Positions 1 to 64,000 of a DNA stretch of 64,000 nucleotides are shown piece after piece. The number at the start of each line of letters is the position of its first letter. Position 1 is the first letter of the stretch. The DNA lies in the NCBI GenBank assembly GCA_051294905.1, contig CM119372.1, positions 29,080,001 to 29,144,000 of the forward strand. The letters are read 5' to 3'. The DNA is from Botryllus schlosseri (lineage: Eukaryota). The position numbers were made by a program, and so were the translations under genes. The notes beneath the pieces are model-generated. The model saw only the letters and a program-made list of their open reading frames with translations. It ran no database searches and was not told where the DNA came from.

Positions 1-3000
1 TACGAGATTTGAATGTCTGAACAATAACTGAGAAATAATTTATCACAATTATATCCGTATATTACAGCGTAAAAGATATTTGAATGTCAGCAACTCGGTA
101 AGGTCATAGTTACTACCACATTACCTAATTTTCCCGACCAACTCGTCATGATCATTCCCGAAATCAACACAAACATGACTACTGACTTGAGTTAACCACA
201 AAACAGCATCAAGTTTTAAATCTACTTGTAGCTTACGGCTTATTCGAATGCGGGTTATGTTTTGTTGTAATTGAGTGTACGGAAATAGTATTACGTCTCG
301 ACATCTCACCACCTTACCATATTCAAAGAGTCAACCACGAAAACATTGTCAAGTAAATCCGTTTGTAACTTACCCGACCAACTCAAACAGTATCAGTATG
401 AAAAACAGCCAAACATACACGAATCCATACAATCACTAAAACCTAAAATCCATAACAAGCTTGGTTGTATTCATATCCCTACACATCTTTTTTATTCAAC
501 TTGAAAAGTCGTTACTATTCTGTAAGATAGAGGAATTACTACGCGGTATATTTTGCAAGACAAACTAATTACTACTCGGTATATTTTGTAAGACAAAAGT
601 AATTACTTCTCAGTGTCGGCGACTTGAGATTAACATAATATGTTTGAGTATACGAGATTTGAAAGTCCGACCAACGTAGTTGAGAATTCATTTCTTACAA
701 TCGAACGATGGTGTTATATTCAAAGTTATCATGCTGTGAACATAAGGATTGACACATTGATTTGACATATGAGATTTTGTAATAGTTGATCATTACTTTA
801 TTATTAAATTATTTGCGTTAATTAGACCCGGCGTTGTGTTAAATGTTATGACAACAACAAACTTTTCAGTACCAATGTTATTAACATATTAAGCTGTAAA
901 ACTATGTGTGTCTGAAATGTTCTTGATAGGAAAATTACTCCACCTTGGTAAAAATCACTCTGCGTATCGCGGATATCAGAAAATATTTCCAGTAACCAAG
1001 ACTAAAGATGCAACGGCAATATCGGTATTATTACATTCAACAATCAGTACAATTATTAAAATCTATCGTTTGCGATAAACAGCACTAAAGATGTAATAAT
1101 TCCAGTATTCATACATTGAACATCCGATACAAAATGCTTTATTATCCCGATTCCTAACGGGTAATTGAAACGACTAAGTGTAGAATCAGTATATCACAAT
1201 ATCGTTACTATTGAATCCGACGATTTATTGTCGGAATTTGTGACAGAGAATTGAAACATATGCACTTTACAGAGTGAGAAAATATCACTTTGAGCATCGA
1301 GTACCGTTCGAAGCTAGCGATCAATTCTTAATCATTTCAGTAACTCCCCATTGTGCGTGCTAAATGTAAAATATCGCGAGGTTATACACTCTAAGACTTT
1401 GATTATTGCAAAAGTAAATTGTGATATGTTTGTTAGATGCATCCAATTCAACTAGAAATGTCTAGTGCCCAACACTCGTAATATCGAAAAAGTACTTGCT
1501 ACATTGTTATTTGCTAAACGTGTTTTGCATTGTTGTTCATTTCTAGTATTGATTGAAATCGTTCTTGAACCCTCAAATAATAATTCCCGACATGAAACCA
1601 AGCCGCTGAAAGTCGTTACCATGACGAAGAAACAATGTGTACGATGTTTATCAAATGTGTCCTACCTGGCCAACAGAAAACAATTTTCACTCACTCGAAA
1701 TGAAACCAATGGGATGGTCTCCATTCGATATTTTGTTTGTGTCAAATACTTTGCAATGAACACATTTGCGTGGTTGAGCTTTACATCATCAAGCTGTTAT
1801 TTGTAAATCAAGATTTCGGTAAACTTATAAATGTATCATTTAACTAACCGACATTTAGTGATTGGGGAACATACCAAACGATACACATCCATCTCCGAAA
1901 TACTGCATTGATCTTAATTTCCATCATCGTGATAATCGAAGTACATTTCTTTCGAATTCGTAACAACCGGTGTTTCTACGACACGATAAATTTTTGACAA
2001 GTTATGCTTAGAAGATTGGTTGCATATCGCGAAAAAAAAATAATATACCACTCATATTGATACTGTTACTCCATTGATCGATATTTTCAAACGAGTAAAA
2101 TTTATTACTTGAGTTTCTCCGCTTAATATAAATGAAAACTCAGCCGTCTTTTAACATCACAAAGACATTGATAAAAAGTAGGCAATCAAACACAACACTT
2201 CGTACGACACTAATTATTGTTCCACACATCTCATTTCATACTAAGTGTATACGAAAGATATTCACGACACTTGAAAATATTCGCTCATGCTACGAACATA
2301 CGCAATGATTGGTGGTGCTTTCAAACTGTTTCGATATCACAAGAACTTTATTGTCTGAATGGGTGTTCATGTATCTTAATAATCAAATAGTTCAACACAG
2401 AACTAGTACTAACAGAAACATCAGAGAGTTGTTTACACAAAAGTTTGTATGTGTACAGTATGCGAATACCATGTGTAAGTCCAGCACAATTGCAGTATCC
2501 ATCCGAGTTTAGTTAACACAAATTTATTAGAACGGAGCCACGTAAACTTTCGTGAAAGAAAAGCATACTCACTTCCAGAGGGTTATGTCAACACCATAGC
2601 AGTAAATCAGCTACTCCAACAACAAAGTACATATGTTTCTAGCCACGGTCCTTTCACATAGTTCAATCTACTTTGCTAACGAAAAGTGCTGAGTCATCAC
2701 ATGATCGCCCTCACAACAAAACAGCTAGTAGATATTATCATTCAAAATATTCCTAATCCTTTACACACCAGCGACAAATCATACAACGAATATGTTTTGT
2801 GGGTCGAATTGTTGTTCAGTGTCAAGTCTACCTGTTGAAACGTACATTAAAACAACACAGTCACAATTCAATTAAAACCACGAATCTATTTTCATTTCGT
2901 CACATACAGAAAAATAAAATTTTCTTTCCCCAACACATACTTGTAACCAATCGCTTTCATTAAACACACAACTTCATGAAAGTATTTACTTTCTACAACA

Positions 3001-3579
3001 TAGACATTCCGATGTAGTCAAGAAATATTTTTATTAAGCAAAATCATCGATTTCTGTTCACGGCGTTAGTGTGTGCATGTCATACCTGTGGGCCCCGTAT
3101 TAAAATGGACACGACACGACTGAATGTAAGGGAGGTAGAAGTCTATCACATCGATTTACACGTGGTCTTCGCTACGGTTTCAAAAAACGAATCATCTATT
3201 TTGCATTGGTCGAGACCGAGCGAACCAGTTACATGTATTCGCGGTAATGATTTTGCTTGTCATATGCGAATGATAGGATTGCTACTCCGACAAATCAAAT
3301 CAACATACAACAATCTTCTGACGATCATAATAGCAATTTCATTTTCCGCCCCTTCATAATTGTATACGCACGAAAAGTATATTGTACAACTCGGTAACTA
3401 CATTTAACAAGACCAATCACACTACCAGCGTTGAACACAAGATACCTACCCAAGTTAAAATATCATTCTGGTTTGGACAACTGACGTTTACCTGTGTAAA
3501 ATTATCATTTTCACTTGGAGGTCCACCGTTACCTAACTAAAATACCATTGTCCTTTGGAGATTTATCGTTTACCCAGTG

Positions 3580-3870
3580 TAACAAACCCCTTTTCACTTG
3601 GAAATCTATTTTTGCCCTGGATAACAAACCCCTTTTCACTTGGAAATCTATTTTTGCCCTGGATAACACACCTTTTTCACTTGGAAATATACTTTTTCTC
3701 TGGGTAACAAACCTTTTTCACTTGGAAATATATTTTTTCTCTGGGTAACAAACCTTTTTCACTTGGAAATATATTTTTTCTCTGGGTAACAAACCTTTTT
3801 CACTTGGAAACATATTTTTTCCCTGAGCAACAAACCATTTTCACTGAGCAACAAACCATTTTCACTTGGT
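3580..3870 (+). repeat. ~41-bp minisatellite in element 1 left arm (mirror at ~6990-7280)
   Basis: Tandem units like ACAAACCTTTTTCACTTGGAAATATATTTTTTCTCTGGGTA with no unique spacers. Confidence 0.9.
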
Positions 3871-4302
3871 GAGTCGTCGTTTACCTGAGTAAAAATATCA
3901 TTTTCCTTTGGAGATCTGGCGTTTACGCAGTGTAACAATACATTTTCTCTTGGTCATCTAACTTTTCCAAGAGTAACAAAACCATTTCCATTTTGAAATC
4001 TGACAAACACACCTGACAATTTGGTATTTGTTGTATTGACGATAGTTTGAAATAGATTACAACGAACAGTGACGGAAATATACACGGACTATCGGTTTCA
4101 GAGTATACCACCCATCAGTCGCATCACATCAATATCATCGGTTAACCACATACAATATGCTCTTGTACACCGAAATGTGTGTTTTGGAAAATTGGACAAT
4201 AGGATTCGATAGTTCTGTGATGTCCGGGTTCGTGCTTTCGATTTTCCAGAGTCAAAATGTCTGAATAAAACACCTCCTTGACGATGGTTGGTATGGGGAT
4301 AA

Positions 4303-4729
4303 CAGAGATGAGCGGATTTGAAATTTCTATGTCCTAATCCAATCCAAATCCGAACCTTCAAATCCAAATCCAAATCCTAATCCATAAATTTTTCTTATTC
4401 AAGTCCATGTCCAATCCTAATCCGATTCAAACTGGAAATTCAGAAAAAATACTAATTTACGCAACGGAGGGATTCGAAAATATTCTTTCACAACCAACGA
4501 TTCACTTGATTCAAGATAACTTAGTAACCATAAGTACATTAATAACTGATTTGAATAAAGTTTGTCGCCATTCGCCACACGACATTTCAATCTCCAAGAA
4601 AATAGGCAAATCCAATCCAAGTCCTAATCCGTTCTGAAAAAAATGTCTAATCCAAATCCAATCCAAATCCGACAAAATTTCACAAATCCTGTTTTTTCAA
4701 AACCTAATCCTAATCCATGCTCATCTCTG
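4303..4729. mobile_element. hAT-type MITE inserted in the left arm of element 1 only
   Basis: TIRs CAGAGATGAGC/GCTCATCTCTG; exact 8-bp TSD GGGGATAA (4295-4302, 4730-4737); internal AATCC repeats; empty site in the right arm at ~6558-6565. Element plus TSD (435 bp) equals the shift in mirror offset. Confidence 0.93.
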
Positions 4730-5186
4730 GGGGATAACGGTGTTCGGAAAACGGTTGGATTTATGTCACCCATCGCGATAACAATTCCAGGTCGAGTTTT
4801 CCCCCGCATGTTTACTATATTGTGTCTTTATTGGTCAATGTATGTCTCGACATTCAGTTTGAAATCGGAAACCCTGATAAAGTATGTAACCGGATCCGGA
4901 TATCAACTCTGAATCGATAAACCAATGAACAATGTTCAAAGTAAACATGTTACACCCTGTGTTTCCACGAAAAAATACCATCCAGACATACGTCGCGCTT
5001 GTTTGCCCACACCAGTATACGCGTAAATGGAGGTGTGTGACATTGCATGCAATGTGTTGGTATACGAACATCGGGGAGTAAGCCTTCGATCCACAGACAT
5101 TATCATAACCGGTAATTTTGCTGCAGATCGAATGTCATCACACCCGATAACAATACCAATAAGCCACATTGCAATGACTCTGAGTC

Positions 5187-6108
5187 CGCGCTATTACATC
5201 GATATTTCGACACCGTTCACTGATTTATTCGATGGTGTTATCGTGTTGTAACATTACAAGATAGTCATGACCCTATCTGTAGACGGACCACCCAGATCAA
5301 TTGGATACATCGGTCAATATCCATCGTGTTGTCGACACCGAAGTTTTCTGCTGAGACTACAGCGTTTGATCTAGGTGAACTATCGAAGTACGGTGCTCGA
5401 AATGATTGCGATCAGTCTTTCAGTCACGATCAATGGATGTCGCTACTCCCACATAACGACTCCGGATAAATATCGTGCAAATGTCGGACTGATATTGTGA
5501 TCCAATAAGGTGTGTTTCAGTGGAATGAAGACTGCAGTCGTACACCACAATAGAACACTACCTCGCGATTTCACACGCAATCATAAAACACACCTTCGTA
5601 AGCGTCTAGTTCGTCCGGTGACATTTCGTACCGGTCATCGCCACAAGAGAACGGGGTTGGTCTCGTAATATCGGAGCATTTTGAAACTGTCATCACCACA
5701 AGGCTATTGACGTCGATTCAGATGGTCATGTCAATCCGTTTCACAATCCACCGTTTTTCAAGTCCCTGCACCATAGTGTTACGACACAGACAAGAAACGT
5801 CGGTTGAAATAATAAAACACGGGAGGCACACTTTGGTGTTATTTGACATGGATTTTACACCAGACGAACCTCACATTCGAGCGATGAATTGGATTGACGA
5901 TTGTATTATTGACATCGAAGGGAAAGAAATGTATCGATTTATCGGATTCGTACATATCCAACTAAAATCTGGGTATATGATTGTGCATGGTTCGCATATT
6001 TGACTGTGAACGCTCTATTGGTATATGTTGTACAGTTTACTTTCACCGTCGTGCGAATAACCATGTCAAGGTTCCATGTTTTCGTGTCTGTATGTCACGC
6101 TTCAGATT
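5187..6108 (+). other. 922-bp non-palindromic spacer (loop) of element 1
   Basis: Arm symmetry stops exactly at GACTCTGAGTC (ends 5186) and resumes at GACTCAGAGTC (starts 6109). Homologous to the reverse complement of 22835-23789. Confidence 0.9.
5728..6003 (+). CDS. Hypothetical 91-aa protein in the element 1 spacer (MSIRFTIHRFSSPCTIVLRHRQ...)
   Basis: ATG-started ORF with an ungapped, open homologue in the element 2 spacer. No recognisable domain. Confidence 0.4.
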   Translation: MSIRFTIHRFSSPCTIVLRHRQETSVEIIKHGRHTLVLFDMDFTPDEPHIRAMNWIDDCIIDIEGKEMYRFIGFVHIQLKSGYMIVHGSHI

Positions 6109-9100
6109 GACTCAGAGTCATTGCAATGTGGCTTATTGGTATTGTTATCGGGTGTGATGACATTCGATCTGCAGCAAAATTACCGGTTATGATAATGTCT
6201 GTGGATCGAAGGCTTACTCCCCGATGTTTGTATACCAACACATTGCATGCAATGTCACACACCTCCATTTAAGCGTATACTGGTGTGGGCAAACAAGCGC
6301 GACGTATGTCTGGATGGTATTTTTTCGTGGAAACACAGGGTGTAACATGTTTACTTTGAATATTGTTCATTGGTTTATCGATTCAGAGTTGATATCCGGA
6401 TCCGGTTACATACTTTATCAGGGTTTCCGATTTCAAACTGAATGTCGAGACATACATTGACCAATAAAGACACAATATAGTAAACATGCGGGGGAAAACT
6501 CGACCTGGAATTGTTATCGCGATGGGTGACATAAATCCAACCGTTTTCCGAACACCGTTATCCCCATTCCAACCATCGTCAAGGAGGTGTTTTATTCCGA
6601 CATTTTGACTCTGGAAAATCCAAAGCACGAACCCGGACATCACAGAACTATCGAAGCCTATTGTCCAATTTTCCAAAACACACATTTCAGTGTACAAGAG
6701 CATATTGTATGTGGTTAACCGATGATATTGATGTGATACGACTGATGGGTGGTATACTCTGAAACCGATAGTCCGTGTATATTTCCGTCACTGTTCGTTG
6801 TAATCTATTTCAAACTATCGTCAATACAACAAATACCAAATTGTCAGGTGAGTTTGTCAGATTTCAAAATGGAAATGGTTTTGTTACTCTTGGAAAAGCT
6901 AGATGACCAAGAGAAAATGTATTGTTACACAGCGTAAACGCCAGATCTCCAAAGGAAAATGATATTTTTACTCAGGTAAACGACGACCCGCCAAGTGAAA
7001 ATGGTTTGTTGCTCAGTGAAAATGGTTTGTTGCTCAGGGAAAAAATATATTTCCAAGTGAAAAAGGTTTGTTACCCAGAGAAAAAATATATTTCCAAGTG
7101 AAAAAGGTTTGTTACCCAGAGAAAAAATAAATTTCCAAGTGAAAAAGGTTTGTTACCCTGAGAAAAAGTATATTTCCAAGTGAAAAAGGTGTGTTATCCA
7201 GGGCAAAAATAGATTTCCAAGTGAAAAGGGGTTTGTTATCCAGGGCAAAAATAGATTTCCAAGTGAAAAGGGGTTTGTTACACTGGGTAAACGATAAATC
7301 TCCAAAGGACAATGGTATTTTAGTTAGGTAACGGTGGACCTCCAAGTGAAAATGATAATTTTACACAGGTAAACGTCAGTTGTCCAAACCAGAATGATAT
7401 TTTTACTTGGGTAGGTATCTTGTGTTCAACGCTGGTAGTGTGATTGGTCTTGTTAAATGTAGTTACCGAGTTGTACAATATACTTTTCGTGCGTATACAA
7501 TTATGAAGGGGCGGAAAATGAAATTGCTATTATGATCGTCAGAAGATTGTTGTAGGTTGATTTGATTTGTAGGAGTAGCAATCCTATCATTCGCATATGA
7601 CAAGCAAAATCATTACCGCGAATACATGTAACTGGTTCGCTCGGTCTCGACCAATGCAAAATAGATGATTCGTTTTTTGAAACCGTAGCGAAGACCACGT
7701 GTAAATCGATGTGATAGACTTCTACCCCCCTTACATTCAGTCGTGTCGTGTCCATTTTAATACGGGGCCCACAGGTATGACATGCACACACTAACGCCGT
7801 GAACAGAAATCGATGATTTTGATTAATAAAAATATTTCCTGGCTACATCGGAATGTCTATGTTGTAGAAAGTAAATACTTTTATGAAGTTGTGTGTTTAA
7901 TGAAAGCGATTGGTTACAAGTATGTGTTGGGGAAAGAAAATTTTATTTTTCTGTATGTGACGAAATGAAAATAGATTCGTGGTTTTAATTGAATTGTGAC
8001 TGTGTTGTTTTAATGTACGTTTCAACAGGTAGACTTGACACTGAACAACAATTCGACCCACAAAACATATTCGTTGTATGATTTGTCGCTGGTGTGTAAA
8101 GGGTTAGGAATATTTTGAATGATAATATCTACAGGCTGTTTTGTTGTGAGGGCGATCATGTGATGACTCAGCACTTTTCGTTAGCAAAGTAGATTGAACT
8201 ATGTGAAAGATGTAAGGACCGTGGCTAGAAACATATGTACTTTGTTGTTGGAGTAGCTGATTTACTGCTATGGTGTTGACATAACCCTCTGGAAGTGAGT
8301 ATGCTTTTCTTTCACGAAAGTTTACGTGGCTCCGTTCTAATAAATTTGTGTTAACTAAACTCGGATGGATACTGCAATTGTGCTGGACTTACACATGGTA
8401 TTCGCATACCGTACACATACAAACTTTTGTGTAAACAACTCTCTGATGTTTCTGTTAGTACTAGTTCTGTGTTGAACTATTTGATTATTAAGATACATGA
8501 ACACCCATTCAGACAATAAAGTTCTTGTGATATCGAAACAGTTTGAAAGCACCACCAATCATTGCTTATGTTCGTAGCATGAGCGAATATTTTCATGTGT
8601 CGTGAATATCTTTCGTATACACTTAGTATGAAATGAGATGTGTGGAACAATAATTAGTGTCGTACAAAGTGTTGTGTTGGATTGCCTACTTTTTATCAAT
8701 GTCTTTGTGATGTTAAAAGACGGCTGAGTTTTCATTTACATTAAGCGGAGAAACTCAAGTAATAAATTTTACTCGTTTGAAAATATTGATCAATGGAGTA
8801 ACAGTATCAATATGAGTGGTATATTATTTTTTTTTCGCGATATGCAACCAATCTTCTAAGCATAACTTGTCAAAAATTTATCGTGTCGTAGAAACACCGG
8901 TTGTTACGAATTCGAAAGAAATGTACTTCGATTATCACGATGATGGAAATTAAGATCAATGCAGTATTTCGGAGATGGATGTGTATCGTTTGGTATGTTC
9001 CCCAATCACTAAATGTCGGTTAGTTAAACGATACATTTATAAGTTTACCGAAATCTTGATTTACAAATAACAGCTTGATGATGTAAAGCTCAACCACGCA

Positions 9101-12100
9101 AATGTGTTCATAGCAAAGTATTTGACACAAACAAAATATCGAATGGAGACCGTCCCATTGGTTTCATTTCGAGTGAGTGAAAATTGTTTTCTGTTGGCAA
9201 GGTAGGACACATTTGATAAACTTCGTACACATTGTTTCTTCGTGATGGTAACGACTTTGAGCGGCTTGGTTTCATGTCGGGAATTATTATTTGAGGGTTC
9301 AAGAACGATTTCAATCAATACTAGAAATGAACAACAATGCAAAACACGTTTAGCAAATAACAGTGTAGCGAGTACTTTTTCGATATTACGAGTGTTGGGC
9401 ACTAGACACTTCTAGTTGAATTGGATGCATCTAACAAACATATCACAATTTACTTTTGCAATAATCAAAGTCTTAGAGTGTATAACCTCGCGATATTTTA
9501 CATTTAGCACGCACAATGGGGAGTTACTGAAATGATTAAGAATTGATCGCTAGCTTCGAACGGTACTCGATACTGAAAGTGATATTTTGTCATTCTGTAA
9601 AGTGCATATGTTTCAATTCTCTCTCACAAATTCCGACAATAAATCGTTGGATTCAATAGTAACGATATTGTGATATACTGATTCTACACTTAGTCGTTTC
9701 AATTACCCGTTGGGAATCGGGATAATAAAGCATTTTGTATCGGATGTTCAATGTATGAATACTGGAATTATTACATCTTTAGTGCTGTTTATCGCAAACG
9801 ATAGATTTTAATAATTGTACTGACTGTTGAATGTAATAATACCGATATTGTCGTTGCATCTTTAGTCTTGGTTACTGGAAATATTTTCTGATATCCGCGA
9901 TACGCAGAGTGATTTTTACCAAGGTGGAGTAATTTTCCTATCAAGAACATTTCAGACACACATAGTTTTACAGCTTAATATGTTAATAACATTGGTACTG
10001 AAAAGTTTGTTGCTGTCATAACATTTACCACAACGCCGGGTCTAATTAACGCAAATAATTTAATAATAAAGTAATGATCAACTATTACAAAATCTCATAT
10101 GTCAAATCAATGTGTCAATCCTTATGTTCACGGCATGATAACTTTGAATATAACACCATCGTTCGATTGTAAAAAATGAATTCTCAACTACGTTGGTTGG
10201 ACTTTCAAATCTCGTATACTCAAACATATTATGTTAATCTCAAGTCGCCGACACTGAGAAGTAATTACTTTTGTCTTACAAAATATACCGAGTAGTAATT
10301 AGTTTGTCTTGCAGAATATACCGCGTAATAATTCCTCTATCTTACAGAATAGTAACGACTTTTCAAGTTGAATAAAAAAGATGTGTAGGGATGTGAATAC
10401 AACCAAGCTTGTTATGGATTTTAGGTTTTAGTGATTGTATGGATTCGTGTATGTTTGGCTGTTTTTCATACTGATACTGTTTGAGTTGGTCGGGTAAGTT
10501 ACAAACGGATTTACTTGACAATGTTTTCGTGGTTGACTCTTTGAATATGGTAAGGTGGTGAGATGTCGAGACGTAATACTATTTCCGTACACTCAATTAC
10601 AACAAAACATAACCCGCATTCGAATAAGCCGTAAGCTACAAGTGGATTTAGAACTTGATGCTGTTTTGTGGTTAACTCAAGTCAGTAGTCATGTTTGTGT
10701 TGATTTCGGGAATGATCATGACGAGTTGGTCGGGAAAATTAGGTAATGTGGTAGTAACTATGACCTTACCGAGTTGCTGACATTCAAATATCTTTTACGC
10801 TGTAATATACGGATTTAATTGTGATAAATTATTTCTCAGTTATTGTTCAGACATTCAAATCTCGTATACTCAAAATATAATATGTTCAAGTCAAATCGTA
10901 TATGCACCGATTAGTAAATACTTTGTCTTCAGAATAGTAACGACCTTTACAATCGAATAAAAAAAGACCGATCATACGAGTACAACCAGGATGAATTAAT
11001 TCAAATTTATGAGTTGTAGTGATATAATCAAGTAAGTGAAAACTAGATTTCCCGAGTAGTGATTACTTTGTGTTATAGATTAGTAACGACTTTTACAGTT
11101 GAATAAAAATTATCGGTCATACGAATACCACAAGGATGAATTAATTCAAGTTTGCGAGTTGTAGTGATATAGCCAAGTAAGTGAAAAGTAGATTTTAAAC
11201 ACTTGTTAATGTTGTGAATAATTCTTTTGAGTATGGTAAGATGTTAAAATGTCTCTTTGACAAACGGAAAGCTGGATCGGTAATAGAGTTGTAATGTTAC
11301 ATTACTTGTTTCAAATCAATGTGTGTATAATATCGAAACGGGACTGTGGGGGAAGTTGGTAGTCATGTTTGTCAATCCTATTTCAATGCGCACTACGCCA
11401 AAGTCGAAATAATCGGTTTCGGATTAGGATTTTACAATTATTTCACACCTTTTTGAATAAGCGTCAACTTCACAGAGGATTAGGGTTGGGTCAGAAATAA
11501 GTGAAAATTTGTCGGTATTCGAATCACCGGCTACGCCGGCTCTATGGTAAACTAATTACTAAAGTAACACCATGCGACTGATTCCTAGATTTATCAAACT
11601 ATTTCGCACTGACTGGACTAGCGTAATAATCGATAGTAGCACACGGTTGGACGGGAAACAATTCAGCACACAGGTCATTCGAAATGTAGGCCGCACGCGC
11701 TGCGTAATCCTCACAACAAACCGTGTTCGCAAAACGGACGTATTTAGTGGGTCAGACATATCAAAACGCAAGCGCAAACATCTGTTTTCAAAATCGCACA
11801 ATGCACTGCGGTTTAGTGAATTTCCTGTTTAGTGGTACTCGTGACTATTTACTTGATACATATTCAACACCGTGTGAGAGATTCCTATACCCGAAAGTAC
11901 GATATGCCGATATATCCATAAGAACACATGGCGAGTCACCACCACAGCCTATACGGGAAAGTACGAATCACCGCCGCGTCCATAAGAATAACGATATATC
12001 ATTGTCGTACTCACCGTAAACGTTAGGATTACCTGGATTCGGTCATATTTAATAATTTGCGATATACACATTAACTAAGGACCAATCACGTGACTTTTTA

Positions 12101-12633
12101 CCAACCTGATACATATTCAACACCGTGCGAGAGATGCATATACCCGAAAGTACGATTCACGACCGCACCCATAAGACACAATAGCCGCATGCGACCGCAC
12201 CCATAAGACGCAATAGCCGCTCGCCACCCCCGCCATAAGACGCAATAGCCGCATGCGACCGCACCCATAAGAACACATGGCGAGTCACCACATATCCCGT
12301 AAGAATACACGGCAGGTGAATCACCGTCACCACCTATAGTAAAAAAAGTACGAGTCACCAACACGAGTTTTCAATACGAGTCACCAACACGAGTTTTCAA
12401 TACGAGTCACCGACGCAGCCTATACCCGAAAGTACGAGTCACCAACACGAGTTTTCAATACGAGTCATCGCCGCAGCCTATACCCGAAAGTACGAATCAC
12501 CAACACACCCATAAGAACACATTACGAATCACGAGCGAGAGGGGGGTCTGAAAGTACGAGTCACCAGCGGAAGGGGGGTCTGAAAGTACGAGTCACCAAC
12601 ACGAGTTTTCAATACGAGTACGGGTAAAGTCAT

Positions 12634-12826
12634 TCACAGGTCCTGATCCGAGACTATAGAGTCGTAGTTGGACATATTTCTACCACCATTCCATGGTAAA
12701 CCTTCAAGATTTTGGCAGTGTACCCACCAATTTTTATATTTGGAAACTGGCGTGCCGTCATTCCAGACCCAACTGCCTTCTTTGTCGAGATCAGTTATGC
12801 TGTTTATTGGGCTCCAATAATTGTGA
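12634..12826 (-). pseudogene. C-type lectin gene, exon 3 (C-terminal half of the CTLD), apparently disabled
   Basis: tttcAG acceptor at 12827-28. Translates THNYWSPINSITDLDKEGSWVWNDGTPVSKYKNWW (CTLD D..EG.W.W.DG...Y.NW motif). Phase fits exon 2. In-frame TGA where the final W is expected, then element 1 sequence begins. Confidence 0.7.
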
Positions 12827-13693
12827 CTGAAATTTAAACAAACTTTCATGGGCAATGCGCGATGAGGGGTCACTAGGTCAACGGGCTTGATGGGAGAGCC
12901 TCATATGTTGTCATAAAAACGTGAAGAGGGTACTATTTACACGAAAGCGCTATTAGGCGAGCATCTAAATGCGCAATGTGTTATAACGAAGAATCTGCAG
13001 TCACAAACATAGACCAAGACACCTATCAGCCGTACTGGTCACTGCGAGTACATCAGCCAAGCTAAAGGGACTTTTTTGATAAGCTAGGCATCCGAGCTCA
13101 ATATATATTAGGGCATGCAATAAATGGAAGATATCAAGCTACTCTCGCACTAATTCTGGAAACGTAGGCTACATTGTACTCGAGCCAAAAATCACCCAAG
13201 AGAACTAGACAAATCGTATTTAGCCTACTCTGCTTTGCCATTATTGCAAATGTCTAAAGATAGTTGCGAACGTTCTGTTTACGTTCGTGGTCGGTAAACG
13301 AACATTAATATAATTAATAAGATGGCGTTGACAAACGAACATTGATGGATTATCCATGTGAACGTCTATGGGAAATATCAGATTTATTTCCGAAATCTTG
13401 CCATAATTAGACAAAAGATCTTGAACTTGAACATCTTATCCCTGTCTATATCACAGTGATAGCAAGAACGATAATTGACAGGAAAAAATATGCTCTGTGT
13501 CGAGTAAATATTTATAGCAATTTTCGGGCATTGTGCTCGAAATACCACGCTTTCCCGTCGTAAATATTAAATTTGCTCGTGTCTGATTAATCCGTATCCA
13601 GAAAACGAGATGGAGCGGCATCTTGAGCTCAAATATCTCTCCGAGCTTATTTGTGAAAAAAAAGATTTTTTCGTCGCCCACCTAAGTCCTGAC

Positions 13694-15644
13694 CAGGCAG
13701 CTGAGTTGGAGTTAATGGAGTCGGATTAAGAGTTTCGCAAATTTATCCCTAATGGAGTTGGAATCCAAGTCGTGAAAATATACTGGTTGGAGTCGGGGTC
13801 GGAGTTTGTGAAAATGCTCGTGACCCCGACTCCGACTCCAACTTCCATAATATGAAAGCAGGTGCTTTCAAGGGCCTCTTAAAAATATTCATAATTCAGG
13901 TGATTTTTTTTGACATCTCAAAATCAATCAAAATTTGTCAACATTGTAGCGTTAGGTCAAAGAACTGTCAAAATTTTTTACAAAGTCGAAAATTTTTTGA
14001 CCCCTTCATTTCGTTTGCATCGTAGATTTTGCACTGTCGGCGAACTTATCATTTGATATTTTACAGATTGTAGCCAACTTTATTGGCCTACTGTTGTAGA
14101 CGGCCTATTGTCTGCTCATTGTGAATCACAAACGGTCAAATGAAACAAATAGGTTGACATGGTGTTATGGTCAACGTACTGCAATATCCTAACTGAAGCA
14201 AGACTACTTGGGTATTGCATGATTCTTATATCAAGAAGCGTATGATGAATAATTGTGATGTAGACAACATTGACAGAATGAAGCAACACGGTGTGCCACC
14301 AGCAGATACGCACAACTTCAGTGTTGTCTGCCAACAACTGCTGCTGTTGAACGTTCTTTCTCCATTCTTGGCAAACTACTTGTTAAGGATACACACTTTC
14401 CACCCGAGAATGTAGGAAAGTATCTTTCGTTGTAATAAAACAAATTTACATATTTCTACCATAATACGTGATGTAACTACTGGAGTTCTGCATAGGGCCA
14501 GATTTCGATAAATACAAGTTTTTTTATCTAATAATTTGTCAGTTTTCAGTTCAAAAACTTTTTCTTTCGTGCCAAACTACTTCGTAAGGACAGACAGTTA
14601 CAGCCAGAAATGAAGATAAGTAATACAATTGTACCATTATTTTAATTTTTTAGGTCAAAATCCTCCGTTTTTTTAGGTCACAAAAATCGTACTACTCACA
14701 ATGAATAAAATAGGTTTCGTATATACCAACAAATACTGATATTAGTAACGATATTGATAAAATTGGACATTATATACGAATTGCAATTCAGTTGCAAAAT
14801 CACAAATTTGGTGGAATTTTTGGAATTATTCCATGATACTGCGAAAGAGTAAATAAATCGTATAGTTTTGTAAGTGACAACATCGTAAAATTGATGCAAA
14901 CATAACCAAACGCTGCTTAACAATTGCCAAAATCAAAAATATTTCCAGTAATGAGTAGCTTAGCCGTTTGGGTCGAACATATCTTTAATAAAGAGTCCAA
15001 GTATAGTTCCAGCCCATGAATACTTGACTGAGTGCATGTAGAATAGTAGATACATATGCTATTTGACTCCTCCCTAAATTTTGTTTCTGACCACCGTTTA
15101 TTAGTAGTGAGAGTGTGTGCTTGTCATCAGCATAGTGTGTAGTGCATAGTGAGAAAATTTGTACAACTCTGTATCAGTTGCTGACTCATACGCACGAGCT
15201 ATACTTTTATTGTTTTATGCCAATTTTAAATATATCGGATGAGATATATATCATGTTTGAATGATCCATACATATTAGAAAATACCCGTGACTCGTCTAT
15301 GTTATAAAAACTTATGAAAAAAGGAAGGATATGTCGAAATAAATACTTCCATGTTAATTGCACTGTGAGTATTTCTAGCTATGTCACCATGAAACAATTT
15401 TACATGCCATCATGAATAATATCATTGCATATGTTTATTGGCTATTTTAAAGTCACCAAACCATCACAATGATGTATAGTTTTCAAAGAAAATCTGTAGT
15501 ACTGTTGGAGTCAGAGTTGGAGTCGTATTTGCAGTTAGGTGAGAAAAATAGGCGGATTCGGTACCGGAGTCGGAGTTGGAGTCGGTATATTGACAATGTC
15601 TGGAGTCGGAGTCGGTGATAAAATTTACCGACTCTAAAGCCCTG
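13694..15644. mobile_element. Degenerate hAT-type MITE (GGAGTC-repeat family) with a nested repeat
   Basis: CAGG.../...CCCTG ends, TSD GTCCTGAC/GTGCTGAC (1 mismatch), GGAGTC/GGAGTT subterminal repeats. Internal ~13950-14680 matches the reverse complement of the repeat at 54176-55823. Confidence 0.65.
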
Positions 15645-16369
15645 GTGCTGACCCAAAACCGAAATTAGCTTCCTACATTATGAACCATTTATTGCCAATG
15701 AGTTGAAGGTAAAGGTGTCATGATAGTCTCAATAAGCGTACTTTCAAACCCCTGATACAAAAATTTCAAAATGTGCTAGAGGTTGTCAAGTCAGGATCCA
15801 GCTATTCCTAATTTGCGTCTTAGTTGTGGCACGCTATAGATTACTTTTCCTTGCACACCTAGTAATTTTTTCTCGTACAATACATATTCCTCTTTCAAAT
15901 AAGAATCCACAGCATAGATGTAAACAAATGTATTTTTAAAATGTAAAATCATTACATTCCCAACACGTAACACCATTGGCTGCTGTCTTGTTAGCGAGCA
16001 GAAATACAAATACAACGCTGCTGATAAATGCGGTCTGCGGTTGAAACTAAACTAATATTGCAAACTTTTTATTTTGGTTTGATGGAAATTCTCTCGTTTT
16101 TGTAAGCTGAAATCAGTGTAGTAAGGATTAACTGTGTTTGTCCGTTTTTGGAGAAGCGGTTCTTGCGGGCTCCGATTGATTTGTTGGAAAATTACAACAA
16201 AAAGGAAGTAGTTGTAAGCGATCCGTAAGTAGTATAGTAGATCGCTCGCGAACGGCCATTGGTTCTTATGGGCGGGGTGGTGACTCGTATTGAAAACCGG
16301 GGGTGGTGACTCGTACTTTCAGACCCCCCTTGTGGTGGTGAGTCGTAATGGGTTCTTATGGACGCGGTC

Positions 16370-16632
16370 GTGATTCGTACTTTCGGGTATAGGCTGTGGC
16401 GGTGACTCGTATTGAAAACTCGGGGTCGTGATTCGTACTTTTGGGTATAGGCTGTGGCGGTGACTCGTATTGAAAACTCGTGGTCGTGATTCGTACTTTT
16501 AGGTATAGGCTGTGGCGGTGACTCGTATTGAAAACTCGGGGTCGTGATTCGTACTTTTGGGTATAGGCTGGGGCGGTGACTCGTATTGAAAACTCGGGTC
16601 GTGATTCGTACTTTTGGGTATAGGCCGCGGTC
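16370..16632 (+). repeat. 58-bp subterminal tandem repeat of element 2 (4 full units left; 2 units in the right arm at ~30022-30136)
   Basis: Unit GTGATTCGTACTTTTGGGTATAGGCTGTGGCGGTGACTCGTATTGAAAACTCGGGGTC. Confidence 0.9.
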
Positions 16633-17040
16633 GTGATTCGCCGTGAAAAGTCGAGGGTGTGACTCGCCTTTTTTGCTATAGGTGGTGGCGGTGATTCGTC
16701 TGTCGTGTATTCTTACAGGGTCTCTACTGATTCACCATGTGTTCTTATGGGCGCGGCGGTGATTCGTACTTTCGAGTATAGGCATCTCTCGCGTGGTGTT
16801 GAATATGTACGAGTCACCAACAATAACCGCACAAACGGAAACGTGGCTTGCAATAGGATTACGCAGTGCGTGCGACCTATATTTCGAATGACCTGCGCGC
16901 TGAATTATTTCCCGTCCAGTCGTGTGCTACTATCGATTATTACACTAATCCATTCAGTGCGAAATAGTTTGCTAAATCTAGGAATCAGTCGCATGGTGTT
17001 ACTTTAGTAATTAGTTTACCACAGAGCCGGCGTAGACGGT

Positions 17041-17322
17041 TGGTTGGTTGGTTTGTGGTATTCATGGTGTTTGTCGACTACTATGGTCATTTACACCAGG
17101 CCGATATTCTTTTTATTTTCCGTAACTGCCGACTTATAGCACGGCCCACCTCTAGGCTTTTGTAAGACACCGCTGACGCGGATGATGTGGCGAGGAGGAG
17201 CCTAGGTAAACCTCCAACACTTAGGTATCGGAATTCGGAAGTCGACCTCGGTCGGACTCGAACCCGCACCCATTGGTGTTGCAGCCGCGGATTATACCAC
17301 TGCGCTATCTCGCCACTATAAA
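17041..17322 (-). mobile_element. tRNA-derived SINE (family A) in the left arm of element 2
   Basis: Mirror image of 29300-29581. A-box TAGCGCAGTGG, B-box GGTTCGAGTCC, (CAAC)n tail, TSD ACCGTCTACGC. Confidence 0.85.
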
Positions 17323-17324
17323 GC

Positions 17325-17640
17325 GTAGACGGTGATTCGAATATCAGCAATAACCACGCTCACAAACTAACAGTTCGAAAAGGTGTGAAATAGTTTGCTA
17401 AATCTGGCACATGGTAATGTTTTGGTAATTAGTTTACCACAGAGCCGGCGTAGACGGTGATTCGAATATCAGCAATAACCACGCTCACAAACTAACAGTT
17501 CGAAAAGGTGTGAAATAGTTTGCTAAATCTGGCACATGGTAATGTTTTGGTAATTAGTTTGTCCCAGAGCCGGCGTAGACGGCGATTCGAATACCAACAA
17601 TAACCACGCTCACAAACTAACACTTCAAATAGGTGTGAAA
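17325..17640 (+). repeat. 125-bp tandem repeat (~2.5 units) in element 2 arm (mirror ~28980-29297)
   Basis: GTAGACGG(T/C)GATTCGAATA... starts at 17325, 17450 and 17575. Confidence 0.85.
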
Positions 17641-20600
17641 TATATAACAAACCCCACGATCACTCACAAGATAACACCTAAGACATAGCCATTTTTCGCG
17701 TCTTACCATTACTTACATCCCAATCGCTACAGTTTAATATGTCGATGGTTTTTACTATCAAGTAATAAGTAATGAATAACCGAACCGGTGCAGACTGTGA
17801 TTCGAAAACCAACAATTTGTCACTTGCACGCGATCGCTATATGTTTTGACACTTCGCACCGTTTTCACATCTATAGAATCAATACCAACTATAATTCTAT
17901 AAGAATCAAGAATCACAAGTATGTGCATTATACAGTTATAGTCTTTATTAACTTGAAATCAACCTCTTAACAAAAACACGCATCTTATCACTCGTCAACT
18001 CTATCATGAAAATCATCGACTCCTTATCATCAAAAATGTTATAGTGCGGCGTCGGAATCCATTCGTGGGGTGTACTAAAGTTAAATCCAGATAATCCAAA
18101 ATGAAATATTTGGACTTTGACATAGTCTGAATTGAAATATATTGACAAACATGACTACCAACTTTGATCCAGTCACATTTCAAGATCGTACTTTGAAACA
18201 ATCCTTGAAACTTACAACTCTATTCACGACTGAGTTTTCCGTTTATCAAATAGAGTTTCAGTAAATACTATCGCGATATTTTAATGTATAGAATCAATCA
18301 ATGAAATAGCACCTGTTGTAAATATTTCTAACTTGACAACCACTTGTGCATACCGCGATCGACTTGTGACGCGATGAGTTAAATCGGAATATTTCAATCT
18401 ATTTGTCGAAACCTTGAACAAACTAGCAGGTTATTTTTTGTTGTAATCGAGTGAACGGAAATAGTATTACGTCTCAACATTTTTTGTTGTAATCGAGTGA
18501 ATGGAAATAGTATTACGTCTCAACATTTTAACATCTTCCCATACACAAAAGAGTAAAATACAAAAAAGCCTTGTCAAGTCAATCCGTTTGTAACTTACCC
18601 AACCAAAGCAAAAAGTATCCTTATGAAAAGTAGACAAGACTACACGAGTAATCACCACAATCCAAAATCCATAGCAAGTTCGGCTGTAGTCATATACCGC
18701 CAAATCATCTTCTTATTTGTTCAACTGTAAAAGTCGTTACTATTCTGTAAGATAAAGTAATTACTACTCGGTATATTTTATAAACCAAAGTAAATACTAC
18801 TCGGTGTGCGGTTTGAGATTACCATATTACATTTTAGTATACGAGATTTGAATATCTGACCAATGTAGTTGAGAATTCATTTCTTACAATCGAACGCAGG
18901 CGTTATCTTGAAAATTTTCACGATGTAAACATATGAATTGACACATTGATTCGACATATGTAATAGTTGATCATGACTTGATTATTAAATTATTTGCGTT
19001 AATTAGACCCCGCGTTGTGGTAAATGTTATGACAACAACAAACTTTTCAGTACCAACGTTATTAACATATTAAGCTGTAAAACTATGTGTGTCTGAAATG
19101 TTCTTGATAGGAAAATTACTCCACCTTGGTAAAATTCACTCTGCGTATCGCGGATATCAGAAAATATTTCCAGTAACCAAGACTAAAGATGAAACGACAA
19201 TATCGGTATTATTACATTCAACAATCAGTACAATTATTAAAATCTATCGTTGTGATAAACAGCACTAAAGATGTAATAATTCCAGTATTCATACATTGAA
19301 CATCCGATACAAAAATGCTTTATTATCCCGATTCCCAACGGGTAATTGAAACGACTAAGTGTAGAATCAGTATATCACAATATCGTTACTATTGAATCCA
19401 ACGATTTATTGTCGGAATTTGTGACAGAGAATTGAAACATATGCACTTTACAGAGTATGAAAATATCACTTTAAGTATCGAGTACCGTTCGAAGCTAGCG
19501 ATCAGTTCTTAATCATTTCAGTAACTCCCCATTGTGCGCGCTAAATGTAAAATATCGCGAGGTTATACACTCTAAGACTTTGATTATTGTAAAAGTAAAT
19601 TGTGATATGTTTGTTAGATGCATCCAATTCAACTAGAAGTGTCTAGTGCCCAACACCCGTAATATCAAAAAAGTACTTGCTACACTGTTATTTGCTAAAC
19701 GTGTTTTGCATTGTTGTTCATTTCTAGTATTGATTGTTCTCGAACCCTCAAATAATAATTCCCGACATGAAACCAAGCCGCTGAAAGTCGTTACCATCAC
19801 GAAGAAACAATGTGTACGATGTTTGTCAAATGTGTCCTACCTGGCCAACAGAAAACAATTTTCACTAGCTTGGTAATGAAACCGAAGTCTCCATTCGATA
19901 TTTTGTTTGTGTCAAATACTTTACAATGAACACATTTGCGTGGTTGAGCTTTACATCATCAAGCTGTTATTTGTAAATCAAGATTTCGGTAAACTTGTAA
20001 ATGTATCGTTTAACTAACCGACATTTAGTGATTGGGGAACACACCAAACGATACACATCCATCTCCATAATACTGCATTGATCTTAATTTCCATCATCGT
20101 GATAATAGAAGTACTTTTGTTTTGAATTCATAACAATCGGCTTTTCTATGACATGATAAATTAGAAGAATTAGAAGATTGGTTGCATATCACTAAAAATA
20201 ATATACCACACATATTATTACTGTTACTCCATTTATCGGTTTTTTTTCCGTTGTCGATTTTCGAACGAGTAAAATTTATTACTTGAGTTGCTCTGCTTAC
20301 TATATTTAAATGTAAACTCGCCCGTCTTTCAACAACAAACAATGTTAAAAAAGTATGCAATCAAACACAACAAGTTTTACGATACTAATTATTATCCCAC
20401 ATAACCCATTTCTTACCGAAGACATATGAAATATATTCATGGTACACAAAAATATTCGCTCATGCTACAAACCTGTACAATGATTGGTGGTGCTTTCAAA
20501 CTGTTTCGATACCTCAAGAACTTTATTGTCTGAATGGTTGTTCATGTATCGTAATAATCAAGTAGTTCAACACAGAACTAGTATTAACAGAAACACCAGA

Positions 20601-21619
20601 GTTGTTGACACAAAAGTTTGTATGTGTACAGTATGCGAATACCATGTGTAAGTCCAGCACAATTGTGGTATCCATACGAGTTTAGTTAACACAATTTACG
20701 ACACCGAGGTCGCCTCATCTTTCGTAAGATAACAAACCAAGGCTTCAGGATATGTCCATGTCATAACAATAAATCAGCTACTCCAACAACAGAGTACAAT
20801 AGTACATATGTTTTCTAGTACGGTGCTTACATCTTACACACAAATCGACCTACTTTGCTAACGAAAAGTGCTGAGTCATCACATGGTTGTCCTCACAACA
20901 ATACAACTAAAACATACTATCATACAAAATGGCCGTTATAGTCACCAATGGTAAATCGTACAAGTAACAAGTCTCGAGAATCCAGTTATTCAAAAAACGT
21001 GAAAGTATTTCTACACCAAGTCGTTATGTTGACGAAGACGTATATTGTAATATCATGATCGATTTGTATTCGTTGACCGCAAAATGTCACTACTCTAAAT
21101 AATTATTTTTCACTCAAACACCAAAACCTACTTGTCGCCATTCGTTTTCATCAAGCACGAGTTCAAGAAACTTACTTACTACGACATGAAATGTTATTTT
21201 ATGTTGTGTAAATAGGTAATAATTAATTCAAGTAACACTATATCAACATCATCGAGCTGTGCGAATAGATTTACATGTGGTCTTGTGGTTTTAATCGAAG
21301 TACACAGTACGGTCTAATGTAGAGTCATCTCTATTGTACAGCAACTCGGTAATCGAAATGCATTAAAATTTAAACAGCGATCTTGTTTCATCACGCGAAA
21401 AATATGTTCACTATCGCTATACTCTGCACAGGACGTGTAAATCCTTTTCACACTCGTAATAGTATACTATTGGCTACCGGCGACAACATTTAACAACACC
21501 AACGACACTAAACATACGATACCTAACCAAGTAAAATTTCCATTTTCACCTGGGGGTCAGCCGTTACCTGAGTAAAAATACCATTATTCTTTGGAGATTT
21601 ATCGTTTAATCAGAGTAAC

Positions 21620-21975
21620 AAAACATTTTCACTTGGGGGTCCATCGTTTCCCAAAGTAACAAGCTCCCTTTCCTTTGGGAATCTATTTTTTCCGTGGGTA
21701 ACAAATCTTTTTCACTTGGAAATATCTTTTTTCCTCGGGTAACAAACCTTATTCGCTTGGAAACATATTTTTTTCCCTGGGTAGCAAACCTTTTTCACTT
21801 GAAAATATATTTTTTCCTCGGGTAACAAACCTTTTTCACTTAGAAATATATTTTTTTCTTCGGGTAACAACCCATTTTCACTTGGAAATATATTTTTATC
21901 CCGAGCAACAAACCTTTTTCACTTGTGAATATATTTTTTTTTCCCTGAACAACAAACCATTTTCACTTGGCGGTC
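21620..21975 (+). repeat. ~41-bp minisatellite in element 2 left arm (mirror ~24650-25000)
   Basis: Same unit family as 3580-3870, more diverged. Confidence 0.85.
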
Positions 21976-22834
21976 CGTCGTTTACTGAGTAAAAATATCA
22001 TTTTCCTTTGGAGATCTGGCGTTTACCCAGTGTAACAACACATTTTCTCTTGGTCATCTAGCTTTTCCTAGAGTAACAAAACCATTTTCATTTTGAAATC
22101 TGACAAACACACCTGACAATTTGATATTTTTTGTATATTGTTACAACGGATAGCGACAAAATATACACCAACAACAACTTCAGTACATTTGTGTAATTGC
22201 ATATTCACTTGTGCTGATGCAACCCATCAAAATCATCGGGTACCCACATGTAATGCGCTGTTGTACATCGACGTTTATGTTTTTGGAAAATTGGACAATA
22301 GGCTTCGATAGTTCTGTGATGTCCGGGCTCGTGCTTTGGATTTTCCAGAGTCAAAATGTCTGAATAAAACACCTCCTTGACGATGGTTGGTATGTGGATA
22401 ACGGTGGTCGGAAAACGGTTGGATTTATGTCACCCATCGCGATAACAATTCCAGGTCGAGTTTTCCCCCGCGTGTTTACTATATTGTGTCTTTATTGGTC
22501 ATGTATGTCTCGACATTCAGTTTGAAATCGGAAACCCTGATAAAGTATGTAACCGGATCCGGATATCAACTCTGAATCGATAAACCAATGAACAATATTC
22601 AAAGTAAACATGTTACACTCAGTGTTTCCACGAAAAAATACCATCCAGACATACGTCGCGCTTGTTTGCCCACATCAGTATACGCGTAAATGGAGGTGTG
22701 TGACATTGCATGCAATGTGTTGGTATACAAACATCGATCCACAGACATTATCATAGCCGGTAGTTTTGATGCAGATCGAATGTCATCACACCCGATAACA
22801 ATACCAATAAGACACATTGCAATGACTCTGAGTC

Positions 22835-23789
22835 AATCTGAAGTATGACATACAGACACACAAACATGGAACCGTAACATGGGTTATTCGCACGACGGTG
22901 AAAGTGAGCTATACAGCATATACCAATAGAGCGTTCACAGTCGAATATGCGAACCACGCACAATCACATACCCTGGTTTTTGTTGGATATGTACGAAACC
23001 AATAAATCGATACATTTCTGTTCCTTCTACGTCAATAATACAAGCGTCATTCCAATGCATCGCTCGAATGTAAGGTTCGTCGGGTGTAAAATCCATGTCA
23101 AATAACACCAAAGTGTGCCTTCCGTGTTTTATTATTTCCACCGTCGAATCTTGTCTGTGTCGTAATACTATGGTGCAGGGACTTGAAAAACTGTACTTTG
23201 TAAAACGGATTGACATGTTCTTCGGTATGACCAACTGAATCGACGTCAATAGCCTTGTGGTGATGACAGTTTCAAAATGCTCCGATATGACGAGACCAAC
23301 GCCGATCTCGCGTGGTGACGACCGTTTTTTGTAATGTTACCGGACGAACTAGACAAACCCTTACGATGGTGTGTTTTATGATTGCGTGTGAAATCACGAG
23401 GTAGTGTTCTATTGTGGTGTACGATTGCAGTTTTCATTCCACTGAAACACACCTTATTGGATCACAATATCAGTCCGACATTTGTAGAATCACTGTTCAC
23501 GATATTTATCTGGAGTCGTTATGTAGGAGTAGCGACATCCATTCATCGTGACTGAAAGACTGATCGCAATCATTTCGAGCACCCGCATTTCGAAAGTTCA
23601 CCTTGGTCAAACGCTGTAGTCTCAGAAGAGAACTTCGGTGTCGACAACACGATGGATATTGACCGATGTATCCAATTGGTCTGGGAGGTCCGTCTGCAGA
23701 TAGGGTCATGACTATCTTGTAATGTTACAACACGATAACACCATCGAATAAATCAGTGAACGGTGTCGAAATATCGATGTAATAGCGAA
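22835..23789 (-). other. 955-bp spacer (loop) of element 2
   Basis: Bounded by GACTCTGAGTC (ends 22834) and GACTCAGAGTC (starts 23790). Reverse-complement homologue of 5187-6108. Confidence 0.9.
22935..23216 (-). CDS. Hypothetical 93-aa protein in the element 2 spacer (MSIRFTKYSFSSPCTIVLRHRQ...)
   Basis: Ungapped homologue of 5728-6003; both frames are open. Confidence 0.4.
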   Translation of the reverse strand: MSIRFTKYSFSSPCTIVLRHRQDSTVEIIKHGRHTLVLFDMDFTPDEPYIRAMHWNDACIIDVEGTEMYRFIGFVHIQQKPGYVIVRGSHIRL

Positions 23790-26700
23790 GACTCAGAGTC
23801 ATTGCAATGTGTCTTATTGGTATTGTTATCGGGTGTGATGACATTCGATCTGCATCAAAACTACCGGCTATGATAATGTCTGTGGTCGATGTTTGTATAC
23901 CAACACATTGCATGCAATGTCACACACCTCCATTTACGCGTATACTGATGTGGGCAAACAAGCGCGACGTATGTCTGGATGGTATTTTTTCGTGGAAACA
24001 CAGAGTGTAACATGTTTACTTTGAATATTGTTCATTGGTTTATCGATTCAGAGTTGATATCCGGATCCGGTTACATACTTTATCAGGGTTTCCGATTTCA
24101 AACTGAATGTCGAGACATACATGACCAATAAAGACACAATATAGTAAACACGCGGGGGAAAACTCGACCTGGAATTGTTATCGCGATGGGTGACATAAAT
24201 CCAACCGTTTTCCGACCACCGTTATCCACATACCAACCATCGTCAAGGAGGTGTTTTATTCAGACATTTTGACTCTGGAAAATCCAAAGCACGAGCCCGG
24301 ACATCACAGAACTATCGAAGCCTATTGTCCAATTTTCCAAAAACATAAACGTCGATGTACAACAGCGCATTACATGTGGGTACCCGATGATTTTGATGGG
24401 TTGCATCAGCACAAGTGAATATGCAATTACACAAATGTACTGGAGTTGTTGTTGGTGTATATTTTGTCGCTATCCGTTGTAACAATATACAAAAAATATC
24501 AAATTGTCAGGTGTGTTTGTCAGATTTCAAAATGAAAATGGTTTTGTTACTCTAGGAAAAGCTAGATGACCAAGAGAAAATGTGTTGTTACACTGGGTAA
24601 ACGCCAGATCTCCAAAGGAAAATGATATTTTTACTCAGTAAACGACGGACCGCCAAGTGAAAATGGTTTGTTGTTCAGGGAAAAAAAATATATTCACAAG
24701 TGAAAAAGGTTTGTTGCTCGGGATAAAAATATATTTCCAAGTGAAAATGGGTTGTTACCCGAAGAAAAAAATATATTTCTAAGTGAAAAAGGTTTGTTAC
24801 CCGAGGAAAAAATATATTTTCAAGTGAAAAAGGTTTGCTACCCAGGGAAAAAAATATGTTTCCAAGCGAATAAGGTTTGTTACCCGAGGAAAAAAGATAT
24901 TTCCAAGTGAAAAAGATTTGTTACCCACGGAAAAAATAGATTCCCAAAGGAAAGGGAGCTTGTTACTTTGGGAAACGATGGACCCCCAAGTAAAAATGTT
25001 TTGTTACTCTGATTAAACGATAAATCTCCAAAGAATAATGGTATTTTTACTCAGGTAACGGCTGACCCCCAGGTGAAAATGGAAATTTTACTTGGTTAGG
25101 TATCGTATGTTTAGTGTCGTTGGTGTTGTTAAATGTTGTCGCCGGTAGCCAATAGTATACTATTACGAGTGTGAAAAGGATTTACACGTCCTCTGCAGAG
25201 TATAGCGATAGTGAACATATTTTTCGCGTGATGAAACAAGATCGCTGTTTAAATTTTAATGCATTTCGATTACCGAGTTGCTGTACAATAGAGATGACTC
25301 TACATTAGACCGTACTGTGTACTTCGATTAAAACCACAAGACCACATGTAAATCTATTCGCACAGCTCGATGATGTTGATATAGTGTTACTTGAATTAAT
25401 TATTACCTATTTACACAACATAAAATAACAATTCATGTCGTAGTAAGTAAGTTTCTTGAACTCGTGCTTGATGAAAACGAATGGCGACAAGTAGGTTTTG
25501 GTGTTTGAGAGAAAAATAATTATTTAGAGTAGTGACATTTTGCGGTCAACGAATACAAATCGATCATGATATTACAATATACGTCTTCGTCAACATAACG
25601 ACTTGGTGTAGAAATACTTTCACGTTTTTTGAATAACTGGATTCTCGAGACTTGTTACTTGTACGATTTACCATTGGTGACTATAACGGCCATTTTGTAT
25701 GATAGTATGTTTTAGTTGTATTGTTGTGAGGACAACCATGTGATGACTCAGCACTTTTCGTTAGCAAAGTAGGTCGATTTGTGTGTAAGATGTAAGCACC
25801 GTACTAGAAAACATATGTACTATTGTACTCTGTTGTTGGAGTAGCTGATTTATTGTTATGACATGGACATATCCTGAAGCCTTGGTTTGTTATCTTACGA
25901 AAGATGAGGCGACCTCGGTGTCGTAAATTGTGTTAACTAAACTCGTATGGATACCACAATTGTGCTGGACTTACACATGGTATTCGCATACTGTACACAT
26001 ACAAACTTTTGTGTCAACAACTCTGGTGTTTCTGTTAATACTAGTTCTGTGTTGAACTACTTGATTATTACGATACATGAACAACCATTCAGACAATAAA
26101 GTTCTTGAGGTATCGAAACAGTTTGAAAGCACCACCAATCATTGTACAGGTTTGTAGCATGAGCGAATATTTTTGTGTACCATGAATATATTTCATATGT
26201 CTTCGGTAAGAAATGGGTTATGTGGGATAATAATTAGTATCGTAAAACTTGTTGTGTTTGATTGCATACTTTTTTAACATTGTTTGTTGTTGAAAGACGG
26301 GCGAGTTTACATTTAAATATAGTAAGCAGAGCAACTCAAGTAATAAATTTTACTCGTTCGAAAATCGACAACGGAAAAAAAACCGATGAATGGAGTAACA
26401 GTAATAATATGTGTGGTATATTATTTTTAGTGATATGCAACCAATCTTCTAATTCTTCTAATTTATCATGTCATAGAAAAGCCGATTGTTATGAATTCAA
26501 AACAAAAGTACTTCTATTATCACGATGATGGAAATTAAGATCAATGCAGTATTATGGAGATGGATGTGTATCGTTTGGTGTGTTCCCCAATCACTAAATG
26601 TCGGTTAGTTAAACGATACATTTACAAGTTTACCGAAATCTTGATTTACAAATAACAGCTTGATGATGTAAAGCTCAACCACGCAAATGTGTTCATTGTA

Positions 26701-29299
26701 AAGTACTTGACACAAACAAAATATCGAATGGAGACTTCGGTTTCATTACCAAGCTAGTGAAAATTGTTTTCTGTTGGCCAGGTAGGACACATTTGACAAA
26801 CATCGTACACATTGTTTCTTCGTGATGGTAACGACTTTCAGCGGCTTGGTTTCATGTCGGGAATTATTATTTGAGGGTTCGAGAACAATCAATACTAGAA
26901 ATGAACAACAATGCAAAACACGTTTAGCAAATAACAGTGTAGCAAGTACTTTTTTGATATTACGAGTGTTGGGCACTAGACACTTCTAGTTGAATTGGAT
27001 GCATCTAACAAACATATCACAATTTACTTTTGCAATAATCAAAGTCTTAGAGTGTATAACCTCGCGATATTTTACATTTAGCGCGCACAATGGGGAGTTA
27101 CTGAAATGATTAAGAATTGATCGCTAGCTTCGAACGGTACTCGATACTTAAAGTGATATTTTCATACTCTGTAAAGTGCATATGTTTCAATTCTCTGTCA
27201 CAAATTCCGACAATAAATCGTTGGATTCAATAGTAACGATATTGTGATATACTGATTCTACACTTAGTCGTTTCAATTACCCGTTGGGAATCGGGATAAT
27301 AAAGCATTTTTGTATCGGATGTTCAATGTATGAATACTGGAATTATTACATCTTTAGTGCTGTTTATCACAACGATAGATTTTAATAATTGTACTGATTG
27401 TTGAATGTAATAATACCGATATTGTCGTTTCATCTTTAGTCTTGGTTACTGGAAATATTTTCTGATATCCGCGATACGCAGAGTGAATTTTACCAAGGTG
27501 GAGTAATTTTCCTATCAAGAACATTTCAGACACACATAGTTTTACAGCTTAATATGTTAATAACGTTGGTACTGAAAAGTTTGTTGTTGTCATAACATTT
27601 ACCACAACGCGGGGTCTAATTAACGCAAATAATTTAATAATCAAGTCATGATCAACTATTACATATGTCGAATCAATGTGTCAATTCATATGTTTACATC
27701 GTGAAAATTTTCAAGATAACGCCTGCGTTCGATTGTAAGAAATGAATTCTCAACTACATTGGTCAGATATTCAAATCTCGTATACTAAAATGTAATATGG
27801 TAATCTCAAACCGCACACCGAGTAGTATTTACTTTGGTTTATAAAATATACCGAGTAGTAATTACTTTATCTTACAGAATAGTAACGACTTTTACAGTTG
27901 AACAAATAAGAAGATGATTTGGCGGTATATGACTACAGCCGAACTTGCTATGGATTTTGGATTGTGGTGATTACTCGTGTAGTCTTGTCTACTTTTCATA
28001 AGGATACTTTTTGCTTTGGTTGGGTAAGTTACAAACGGATTGACTTGACAAGGCTTTTTTGTATTTTACTCTTTTGTGTATGGGAAGATGTTAAAATGTT
28101 GAGACGTAATACTATTTCCATTCACTCGATTACAACAAAAAATGTTGAGACGTAATACTATTTCCGTTCACTCGATTACAACAAAAAATAACCTGCTAGT
28201 TTGTTCAAGGTTTCGACAAATAGATTGAAATATTCCGATTTAACTCATCGCGTCACAAGTCGATCGCGGTATGCACAAGTGGTTGTCAAGTTAGAAATAT
28301 TTACAACAGGTGCTATTTCATTGATTGATTCTATACATTAAAATATCGCGATAGTATTTACTGAAACTCTATTTGATAAACGGAAAACTCAGTCGTGAAT
28401 AGAGTTGTAAGTTTCAAGGATTGTTTCAAAGTACGATCTTGAAATGTGACTGGATCAAAGTTGGTAGTCATGTTTGTCAATATATTTCAATTCAGACTAT
28501 GTCAAAGTCCAAATATTTCATTTTGGATTATCTGGATTTAACTTTAGTACACCCCACGAATGGATTCCGACGCCGCACTATAACATTTTTGATGATAAGG
28601 AGTCGATGATTTTCATGATAGAGTTGACGAGTGATAAGATGCGTGTTTTTGTTAAGAGGTTGATTTCAAGTTAATAAAGACTATAACTGTAAAATGCACA
28701 TACTTGTGATTCTTGATTCTTATAGAATTATAGTTGGTATTGATTCTATAGATGTGAAAACGGTGCGAAGTGTCAAAACATATAGCGATCGCGTGCAAGT
28801 GACAAATTGTTGGTTTTCGAATCACAGTCTGCACCGGTTCGGTTATTCATTACTTATTACTTGATAGTAAAAACCATCGACATATTAAACTGTAGCGATT
28901 GGGATGTAAGTAATGGTAAGACGCGAAAAATGGCTATGTCTTAGGTGTTATCTTGTGAGTGATCGTGGGGTTTGTTATATATTTCACACCTATTTGAAGT
29001 GTTAGTTTGTGAGCGTGGTTATTGTTGGTATTCGAATCGCCGTCTACGCCGGCTCTGGGACAAACTAATTACCAAAACATTACCATGTGCCAGATTTAGC
29101 AAACTATTTCACACCTTTTCGAACTGTTAGTTTGTGAGCGTGGTTATTGCTGATATTCGAATCACCGTCTACGCCGGCTCTGTGGTAAACTAATTACCAA
29201 AACATTACCATGTGCCAGATTTAGCAAACTATTTCACACCTTTTCGAACTGTTAGTTTGTGAGCGTGGTTATTGCTGATATTCGAATCACCGTCTACGC

Positions 29300-29581
29300 T
29301 TTATAGTGGCGAGATAGCGCAGTGGTATAATCCGCGGCTGCAACACCAATGGGTGCGGGTTCGAGTCCGACCGAGGTCGACTTCCGAATTCCGATACCTA
29401 AGTGTTGGAGGTTTACCTAGGCTCCTCCTCGCCACATCATCCGCGTCAGCGGTGTCTTACAAAAGCCTAGAGGTGGGCCGTGCTATAAGTCGGCAGTTAC
29501 GGAAAATAAAAAGAATATCGGCCTGGTGTAAATGACCATAGTAGTCGACAAACACCATGAATACCACAAACCAACCAATCA
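29300..29581 (+). mobile_element. tRNA-derived SINE (family A) in the right arm of element 2
   Basis: Pol III A/B boxes; TSD ACCGTCTACGC (29289-29299, 29582-29592); an independent copy of the family lies at 59894-60157. Confidence 0.85.
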
Positions 29582-30899
29582 ACCGTCTACGCCGGCTCTG
29601 TGGTAAACTAATTACTAAAGTAACACCATGCGACTGATTCCTAGATTTAGCAAACTATTTCGCACTGAATGGATTAGTGTAATAATCGATAGTAGCACAC
29701 GACTGGACGGGAAATAATTCAGCGCGCAGGTCATTCGAAATATAGGTCGCACGCACTGCGTAATCCTATTGCAAGCCACGTTTCCGTTTGTGCGGTTATT
29801 GTTGGTGACTCGTACATATTCAACACCACGCGAGAGATGCCTATACTCGAAAGTACGAATCACCGCCGCGCCCATAAGAACACATGGTGAATCAGTAGAG
29901 ACCCTGTAAGAATACACGACAGACGAATCACCGCCACCACCTATAGCAAAAAAGGCGAGTCACACCCTCGACTTTTCACGGCGAATCACGACCGCGGCCT
30001 ATACCCAAAAGTACGAATCACGACCCGAGTTTTCAATACGAGTCACCGCCCCAGCCTATACCCAAAAGTACGAATCACGACCCCGAGTTTTCAATACGAG
30101 TCACCGCCACAGCCTATACCTAAAAGTACGAATCACGACCGCGTCCATAAGAACCCATTACGACTCACCACCACAAGGGGGGTCTGAAAGTACGAGTCAC
30201 CACCCCCGGTTTTCAATACGAGTCACCACCCCGCCCATAAGAACCAATGGCCGTTCGCGAGCGATCTACTATACTACTTCCGTAAACTAGGAAAAACGAG
30301 TTTGCGGGTCAATTGGATGCACCTAGCACCTAGTGTAAGAGTGAGAGTGCCCAATGAACGGCGCAGCAATAGGCAGTACGCCTGTGGTTTGCCCCGCTGC
30401 TCACTTACTCCTGAGCTCCGGCATCATTATTCAAGATGGCAAACTCCGTCACAATGCAAAATTCGAGGATGAGTTAGGGTGTTCCAGAGCCACTAGCAGA
30501 ATAAAATATATGTTTTGTAATCAGTACCGCGGTAGCTTTAGATTGATGTCAATTTTATCAATTTTCGAGCTCGGAAAACCAGCCTAAATAGTATCGTACA
30601 TTTACTTTGATCAAATGGAGAGAATGACTTTACTCCCTCACAGTGATTTGCTTGTGTCTACGCCACCGCAGGGCACTGTGGTATAGGACACTACGATGAT
30701 ATGATTTGAGCGTGGATCAATGTGAAGTGCACATGAAAATGTTTGACACGCATGCTTCTCATATATTGAAATCTGCCAAACGGAAGAGAAAAGACTACAA
30801 ACCTCTGGTCTCGATTAATAACACAATCAGCTTAAAATGACGTCACAGGCATGATTTGGATTTTCATCAAATTTGGTGATACTATTGTTGGTATACAAC

Positions 30900-31592
30900 C
30901 GGGATCATAACTGCCGCACCCTAACCCCCCAATTGGGGGTAGGGGCGAGCTCAAAGGGGCCGAAATTATGTCGTGAAACAAACATAAATTATAGAGTATT
31001 TTTTAATAGAATTTAGGCGCTATTTAATGTTGCCAAATATATTGATGATTGGGTACCCTTCCAACTAATGTTTTATCGTCCATAGACGCCTAACGGGCTG
31101 GTGCTGAACGTTCCTGTCCTGGCAATATAAACCACTCAAGACGACTGCAATCCCGCATAGAAAAGTTATTTTCCAGTGAAGAAATATCAATTTGAAATCG
31201 TGTGCGTCTTTCAGTTTAGTACGTGTGGGCGATTTCAGTATCTTTTGATATAGCTGACACAAGGCCCGGCCGACACCTCGCAACAACTCAATCATCTCTA
31301 CCGGTAAATCTGATTACGTGGGCTGTGGAAGGATAAAAGAAATTTAGCAATATATATGCAATTGCCGACATTATTCATTGATAAAATCATGAATTATAGA
31401 AAAAAAATCGCGCTTCGCACGACTAGCCGAAATAAACTGACTGCCTAACTAATGAATATAACTAAATTCGCTAGTGAAAATGGAAATCCGAAAGGGGGTT
31501 GGCGGTCGTAGCCCCCCAGAAGTTCGGTAGTACCCGATGCGGGGCCCAAGACCAACGTTTGCGGGGGCTGACGAAGTGCTGTTTCGGCCCTG
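30900..31592. mobile_element. MITE with 8-bp TSD (same family as 54806-55682)
   Basis: TSD TATACAAC on both sides; shared ends ...AACTGCCGCACCC / GGGGGCTGACGAAGTGCTGTT(T/A)CGGCCCTG. Confidence 0.8.
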
Positions 31593-33053
31593 TATACAAC
31601 GTTCACTAGTATACTAAGCAAGTTGCTGCCGAGTGGTAGCAAAAATATTCGAGTCTATTTCAATATGAATATATTCTTCAATTGATTATAATATATAGCA
31701 GGGGTCGGGAACCTATGGCTCTTTTGTTGATATATTATGGCTCTCCGATATATTTTCAATTCGACACTTGGTTTGCTTCTTATTTATTAATGTTTCTGCA
31801 ACATATTTAAAATTTTCATGACGGCGAGATTCCTTACTCTGATTGCAGCCGAAACAAGTGTATGCGTGATCGAGACAATGTAAAATATCCGGGGTTTTAG
31901 GGCTCGGAATAAGCCTATTCAAAATCCCAAACCTTATGTTGGATATTGCCTGCTGATGATTGTTCATTTGAATCAGTCCATTATAATAGTTCATTTCTAA
32001 AATAGGTCAACACGGTTATTTAGGGACCCACACTGAATACATTTTTTCGTCGGGTTCGATGCAGAGTTGTGTGATTGCAAATATGAGGTTAAGGACGAGT
32101 TGGCAACCAATATATCGCGCAACAATTCGCCGTGCCGACGTCGCGCGCATTGATAAGTTGGATTGCACGATGCTTTGATTGAGCGGAGAGACAATAGACA
32201 AGCCGAAGCCCCTGTGACGATGCAGTTTTCAAATCTACGTTGTTAATATTATTATTATTCAAATGCACATTGTCTTTTTGATCATCGGTGAGAAATGAAC
32301 TCCCTTGGAAGATGCATCCCTTCAAAAACGTGCCCGACTCTTGATGTATGGTATAATTATCTGTTATTTCGATATTCCGATTTAACTCGCCAGGCAACGA
32401 TGATCCGAGTAGGCCCTATACTCCAATCGGAAACGAGTATTCATTGTAATGATTCCTGGCGAATAGCAAGAGACCGCTTTTCGATACTGAAATTATTCGC
32501 CCTTGTTCACTAGGAGCTATATTTTTTCCGACGATGCTTCGAAAACAAAATTGGTCGTCCGAAAGCTTCTAAAATATGTCGTACAAAGCAACGCTTGCTT
32601 GTTGGAATGAAATTTCTGTGACGTCGCGATCAACCAACCGCACTGTCACAAAGTGTAATGAAATAAGTATGACCAACGAAATTCCCAAATTATCTTTATG
32701 TGATGTAGAAATGGTATTATTTTCTTTATTTTTATATAAAAGATACATATTCGATCATTCGACATCATTCATATTGCTATGATTTAAAATGAGCGATACT
32801 AGAATACTCGACTTGATTCGACACCTAATACCCGCTTCGAAATTGGTCGTGATTGCTAACCAGCCGTTACTCAAAGTACGAATTACTGACGAGATCACAG
32901 TTACGAATTTCGAGCTGTTTGAGTTGTGAAATGCAAGTGGATTTGTGAAAATCTGCTATGCTGCATGTAGTGATGGCACCTCGACACCATGAAAGCTGAT
33001 ATTACGGGGATAATAGGGCTCCCCAGGAATAAAATCGAAAATATAGTCCGAAT

Positions 33054-33488
33054 ATGACTCCTTTGACGAAGAAGGTTTCCGATCCCTGGACTCGCCTCGA
33101 TTTATTAAAATTTCAAGGCATCGTGAAGAAAGAAAACGAGGATACAAAGAAAGTTGTTATGGATGTCTGTAAAGCGATCGGGGAAAGATTGGACGAAGAG
33201 GACCTATTATTATGCTATCGTAAACCTCTCCGATATGCTACAAAAACGTCCCCTATCATGGTGAAATTCCTAGATCGAACTATCCGAGATGAGATCTACT
33301 TTGCAAGATTGAAACTTCGCGACGTTTCGAGCGCAAAGCTGGAAAATGCCAGCTCAATCTTCATCGCGGAAAATCTTCCCGAGAGGACCCTGAAGTTATT
33401 GTATGACGCCCGTCAACTGAAAAAGAAGCAAACATTTGATTTCCTTTGGACAAGACATGGGAAGATCTGGGCAAAAAAAGAACGTTGA
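33054..33488 (+). pseudogene. LINE ORF1 fragment
   Basis: PIMVKF..R..RDEIY, IFIAENL, FLWTRHGKIW motifs typical of invertebrate CR1/L2 ORF1 C-termini. Confidence 0.7.
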
Positions 33489-33608
33489 CTCATCAGCATT
33501 TCTAATCGAAAAACATAGTGATCTACAGAAGATCCTGTGAGCAACTATTCTCCCTCACGCAACCTATTCATAGTAAGCGCATTATTTTTCATTTTTTCAT
33601 TCATTATT

Positions 33609-36416
33609 ATGCCTTTGCCCCACTATTCCTTTGATCTTGCTAGTAGGCGACATGACAAACACAATTTCAATGCCACGGACTGTCTGCAACCTCAATCAGA
33701 CCCCCATGAAGGTGCTGATTTGTCCCCAGAAAGCTTCAACTTTAACAATGTCAAGAAATGTGAATATGTTTGCCTAGATAAATCGACTGATATCCTAACA
33801 GGATCCTCCAACCCAGATCGATTCACAATATCTCATTTTAATATGAGATCCCTCAAGAAGAACCATGATGATCTTTCTGAAATCATAACGTCGCTGAATA
33901 GTATGCATAATTCCATTGCTATTTCTGAGACCAAACTCCAATCTGATCCGACTTCTAATATAGCATTGGATGGATATACGTTCCTTTACTCACTGACCCG
34001 TTCCAATGCGGGCGGGGTAGGTCTCTATATCAAATCTAATCTGCGATTCACTGTGCTAACGGCCTATAATCTTGCGTATCGAGACTGTCAGCAGCTATGG
34101 GTCAATTTGGAAGATTTCCAGAATAACAGGTCCCTAATCATTGCGATCATTTATAGACACCCTAGATCTAGGGTGGATGATGTCACCGAATTCACAGAAG
34201 AAAAATGAATCGAGCCTTGTGTAAAATTAACGAAAAGTCGAACGATTATTTCAACATTGGAGATCTTAATGTTAACCTCAAAGCAATAAATAGCTCGACT
34301 GTGAACCGATATATCAATATGTTACGATGCTGTACCTTCGTACCATTAATTTCCCTACCGACTAGGTATTCGGACAGTTCTAGTACTCTTCTTGACCATA
34401 TTTACACGAATTTATCCACCCGGGAAATTCAACCGTGTGTGTGCTCATATGTAATATCTGACCACTTGCCTGTTTTTGCGATAGTTGATTTGAGAACTTG
34501 CAAATGTAAACCCTTGCATTATTATAAACGTGACCTCGATGGTATTGATCCTTCCCGTTTAACAATCGAATCTCATTATGTGTTCTCTAGATTATTTGAC
34601 AAACCCTTAACCTTGAGTAATTTTGAAGCATACTTCGATGCTTCCAAGAATGCCATTGACGAGTTATTGAACAGTCATGGCCCTCCGATCACAGTCAGCA
34701 GGCGCGACCGTAAATTACTCCGCAAACCTTGGATATCGAAAGGTATTCTGGTCTCTATCAGACAGCGTAACATAATGCATTATCCTCTTTTTGTTAAGGG
34801 CAATGCTGAGCATAGAAAATTTTATAAAACTTACTCGAATAAGTTAACTCGTGTCAAAAGAAAGCCTGAGGAAAACTATTTCTTGAAAGCTTTCCTAGAG
34901 AATAGAAACAATCCGAAAAAGAGGTGGAAAATGATCAACAGTATGATTCATAGGGATTCTAAAACCTCGAGTAAGCATTTGAGTATCACTGATTCGACTG
35001 GCGAGATGATGATTACCCCGGGTGAGATTGCTGAATCGTTTTTTCGACTATTTTTGCACGTTAAGTCCATCGCTGGCGCGCGAATTGCCTGGAATTAATT
35101 AGTCCGTACATCTCTTCACTAGTTTGCAAGATATTCAACTTCTGTATAAATAATGGAATCTTTCCGAACCCCCTAAAAATAGCAAGGAGATGACACCAAC
35201 AGAAGTAACTACAGATCAATTTCTGTACTACCAACCATGGCTAAAGTGTTCGAAAAGCTAGTCCATATGAGGTTGATAAATTTCCTTGATAAAGAAGAAA
35301 TTCTGTCGAAACATCAATTTGGTTTTCGGGAAGGATTCAATACCTACCAAGCAATTCTCGATGTGACGGAGAAATACTATAAGGTAATTGAGCGAAACAA
35401 AGTGGCATGTAGTATATTCCTTGATCTCAAGAAAGCGTTTGATACCGTTGATCATGACATCCTTCTTGCCAAGTTATCGGCCTGCGGTATCAGGGGTGTT
35501 GCCAATGACCTTTTCAGATCTTATTTGAGCAATAGATCTCAATGTGTCGATATCGGTGGCATCAACTCGTCGCCTAGCGCCATACGATGCGGTGTCCCTC
35601 AAGGGTCTGTTCTTGGTCCGACATTGTTCCTGATATATATCAACGACCTAGCTAAATCCACATCGCTGGAAACCACCCTATTTGCTGATGACACGCACCT
35701 CTTCGTCTCATCAGATGACGTTGAAGAGCTCAATGCGAAGCTTATTAGGGATATGACTTTGGTATCAAAGTGGATGTGTGTAATAAATTAACACTGGATG
35801 CTGCCAAAACCCAGATTATATTCATTAGTAGCACCATAAGTACTAGAGAATATCGCACTGTTAGTGTAATGGTAAATGATAACACGATAAACCCTTCTAT
35901 GTTTGCAAAATATCTTGGCATATTCATTGATAGCGATCTATCCTGGAACGACCATGACCAGAATCTAGCGGTTAAACTCTCCCGTGGCGTTGGCATCTTA
36001 CGGCGCCTTAGACATGTAGTTGCGAAGACCGTGCTCCGAGAAGTGTATTTTGCAATGGTTCACAGTCACTTGCAATATGGAATTTTGAGTTGGGGCTTCT
36101 GCTTTGCATCCAATACAGGTGATACAAAACAACGCCATTCGCGCTCCTACGGGATCATTTCGATGTAATCTTGAGAAGTCATATCGGGAGTGGAGAATAT
36201 TGAAAGTAGAAGAAATTAAATAACTGGAAGTAGCTAAATTCATGTATCGATTTCACAATAAACAGCTTGCCTTTAGTTTGGAGGATCAATTACAACTATC
36301 AACATCCACCCATAGTCATAATACCAGATTTTCAGCCACACCAAATTACCGCCACAATTTCGTAAGGAAGGAATTCTGCAAACGATCTCTTTTGATAGCC
36401 AGTCCCAACATCTGAA
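33609..36416 (+). pseudogene. LINE ORF2: apurinic-like endonuclease plus reverse transcriptase, frameshifted
   Basis: APE motifs FNMRSL, IAISETKL, GGVGLYI, IYRHP, GDLN, LLDHIY, SDHLPV; RT motifs QFGFR, FLDLKKAFDTVDH, GVPQGSVLGP, FADDT, KYLGIFID. Split over several frames. Confidence 0.92.
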
Positions 36417-36545
36417 ATAGCATTCCCATTACTATTCGTGAACGAAGCTTCAACGGTTTTAAAAATCACTGATAGACTATCTGCTGGACCCCTCTAATCA
36501 AGCTATTGGTCTGTGATTGTGCCACTGTTGTTGTCGCTGTTCGAG

Positions 36546-38505
36546 CAGGGCTTTGGAGCCGGAGCCGGAGTCCGGATCCGGAGCCCCGGAGCCCTGCTTT
36601 TACCGGAGCTGGAGCCGGAGCCGGAGCTCTACATAAAATTCAGCCAGAGCCGTAGCAGGAGCTGGAGCCAGTTATTTGAGGGGTAGCTCCGGCTCCGACG
36701 TATTCAATAAGATGCTATTATCATATCTGCTGAGTTCACATAATTCAACAGCAGGCCTTCGCGAAATTAGGAATCTTTTCCTCTTTGGCTCTACCTAATA
36801 CCTAATAATGATCACTATGTATTACACGAAATGGGAGAGAGGATAAAAACGTGATTTCGTGCACATGTCGATATGACGAGCACGAGCCGATAAATTCTAT
36901 CTTATCGTTGCTATGAATCGGATGAGCAAATAAATACTCGTTCTTTCGTGATAGTTCTATCGGGTCGCGAAATTGGACAGTGTGTGCAATTATGCATAAT
37001 AATTGGAATTCATTACTACGTATCATCGTCATTCACTCTAGTAAGGATTTTGGAGCGTAAATAGGGTATGGCAGAAGAGTAGCCCCAAACCCCGTGGTAT
37101 TTTATGTTGGAGACAAATTACTGATTTGATACGCGATTTCCCATTTGTAATCATCTGCTCCGTTAATTCATTCTTGATGTCTGCTTGATACTCTAGCATT
37201 CCCGGATTATCGCGCACTTTAACTTATAAGTGTGCAATGTGCATACAGCATAGTTTAATTCGTTATAGGCATGGCGCGGTGCAAATCGAATTTCTATTGA
37301 TCACGTCGTAATATCCGCCCACATCGCTCTTACTACAGTTACAGTTGAATAATAATCGCACATTTAAAAATTGAATTGAGCTGTATGGCTTAATGTTAAC
37401 GAGTACAGTGCCAGTGTTCAAACGCCGCATAAGAATTTTAATGCTGTACAGTACACAGCAATGGCACGGAGTAAAGTGCGTTCTAGTGCAACTACGACGT
37501 TTTCGACAATTGATATGTATTCATTATGTCGTCACCAGCCGGTGGGCGGTACCTATGTCTTCGTTGCTGCATCTGATGTTACTGACGGCTGACAGACTAT
37601 AGATTACTATAGATAACTAACCTACGGGTAAATTAGTAATCTATATAGACCAGGGGTGGCTCACCTTTTCGGCTAAGGGCCACATGAAATTGACGAACGA
37701 GTGCGCTACCCACTAGCCGCGCCAGGCGCGTAAAATTTTCAAAGTTAATATTATTATTACTTGGGTATATTGCGGGTCGACTGTATACCGCCCGCTGGAC
37801 GCAGTTTGCAAGGACAGGACTATTCGGCATCTGGACATATCGATATCGAAGATTTCCGCTAATATACGATAATCATTTTGTGCCTACATTTCATCGTCGA
37901 CGATCTTTCTGCGAGCGCAAACGCGAAAATACTTTCTCTCGCAGTTACGAATATAGTAACTGTAGTAGTAGTATTAGTTAGACTCAATCGGCTAAATCAG
38001 GCGTTTTCTCATTTTCAGGTGGGGGAAGGCTACAGAGAAAGAAATCGTGTGACAATTAAACACGCGAAGCGTGAAGAAAAATTTTACTACTTTTTAGTTT
38101 ATTGAAATGTACGACGATTTACTAAAAATGGGACTGGACCCTGGATCTGCCAATGAGTCGGAACTGATATTTTAGTCATCAACATCCCAAGTGTCGCGGC
38201 CATACTATTTATATTTTTGGTTGGCCTTGCAAGTTCACAATCTGAGCAATTCAATTTCGATAATATAACAGAATTTCGATACTATAATGGAAAATTAGCT
38301 CGCGGGCCACATATGACCCGCAGACCGCGGGTTGCCCACCCCTAATATAGACGTTAGACATAGACCTTCAATAGTTTTCAGAGCCGGAGCCGGAGCAGTG
38401 GTAATAATGCGGCTCCGGAGCTGGAGCCGGAGCTAATGTATGATAGAAGTAAGCTCCGAAGCCGGAGCTGGAGCAATGCAAATTTACGGCTGCTTCAAAG
38501 CCCTG
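36546..38505. mobile_element. hAT-type MITE (GGAGCC-repeat family) inserted in the LINE 3' UTR
   Basis: TIRs CAGGGCTTTG/CAAAGCCCTG; exact 8-bp TSD TGTTCGAG; GGAGCC arrays at both ends. Confidence 0.9.
37651..38344. mobile_element. hAT-type MITE nested in 36546-38505 (related to 61272-62133)
   Basis: CAGGGGTGGCTCACC/GGTTGCCCACCCCTA ends; exact TSD ATATAGAC. Confidence 0.85.
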
Positions 38506-38783
38506 TGTTCGAGCATGGTTTTCTTATATGTATGTTGTTCGTTTATACCGATCTCTTTCATTTTTGTGTTTTTGAAATTTATCATTGTGTTCGTCTTTCT
38601 CATGAGATATAATTTGTATGCTCTTTAGGGAAGGGATTGACCATAGATGACCACTCGGTCGTATCGTCCCTTCCCTGTCCCTACCGATTATTTGAATGTT
38701 TCAAATTTTCCTGGTGAGACGAATTTAATAAATGATCTATCTATCTAGTGGACATCAGTATTCAGAAGAAAATATCAACTTAC

Positions 38784-38973
38784 GTTCCCAAAGCTTCTTT
38801 CATTAGGTCATAAACCTCCGAGGAGACAGTCTCGCTCTTTATGAACACTAAATTTTTCCAACCCAAGTCCTTGCATCTCTGCGTTGCCGCTCCCCACATT
38901 TGATCATTTGTAGTATAGAGCCCATATAGATTACCGGTTGACTGACCAAGTGACAAGTAGAGGGGCTCCTGCG
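38784..38973 (-). CDS. C-type lectin gene, exon 2 (N-terminal half of the CTLD)
   Basis: ttacAG acceptor and GTAAGT donor; 190 nt, phase 1 to phase 2; AQEPLYLSLGQSTGNLYGLYTTNDQMWGAATQRCKDLGWKNLVFIKSETVSSEVYDLMKEALG contains the W..A...C..LG..LV.I.S pattern. Confidence 0.8.
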
Positions 38974-40055
38974 CTGTAATTCAATGGGGCATTAGAACGG
39001 CATGTTCTGCATGGTTACGTTACATACATCATAAGGATTAGAAAATCAGAGAGCAAGTATTTCCCCATAAATATATAGCCTATGGCAGTGGTTCTCAACC
39101 GGGGGTCCGTGAAGCAGTTTCAGGGGGTCCGCGAGACCTCTAAATTAGTAAAATGATTGATAACCATCTTGTAATTTATAAATTATGAAGCATGAGGCAG
39201 TTTTCCTCCACAAATGCTAAAACCTCATTACTCACATTATCAATATAATCGTCTGACATGAAATATCCAACTGACGTGCAAATTTATTTTAATTGCCAAT
39301 AGCCTAACGATACAGACATATCGCTCTTTCGAGACGTTTTGTTTGGGTTTGTGGAAAAAATAAAAAGATGGATATATGGTAAGATTGATCAAGGTGACTT
39401 CGTTATGTTTGAGAAACCTTTTAGATTTGAAGTTGTCAGTGTCATCAAATTAGTTAATAGTCGTGCAAGAGAACTCAACTTGCTGTATGCATTTCGAATA
39501 TAAACTTGATATTAGTGTCAATGACGTCATAAAGTACGCGACTTCGGAATCTAAAAATTCTTATTTCCTATGATGTCATAATATGCATATGTTCAAATCG
39601 AAAATATTTTTGCGTTACATTCGCTGTAACGCCTGATGAAGGAGCGGCGCTGCGAAAGCTCGTGTGACTAATGCAGTTGCATTCATTCGCAAGTGGACGA
39701 TAAATAGGGTGTGAAAGCTACCAGGTTCTTACGTTTATATATGTCGTCTGCTATCGGCGCATCAAAGCATTCAACATATATAGTGTCATTCTAGGCCAGG
39801 CCTTCAATTCTGTGTATAATTCCGGAGCTGCCGACTTACACCACGCAGCCCACTTTCGTACTATAAGCTTTCGTAAGACACCGCTTATGTTGAATGTATG
39901 AAGGGTTGCGTTGAAAACAAAAATCAATTTAAATGGATTCTGGAGACGACCTCCGTCGGACTGGAAAACACGATAAAATGATGGTGCAGTTGTGAGACAT
40001 TTACGAGATAACACTACAATGTTTATCACCAAGAAAACAACAAAATCATGCATAC

Positions 40056-40107
40056 CTTGAGCGATGTTGGCGCCGAAAAGTAGAACTGCACTCAGTACCA
40101 CTATCAT
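40056..40107 (-). CDS. C-type lectin gene, exon 1 (signal peptide)
   Basis: MIVVLSAVLLFGANIAQ+G then GTATGC donor; phase 1 matches exon 2. Confidence 0.75.
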
Positions 40108-40690
40108 CTTTGCTTGGATTATTTATTCTGTAACGATTAATCCAAATTAAATAATTTTGGGCAGAATGAGAGACGGTCGCTTATTGTTCCAGATTGAACC
40201 ATCGCCTCGCCACAACACTTATAGTAGAAACCTGGGTAAAGTGCGGCCCGCGGGCCAAATGCGGCCGCGGAGCTATTCTGAGCGGCCCGCATGCCCGTTG
40301 CTATGAATTCATAACATAAAACCCACTTTTGAATATTGCTGCGTGGAATAAAACCATAGGCTGTATAAACTGAACTGGAACGGAAATTGGTTAACTTTGA
40401 AGCCTGTTCAGTGTTCATGTGCAATGTACATTAATCCAGATTCAAAATAAAGTCATTGTAGCAAAGTGTGCCATAACAATGAAAGTCACAAGAAGTCACT
40501 CTTTCCACATAGTTTAGTTCAAATATAGATTACTAACCTACGGAGATTAGTTATCTATAGTTCAAACGTTTTATGTTGTCATTGTCACATTATGCATTAC
40601 ACGGTCTGTGCTTCAAATTGTTTCGTCATAGGCTACCGTTTGTTTGTTTTGTTTTATTCACACATACACAGTGGCGCTTATCGCCTATAC

Positions 40691-42663
40691 CAGGGGTCGG
40701 CAACCTTTTGGTAGTCACGGGCCAAATTTCGAGTGTACAACTTTTTCGCGGGCCGGATTTTTTCCTGATACTATATTTTATGCTCACTTCGGTATATTAT
40801 CCTACATTGCTGCAATCTCAATCATACCAATAACAAAACACATTTATTTAAACTTCAACAACGCAGAATAAATTTGACAATTGACGCAGCTTGCTTTGTG
40901 AAAGGTTTTCAACTTCTGGTAACATGTCCGATGAAGCAAGAATCTGACCATATTTTAAATGGGCGTCCGAAATAGTGATCTTAGCTTGCTCTTCGTGAAC
41001 TTCATTGTTGAAAACTATTGTTTACATGCGTACGTGCTACCAAAAATCGATGCAATTTCTTTTGCATTGTTGGTCAAGCTGGGATAAAGATCTATTTCAG
41101 GAATGTACTCTTTGTAAAGTCATGCAGCGATATGCTCTTTGTATGAAATTTGTCATTCAATTCAACTGCATCGCATTTCAAAACGGCTCATTTGAAATTT
41201 TCAGGCAATGGTATTGGCGTCCACATTAAACGGAGTACTGGATAGTCGGAATTTATTTTGTAGTGAAGGAATTTAGGAAAAGCGGGTGAATATTCAGTAA
41301 TTAAATTTCGTATCACAGTTACAAATGTAGTGTTGGTACTAGGCTTTCTCTCGTCCAGTAATAGGAACGTGAGCATAATTTCTTTGTATTGTTGACATTC
41401 CCAGGGTCGCAAATTTGTTTCGAATGCGCATCAATAACTCATGTATTCAGTTGTTTTCCCCCGAAGTTGCAAATTCAACTTGTTCAGATGTGATGTTAAA
41501 TGTACAAGAAAACAATATTAGGTAACCATTTTCGATTACAAGATTATGAGTCGGCGATATTTATATTTTCGAGGAGAGTTGCTATTTCATTTCTCAGTTC
41601 GTACACTCGTGCAAGCATAGCTGCTCGACTTAATGCGCCAACATAGCAGATATACAGTACATCGCCATATTAATTCTCTGCTTCTAATATTATCTGGCGT
41701 AAATGTTGGTGATACAGCTTCTGAGACCAAATCATATAAACAGTTTTCTTCATTGTGGCCAAAACACTATTCAGGTTTGTTGTCTTGGCGCACAATGCCT
41801 TCTGGTGAATTTAACTATAAATAACTAACCTACGGAGGCTAGTTATCTATAATTAAACAGTGTAAGTTTGAGATATTGTCATTGCGTCAGAGATGTTCCA
41901 AGCGTTTTTGGCGGGGGGCATAGCGTATAGTGGTGACGATAAGCGCCTACAAACCTGGCGGCCCGGCTCGATTCCCGTCGGAGGTTTATCTGGGCTCCTC
42001 TTCCCCCGCCGTCACCGTTCTTACGGCGACAAAAAAAGCCCAGAAAAAGACCCGAGAGAAGAAAGAAAGCACTCACTAGGAATGAAAAGAACTGGTAGAA
42101 AGGGCAGCGGCTTCAAAAAGATCAACCTCGAAAAGAACTGTGACATCGGGCAATCTAGGCCGAGGTGGATGTTAGAATGATAGGATCGCAACTGCGTGTC
42201 GTTCGACATCCTCCTATATCTGTTCATGACATCGCATTGTGTCTTATCGCATTGCACATTGTGTATGACTTATTCAGATGAAAAATATAACTTCACGATT
42301 GATTGATTGATTGATTCCAGCAAGCAGAGGAAGGACATCTTTATTGTCACACCCCATCAGAGTGGTAAACCCTTTAAAAAGTATGGTACACCTTTGGTTG
42401 CGAGATACACCCGATTGATAAGTAGCCTACTGATGTAGTCTATCTGTACAGACAATCTCCATCTCCTACTTCAACCACCTTCGTTTTATGGCGTAACAAT
42501 GGACTAATATCATGTACGATAGCAATGCCGCATTTTTTCCAAGCAGTGCTACACTGCAGATTGAAACTCATTATGAAACCGCGGGCCGTATTCTTGTGGT
42601 AACTAATTATGATGTCGCGGGCCGGACGATTTCGCTTGGCGGGCCGTAGGTTGTCGACCCTTG
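40691..42663 (-). mobile_element. Internally deleted hAT (Charlie/GTF2IRD2-like) transposon with a transposase remnant at ~40880-41700
   Basis: TIRs CAGGGGTCGGCAACC/GGTTGTCGACCCTTG; TSD GCCTATAC/GCCTCGAC. Minus-strand peptides LSRAAMLARVYELRNEI, HLNKLNLQLRGK and SIFGSTYACK..FSTMKFTKSKL (hAT dimerisation region). Confidence 0.85.
41910..42316 (+). mobile_element. tRNA-derived SINE (family C), nested in the hAT remnant
   Basis: A-box-like TAGCGTATAGTGG, B-box-like GGCTCGATTCC, central motif shared with the other SINEs, (GATT)n at the probable 3' end. The 3' boundary is uncertain. Confidence 0.55.
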
Positions 42664-42711
42664 GCCTCGACGGTCATTTGCGCCACGACATTAATTTCAG
42701 TAATTTCAGTA

Positions 42712-42962
42712 AATTCTTTGTAATGTTTCGGACGACTTCCATTTTCGCTCGTTTTTCATGCGCCCATATCTTGTACTTTGCTGCCAACTTTTGGCTCGGC
42801 TCACCTTCACTCTGGGCTTTGGAAAAACTGCTACTGTAGTGAGGTCAGCGATGAGGCGCCCAGAGAAACCTCCGACACATAGCAGTTGGTCTGAACCGGG
42901 ATTCGAACCACTGCCATTGGTGTCGCGACGCTGGCGCTTAACCAACTGCGTCATAGGCTACG
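42712..42962 (-). mobile_element. tRNA-derived SINE (family B)
   Basis: TGACGCAGTTGGTTAAGCGC A-box region and GGTTCGAATCCC B-box, followed by a non-tRNA body. Confidence 0.75.
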
Positions 42963-43800
42963 TTTCCAAATATCTATTCCGTAAAACGATTCAATCAATG
43001 CTCGTTTTTACTATGAGACATCATCCTCCATAAAAGATGAACATACATGTCGAAAAAAGCCGAAAGCTGAAATTCAAAGACGGTATGAAGCACTAAACTC
43101 TGGGGGGTTGGGGGTGCGGCACTAAACACACCAATTGGAAGGGGCTCGCGCTCAAAGGGTGGTCAAAATTATTTCGTAAATTAACATAAATTAGATTGTT
43201 TTTCAGATATTTACAAATTTTTATTCACATTTTCTTTATGGTGGCTAGATGTCTTCAAATTTATCAGGGTACTCCCCCCCCTCATCAGCATTTCGGCGTC
43301 GACCGTTACCGCATTACGACTCACCAAGACGTTTACAATGACATTTCAGCGACTCAGTGAAGTGTGCTGCCACAAATCTCGGTGGCGAGGAAGCCGTGGC
43401 CAAAAGTACCGCCATATGTTGGCCAAAACCGATATATATATATTATATACGCCGATTTCACCAAGCCGCAACTGTTCGGAAGGCAGCGATCAAGACAATA
43501 AGCTACGCAGTATCCCAAATACATTTTGATGCCTCAATATAAATATGTGGCTTAAAGAGGATTCAAAATGTATCATGTTTAACATTGTTTCGAATTATGA
43601 CGGAAAATAAATAGATTATTGTGTTTTGTTGATTAACCGTCATTTTCATATTATCTAATAGCAACGCATCTACCGAGCAGCATTTATTACCAATGTAATT
43701 CACTGCTTTCAATTTAGAAATAAAATTAATACGCTGGATAATATACCTAATCATTTCGACTAGGCCCGCCAACGTATTTTCTGTTACTCATTTGGCGCGC

Positions 43801-46800
43801 AGTCGCTTTAGTCAGTCGCCGAGTGCAGACGTGTATTTCTCGCTCCGCTAGCTGATTGCTTTGTAATGATTACGTACAGCTCGGACGTGCTGCGCAGTAT
43901 AGGCAGTAAACAGAGTAGACCAAGTCGCAAAGTGCGACGAAGACTTTACTACCTTAAGTTACTGCGTACTCGCCGAGTGGGACAATATCATCAGAAAGAC
44001 TGGGATCTGTCGGGTGGCGCCGGGGACCCGAAGCCTCAACCAAGATCCCTGAGGATTAGCCTAAATGCAGAAGTTAAACTTGGAACTCTGAACACGAGAA
44101 CTTTGAACTCTGTATGGCGCCAGTAAGAAGCTACCGCACTTGTGACAGACCTCAAACTTGATGCGTTGGCAATCCAAGAACATCGTCAGCACTTCACTGA
44201 ACCATTCCGTGAAAAAGACCTAGGCGCAGGCATCATCATGATCCAATCACCTGCCAACCAAGGCGGAGTTGGAGGCGTCGGTCTAATCTTGTCCAAGCGT
44301 TTCCACGCCGAGGCAAAGATTTGCGTTGTAAGCAGCCGGATTATCACAGCAAGCATTCAACTCCGTCGCCGCAAACTGCACTTAGTGTGTGCGTATGGAC
44401 CAACATCTCCGAACACCACTGCCTTCCCAGCTGATACGCTCGCCTTCTACGACCAACTAGAAGGCATTCTATCAACCTACCTGCAGCGCGACATAACCAT
44501 GCTGCTTGGGGACATGAATGCCACGTTGGCCGAGCGCTCGCAGCGAGTTCGCTTCCCAGTTGGCCATGAGAACAGCAACTCGGAGCATTTTACCAATCTA
44601 CTCGACCGCTGCGACCTCATTCCTCTCAATGCCAACTTCTCTATGAAGCCGAAGCGTAGGACGACATTTGACGGTATGCGCCAACGCGACACACGGCTGG
44701 ATTATATTTGCTGCAATGCTCCCGCACGGCGCCATTTCACGAACTGCCGAACGGTGCGCATGCTAACGGTCAGGAGTGACCATCGCATGGTGCTGGCCAC
44801 GCTTCGTAAACGCCTCCCGTTCGTCCCGAAGCGCACACCGAAAGAGCCCCTACCAAATTGGTTCGATCTTAAGGACGCAAATAAGATGAATGTCTTTACC
44901 ACGCACACACTCCACGCCCTCGAGATCCAAAATACTCTACCGACCGACTTTGCGCCACTTGTAGCAGCAGTCAAGGATGCCGCCCGTGAAACGCTCGGTG
45001 AGGCCCGTAGCAAGCCACGGCCAAGATTAGCCTGGGAATCCGACCCGACAGTGCTCAGTGCGCGCCGCAACCTCAAGACTCTCAGACGTGCTGCGTACAC
45101 CTCTGGAACACTGGACGCACATAGCGATGCCAACGAGGCAGCTCTGTACTTAACAAACGTTTACGACGCATTTCGCAAGGAACGAGTCGAAGCTATTGCC
45201 CTTTCCTTGGAAAATGAGTTGGAAGCAGGCCGATCAAGAGCAGCCTGGAAAGCCATCGGTGAAGTAGTTGGCTTCAAGAGGACCCGCGTGAAGGCCTGTA
45301 CGGAAGACCTCGCAGCACACTTCGAGACCTTGTTATCTACACCTGCACCGGACATCGATGTGCTCGTTGCACCGCCTTCACTAGCAGCAAATCCTCTAGC
45401 GATCAATACAACCCTGATCACGTTAGGTGAGCTCAAGACAGCCATGCGTGGAGTACCACAATTCAAGGCCACCGGCACGGACGGCATCCCAACGGCTGCT
45501 TACACCTCTGGCGTTGCACCTGTGCTCCTCGACGTCAAGAATGGCGTCCTCGAAGGCGGCCCGGTGCCCCCCGAGTGGCTCGAGAGCGAAATCGTCCCTA
45601 TCTACAAGAAAGGCGCTGCGAGTGACCCGGCGAACTACAGAGGCATCTCCCTGATACAGACCGCTGCCAAGCTGTTCGACCGAGTACTGCTCGTTCGCAT
45701 ACGTGAGCAACTCTCTATCAAGCTCCTGAATGCTCAGAATGGATTTCGACCATCTCGCGGTACAACACAGCACATCCTGGCACTGCGCACAATCATTGAC
45801 ACCTGCCGCTCACACAAAAAGAATGTTGTGGCCGTCTTCGTTGATTTCGCGAAAGCCTTCCGACTCGGTCTCGCGCCCAGCCATGGCGGAGATTCTCAGA
45901 TTCTATGGAATTCCTGAGGTGATAACGTACGCCATTATGGCCCTCTACACTGACACACGAGCGCGAGTCCGAACAGATGACGGCCCAAGCGGAGATTTCA
46001 ACACTTCGGCTGATGTGCTTCAAGGTGACACCCTGGCACCATTCTTGTTCGTGGCCATCCTTGACTTCGTGCTACGAACGGCCTTCCCGGATACTATGAA
46101 GTATGAACTTCTTTGAATGGCGGCCACGGCAAGGAACACGCACGCGTACGACTCGCGAGGCAATCCACGTAGGTATTCTTGCCTACGCAGACGACCTAGC
46201 CCTGCTTGCCCCGAACACCGCATCGGCACAGCGTCTCATTAACCAGCTATAGGCCGCCGCCGCTCTTGTTGGCCTCCAGATCAACGCTAAGACGACTGAG
46301 GTTCTGGCCATACCAGCTCTACCGGAGAACGCGACACCAATTCAACTGGGAGATATCGATCTCAAGTATGTAACGAGTTTTGTATACCTCAGCATTGACG
46401 TCGCCGACTCTGGAAAAGCGCTCAAGGCGAGGCGAGCAAAGGGCTGGGGCGCGGCAAGACGGCTACAAAGCCTCTTCCATTCAAGTGCCTCAACCCAGCT
46501 CAAGACACGCATCTTCCGTGCCACTGTCGAGCAGGTTCTTCTCTACGGAATAGAAGCACTCACGCTGACAGAAAAGCTGGCTAAGACACTCAACGCCAAC
46601 TACGATGCACTCCTCCGCTACGCACTCGGCATCCACCACCCGGAGCACATATCCACCAATGCTCTGCGCAAACTCACAAAAACAGTCCCATGCCGTTTGC
46701 TGGCTGCCGAACGACGCTTACGCTTAATCGGTCATCTAGTGCGGCATCAAGACGATCAACCAGCCGCCGCCATCATCAACCACATTCCGACGGAACCATG

Positions 46801-46998
46801 GCGCAGAGGTGGCTGGAATAGAACCACATGGCGCTCAACAATAGAGACCGAGCTAGCGCAACGCGGACTATCGCTCGAAGACGCCCACGACCGCCCACGC
46901 TGGAGGCTCTTAATAAGGGCCCAAAACTGATTATCTTGATGTTCATTTGTTTTCTGTTTTCTTTTGCCCTTTTATTTAATTGAAAGCCGATATATATA
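43801..46998 (+). mobile_element. Full-length but inactivated RTE-clade non-LTR retrotransposon
   Basis: 9-bp TSD TTGGCGCGC (43792-43800, 46999-47007), (TA)n tail, a single APE-RT coding region. Confidence 0.9.
43866..46930 (+). pseudogene. RTE ORF: endonuclease plus reverse transcriptase with stops and frameshifts
   Basis: GTLNTRTL, AIQEHR, GGVGLIL, CAYGPT, GDMNA, LDYI, SDHRMV; NYRGISL, QNGFR, FVDFAKAF(DSV), QGDTLAPFLF, YADDL. Confidence 0.92.
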
Positions 46999-48965
46999 TT
47001 GGCGCGCGGAGAAAAATAATTGCCTACCCTTGCTTAGGTCACAGCTAACAGTCTGGCTACACATTAGTGCGAGGCTATTGCTTTACTTGCCTTTATGCGA
47101 CTTGACTGCTGGCGGACTAGTAAAGTCTCTGGAACAACACCATATTGATTATTTTCAAAAAATTGAAAAACTAGAATGGTGGTTCGAAATAATGTAAAAA
47201 CTGAAAAAAAAGCTATTTTTTCAACTTTGGTAGCGAAGGGAGTTTCCGTGATCACGGTAGCCAGAGATGTTAGAGTATAAACACGGAGGCACAGCAGTTG
47301 TACAGCGATATCGTTACTCAAGATGCTAGAGTCGATGACGAATTGTTTCGGTTGAAACGTTGTGGAGAAGCTCAGCATGCTCACCGTTTAATTCAAATGC
47401 TGATTTTGATGATGTGATGTTACTTCACTTCATAAACGCATTATTTTTGTTCTTGGCCAAGTCTTAAGTGAGCCATAGTCCGACTTACTATTTGGAATCA
47501 TGCCGTGTGGCAATACGGATGCTGACATTATTAATTGATTCATTGTCTGTCTCGAAACCCCGATATCTCTGACTGTAGTCATCACATAACCTACCTTCTC
47601 TAACAAGGTCTAGATATGAAGTTTTTCTTTCATTTTCGCCTTTATTTCGAACCATTCTAATTTTTAATTGGATTCTGAAAATAGTCAAAATTTTGTGAAA
47701 ATTAGCTATATTATGCGATATAAGACACCTTACTATTCAGGAAGCTCTAGTGCAGCAGTAAGTACGCAGAGTATTTTGTTTTAAGTAAAGTGTAGCCAGG
47801 CAGTAGCTTAAAATCTATACTATAAGGGTAGTGGTGACCCGATGCTTTTGTCGCGAAAAAAAGGTTACGAACTTATGCAGATTTTAGATGTAAGGATCTT
47901 TGCCAACTGAATGTAAAGATTATTTTGCCTGCACTGTATAGTATTTTCAGATTTAATTATTGTTTTGGATTTGAGCTCCAAATCTGCACGAAAATATAGT
48001 TTATTTTTCTACGGACAGGAGAGATAGCTATGAGGGTCCAGCCTTTAATGCAGGAGCTGGCAACTTTTCCGGTCAGCGAGCCTGATATGGGAAAATGAAG
48101 TACTTTGCGGGCCGGATTACAAAATCGATACCTTAAAGGCGCATTTATCCACCTATACAAAGAATAAATCGTATTTAGTGTGAACTTTAAGTTTAAATCA
48201 CAGATACTAAAAACAGCATTTAATAAATTTATCAAACTACGATGTACTGCAATAGCTGTTGAAGTCAATCGGACATGTGCGTTCGATACACGTTGTTGAC
48301 AATTTCTACCAACTCTGACTACATGTCGTACGTAGAAACTCTTTGTAAAGACTGCACATGAACATCAGTTATATTAGAACGAAGGCTTGTCGTGATAGTG
48401 TTCGTGCTCGAAAATGTTTGCAGAGCCGGTCAGATAGTTTCATGACCATCTTTCTCCGGTTTGCAAACTTAAATTCATTCTGTCACGGAGTGACGCACAA
48501 AATTTGTCAATACTTTCAGATGAGAATGTCACTTTCATGGTAGGAGCTATCTGCGGGCCGACCTAAATCCAGACGCGGGCCGTATGTTGCCCTTGCTCTA
48601 ATGAGTCTAATCAATCGTCTTTCGACTGACACATTCGCAGAGTTTGACAGAAGCCCAATCATATTGCAATAGTGACAATAGGTTTCATAATCTTATCAGA
48701 CAAAATAGATATTACACATCAAGCGGCTACAACAATTTTATTTCAAGAATGATCTTTACTACGCTGTTAAATAATATAAAAGTTCTCGTATTTCCAACAA
48801 CTCTAACTCGGTACCTCCCAATCGATAAGACGGTTGGTTGCTAACGTCGATATCTGAGTTTATATATATAGAAGCTCGGTTATTTGTAGAGACTATCATC
48901 ACATTCACTATTCTTTGCTTTGTCGCAAGTGGAAATTCACACTATGCCATATGGTTGTTCTCGTA

Positions 48966-51297
48966 AGTAGTTATTATGATCGGTCTGGGTGTGCCATTGT
49001 GGCTTATGGGGGTGGTGGTGATGTGCCTGAAAACCCGTGGTGGTCATGGTACCCTTTTAGACCACCCATGTGGTGGTGATGTGCCATGTGTTCCTATGGG
49101 CGCGGCGATGATGGTACCTTCTCAGGTATACGCTGCGGTGATGATGTGCCGTGAAAACTCGTGGCGGTGAGTCGTACTTTCAGGTATAGGCTGCGGTGAT
49201 GATGTGCCTGTGCGTTGATGATGGTACCCTTTCAGATATACGTTGTGGTGATGATGTGCCCACGAATTCTTGTGTCGTAGTGAACTAATGTTGTGGGTAT
49301 AGGCTGCGGCGGCATGGTGTTGAATATGTATCAGGTATGGTAAATAGTCATGTGATTGATCGTTACTTAATGTGTATATTCCAAATTATTATATATGACT
49401 GATTCGAGGTAATCCTAACGTTTACGGTGAGTGTAACCCCAATATATCTTTATTCTTATGGGCGCGGCGGTGATTCGTACTTTCGGGTATAGACTGCGGG
49501 CGGCATGTCGTACTTTCAGCAAAAAGGGTGTGAAATAGCTTGCTAAATCTAGGAATCACTTGCAAGGTAATATTTTGATAATTAGTTTACCACAGAGCCG
49601 GCGTAGACGGTGATTCGAATACCAACAATAGCCGCGTTCACATACTAACACTTCAAAAAGGTGTGAAATAGGTTGCAAATCCCGCGATCGCTGACAAGAT
49701 GACACTTCAGACATAGCGATCACTCGTGACTTACTGTTACATACATACCGATCGCTCACAATGTAATATTTTGGTAATCAGTATGTCACAGAACTGGATT
49801 TCACTGGTAAGATTTAATAAGTAACGAATAACAGAAGCGTCGCAGACGGTGATTCGAATACCGACAAATTCTCACTTATTTCTGATCCAACCCTAATCCA
49901 TTGCGAAGTTGACGCTTATTCAAAAAGGTGTGAAATAATTGTAAAACCCTACGTCGCTGACGGGATAATGCATCAGACATAGAAATCCAGTTAAAGCACG
50001 GTGTCGGAATCCATTCGCGAGATGTTCTATAGGTAATATGAGATAATCCGAAACGAAATATTTTGACTTTGGCGTAGTGTGAATTGAAATAGGATTGACA
50101 AACATGACTATACCAACTTTCCCTCAGTACCATTTCGATATTATACGCACATTGATTTGAAACAACTAATGAAACATTACAATTCTATTCGCGATCCGGC
50201 TTTCCGTTTGTCAAAGAGACATTTTAACATCTTGCCATACTCAAAAGAATTATTCACAACATTAACAAGTGTTAAAAATCTAGTTTTCCCTTACTTGATT
50301 ATATCACTACAACTCGCAAACTTGAATTAATTCATCCTGATTGTATTCATATGACCGATAATTTTTATTCGACTGTAAAAGTCGTTACTAATCTATAACA
50401 CAAAGTGATTACTACTCGGTGCATACGACGAGATTTGAATACTCAGTCTATGATAGCAATTCGCGCAAGTGAATCCAAGACATCGGGATGTGAGAAAATC
50501 TTCACGGGCGTTGTTATTACCACATTGATTTACTACCTCATCCGACTTACTCAAAGTTAAGTAGACACGATTTCAGTAATATACACAATCATTACAACTG
50601 CAAACTATATTAATCAATCTCGGTCGTATTCACATATCACAGACCTGTGTTTTTTTATTCCTTCAGTAAAATTTAGTCGTATTAATTTGATGATAACGTG
50701 CACACGCAAGAAACATTATCGCGATTTTATAATTGATCACCCGACTTAAGGTACCAAAAACATTACCGAGATTTTATAAACTGGCCATATTACTCAACAC
50801 ATCTATCATTATCAGAACGCAAGTCCAATACCAAAACAAAAGTACTTTTTAGTTTATTGAAAAACAAATCATTCGTCTTCAACTCGTGTTTTTAATATTT
50901 GTATTCAGAAATTCATTACGAACGAGTTGTAACGAACTTACGAAAGAGTTGTAAAGCAAGCATTTTGGAAACAGCATCATCATCATCTCGATTCGTGAAT
51001 CTACCAAACACAATCACGATCGATGTATTCAAATATATCACAGACGTATTAGACTCTAGTAGAGTTGTCAACCTAAAAGTACACGCACACTCGATTCTCA
51101 TTTTATCTGCGGGAGCGAAGTTTAGGAATCGCTTGCAATGGCATATCCAACAAGCCACACAAACCTATTGTCGGAATCTGCGACATCGAATTGAAACATT
51201 CGCACATTACACAGTATGATTGCATCGTGCAGATATTTATTGAAGTGCCATAGATTGACTGATTCCAACTGTAAACATATGTAAGTCGAGAACCCTA
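48966..51297 (+). mobile_element. Truncated third member of the Polinton-like palindrome family (one arm end only)
   Basis: Starts AGTAGT after CTCGTA; GC-rich subterminal repeats. 49320-49435 and 49850-50420 match the reverse complement of element 1 (~12010-12120, ~11050-11530); 49590-49850 resembles element 2 (17565-17810). No matching right end is seen. Confidence 0.75.
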
Positions 51298-51809
51298 CAC
51301 TCTAAATTTCATTGGCGTTTATGAGACGGAAAACAAAACGCCAAAAGTGAGTCGATTTTTACCGCCTGATTGCGTTTCGTATTGCGTGTTACGCTTTTTT
51401 GCGTTTTAGATAACGCTGTCGTGTTTAATATTGCCACAGAGCTCGAAATGAAAACAACTAGCCCAGACGTGTTCAACAATGACGCAGAACTTGAAATGAA
51501 AACGAATTTTATTGCAAAAAGCACCATATCACCATATCACCATTTGAAACACTGGTGCAACGTGTAATGACATTACAAATGGTACGCGGACATATGATGA
51601 ACAAGCAATATAATAGGATACGACACTTGAGCATGAGGGAGTCAAACACTTGATCATGTAGGTTAAAGCTTGTGTTTGGTAGTTATAGATTTAAGATAAT
51701 TTTCTAATCATAAAGACACCTGCTCAATTGCTGCTTGCTAGGCTGCCATTCTACAATGCATCGTATGCTCGAATGTCAGGCAACATTGCCATTATTACAA
51801 ACCCTACAG

Positions 51810-52312
51810 ATAGAGTGGGACAACTAGATAATTTTCAACTTTTTGGGATTAGTTTCAATTTATGCATACACAGCTTTTTTCAATATTAGACAACAATTAA
51901 AATTAGAACTATTTTTTAGAATAATAGCTAGTATTTCCGAATAGGACTAGAATTACAATTATATCTACTTCTGTTTTTCCAAATGTTAGATTTGAATTAG
52001 CATGATTTATAAAGAGTTTTATTTCTTCAAATTAGATTATAATTATAATTACTTAATTAGTGTAAAAGTTTGAAACTCAGTCAAGATCAGTACACATCAA
52101 GTCAGATTTTATTCTCATAAGCATTAGAATGGAATTTCTCAGAAAGCTGGTTTCGAACTATACAGTTGTTCCGGTAAACCAGGAATTAGTTTAAATATAA
52201 TTATAATTAGAGCTGAGAAACATTTCCAAAATTGGATTAGAATTGAAATTGGAGCAGAGAAAGATTTCACTGTTTAGTATAATTTCTAGAATTATCTAGT
52301 TGTCCAAGTCTG
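51810..52312. mobile_element. MITE with AATTAG-type internal repeats
   Basis: Inverted ends GGACAACTAGATAATT/AATTATCTAGTTGTCC; no clear TSD. Confidence 0.6.
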
Positions 52313-53478
52313 TCTATACCATTGGATATTGTGAATTCTCACAAACAGGCCTCGCGGTATTTTTTTTCAAATTTGACGTACTTTGCCGATTTGAAAAAGT
52401 CGTTTTTTCGTCTCCGACAAGTGTCTTTTGAATAAATCCAAGGATCATAAATGATTTTGGATATTTAAGTTCCCAGGCATAGTAACAAGACATCAGGTCA
52501 ATCAGGCCTGGGATCCCTTGATCTTTTGTGCAGGGTATAGTGATATCATCCCCCAACACCCATCCCTGATGAACTCCGGACTCATGGAGGGCGATAAGTA
52601 GGTGCGCGGCGGGTCCAGTTTTAGGCATTCAACTTTAACATCATGTGCCTGAAACAATAAGAATGTATAAGTCATTCAATATTGCGGTTATTATTATCTG
52701 TAGTCAAAATATCAAATCATGACCAACATTACCAAACTAGATTGCTGAGGGACTGGCTAGCAAGAATAGAACTTGGAGGTCTGACTTATTTACTCACAGT
52801 TAACACTAATTGATGGCACGCTAAGAGTAGCATCAGTAACGAAATACTTTCACTTTTTTCGTATACTCAAGAAGGTTCTGCCTTGGGCGTTAGTCACAAA
52901 GATGCACCTTGCAATTGAAAAGGTGGATGAAATTTACGGCATTTCCTCCACTCTACTGTTGTAGCATGGATGACTACTTGGACCACCTCTGGACAGCCCT
53001 CTCACCCACAATACTCGGCAAGATATCATGGCTCAAAATTTTTAACCTATAATTACCTGCTGGACGACGATAGCGAGCAACTTTGATGTTGATTTCAAGC
53101 GCTTATCCGTCAATTCTTTTTGGAGGAATAGGAGACCTTTCACCTCTTACTTTCATCTTCTTCCTGGAAAATATCATTTTAATAATGTTATGATTAGATC
53201 ACGTGCATCTCTCCATGTATCTTAATGGATAACTTGGTAAATACAATTGTAATAAGTTGAAATATAAGCTACAGTTTTCTACAATTTTACTAGCATCGAG
53301 ATAACGGCTAATGGCGAAGCGTAAATAGCAGTAAGTTTGATACTACTCCGCGTATATTACCTGGCGAACTTTTTCATGTGTAATTATCAAGAGCTACAAT
53401 ATAATTCCATGGGTGGAAAATAGGCAAATTATACCCATTCCATCCATATAGCTGGGTTTAAATCAGGTTAGTTTGACA

Positions 53479-53959
53479 CAGGGTTGTAATGACTCGAGTC
53501 CGATTCGAGTTACGATTTTCTGATGACTCGAGTCATTTTCTCAAAATACGAAATTGACTCGACTTGAGTCAATCTGTGTATTGATTCGACTTGGACTCGA
53601 GTCATTGCGCATGACTCGTACCAGGTCACATGACTCGAGACTTAACCGGCCAAGACTTCATTGTAATTTCGAAGAATAGTAAATGCGACTAGAAACTGCT
53701 AAAAGTGGGGAAAATTAGTATATTATAAATGCGAACCATTCGATATCAACACAGGCACAAAAATTGGGTTTAACAAGACTTTAGCTGCAAACTCAGCAGT
53801 CAAAACAATGACTTGGACACGGACTAGAGTCATAATACCATGACTCGGACTCGCTCAATGACTTGGACTTGACTCGAGGTGGTGAATTGAAAATGACTCA
53901 ATTTGACTAGAGTCAAAACTATAAAAGTGTGATTGACTTGTGACTCGGTTACAACCCTG
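53479..53959. mobile_element. hAT-type MITE (GACTCG-repeat family)
   Basis: TIRs CAGGGTTGTAA/TTACAACCCTG; TSD GTTTGACA/GTTTTACA. Confidence 0.85.
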
Positions 53960-54175
53960 GTTTTACATGTATACCAGCTGTACTTTTCTGCCCTCTTTCA
54001 AAATCATCCCTTAGGGCAGTGGTTCCCAACCTTTTTCCACCCACGTACCACATCGAGGTTTTATGCAGTGCTCGCGTACCACCTACACAATTTACGCACG
54101 CTCTGGGCGGTCAAAAATATTTTCAATATTTATGACGTCATACCCACGTATTTTAGCTATGTGAGGTGTAATAAC

Positions 54176-55823
54176 TAGGGCGAATTTTTACTTAAAAATC
54201 TGAGGATTTTGATGTAAAAAAAACTTCATTTTGACCGAATTTTGAGTACACGTACTCAAATTATGTGTTTTCGCACTTCATGTTAAAATTGTACTACTTA
54301 TATTTATTTCTGGTTGAGACTGTCTGTCCTTACGAAGTAGTTTGACCTGAAGATGCGTTTTTGACTGAAAAACTGACAAATTTTGCCATGAAAAAACTTT
54401 ATTGTACCGATATCTGGCCCAGTAGTTACACCACGTATTATGGTACACTTAATTAAAATTTGTTGTAGTACAACGAAACATACTTCGGGTAGAAGGTGTA
54501 TGTCCTTACTAAGTAGCTTGCCAAGGAAATACCGTGTAACAGCAGTAGTTGTTGGCTGACAACACTGAAGCTGTACGTACACTGCTGATGACGCAACGCC
54601 TTGCTCTATTCTGACAATGTTGTCATACGTCACAATTCTTCATCATGCCCTTCTTGATAAAATAACCATGCAAGGACCAAGCAATCCTGCTTCAGTTAAG
54701 ATATTGCGGTACGTTATTGAGCATAACACCATGTCACTTGTCAACCTATTTGTTTCGTTTGACAGTTTATGATCCACGATGAGCAGACAAGGGGCCGCCT
54801 GCAACCAGCACCGTAACTGCCGCACCCCAAACCCCCCAATTGGGGGGGCCCGAACTCGAAGGGGCCCCAAAATTATTTCGTGAATTAGCATAAATCATGG
54901 AGTATTTTTTGAAAATTTATGCAATTTTTTCAAAACTTTTTCGCGCGGTGCGCGAATTCAAGGAGCCATTTATACTTATTATTGGGTATTGGGCCATTAC
55001 CGCGCCACGACCCACCAATACATACAATCAAGTTTTAGGCCATATAACATGCGACTCCAAGAAGTGTGCCAGAACGATCGGCAGCGAGAAAACCTTGACC
55101 GAAAAGGTCTATGCGCTTATGCTAAATGAAGACTTCGTTATATATACAAAATACATATAGGTTTAATTGTCCATAGGCGCCTAAATGACTGGCGCCGAAT
55201 GTTCCTGTCTTTGCAATCTGAACCTCACAAGACAAATACCATCCCGCTGGAAAAATTTTTATGCCAGTGAAGAAATACCAATCTGAAATCGTGTGCGTCG
55301 CTTAGTCTAGAAGCCTACGTTTGGGCGATTCTATATTTTTTGATATAGCAGACTGGAAGTCACGAAATAACATCATGTAACGAAGTCATATCAACGGGTC
55401 CGCCCGTCCGAAGATGTTTAATGATTATTTACGGGCCCTCCCGTTTTCACGACACTTCACTCAGCTCTACCGGTAAATCTAATTACGTGAGTAGAGAGGA
55501 CAATAAATTGATAGCATAATATATATGCAATCGCCGATCTGATTGACCGATTTTATCATAAATTATCGAAGATTTTCGCGCTTCGCGCTGGCTCAATTCC
55601 GTCTATAACCCTATGGGGGGCCCAAGACCAAAGTTTTTTTTTTTTGGGGGGGGGGGGCTGACGAAGTGCTGTTACGGCCCTGCCTACAACGGTAGGCGTA
55701 TAAAGTGGGCTACAAGATGTATAATATGAAAATCTACGATACAAACGAAATGGAGGGGTCAAAAATTTTTCTGACTTTGTCAATAATTTTGACAATTTTT
55801 TGACTTAACACTTAATCGCCCTA
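54176..55823. mobile_element. Non-autonomous TIR element with 8-bp TSD, nested
   Basis: TAGGGCGA/TCGCCCTA ends; exact TSD GTAATAAC; second diverged copy at ~13950-14680. Confidence 0.8.
54806..55682. mobile_element. MITE (family of 30900-31592), innermost nested element
   Basis: TSD CCTGCAAC/CCTACAAC; collinear similarity to 30900-31592. Confidence 0.8.
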
Positions 55824-58800
55824 GTAATAACAAATTCTATTAAACTAGGCATTACCAGCCCGGGATGATGAGATGCATGGAATTGTTTTTTCACCACTTG
55901 TCAAAAAACTTCAAAAAATTCAAAATCAACCCTTCCTGAACTAATAACTTCCTTCGGTCGAAAAAATAACCAAAATCTACTCGCGTACCACTTGGAAGAC
56001 CTTCGCGTACCACTAGTGGTACGCGTACCACAGGTTGGGAACCACTGCCTTAGGGGGTTCCACTTTGATCTAAAATTCTAAATGATAGTCAAATAATTCT
56101 GCGAAAAACAGTAGGTAGGAGAATGATAAATGATCTAGTATACGGTACTGACCGTTTCTCCAGACATTCCACCGATTATTGTATCCACGGTGGAAAGCAT
56201 AGTGCGGTAGCGCTGTATGATTTCTGCTGTCGAGCACGATGTCAAAAGCTCGAATTCTTCTCGGATCTCAACATTGAAAAAGGGCATTACTATGTTATCA
56301 TCAGTTATCACTAAGTTTTTGCAACTTTGGCAACTTTTTTTACAGCTTCTGACAGCTTCGTAGATACTCATAATCTATGTACTATGGTGTTTTAAGCTGT
56401 CTGGAGATATTTTATAGTGCAACTTTTCTCTATTTTATAGCCAATTTTTGCTGCAACTTTTATAGAGCTTCTTGGAGGTACAGAACTTCAATATACAATT
56501 GAATAGTATTTTCATATTGAAATGAACCCGAATATTTTCGGCTGACACTCGTCAGGGGTAATCGTCAGCAACTAGTAGAGAATCGGAAAGAATATTGTAC
56601 ATCAACAATCGTATCACAAAATATGACGTCACCAGCATGAAATTTCGAATGAGAGAGCATTCAATGTACTATTTTTAGGTGGTACACGAGGAGTTCGTCG
56701 TTGACAGCTGTGCAGGAATTAGGTTATACAACGGAGCCTTTTGAGTATCTCATACCTAAATAATTCAACAAAAATTTTAAATGCAACTTTTGACTGCAGC
56801 TTTTGTCAAAATTAAATGCAACTTTTTTGTGATTTTAGTGCAACAGAAACTTGCCCTAGTTATCACTTACTCACTGAAAATGAGAGTAAATTGAGCACAT
56901 TCTTTCCAAGAGTTAACATACTCACTAGTTTCACATTGAAAAAATATGGAAATTTCTTTAGTATTTCTCGCACACTTTGTGTAGTCATTTCTGCCAATAT
57001 ATCGCGACGCGAGCGAAGCGATTTTCGAAACAGAACACTGATCTTTGCCCAGTCCGGAGTATGTTTTGTATACTTTTTCATCAGACTTGCTTCGTTCCCA
57101 AACTCTATTTGGTCAATGCCTTGAGGAAATATTACCCAAGTGTTACGAAAACATGGAACTGATTGAGACCATGTTAGATGCTACCTTCGATTGTATATAA
57201 TGGTATCTTGATCGTTTTCTTTCTCCTGTGACGAATGTTTCGTTTTTTCGAGAAATGTGTCTGTAATTGAGAAACTCGTTTAATGACTATAGGTCGAGAA
57301 ACTTGTAATATACACTTACCCAGTGATTACGCCCAATAAATTGCAGGCATGTATACTTTTGACAAAGAAGCCTCGAGTATTCGGAAATTTTACTTTGGAT
57401 GTCATATCACCTTGTGATAAGACATGGTATGCACACTCCTCAACAACCGCATCTATACAATGGGCAACTCTTCCATGTTGCAATGCGGATGCAACATGGG
57501 CACTGAATTTTTCTTGCTGGTAGTTGCGATTCCGGGTTCACTACTTCCTGGATTCGTTAGAATTTCTTCCGCCTAAAATGTGATAGTACTCAATTTATGC
57601 GAGCATTCGATGGCATATAGTTTTGCAAATGTTCACACCGAAACGCAAGTACTTGATGAGGGCAAGACAGGCGAGTCCTCCGTACTAACTTCTCTTTCCC
57701 TCTGACTGAGTTCACTTTTCTGTAAAATATACTTCCATGTAAAGGTGAATGCAATAATTACTCCAATAAGTTCTACACACATCAAGAGCTTGTGATCGAG
57801 AAGTCATTGGATGTTCAAAATCACTATTTGGAGCAGGAACATGGGATACTACAATGATCTTGCTGTTTTCGATAGACGTCAACCACTTCTGCAAGACAAG
57901 ATTAGATGATAAACATCACTCCTTTTTACAATGGAAAATTCGTAGCTATGAATATGGAAACAATATACTCACATCTCTCAGGCTCATCAAACGACGCATG
58001 ACACCCACTTTGAAATTCATTTTAATAAAATCATCATCCACCAGTAATCCAAAAGCCGAGCTACATACATCATTTTCTGAAAGAAAATACATGCTTCGTA
58101 GTCCCAAACGTATGAAATAATAATCACATCACTAGCTTTAGCAGGACGACCTTCAAAGGCACCACACCTGATCAACATTCCTGCTAATAATATACTGTGT
58201 GTCACCAAATTTGTGACTGATTTGCAGAACTCAAAAGCATCACTACTTTCTACGGCAAATGCATTGAATTTGGACTCGAAACGCAATACATTGGAGCGGC
58301 GGTATATGCAAAATATACTCCCCGATGCTTGTACAAACGTTTTAACGCAATTGAATTCAGGGTAGCTGTTTTGACAAGAACCTAGACCAGTCTTTACAGT
58401 ACATTACACCAGAACAACACTCGACTTCATTTTAATGTTATAACAAAATAAGTACAAATATAAAGATTTACATGGTGGTGATAACCTTGAATCACAGGCT
58501 GAGAATTCTTGATTGATATATACTTGGATGCAGAACGAACAAGAAATTACACAAATAGTTTCGGCATTATCGTTACACTGCTCGTAAAATGTATACATAA
58601 GTATGCACGTTGATGCGAGTATCATATGATGCAACGTTACCGGTACAACACAAAATTAAAGAACAGTTGTAGGCTGTACCATCTGTATCTAAAGCGTGCA
58701 ATCCACCAAGAAACATTGCTGCACGTTAGCAAATAATAGTCGAGCTGTTTACATGCAAAACAGCGCTATTTGACATAACCTTATCAAAGAGAACCTACAT

Positions 58801-59893
58801 TGATAGCTTTCTATGATTTGTGTGATCGATATACTTAACACTTACCGTTCAATAAGTCGACGTGTCTCTCTGCTCTATACCGCGTCCTAGCAGAAAATCG
58901 GCCAATTTTAAATCCGTGGCGTCAACTACGAATAACTCTTGCAGCCAACTTTACTCTTGAAACTGAAAATTCTGTGGACGTTCTCACTCTTCCCGCGACT
59001 GTCACACCATCGAGCGTGCGATACCACATCGTTTGTGACGTAATATTACGAGAAGAGGAAAATGAGGAATGAGCTCGATTTAGCTCACCTTTATGTCACT
59101 CAGGCGAAAACACACGCCGCTCTCTCGCTATGCCGGTGTTTACTTCACACTCACGCATCTCGAGAGATGGAAAAAAGTCATATTGTGTTTTAATGTAACG
59201 CTTGGAATTTAGAGTGTACTCTTTTGCGTAACGACGGAAAGAGTGTTTGATCGACCTGAGCGCAGTTTGTTACGGACAGGAGAAATGGTAATGAGTCTCC
59301 AACCTCACATCCAATGTTCTTACTAGTGAAACGCTCGGAAAGGTTAGCAAAACCTCATCTTGTCGCAATATTGACGAGAAGTTGCATATCTTACCAGGCT
59401 GAATCGATATCACACATCAAGCGGTTGTTTTAATAATGTGACTTCCCAAATGGCCATTACTGTACTTGCAAAGTATAAGGAAATGAATTGCATTTCCAAC
59501 AGTCGCAATTCGATACCGCCGAATGAGTCTGGCTGGTAGCTAATGTCCACAGCTGCATTTATATAGAAAATAGGTTATTTGTTGAGACTATGATCACATT
59601 TGCTATCTTTTAGAATTGTCACATGTCACTTCCATATGGTGGTTCACGTAGTTATCAGAATATACGAAGTTTAGCAATAAAAGAAATTCTATCGGTATAC
59701 AATATGACGATTGCACCTAGTAAAATACTCGACGCTTTTAGACCAGTAATAGCCAACCGGAGAGTCGCAGAAATTTAGAATGCTCGAAAGTGCTGCAAGA
59801 TTACGAGATATCGCAAAAGGCTGCTATGTCCATTCACCTGACCTAGCTCAGAGGATCTAAAATGGCGTCCGCGGTCCTTTTAATACAATTTTA

Positions 59894-60157
59894 CGTGGAT
59901 AGATAGCGTAGTGGTTGCGGCACCAATGGGTTGCGGGTTCGAGTCCGACCGAGGTCGACTCTGGAATTCCTACCAAATTGTTGGAGGTTTAGCTAGGCTC
60001 TTCCTCGCCATCTCATCCATGGAAGCTGGGTCTTATGAACGCCTAGAAGTGGGCCGTGCTACAAGTCGGCGGCTACGGAATAAATACTGACGAAAATCGG
60101 CCTGGTGTGAATGAACATAGTAGTCGACAAACAACATGAATACCACAAACAAAGAAG
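59894..60157 (+). mobile_element. tRNA-derived SINE (family A), independent copy
   Basis: Collinear with 29306-29570; flanked by an ACAATTTTA duplication. Confidence 0.85.
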
Positions 60158-61271
60158 ACAATTTTATGGGACCACGAAGCACCTTCCAAAAAATAAAATG
60201 CGGCATACAAAATCTTTCACTCTAATTTTCCAACTAAACTCGAAGCACGATGGAGGCTTAAAATTACTTCCTTAATAAGCATAAAGTGAAGTATTGTAGG
60301 CAGATTTATTCAACTGGAATTTTTCTTCCGAGGTTGTCGTGATTAATGTCACTATATTTATTGATTTCATTATAATAAGCACAATTTACAGAAATGAGTC
60401 TGTAAACGCGATCATCAGGAAACGATGAGTTTCTGACATCGCTTGGAAACGATGGGATAGTGTAGCTCTGGAATGTGCAGCCTGTGGATGCGAAACATTT
60501 AGGTATCGACATTCTGGCTCCGGCCCTTTTCCGCCCCAACACACACAAAGATATATGTGGATTTGTCCAATATGCCAGGCCACGAAGTGTGCCAAAAAGA
60601 TCAGAGGCGATATAAAGGTGGCCAAAATATGACCACCGCATGTTGACCGAAACCTTCGATATTCATACGTTCTGGTGCCTGTTCTGCAATTTGAGCACCC
60701 CGGTATAAATGCGGCTCGTGATGGAAAATAATTCACCACGTGAAAGAATGCGAAATCAGGATCGTAAGTGTTTCACGAAATAAGTTATTCTGTTAGTTTG
60801 GTCTGGTATGTGTGAGCGATTCCATTATCTTTTGAGTAGCGACAATCATTAAGTAATTTGACGGAATAAGATCACCCATGCTTCATCAAAGTAATTATTA
60901 GCAATACGTCGCCTGACGCTAACATTCGTAAATCAGATCCGAATCAGATTGGTTGTAACTAGGACTGTATTAAAACAAAAATCATTTGAAAACAATTATT
61001 TATAAAGCATAGCCCTTGTTTAAAACGTGCTCTTATTGTAGTTTTGTGCCGTGATTCGTTCAAGACGAAAACTATAACATCTGGAATTACAATACAGTGG
61101 TTAGCGTGGGTGCTTGTCATGGAATGCAGGAATGTGATATACTTGCATTCAAAAAATATTTACACGCGAAAAAATCACCGATAAGAGTCCAAAGCATATA
61201 TGCATATTGCTTCTTTCTCACTCTATGCAACTGAATTGTAATTTGAAAATAATGTCCAATTCTATCTATGT

Positions 61272-62133
61272 CAGGGGTGGCCAACCTTTTCGGTCAAATG
61301 ACCACGTGAGTTTTACGAACCATTGCGCGGGCAACTTGAATGTTGATAACATTTATTTAGTCGTCCGATAGAAATGAACCGAATTCGGTAACATTGAAAA
61401 CAAGACTTGTATGACTACTCTTTAAAATTGATAACAGTTATGGCATGAAACTCCGTTTCAACTGTACAGTGTGCACTCACTGTGCAGTCATGCCCTGGTC
61501 GCGCAAAGCAGGAAATTTTTTTAAAGGTATTGAATGAATTCAATAAATATTCGATCAATTCGATCAACTTGCATATATTGGGGATCGCCTCTGTATAGCA
61601 ATGGGCTCATTTGGCAAGGACATGATTATTTGGCATTTCGACGGTTTGGGTGAACAATCCTCTGTCATTTAGTGAAAATGTTTCTACGCCGTCGATCTTG
61701 CTTCGAGCGCACAAGCAAAGTCGCATGTTGGACGACACGTTATCACCTAGTTGCGAGTATAGTTGGACTCTATTCTATAAATTACGCGTATTTAAAATTT
61801 CTAGGAGGGTTTCCAATACTAAATGCAAGAAATGTGACAATAAACCATGCGAAGTGTTAAGAAAAACTTCAAGCCAAATAAATCTGCTACGAAATATTCA
61901 ACTTTATGGTCATATACGAAGATCTGAGACGAATGTGGCTGGCCCCTAGTTACGCCAATGCGTCGAAACTGATGTCTTAGTCATCATCAAATTTCGCAGT
62001 CCGACTAATCAAATTTGGGTTGGCCTTGCAATTTTACCTAATGTTATATCCAATTTCAAAAATTACCTCGCAGGCCACACAAAACCTTTTCGCGGGCCAC
62101 ATTTGGCCAGCGGGCACAATTTGGCCGCCCCTG
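61272..62133. mobile_element. hAT-type MITE
   Basis: CAGGGGTGGCCAA/TTGGCCGCCCCTG ends; degenerate TSD ATCTATGT/ATCTGTAT. Confidence 0.75.
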
Positions 62134-62868
62134 ATCTGTATCTTTACTAATAACAGTGATTGATGGTACATAAAAATCCTATTATAGTTATTATTAGTAA
62201 TTTAAAGGTACATTTGTAAGTGATTGTTTTCATGATAAAGAAGTTGGAGTGGGAGTCGGAGTCGAAGTCAGGGTCATTTTCACGACTCCGACTCCAACTC
62301 CATCAACCGAAAATTAGCCAAACTCTCACTCCGACTCCACCGACTCCGACTCCGACTCCACAGCCCTGCTTGAAACGGTTGAAAGTAGGATAAATGCTTT
62401 CACCAGAGGCCGCTTATAGGACAAATTTGTTGAGAAGCCGTCGCGAGCCCAACAAATTGTCTCGCGAACTGCACTTTCAGCACATCTGCATTATTTTAAA
62501 AATAGGGGAATTTGTATGTAAAGGTGAGATTTCAAATAGCAGTTGAACATACTGCCAGCGAAAACAGCTAATAGGAACATACATTCGTAAACAACTAGTT
62601 GTCTACTTTACAGTTCGAAAAACAATAATTTGGCAGGTACCTTAAAAACGTAAAGCAAAATTCACCCCTGACAATTACATCATTTCCCAGAAGGGGGAAA
62701 TTCCCCCTGGCTGGGAATCACTGGCCTAGTCAGTTTCAGATTGTTCAATGTCCCCAAAATTTAATTACTTCGTCAGGTCAGAATTGCATTATTACCACAC
62801 ACGTGCGACCCCATCGTCCGTTTACCATATGTTCCCCACGAACTATAGGAAAATCCATCGGTCCAGGG

Positions 62869-63190
62869 CAGTGATTCTCAAACTTTTTTGACACTCCCCC
62901 CTTTATGATACTGAAAAATTTCGCGCGCCCCTTTTCGTCATATTGAAAAATGCAAACAGAACGCTGGCAATTTTAACGAATAGTTCGATGGCATGGAAGA
63001 TTATGAGTGTTGATGAGAGAATTACGAAATATAAAATTCGGACTGTACAGAGATCAATAATTATGAAATGGAGGCAAATCGCGTGGAGCGCCAAAAATAT
63101 TTCTGGTTGACCGCATCTTCGCGCCCCCCCCCATTCATATGCTTTCACTAGCCCCAAGGAGGGGAGGTCACCCCAGTTTGAGAACCACTG
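62869..63190. mobile_element. hAT-type MITE
   Basis: CAGTGATTCTCAAAC/GTTTGAGAACCACTG; TSD GTCCAGGG/GTCCAGAA. Confidence 0.8.
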
Positions 63191-64000
63191 GTCCAGAAGT
63201 TCTCAAAGCATTTCAGAGAGTGACCCATGTTCTGAGTTTTCATTAACAACTCGCGGTTCAAGCTTATCACTTCAAAATAACCGCGATTTTGTTGCTGATG
63301 ATACAACATTTTATAAGCATTTGTGAGCTGGAGACGATGCAGACAACCGTTCGTTGTACGATAAGCGGGTATGCGAAACATGATTCATTTAAAATATTAT
63401 TCAATTCAGTGAGGTTGACGTCACTGAATCTTTTATTGCGTAACTGTTTTGTATTTTGCGCTATGCGTTTGCGTACACCTAAACCACGTATTTCCTTAGC
63501 AGGAAACTCAAACTCACGGATCCTCGGATAGTTGAAATTGACAATTGATTTTTTTTAAAGCAAGCACATAACAGCGATCAAGCACTTAGCATGCATGCGA
63601 GATGTTGGAGGATATAGATCAGTGGTTCTCAACCTTTTTGTCTTCGCGGACCCCTTTCAGACCGTCACGGCCCCCGCGGACCCCAACGAAGTTTTAATTC
63701 AAATTTTCCTCAATTATCGTGCAATCACGTCATCTTTTACAAATGATAACTGTCGGCTTAGTGATATACGGCAACGAAATGACTTTTCTTGGAAATAAGA
63801 TCATACTATTCATGTAGAAATTTGGTTGACTTCTATTATTTCAAATCGAATTCTGCAACTGCTTTTCCTGAAATACGTGGTAGTGTTTTGAAAATACCCA
63901 ACGAAAGTGCCGAAAACCCATTTCCACAAATATAGGTGTCGACAAATGTAATGAGACCGCGTAACGCTTCAGACGGCACATTTGGGTATGATCGCAACAA

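Follow-up and report, generated by a model that had tools for sequence, protein, structure and literature searches.

The window analysed here, a stretch of 64,000 nucleotides from Botryllus schlosseri, contains an insertion of 14,051 bp (Table 1) whose left end opens with AGTAGTATAGTAG at 16228 and whose right end closes with CTACTATACTACT at 30278. The AGTAGT...ACTACT termini and the exact 6-bp target site duplication (TSD) TCCGTA described in the first-pass annotation were both borne out by the letters, the duplication directly abutting the two ends. In the left terminus AGTAGT is followed by seven variable bases, GATCG, a variable segment (positions 18-38) and then the conserved CTTATGGGCGGGGTGGTGACTCGTA; the window contains two occurrences of the 28-nt terminus, one per strand, against none expected (100 shuffles). 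Short-read contigs from two DNA runs end at 16225/16228 and resume at 30279, that is, at the borders of the element.

About 93% of the element is self-complementary. Three inverted segments came out of the repeat search, two of them (5,466 nt and 803 nt) printed as 100% and the third (257 nt) at 98%; self-comparison by blastn aligned 16388-22834 with 30239-23790 at 99.27% identity over 6,453 columns. In the global alignment 13 substitutions, one 116-bp indel and two 1-bp indels separated the arms, the 116-bp indel being equal to two units of the 58-bp subterminal repeat; the arm lengths of 6,607 and 6,489 bp and the 955-bp loop given earlier proved to be exact. RNA reads with leaders resembling a cap-switch oligo begin at 29306 and 17316, inside the SINE-like inserts of the arms.

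Table 1. Features of the palindromic element and of its relatives in the window
Feature	Position	Strand	Remarks
Neighbouring palindromic copy, ~85% identical to the element	1-12620	.	Cut by the left edge of the window
Left TSD copy, TCCGTA	16222-16227	.	Same hexamer at 30279-30284
Whole element, 14,051 bp	16228-30278	.	Ends, TSD, blastn, short-read contig borders
Left arm, 6,607 bp	16228-22834	+	Repeat search, blastn, global alignment
Left Polinton-type terminus	16228-16580	+	Matches termini of gene-bearing copies (89%, ~350 bp)
Subterminal 58-bp tandem repeats, 5.8 units	16366-16699	.	GTGAYTCGTA-type motifs in each unit
SINE-like insert, tRNA-derived, 282 bp, left arm	17041-17322	-	Mirrors 29300-29581
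125-bp tandem repeat, 2.6 units	17323-17642	.	Mirror copy at 28980-29299
41/83-bp tandem repeat array, inner arm	21675-21970	.	Mirror copy at 24653-24947
Central loop, 955 bp, non-palindromic	22835-23789	.	End-to-end homologous in 7 copies
Right arm, 6,489 bp	23790-30278	-	Repeat search, blastn, global alignment
SINE-like insert, right arm	29300-29581	+	Own 11-bp duplication ACCGTCTACGC at 29289-29299 and 29582-29592
Right-end 58-bp array, 3.8 units	29923-30140		Tandem repeat search
Right TSD copy, TCCGTA	30279-30284	.	Matches 16222-16227
Third family end, AGTAGTTATTATGATCGG...	48966-50219	+	~1.3 kb of diverged subterminal homology

The element was said to be gene-less, and no recognisable gene could be found in it: the 44 frames of at least 55 aa in the left arm and loop gave no Pfam match at E<=0.01, tblastn with the helper ORFs (see below) detected nothing in this copy, and neither an Rfam match nor a tRNA call was obtained within the element. 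In particular, a protein-primed polymerase (PF03175) and an rve integrase were not found in the element by the Pfam search of the frames or by tblastn. The accompanying statement that no ORF exceeds ~105 aa was slightly off, since stop-to-stop frames of 179, 133 and 126 aa exist; the longest of them (16192-16731, minus strand) crosses the 58-bp repeats and overruns the end of the element, and the 133-aa frame is located in the loop. The two relatives announced in the same window are also there, namely a second palindrome at the left edge, with arms (1-4303 and 6557-10866) 98.4% identical and a 426-bp insertion on one arm only, and the third family end.

The element belongs to a large family. 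A strict end pattern had 144 matches in the genome (control 0) and a looser one 2,278 matches in 495 Mb (1,145 plus, 1,133 minus; controls 0 and 1). An inner-arm 26-mer matched 1,625 times (control 0), and 84 of the first 100 matches listed formed 42 convergent pairs ~1.9 kb apart; the most conserved 27-mer of the loop was found 380 times with at most 2 mismatches (control 0). On contig C1, 35 end pairs were paired by hand: at least two arm motifs lay inside 22 of them, one motif inside 5, an integrase match inside 2 and nothing inside 5, and 21 of the 35 measured 12.8-15.5 kb. As a rough estimate, ~800 centres of ~13.5 kb would make up roughly 2% of the genome. The full sequence was read for 16 copies out of roughly 1,100, chosen non-randomly from the best matches and by size, and a 6-bp TSD was present in all 15 full copies (13 exact, 2 with one mismatch), including two gene-bearing ones. 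The expectation that other copies would have both the TSD and long arms held entirely for the former and for the most part for the latter: 10 of the 13 fetched non-autonomous copies have arms of 4.1-7.4 kb with 96.3-99.94% identity, and three are single-armed, their terminal inverted repeats (TIRs) measuring 0.9-1.6 kb and their junctions differing from one another, and may be deletion products or relics of a pre-palindrome stage. Identity among copies ranges from 72 to 92%, and recent movement is visible at 20 other loci, where 3.4 kb of one member recurs with 99-100% identity, with both arms at 16 of them. The family is mobile and multi-copy, and the palindromic form is copied to new sites; the description of a gene-less element with Polinton-type ends and a 6-bp TSD was upheld.

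An autonomous Polinton with the same termini had been proposed as an object to look for, and gene-bearing copies were indeed detected in the same genome, which share the first ~50-350 bp of their ends and the 6-bp duplication with the element. The ends of the element are 89% identical over ~350 bp to C4:15128927-15143965 and C2:32706338-32728126, the same terminal motif set is found on three integrase-linked copies, and one of these, L057, has an end with exactly the same bases at positions 14-56. The C4 helper has 15,039 bp, the TSD TACATC and a 601-bp TIR; its 1,298-aa frame matches PF03175 (32.4 bits, cut-off 25.8), its integrase has rve (2e-16) and Chromo (2e-9) domains, and the matches of its A32-like ATPase to Pox_A32/AAA are weak. 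For a 423-aa protein a double jelly roll was predicted (pLDDT 93), and the predicted fold matches capsid proteins of iridovirus, PBCV-1, Sputnik and mavirus (E 3.5e-17 to 1e-12), so that on structural modelling it is a predicted double-jelly-roll capsid protein. The helper integrase has 93 genomic matches of at least 91% identity, most of them with an open 359-aa frame, and at least three further integrase groups exist in the genome (49-66% identity).

Based on the termini shared with a gene-bearing Polinton, the same TSD length and the signs of movement, we consider it likely that the element is a copy of a very abundant, non-coding, non-autonomous Polinton/Maverick derivative of the same genome. 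It retains the cis-acting ends of its helper, namely ~50 bp at the terminus together with the subterminal repeats; its inverted repeats have expanded to ~6.5 kb apiece, with a conserved loop of ~0.95 kb between them; and its 6-bp flanking duplications, as in gene-bearing Polintons, are of the retroviral-type integrase kind. We infer that it is replicated and integrated in trans, the terminal-protein/polymerase and the integrase of the helper acting on the shared ends.

The two arms of a copy evolve in concert by arm-to-arm copying. In the tree of the inner 708 bp the arms were sisters or identical in all nine copies, and the seven differences between two young copies, compared over 1.5 kb, were all symmetric on both arms. 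The SINE-like insert with its own 11-bp duplication is present on both arms of the 16228-30278 copy and absent from the other 12 non-autonomous copies, the empty site being visible in seven; its junction 31-mer has just two genomic occurrences, both within the arms of this copy. Two routes may equalise the arms: the displaced single strand could fold back as a 6.5-kb hairpin, in the manner of the panhandle step of protein-primed replication, or gene conversion could take place between the arms in the chromosome. For the 16228-30278 copy, conversion in the chromosome is slightly favoured over replication. A distance of 3-4% separates the element from its reciprocal nearest relative, whereas within each of them the arms are at least 99.75% alike, and the assembly contains no donor of the SINE-bearing form; against conversion, arm identity falls to 96.3% in some copies, and insertions confined to one arm have survived (6.3 kb in C7:7839750-7859735, 426 bp in the neighbouring copy).

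Symmetrisation coupled to replication only, where each round of protein-primed replication goes through a self-folded single strand or a true copy-back, so that the arms are identical when the element inserts and afterwards only decay in the chromosome, has in our judgement somewhat less than an even chance. It is in line with the TIRs of the gene-bearing copies, which are likewise concerted (99.3% and 98.5% identical within a copy versus 84.5% between the two copies), with the terminal 70 nt, in which the two ends of a copy agree fully in 10 cases out of 14 despite the strong variation of positions 7-13 and 18-38 between copies, and with the young subfamily of near-identical palindromes at 20 loci; the arms that have drifted to 96.3-97.7% and the remaining one-sided insertions also speak for it. 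However, the arms of the element differ by 0.2% and the nearest relative in the assembly is 3-4% off, and the same is true of that relative. In addition, the SINE junction is confined to the 16228-30278 copy in the assembly, therefore a donor must have been lost or excised, or be missing from this haplotype, and this in more than one lineage.

The first-pass annotation saw in the element a candidate copy-back defective Polinton genome, and repeated direct snap-back or copy-back formation from a helper Polinton would indeed account for ~93% self-complementarity, the missing coding capacity and the helper-type ends; the architecture fits the definition of snap-back defective genomes in an excerpt of PMC13506859. 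Near full-length self-complementarity without coding capacity is present, but the arms are not the folded-back terminal part of a helper genome, because the two gene-bearing copies compared, both from one Polinton family, have no more than the terminal ~350-1,100 bp in common with them, and helper-ORF tblastn of 12 non-autonomous copies revealed no gene remnants except one terminal ORF piece in one copy. We infer a non-Polinton origin for the ~5.5-kb interior of the arm. Nor does each copy arise de novo and turn around at a site of its own: among 7 copies the loops can be aligned over their full length with 82-93% identity, the arm-loop junctions are conserved, and lineages diverged by up to 28% all keep the palindrome. 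From the end-to-end alignment of the loops it follows that the palindrome formed about once and has been transposed as such, rather than being remade from the helper each time. The strict snap-back reading is thus largely refuted, and repeated formation from the helper is very improbable.

Even less credible is a foldback transposon of an unrelated superfamily with merely Polinton-like ends, which would likewise show long inverted arms, tandem subrepeats and no genes, as foldback-type elements do: the termini are those of gene-bearing Polintons of the same genome, both in the 89% identity and in the identical positions 14-56, the TSD is 6 bp in every full copy, and the copies examined yielded no other transposase. 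The chance that the structure was created during assembly, for example by a chimeric fold-back read, is negligible, for although the locus was examined in the assembly and in short-read contigs that end at its borders, dozens of loci show this architecture, each with a TSD of its own, substitutions and indels separate the arms, some copies have one-sided insertions, and the palindromes fall into diverged lineages.

Returning to the non-autonomous Polinton derivative, its palindrome might further reflect how a satellite has adapted to its helper virus, serving hairpin self-repair or competition as well as packaging length, which we regard as rather unlikely. The displaced strand would fold at once into a 6.5-kb hairpin and rebuild the duplex origin, which would make the element a self-repairing satellite and a strong competitor for the helper polymerase. 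A one-armed element of ~6.6-8 kb would have doubled to a 13-15-kb palindrome, about the length of the helper (15-17 kb), and would then fit the helper capsid; the size class of 12.8-15.5 kb among the C1 end pairs is also of note with regard to packaging length. The hypervariable subterminal segments, which agree between the two ends of a copy and of which the same alleles were found on gene-bearing and palindromic copies, could stem from an arms race over origin recognition. To our knowledge, the mode of Polinton replication and the formation of particles by animal Polintons have so far been inferred from gene content alone; if the satellite view is true, the family would document in chromosomes, for the first time, a defective-interfering-type parasite of Polintons, and would point indirectly to virions made by the Polintons of this genome.

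Hundreds of gene-less palindromic passengers beside ~100 gene-bearing helpers with the same ends represent a natural experiment. The passengers reveal which sequences suffice in cis, the symmetric substitutions and the symmetric private SINE give a clean readout of arm-to-arm copying, and the narrow length range of the passengers near the helper size bears on a possible packaging limit. A share of roughly 2% of the genome matters for annotating and assembling the genome studied here and those of related animals, in which elements of this kind would be filed under unknown foldback repeats.

Autonomous Polintons/Mavericks were reportedly described by Kapitonov and Jurka in 2006. They share the AGT-type end motif, the TIRs and the 6-bp TSD with the element, but have genes, whereas the element has none and carries TIRs of ~6.5 kb (~93% of its length), in a family with a copy number far above that of the gene-bearing Polinton copies. 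For vertebrate Mavericks, excerpts of PMC8097293 (Barreat and Katzourakis 2021) give an AGT- or AG-type end motif with a 6-bp TSD and a TIR range of 46-1,447 bp, and one of PMC10748475 (Jeong et al. 2023) a TIR range of 100-1,500 bp. Non-autonomous Polintons of Repbase, cited by names such as Polinton-N1A_NV in an excerpt of PMC11296320, are gene-poor with Polinton ends like our element, as compared by name and kind. The name Polinton-1N1 also came up as a match in the literature search. This search, which left Repbase/Dfam aside, yielded no description of a palindromic non-autonomous Polinton or of one at hundreds of copies.

In the FB-type elements of Drosophila, a short middle lies between very long inverted arms with tandem subrepeats; these elements lack coding capacity, and their TSD is 9 bp. 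The likeness of foldback transposons to our element is one of form only (long inverted arms, internal tandem repeats), since the element has Polinton ends, a 6-bp TSD, arms of mostly unique sequence instead of repeat arrays and, presumably, a protein-primed polymerase and an integrase as its machinery. Defective adenovirus genomes with large inverted duplications are said to have been described in papers by Daniell. Snap-back defective viral genomes are characterised in an excerpt of PMC13506859 as nearly fully self-complementary, non-coding and dependent on a helper for replication. Both kinds resemble the element in near-complete self-complementarity and lack of coding, its helper dependence being the presumed one. 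Unlike these by-products of one infection, the element has arms which are not helper sequence, and it is heritable, chromosomal and present in hundreds of copies. In the palindromes of the primate Y chromosome, arm-to-arm gene conversion keeps the arms alike. Although immobile and without transposon ends or TSDs, these palindromes have in common with the element a short spacer and arms that are far more alike than their age predicts.

The palindromic element was found exactly where the first-pass annotation had placed it, with the TCCGTA hexamer directly outside both of its ends; it starts at 16228 with AGTAGTATAGTAGATCGC and finishes at 30278 with the reverse complement of this sequence. The 28-nt terminus had two sites in the window, at the element ends only, and none in 100 shuffles. 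The inverted arms claimed by the annotation proved to be real both by repeat search and by global alignment, in which the left arm of 6,607 nt and the right arm of 6,489 nt were separated by 13 substitutions and 3 indels, one of 116 bp, which spans two copies of a subterminal 58-bp repeat unit, and two of a single base. An upper limit of about 105 aa had also been given for the ORFs, which did not hold, as the frames reached 179 aa from stop to stop; nevertheless none of them matched Pfam (0 of 44 frames of at least 55 aa in one arm plus the loop), and neither the Rfam nor the tRNA scan made a call in the element. A conserved ORF in the loop was considered and rejected: in seven copies the longest loop frames were of 133, 140, 77, 80, 114, 114 and 103 aa, at shifting positions. 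Contigs of short reads from two DNA runs broke exactly at 16225/16228 and 30279; on the evidence of these contigs, which are too short to span the structure, an assembly artefact is very unlikely for this copy.

Coordinates of the features in the window (plain numbers) and of family copies elsewhere in the assembly (prefixed with the contig)
Feature	Coordinates	Length	Remarks
Loop of the window element	22835-23789	955 bp	no self-complementarity
Insert taken to be tRNA-derived and SINE-like	17041-17322 and 29300-29581	282 bp	mirror positions; own 11-bp duplication ACCGTCTACGC
Further copy of the SINE	59913-60153
Loop 27-mer	22881-22907
Family end, window example	16228-16297	70 nt	compared with retrieved ends L031-L060
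Neighbouring palindromic copy	1-12620		about 3.6 kb from the window element; right end without a clean AGTAGT terminus
One-sided segment of the neighbouring copy	4304-4729	426 bp
Two non-LTR retrotransposon remnants	33033-35791 and 44127-46930
Gene-bearing copy (helper)	C4:15128927-15143965	15,039 bp	TSD TACATC; 601-bp TIRs, 99.3% identical
Gene-bearing copy, degraded (L031-L033)	C2:32706338-32728126	21.8 kb	782-bp TIRs; many frames
Inverted repeats in the degraded copy	element 6523-6780 and 9087-9345	258 bp	enclose an extra ~2.8 kb
Helper candidate by size, rejected	C7:7839750-7859735	20 kb	palindromic; one arm holds a 6.3-kb insertion
Three members, apparently nested	G000:C1:16768420-16810257		end pairs of 41.8, 28.7 and 14.7 kb with 6, 4 and 2 arm motifs
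Nearest relative of the window copy	C4:5077348-5093142

One of the non-LTR remnants carried RVT_1 frames (1.4e-30) together with a weak endonuclease match and a Baculo_FP_2nd match, and in the second a 596-aa frame combined an endonuclease with the start of RVT_1.

The element belongs to a large family. When its first 300 bp were searched against the assembly (495.5 Mb, 219 contigs), many contigs gave matches on both strands, paired at distances of 7-22 kb. Sixteen full copies were read, a non-random selection by best match and size, and a 6-bp TSD was present in the window copy and in all 15 others, exact in 13 and with one mismatch in 2 of the 15 tabulated. Ten of the 13 non-autonomous copies were palindromic; their arms measured 4.1-7.4 kb, were 96.3-99.94% identical to each other and flanked a loop of 0.9-2.1 kb. 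The remaining three were one-armed forms with TIRs of 0.9-1.6 kb and three different junctions, and may either have arisen from palindromes by deletion or represent relics of an earlier stage.

Genome-wide pattern counts, each paired with a reversed-pattern control, gave 144 matches for the strict end pattern (control 0), 2,278 for a looser one (controls 0 and 1), 1,625 for an inner-arm 26-mer with at most 2 mismatches (control 0) and 380 for the loop 27-mer (control 0). Among the first 100 listed arm-motif matches, 84 fell into 42 convergent pairs with a spacing of about 1.9 kb, as expected at the centre of a palindrome, and 16 were single. On contig C1, where 35 end pairs were matched by hand, at least two arm motifs were enclosed in 22, one in 5, an integrase match in 2 and none of these marks in 5; 21 of the 35 pairs were 12.8-15.5 kb long. 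Larger candidate end pairs, of 29 kb and 39 kb, were seen on contig C6. Since the architecture of paired ends, TSDs and convergent motifs recurs in many copies, an assembly artefact is excluded as the source of the family. Besides the apparently nested members on C1, further long end pairs also enclose two centres, self-insertion being frequent in the palindrome family. The loop 27-mer was also unevenly distributed between the strands, with 161 plus and 219 minus matches in the whole genome (two-sided binomial p = 0.0034) and 2 plus and 14 minus among the 16 exact matches on C1.

Within the first 70 nt of the family ends, positions 7-13 and 18-38 were hypervariable at fixed length (the heptamer at positions 7-13 occurred in 8 different versions among 14 copies), and positions 1-6, 13-17 and 39-70 were near-invariant. 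The two ends of one copy agreed, with no mismatch over these 70 nt in 10 of 14 copies, and the variable alleles were common to gene-bearing and palindromic copies.

End pairs of the size expected for a gene-bearing Polinton were mostly not helpers, as the pair on contig C7 illustrates. The degraded copy on C2 had two in-frame stops in its polymerase-homologous frame and an integrase frame of 223 aa instead of the usual 359, and against Pfam and PHROGs its ORFs matched only rve and, weakly, an ATPase; the extra segment between its inverted repeats looks like a nested insertion. A genome search with its integrase returned 93 matches of at least 91% identity, most with an open 359-aa frame, and several of these lie between family ends. 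Further groups in the same search, at about 65% (384-aa open frames), 54% (339 aa) and 49% (354 aa), indicate that the genome contains several families, Polintons or other carriers of integrase, in which many copies are open.

A gene-bearing Polinton with the same termini, of the kind the annotation had proposed to look for, is present on contig C4 at one of these 93 integrase matches. Over its first ~350 bp it matches the window element's ends at 89% identity. Among its products, a 1,298-aa frame scores above the curated threshold of PF03175 (DNA_pol_B_2), the 359-aa integrase combines an rve with a chromo domain, a P-loop ATPase of 215 aa matches Pox_A32 and AAA weakly, and a 423-aa protein is capsid-like. 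The predicted fold of the latter (pLDDT 93.2 from an alignment with 61 relatives, 30 from the single sequence) resembles major capsid proteins of the double-jelly-roll type, namely those of an iridovirus, PBCV-1, Sputnik and mavirus, at E-values from 3.5e-17 to 1e-12. No protease or minor capsid protein was identified in this copy, and phmmer of its polymerase frame against the PDB sequences found no match; a whole-genome search with PF03175 was silent, as were its controls, and carries no weight, since the 1,298-aa frame matches that family directly. Three further integrase-linked copies begin with the same set of terminal motifs, and one of them agrees base for base with the window element at positions 14-56. 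The ends and the TSD of the palindromes are therefore those of resident Polintons, and the doubt whether an unrelated foldback family is at work is thereby removed.

The annotation had read the element as a copy-back product of such a helper. In its strict form, with the arms as a helper end folded back anew each time, this reading fails: the palindromic copies share with the two gene-bearing copies only the terminal ~350-1,100 bp at the DNA level, and the only trace that tblastn of all helper frames of at least 100 aa left in the non-autonomous copies was a remnant of a terminal ORF, in a single copy. With no sequence of these two gene-bearing copies beyond the termini, the arms are not a folded-back helper end. 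Moreover, the loops of seven copies could be aligned over their full length with 82-93% identity, thus the arm-loop junctions were inherited; in a second, deeper clade the loop differs in part, with ~240 bp in common. The palindrome therefore formed about once, two times at most, and has been copied as a palindrome since then. It was also shown that this copying is still ongoing: within one subfamily, 3.4 kb of one member recurs at 20 other loci with 99-100% identity, and both arms were evident at 16 of them (39 candidates scored).

The two arms evolve in concert, as arm identity was 72-92% between copies versus 96.3-99.94% within them. A likelihood tree built from the inner 708 bp showed both arms as sisters, or as identical, in all nine palindromic copies, in eight with strong support or identity, and in 1.5 kb of two young copies all 7 differing sites were symmetric, both arms of one against both arms of the other. 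The SINE-like insert, which we so named by eye from box-A- and box-B-like motifs (ARAGORN and Rfam made no call), provides a marker of this process. It was absent from the other 12 non-autonomous copies, in 7 of which the site was empty, with an overlap of 10-11 bp as is expected of an unfilled target, and its 31-nt junction had two sites in the whole genome, both within the window copy. Mirror positions, an own duplication and a private junction demonstrate that a single insertion was transferred from one arm onto the other.

In two raw RNA runs (~6% and ~13% of the reads examined, likeness at least 97%) reads lay almost only over the SINE segment, at a depth of about 5-19 against at most 3 elsewhere, apart from slight coverage of the loop in one run. 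In both runs reads started at 29306 and 17316, the first bases of the SINE, behind leaders resembling a cap-switching oligo, therefore the SINE family is transcribed; since it is a separate high-copy family, this signal says little about transcription of the palindrome.

How the arms are equalised can be explained in two ways. Large sex-chromosome palindromes undergo arm-to-arm gene conversion, and the same might occur between the arms of an inserted copy. The window copy and its nearest relative on C4 are reciprocal nearest relatives at 96-97%, each with arms at least 99.75% alike, and the SINE-bearing form has no donor anywhere in the assembly, both of which favour conversion in the chromosome; in some palindromes, however, the arms are only 96-98% alike and one-sided insertions are kept. 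These latter copies are what decay after insertion would give if equalisation took place during replication. As established for adenovirus, the inverted ends of a strand displaced in protein-primed replicons pair into a panhandle; here a displaced single strand could form a hairpin of 6.5 kb, and mismatches and loop-outs within it could be repaired. Replication would also account for the helper TIRs, which are likewise concerted (99.3% and 98.5% within copies versus 84.5% between them), and replication alone would suffice if the donors had been lost, excised or were absent from the sequenced haplotype. For the window copy we lean slightly towards conversion in the chromosome, at little better than even chances, with replication a little short of even; both may act.

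A bolder proposal, which we regard as rather improbable, is that the palindrome is an adaptation to the helper. Every strand would then be self-templating, the doubled length of the C1 pairs, near the 15-17 kb of the helper, would be what a capsid limit demands, and the hypervariable subterminal segments might be the trace of a contest over origin recognition.

Names for non-autonomous Polintons are already in print; the full-text search, with Repbase, Dfam and supplements outside it, returned no palindromic or highly amplified non-autonomous Polinton. Published texts on Polintons describe AGT end motifs and 6-bp TSDs, with TIRs of 46-1,447 bp (PMC8097293) or 100-1,500 bp (PMC10748475). The window element has the same AGT-type ends and the same 6-bp TSD, but it is gene-less and its TIRs are 4-5 times longer than the longest in these texts. 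It is similar in form to foldback transposons and to the snap-back defective genomes, as the latter are presented in PMC13506859, whereas the defining content of either is lacking from it.

What the first reader, a model, noticed from the sequence alone, without database searches (positions are those of the whole stretch)
17030..29592. One SINE insertion present at mirror positions in both arms: evidence of arm-to-arm copying
Seen: a tRNA-SINE with TSD ACCGTCTACGC sits at 17041-17322 (-) and 29300-29581 (+), at the same site, near-identical and with the same extra TTTATA. The homologous site in element 1 (~11524-11545, ACCGGCTACGCCGGCTC) is empty. Two independent insertions at one base are implausible. 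Inference: a chromosomal copy acquired the SINE, was remobilised, and one arm was re-templated from the other, as in panhandle-mediated ITR correction in adenovirus and the 'racket' intermediate proposed for Polintons. The family would then cycle between integrated and replicating states and carry host SINEs with it.
Basis: partly seen in the sequence, partly recalled or inferred. Interest (0 to 1): 0.8.

Follow-up and report, generated by a model that had tools for sequence, protein, structure and literature searches.

The report
One SINE copied between palindrome arms
A short mobile element (SINE) inserted once into a 14-kb mirror-image, gene-less Maverick-type transposon and now sits at the same spot in both halves, so one half was copied onto the other, likely by gene conversion in place; this is a neat, datable example of how this very abundant family keeps its two halves alike.

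Summary
Observation confirmed. The same SINE insertion is in both arms of a 14,051-bp palindromic element, E2 (16228-30278). Both copies have the same 11-bp target duplication and the same odd 6-nt 5' extension, at mirror positions. The neighbouring element E1 has the site empty.

E2 is a gene-less satellite of Maverick/Polinton elements. It has AGTAGT ends, a 6-bp target duplication, 6.6-kb arms and a 955-bp loop. Gene-carrying Mavericks with the same ends live in this genome.

In 38 palindromes examined:
- The two arms differ by 0.35% or less in 32, and by 0.49-1.8% in the other 6.
- Copies differ from each other by 0.2-14%.
- In 16 four-arm comparisons, 3,881 variable sites are fixed in both arms of one element. 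Only 1 site is shared arm-wise between elements.

Arm-to-arm copying is therefore real and family-wide, and the doubled SINE is one visible event of it.

That mechanism was remobilisation plus panhandle or 'racket' re-templating. I favour chromosomal arm-to-arm gene conversion (about 0.5) over helper-driven hairpin re-templating (about 0.3).

The prediction '0 or 2 arms' fails in one copy, where a SINE sits in one arm only. The prediction 'arms cluster by element' holds.

One haploid assembly cannot tell where the copying happens.

The parts
16228..30278 (.). E2: 14,051-bp palindromic, gene-less Maverick-ended element
   Evidence: Inverted arms. Ends are AGTAGT...ACTACT. No ORF of 134 aa or more, and no Pfam match in 9 of 9 ORFs of 75 aa or more.
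16222..16227 (.). 6-bp target site duplication TCCGTA, left copy
30279..30284 (.). 6-bp target site duplication TCCGTA, right copy
16228..22834 (+). Left arm, with 58-bp, 125-bp and 41-bp tandem sub-repeats
   Evidence: Aligned to the right arm it shows 13 mismatches, one 116-nt indel (two 58-bp units, 16366-16481) and two 1-nt indels.
22835..23789 (.). Unique 955-bp loop (spacer)
   Evidence: At least 1,007 first-look candidates in the genome, and the nearest other copy is 95% identical. Holds a 133-aa ORF at 22938-23336 (-) with no Pfam match.
23790..30278 (-). Right arm
17041..17322 (-). SINE copy in the left arm, including the extra TTTATA (17317-17322 on the + strand as TATAAA)
17030..17040 (.). 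SINE target duplication GCGTAGACGGT (tail side, left arm); second copy at 17323-17333
29300..29581 (+). SINE copy in the right arm, beginning with TTTATA
29289..29299 (.). SINE target duplication ACCGTCTACGC (head side, right arm); second copy at 29582-29592
1..12619 (.). E1: a second element of the family, cut by the window start. Its arms are 1.4% apart.
   Evidence: Its 65 mismatches are spread evenly.
11526..11536 (.). Empty homologous SINE target in E1 (ACCGGCTACGC)
4304..4728 (.). MITE in the left arm of E1 only (terminal repeat AGAGATGAGC, 9-bp duplication GGGGATAAC)

Best explanation
One SINE inserted once into one arm of a 14-kb palindromic, gene-less Maverick-ended element and was then copied to the mirror site of the other arm, most likely by recombinational arm-to-arm gene conversion of the integrated element in the chromosome.

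Shown:
- It was a single insertion event.
- The arms of every family member evolve in concert.
- The family has Maverick ends and Maverick helpers in the same genome.

Inferred:
- The copying is homologous repair. A break or gap in the SINE-free arm would be repaired from the SINE-bearing arm 12 kb away in inverted orientation, with synthesis running through the 293-nt heterology.
- This happened in place, after integration.

The same process would keep most copies at 0.35% arm divergence or less. It would work less well within about 1 kb of either end of the homology. It would leave very recent insertions in one arm only until a tract covers or erases them.
For: 1. Single event. Both copies share the same 11-bp duplication and the same non-canonical TTTATA, at mirror positions. 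E1 has the site empty.

2. Family-wide concerted evolution.
- 32 of 38 elements have arms 0.35% apart or less; the other 6 are 0.49-1.8% apart.
- The nearest other element is 0.2-5% away over the same 2.4 kb.
- Arms pair by element in 17 of 18.
- In 16 quartets, 3,881 sites are fixed in both arms of one element and 1 is shared arm-wise.

3. Signs of tract-wise recombination rather than one all-or-none copy.
- With tandem arrays masked, mismatch density is U-shaped along the arms: 2.35 per kb in the outer 1 kb and inner 2 kb against 1.04 per kb in the middle (p 1e-8, 25 elements).
- The outermost 250 nt are the worst, at 5.0 per kb.
- This is the edge effect expected when a conversion tract needs homology on both sides.
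- Several elements have kb-long mismatch-free stretches at different places.

4. Nothing points to a move after the SINE arrived. No other copy in the genome has this insertion. E2's nearest relative is 1.06% away over its best 2.4 kb, and the nearest other copy of its loop is 95% identical. The SINE copy itself is 100% identical to other copies.

5. In the helpers, transposition does not fully reset the terminal repeats. Seven of 9 gene-complete copies have all nine reading frames open, yet their repeats are 0.13-2.3% apart.

6. Precedent. Large palindromes held above 99% arm identity by arm-to-arm gene conversion are described in PMC8600007 and PMC8981503. Maintained long inverted repeats in a nematode are described in PMC1803023. 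I saw only the search listings and the starts of these abstracts.
Against: 1. The two most diverged copies look as if a clock started once for the whole arm and was never reset in part. E1 has 65 mismatches with variance/mean 0.69 and a largest gap of 269 nt. C6_17.27 is even except for one bin inside an array. A steady in situ process at the rate needed for the other copies should have left clean tracts there.

2. Arm divergence varies widely between copies: 0 of 6,574 nt up to 1.8%, chi-square p 3e-10, gamma shape about 2.3. It also goes with the number of one-arm insertions: 3 of 6 diverged copies against 3 of 32 others, Fisher p 0.04. This is what 'identical at birth, then ageing' predicts.

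3. A pre-planned test for copy-specific tracts in the unique part of the arms was not significant (p 0.10).

4. The family has protein-primed Maverick ends and active-looking helpers, so a single-stranded hairpin stage is plausible.

5. The terminal repeats of the helpers also pair by element in 10 of 11, although they are only 0.6-1.3 kb long and 14 kb apart.

6. No data from a second haplotype or individual could be used.
Confidence: 0.5

Rival explanations
1. The copying would happen while the element is mobilised by a helper Maverick. A displaced single strand would snap back into a 6.6-kb hairpin ('racket' or panhandle). Mismatch and loop repair, or extension of a recessed 3' end, would then make the arms alike before the double-stranded copy is integrated. 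E2 would be the daughter of a copy elsewhere that had the SINE in one arm.
For: - The ends are those of Mavericks. (AGT)2...(ACT)2 plus a perfect 6-bp duplication occurs in 25 of 38 elements, and the motif is described in passages of PMC8097293.
- A gene-carrying copy shares E2's first 19 nt and has a protein-primed polymerase and an integrase.
- At least 40 full-length polymerase genes are in the genome.
- The racket model is in print, as summarised in a passage of PMC4196379.
- The spread of arm divergence, its even distribution in the oldest copies and its link with one-arm insertions all look like ages since a reset.
- Helper terminal repeats pair by element in 10 of 11 and are cleanest at the very ends: 2.3 per kb in the first 300 nt against 15 per kb deeper.
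- Loops and arms have discordant relationships between copies, as if copies recombine while replicating.
Against: - No donor or sister copy with this SINE exists in the assembly.
- Copies with perfect arms have no near-identical relative. For C17_2.39 the nearest is 95% over 2.9 kb, or 99% over 2.2 kb only. For C9_14.25 the nearest is 98%. Absent parents could be explained by insertion polymorphism.
- In the satellites the outermost 250 nt are the least alike, the opposite of repair that starts at the ends.
- Helper copies with all frames open have repeats up to 2.3% apart, so a cycle does not reset them fully.
- Plain panhandle replication copies both arms faithfully and does not by itself make them alike (my own reasoning).
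Confidence: 0.3
2. Copy-back birth. At each replication the second arm would be newly synthesised from the first. The nascent strand would turn back on itself after the loop, as in snap-back defective viral genomes. The arms would then be exact copies at birth, and a SINE in the template arm would be doubled.
For: - Some copies have perfect arms over 6.1-6.6 kb: 0 mismatches in 6,574 nt and 2 in 6,134 nt.
- E1 has even divergence along its arms.
- Two copies are much cleaner in the outer part than in the inner part. In C6_11.08 there are 4 mismatches in the outer 2.5 kb against 28 in the remaining inner 3.75 kb or so. In an old copy near C2:29.45 Mb there are 21 in 2,626 against 113 in 3,709.
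Against: - Other copies are cleaner in the inner or middle part: C1_17.71 and C16_18.48, C3_14.06.
- The pooled profile is U-shaped, not rising steadily inwards.
- This is a sub-form of the mobilisation model and shares its lack of direct evidence.
Confidence: 0.1
3. Assembly artefact. The SINE is really in one arm only, and the assembler or polisher wrote it into both.
For: The arms are nearly identical. The public runs I could lay are short-read contigs that cannot tell the arms apart.
Against: - The assembly keeps the arms distinct: 13 mismatches, one of them inside the SINE tail, and a 116-nt indel.
- The same assembly resolves one-arm insertions in other copies.
- 25 of 38 palindromes are bounded by perfect 6-bp duplications, so the palindromes themselves are real.
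Confidence: 0.03
4. Two independent SINE insertions at the same base in the two arms.
For: The target lies in a repeated 125-bp unit, so similar target sequences recur.
Against: Both copies have the same 11-bp duplication, the same orientation relative to the arm and the same non-canonical TTTATA. That extension is seen in none of the 27 other copies examined. The two copies differ at 1 base in 282 nt.
Confidence: 0.01

Closest known systems
Autonomous Maverick/Polinton elements, vertebrate-type end motif 5'-(AGT)2//(ACT)2-3' (Barreat and Katzourakis 2021, PMC8097293, passages read)
   Same: Perfect 6-bp target duplications, (AGT)2 ends and terminal inverted repeats. The total size of 14 kb lies within the 12.7-24.6 kb reported for intact elements. 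One gene-carrying copy in this genome shares E2's first 19 nt.
   Different: E2 has no polymerase, integrase or capsid gene. Its inverted repeats are 6.6 kb, 94% of the element, against the 46-1,447 bp reported. By the definition in the abstract of PMC5499653 (search listing only), which requires a polymerase and an integrase, it is not itself a Polinton. It is a dependent satellite.
Large sex-chromosome palindromes kept alike by arm-to-arm gene conversion (PMC8600007, PMC8981503, PMC8327919; listings and abstract starts)
   Same: Arms are more than 99% identical around a unique spacer, and they evolve in concert. Changes arising in one arm end up in both.
   Different: Those palindromes are single-copy host structures, tens to hundreds of kb long, that carry genes. 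Here there is a mobile family of about a thousand or more 14-kb copies. In situ conversion has not been demonstrated for them.
Adenovirus panhandle repair of inverted terminal repeats (recalled; one search returned no paper that I read on this)
   Same: A protein-primed linear replicon in which one end can serve as template for the other.
   Different: That repair restores some 100 bp at the very end. Here the doubled SINE lies 813 nt inside a 6.6-kb arm, and the outermost 250 nt are the least alike part of the arms.
Foldback-type transposons with long, internally repetitive inverted repeats (Drosophila Foldback and Galileo; abstract of PMC3573991)
   Same: Very long inverted repeats built partly of tandem sub-repeats, and little or no coding capacity.
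   Different: Galileo belongs to the P superfamily (abstract); its 7-bp duplication is my recollection. Here the duplication is 6 bp and the ends are Maverick ends. A term search of that paper found no mention of gene conversion or homogenisation.
Butterfly Polintons with about 2-kb gene-bearing inverted repeats and transposons as cargo (bioRxiv 10.1101/2025.02.07.637071, passages read)
   Same: Long inverted repeats duplicate whatever lies in them, and host transposons ride inside Polinton-type elements.
   Different: Those elements keep their core genes. No case is described there of one dated insertion being doubled between the arms.

Membership tests
Maverick/Polinton | 6-bp target site duplication | tested here: met
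   E2 has TCCGTA on both sides. 25 of 38 elements have a perfect 6-bp duplication next to AGTAG ends. Of the other 13, most had ends outside the fetched stretch, were truncated or had gaps.
Maverick/Polinton | Conserved end motif 5'-(AGT)2 ... (ACT)2-3' (5'-AG ends; short terminal tandem repeat) | tested here: met
   The ends are AGTAGT.... The motif is stated in PMC8097293, and the 1-3-bp terminal repeat in PMC4196379.
Maverick/Polinton | Terminal inverted repeats of about 0.05-1.4 kb | tested here: not met
   Inverted repeats are present but are 6.6 kb long. The gene-carrying copies here have 0.6-1.3 kb.
Maverick/Polinton | Encodes a protein-primed family B polymerase and a retroviral-type integrase | tested here: not met
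   No ORF of 134 aa or more, and no Pfam match in 9 of 9 ORFs of 75 aa or more in one arm plus the loop. Both genes are present in a 15.8-kb copy with the same ends. E2 is therefore a non-autonomous dependant, not a member by the gene definition.
Palindromes maintained by in situ arm-to-arm gene conversion | Arms more than 99% identical and evolving in concert (arms of one copy are each other's closest relatives) | tested here: met
Palindromes maintained by in situ arm-to-arm gene conversion | Conversion shown at a fixed locus, by comparing orthologous or allelic copies | not testable with these tools
   The assembly holds no second haplotype: the flank has one full match only. The public runs are short-read contigs.
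tRNA-derived SINE | Internal Pol III A and B boxes | tested here: met
   AGTGG...GGTTCGAGTCC is present in both copies. The pattern gives 4 matches in the window against 0 expected from shuffles, 3 of them in the two SINE copies. The box consensus is recalled.
tRNA-derived SINE | Head recognisable as a tRNA | tested here: not met
   ARAGORN finds 0 genes. Rfam finds 0 matches at the gathering threshold and 0 at E up to 1.
tRNA-derived SINE | High copy number, variable target duplications, no coding capacity | tested here: met
   At least 4,826 and at least 4,142 first-look candidates. Duplications of 11 bp and 15 bp.

The most novel reading that the evidence does not exclude
The two arms are re-made from each other in a single-stranded hairpin ('racket') intermediate produced by the helper Maverick's protein-primed polymerase. 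The doubled SINE would then be the first sequence-level footprint of that long-proposed intermediate. These palindromic satellites would be vehicles that double host SINEs and carry them to new sites.
Probability: 0.35. Interest if true: 0.8.

Novelty: new variant of a known kind. Interest (0 to 1): 0.5.

Why it matters
How Maverick/Polinton elements copy themselves is still known only from models. A family of about a thousand or more 14-kb palindromic satellites, whose halves evolve in lockstep, is a natural experiment on that question.

A nested insertion with its own target duplication is an unambiguous single-event marker that one half was templated from the other. Scoring such markers as 0, 1 or 2 arms across individuals would make the question directly testable: is the copying in the chromosome or in a replication intermediate?

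There is also a practical point. Arm or terminal-repeat identity cannot be used as an insertion clock for these elements until that is settled.

Tried and rejected
- Reads. The public runs found are short-read contigs. Laid on E2 and on the left SINE junction (one search did not complete and was repeated), they cover the flanks up to the element ends. They cannot tell the arms apart, and no piece bridges a junction by 31 nt on both sides. So they gave no verdict on assembly, zygosity or SINE state. One contig with flank variants runs only 24 nt into the element; I do not count it.

- Genome searches with Pfam PF03175 and PF00770 found nothing. PF03175 was a false negative: a copy found later carries that domain.

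- Nested clocks.
  - The LTR retrotransposon that sits in one arm of C5_11.18 has identical 438-nt LTRs.
  - The one-arm SINE of C5_12.93 has copies 99-100% identical elsewhere.
  - The other one-arm insertions are short-repeat MITE-like elements.
  - None of these gives an age older than its host's arms.

- Shared arm-specific sites between related copies: 1 in 16 quartets. This is uninformative, because even the closest pairs are further apart than their own arms.

- Copy-specific tracts in the unique arm part: p 0.10. A post-hoc Fisher test (p 0.0003) was cherry-picked and I do not use it.

- A 647-nt segment shared by E1 and C2_34.85 in both arms is a subfamily trait with at least 1,123 candidates, not a nested transposon.

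- Second haplotype in the assembly: none.

- Loop ORF. E1 and E2 each have a 133-aa ORF with visibly similar peptides. My ungapped and frame-naive counts are unreliable, so I draw nothing from them.

- Literature. Term searches listed no paper describing palindromic Maverick satellites or a nested insertion doubled between their arms. These were listings only, and the library is partial.


Full report
WHAT IS THERE

The window (G000:C2:29080001-29144000) holds a nearly perfect 14,051-bp palindrome, E2 (16228-30278).
- The left arm is 16228-22834, the unique loop 22835-23789 and the right arm 23790-30278.
- Properly aligned, the arms differ by 13 mismatches in about 6,490 nt (0.2%), one 116-nt indel (two units of a 58-bp tandem array) and two 1-nt indels. 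A fourteenth listed difference lies in the target duplication.
- A second element, E1 (1 to about 12619), is cut by the window start. A partial third arm lies at about 48962-50425.
- E1 and E2 are about 86% alike, while E1's own arms are 98.4-98.6% alike.

A 282-nt SINE lies at 17041-17322 (-) and at 29300-29581 (+). Each copy is flanked by the same 11-bp duplication, GCGTAGACGGT on the + strand of the left arm.

Both copies carry TTTATA between the duplication and the SINE head. I located 29 SINE heads in loci L001-L030. Only these two have that junction; the other 27 all differ upstream.

In the whole genome only these two places match SINE plus flanks over the full 481 nt. The other 38 full SINE matches cover the SINE alone at 96-100% identity, and 4 short matches cover only the flanking 125-bp repeat. 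The first look gave 4,826 candidates, of which 40 were scored.

The two copies differ at one base in the tail. E1 reads straight through the homologous site, 11526-11536.

The SINE has Pol III A and B boxes, but ARAGORN and Rfam do not see a tRNA.

One insertion event that is now present twice means that one arm was copied from the other.

WHAT THE HOST ELEMENT IS

E2 has no ORF of 134 aa or more. None of its 9 ORFs of 75 aa or more in one arm plus the loop matches Pfam.

Its ends read AGTAGT...ACTACT and it is flanked by TCCGTA on both sides. Of the 38 family members I examined, 25 have AGTAG ends next to a perfect 6-bp duplication. Most of the other 13 had ends outside the fetched stretch, were truncated or had assembly gaps.

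This is the end signature reported for Mavericks: 5'-(AGT)2//(ACT)2-3' with 6-bp duplications, repeats of 46-1,447 bp and sizes of 12.7-24.6 kb (passages of PMC8097293). Passages of PMC6839031 and PMC4196379 give 6 bp plus 5'-AG ends as the Maverick/Polinton combination.

- L104+L105 is a 15.8-kb element whose first 19 nt equal those of E2.
- It has the duplication CACGGG and 884-nt inverted repeats.
- It has an 844-aa ORF with the family-B polymerase domain PF03175 (E 1.5e-7).
- It has a 344-aa ORF with an integrase core and a chromodomain.

All 40 scored genome matches to that polymerase gene are full length at 94-100% identity, out of 139 candidates. My own earlier Pfam-family searches of the genome had missed them.

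E2 is thus a gene-less, palindromic satellite of resident Mavericks.

The family is large. First-look candidate counts are 3,164-3,856 for arm pieces and 1,007 for E2's type of loop, with only 40 scored each time, and hits come in inverted pairs.

ARMS EVOLVE IN CONCERT IN THE WHOLE FAMILY

I fetched 36 further elements. Twenty-six were picked as best matches to arm pieces, and ten were picked down the ranking of loop matches.
- Arm divergence is 0.35% or less in 32 of 38 elements, including 0 mismatches in 6,574 nt in one. It is 0.49-1.8% in the other 6.
- Over the same 2.4 kb, the nearest other element is 0.2-5% away.
- Left and right arms pair by element in 17 of 18.
- In 16 four-arm comparisons of related elements, 3,881 variable sites are fixed in both arms of one element. 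One site is shared arm-wise between elements.

The first prediction (0 or 2 arms) is not. Element C5_12.93 has a SINE of the same family, with a 15-bp duplication, in its left arm only. Yet its arms are 99.9% alike.

Seven more insertions of 250 nt or more sit in one arm only.
- They include a MITE in E1, a 6.3-kb LTR retrotransposon and several MITE-like elements.
- E2's SINE is the only nested insertion with a recognised duplication of its own that I found in both arms.

WHERE AND HOW THE COPYING HAPPENS

I tried to separate copying in the chromosome from copying during mobilisation, and could not do so decisively.

For tract-wise recombination:
- With tandem arrays masked, mismatch density along the arms is U-shaped: 2.35 per kb at the edges against 1.04 per kb in the middle (p 1e-8, 25 elements).
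- The outermost 250 nt are the worst, at 5.0 per kb.
- This is an edge effect expected of conversion tracts, and the opposite of repair that starts at the ends.
- Several copies have kb-long clean stretches at different places.
- A pre-planned test in the unique part of the arms gave only p 0.10.

For 'identical at birth, then ageing':
- E1's 65 mismatches are evenly spread (variance/mean 0.69).
- Divergence varies widely between copies (p 3e-10).
- Divergence goes with one-arm insertions (Fisher p 0.04).

The helpers give mixed signals.
- Their 0.6-1.3-kb terminal repeats also pair by element in 10 of 11.
- Those repeats are cleanest at the very ends: 7 mismatches in 3,000 nt against 73 in 4,848 nt deeper.
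- Yet 7 of 9 gene-complete copies keep all nine reading frames open while their repeats are 0.13-2.3% apart.
- By my rough estimate, which is an inference, about 1% of neutral decay over 9.4 kb of coding sequence should have broken several frames. Those repeats were therefore probably unequal when the copies were inserted. A transposition cycle does not reset them fully.

Near-identical parents are missing for satellites with perfect arms. They are equally missing for the helpers, whose nearest relative is 98%. This argues neither way.

Loops and arms have discordant relationships between copies, so copies exchange segments.

VERDICT

Arm-to-arm copying is established, and is a general property of this family.

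The steps 'remobilised' and 'panhandle/racket re-templating' are not shown. No SINE-bearing donor or sister copy exists.

I give chromosomal arm-to-arm gene conversion about 0.5. It needs no unobserved stage, fits the edge effect and fits the incomplete reset seen in the helpers.

I give helper-driven hairpin homogenisation about 0.3, and its copy-back variant about 0.1.

Assembly artefact and double insertion are unlikely.

LIMITS

- This is one haploid assembly with no second haplotype.
- The public runs are short-read contigs that cannot resolve the arms.
- Copy numbers are first-look candidate counts.
- The 26 elements of the first sample were chosen by similarity to E2 and so lean young.
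- The SINE scan covered 28 of the 38 elements.
- Of the papers on palindrome conversion I saw only listings and abstract starts. Adenovirus end repair is recalled.

Noticed in passing
window 22938-23336 (-) and 5602-6000 (+): The loops of E2 and E1 each hold a 133-aa ORF, and the two peptides are visibly similar. Neither matches Pfam. Earlier notes of this scan call this a small conserved gene. My quick counts were unreliable, so I leave it open.
   Followed up: partly
window 33033-36168 (+) and 44127-46930 (+): Two non-LTR retrotransposon remnants. One has a reverse transcriptase (PF00078, E 1e-30). The other has an endonuclease plus reverse transcriptase in a GC-rich 596-aa ORF. They are possible partners of the SINE.
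   Followed up: partly
window 48962-50425: A partial third arm of the same family, 75-92% like E1 and E2, with no visible partner arm in the window.
   Followed up: no
window 59910-59946 (+): Another A-box/B-box-like match, probably a different or truncated SINE.
   Followed up: no
loci L043+L044 (C2:33.05 Mb): A palindrome of the family whose two arms stop at the same internal position. It has no AGTAGT ends and no target duplication. Its interior carries C2H2 zinc-finger fragments. The symmetric outer truncation is unexplained.
   Followed up: partly
family-wide (for example C3_3.24 against C7_7.53, and C15_14.24 against C5_18.48): Loops and arms tell different family histories. In one pair the arms are 99.2% alike and the loops 91.2%. 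In another the arms are 93.1% alike and the loops 99.7%. This points to exchange of segments between copies.
   Followed up: partly
loci L057-L059 (C11:18.26 Mb) and L049+L050 (C15:14.24 Mb): Structures with three or four arms next to assembly gaps (runs of N). They may be rearranged copies or mis-assemblies.
   Followed up: no
L076+L077 (C3:31.49 Mb): An element with proper AGTAGT ends on both sides but unlike 6-bp flanks. This would be expected after recombination between two copies.
   Followed up: no
window 14900-15650: The flank between E1 and E2 is itself an old dispersed repeat, 71-78% identical to at least 40 other places.
   Followed up: no
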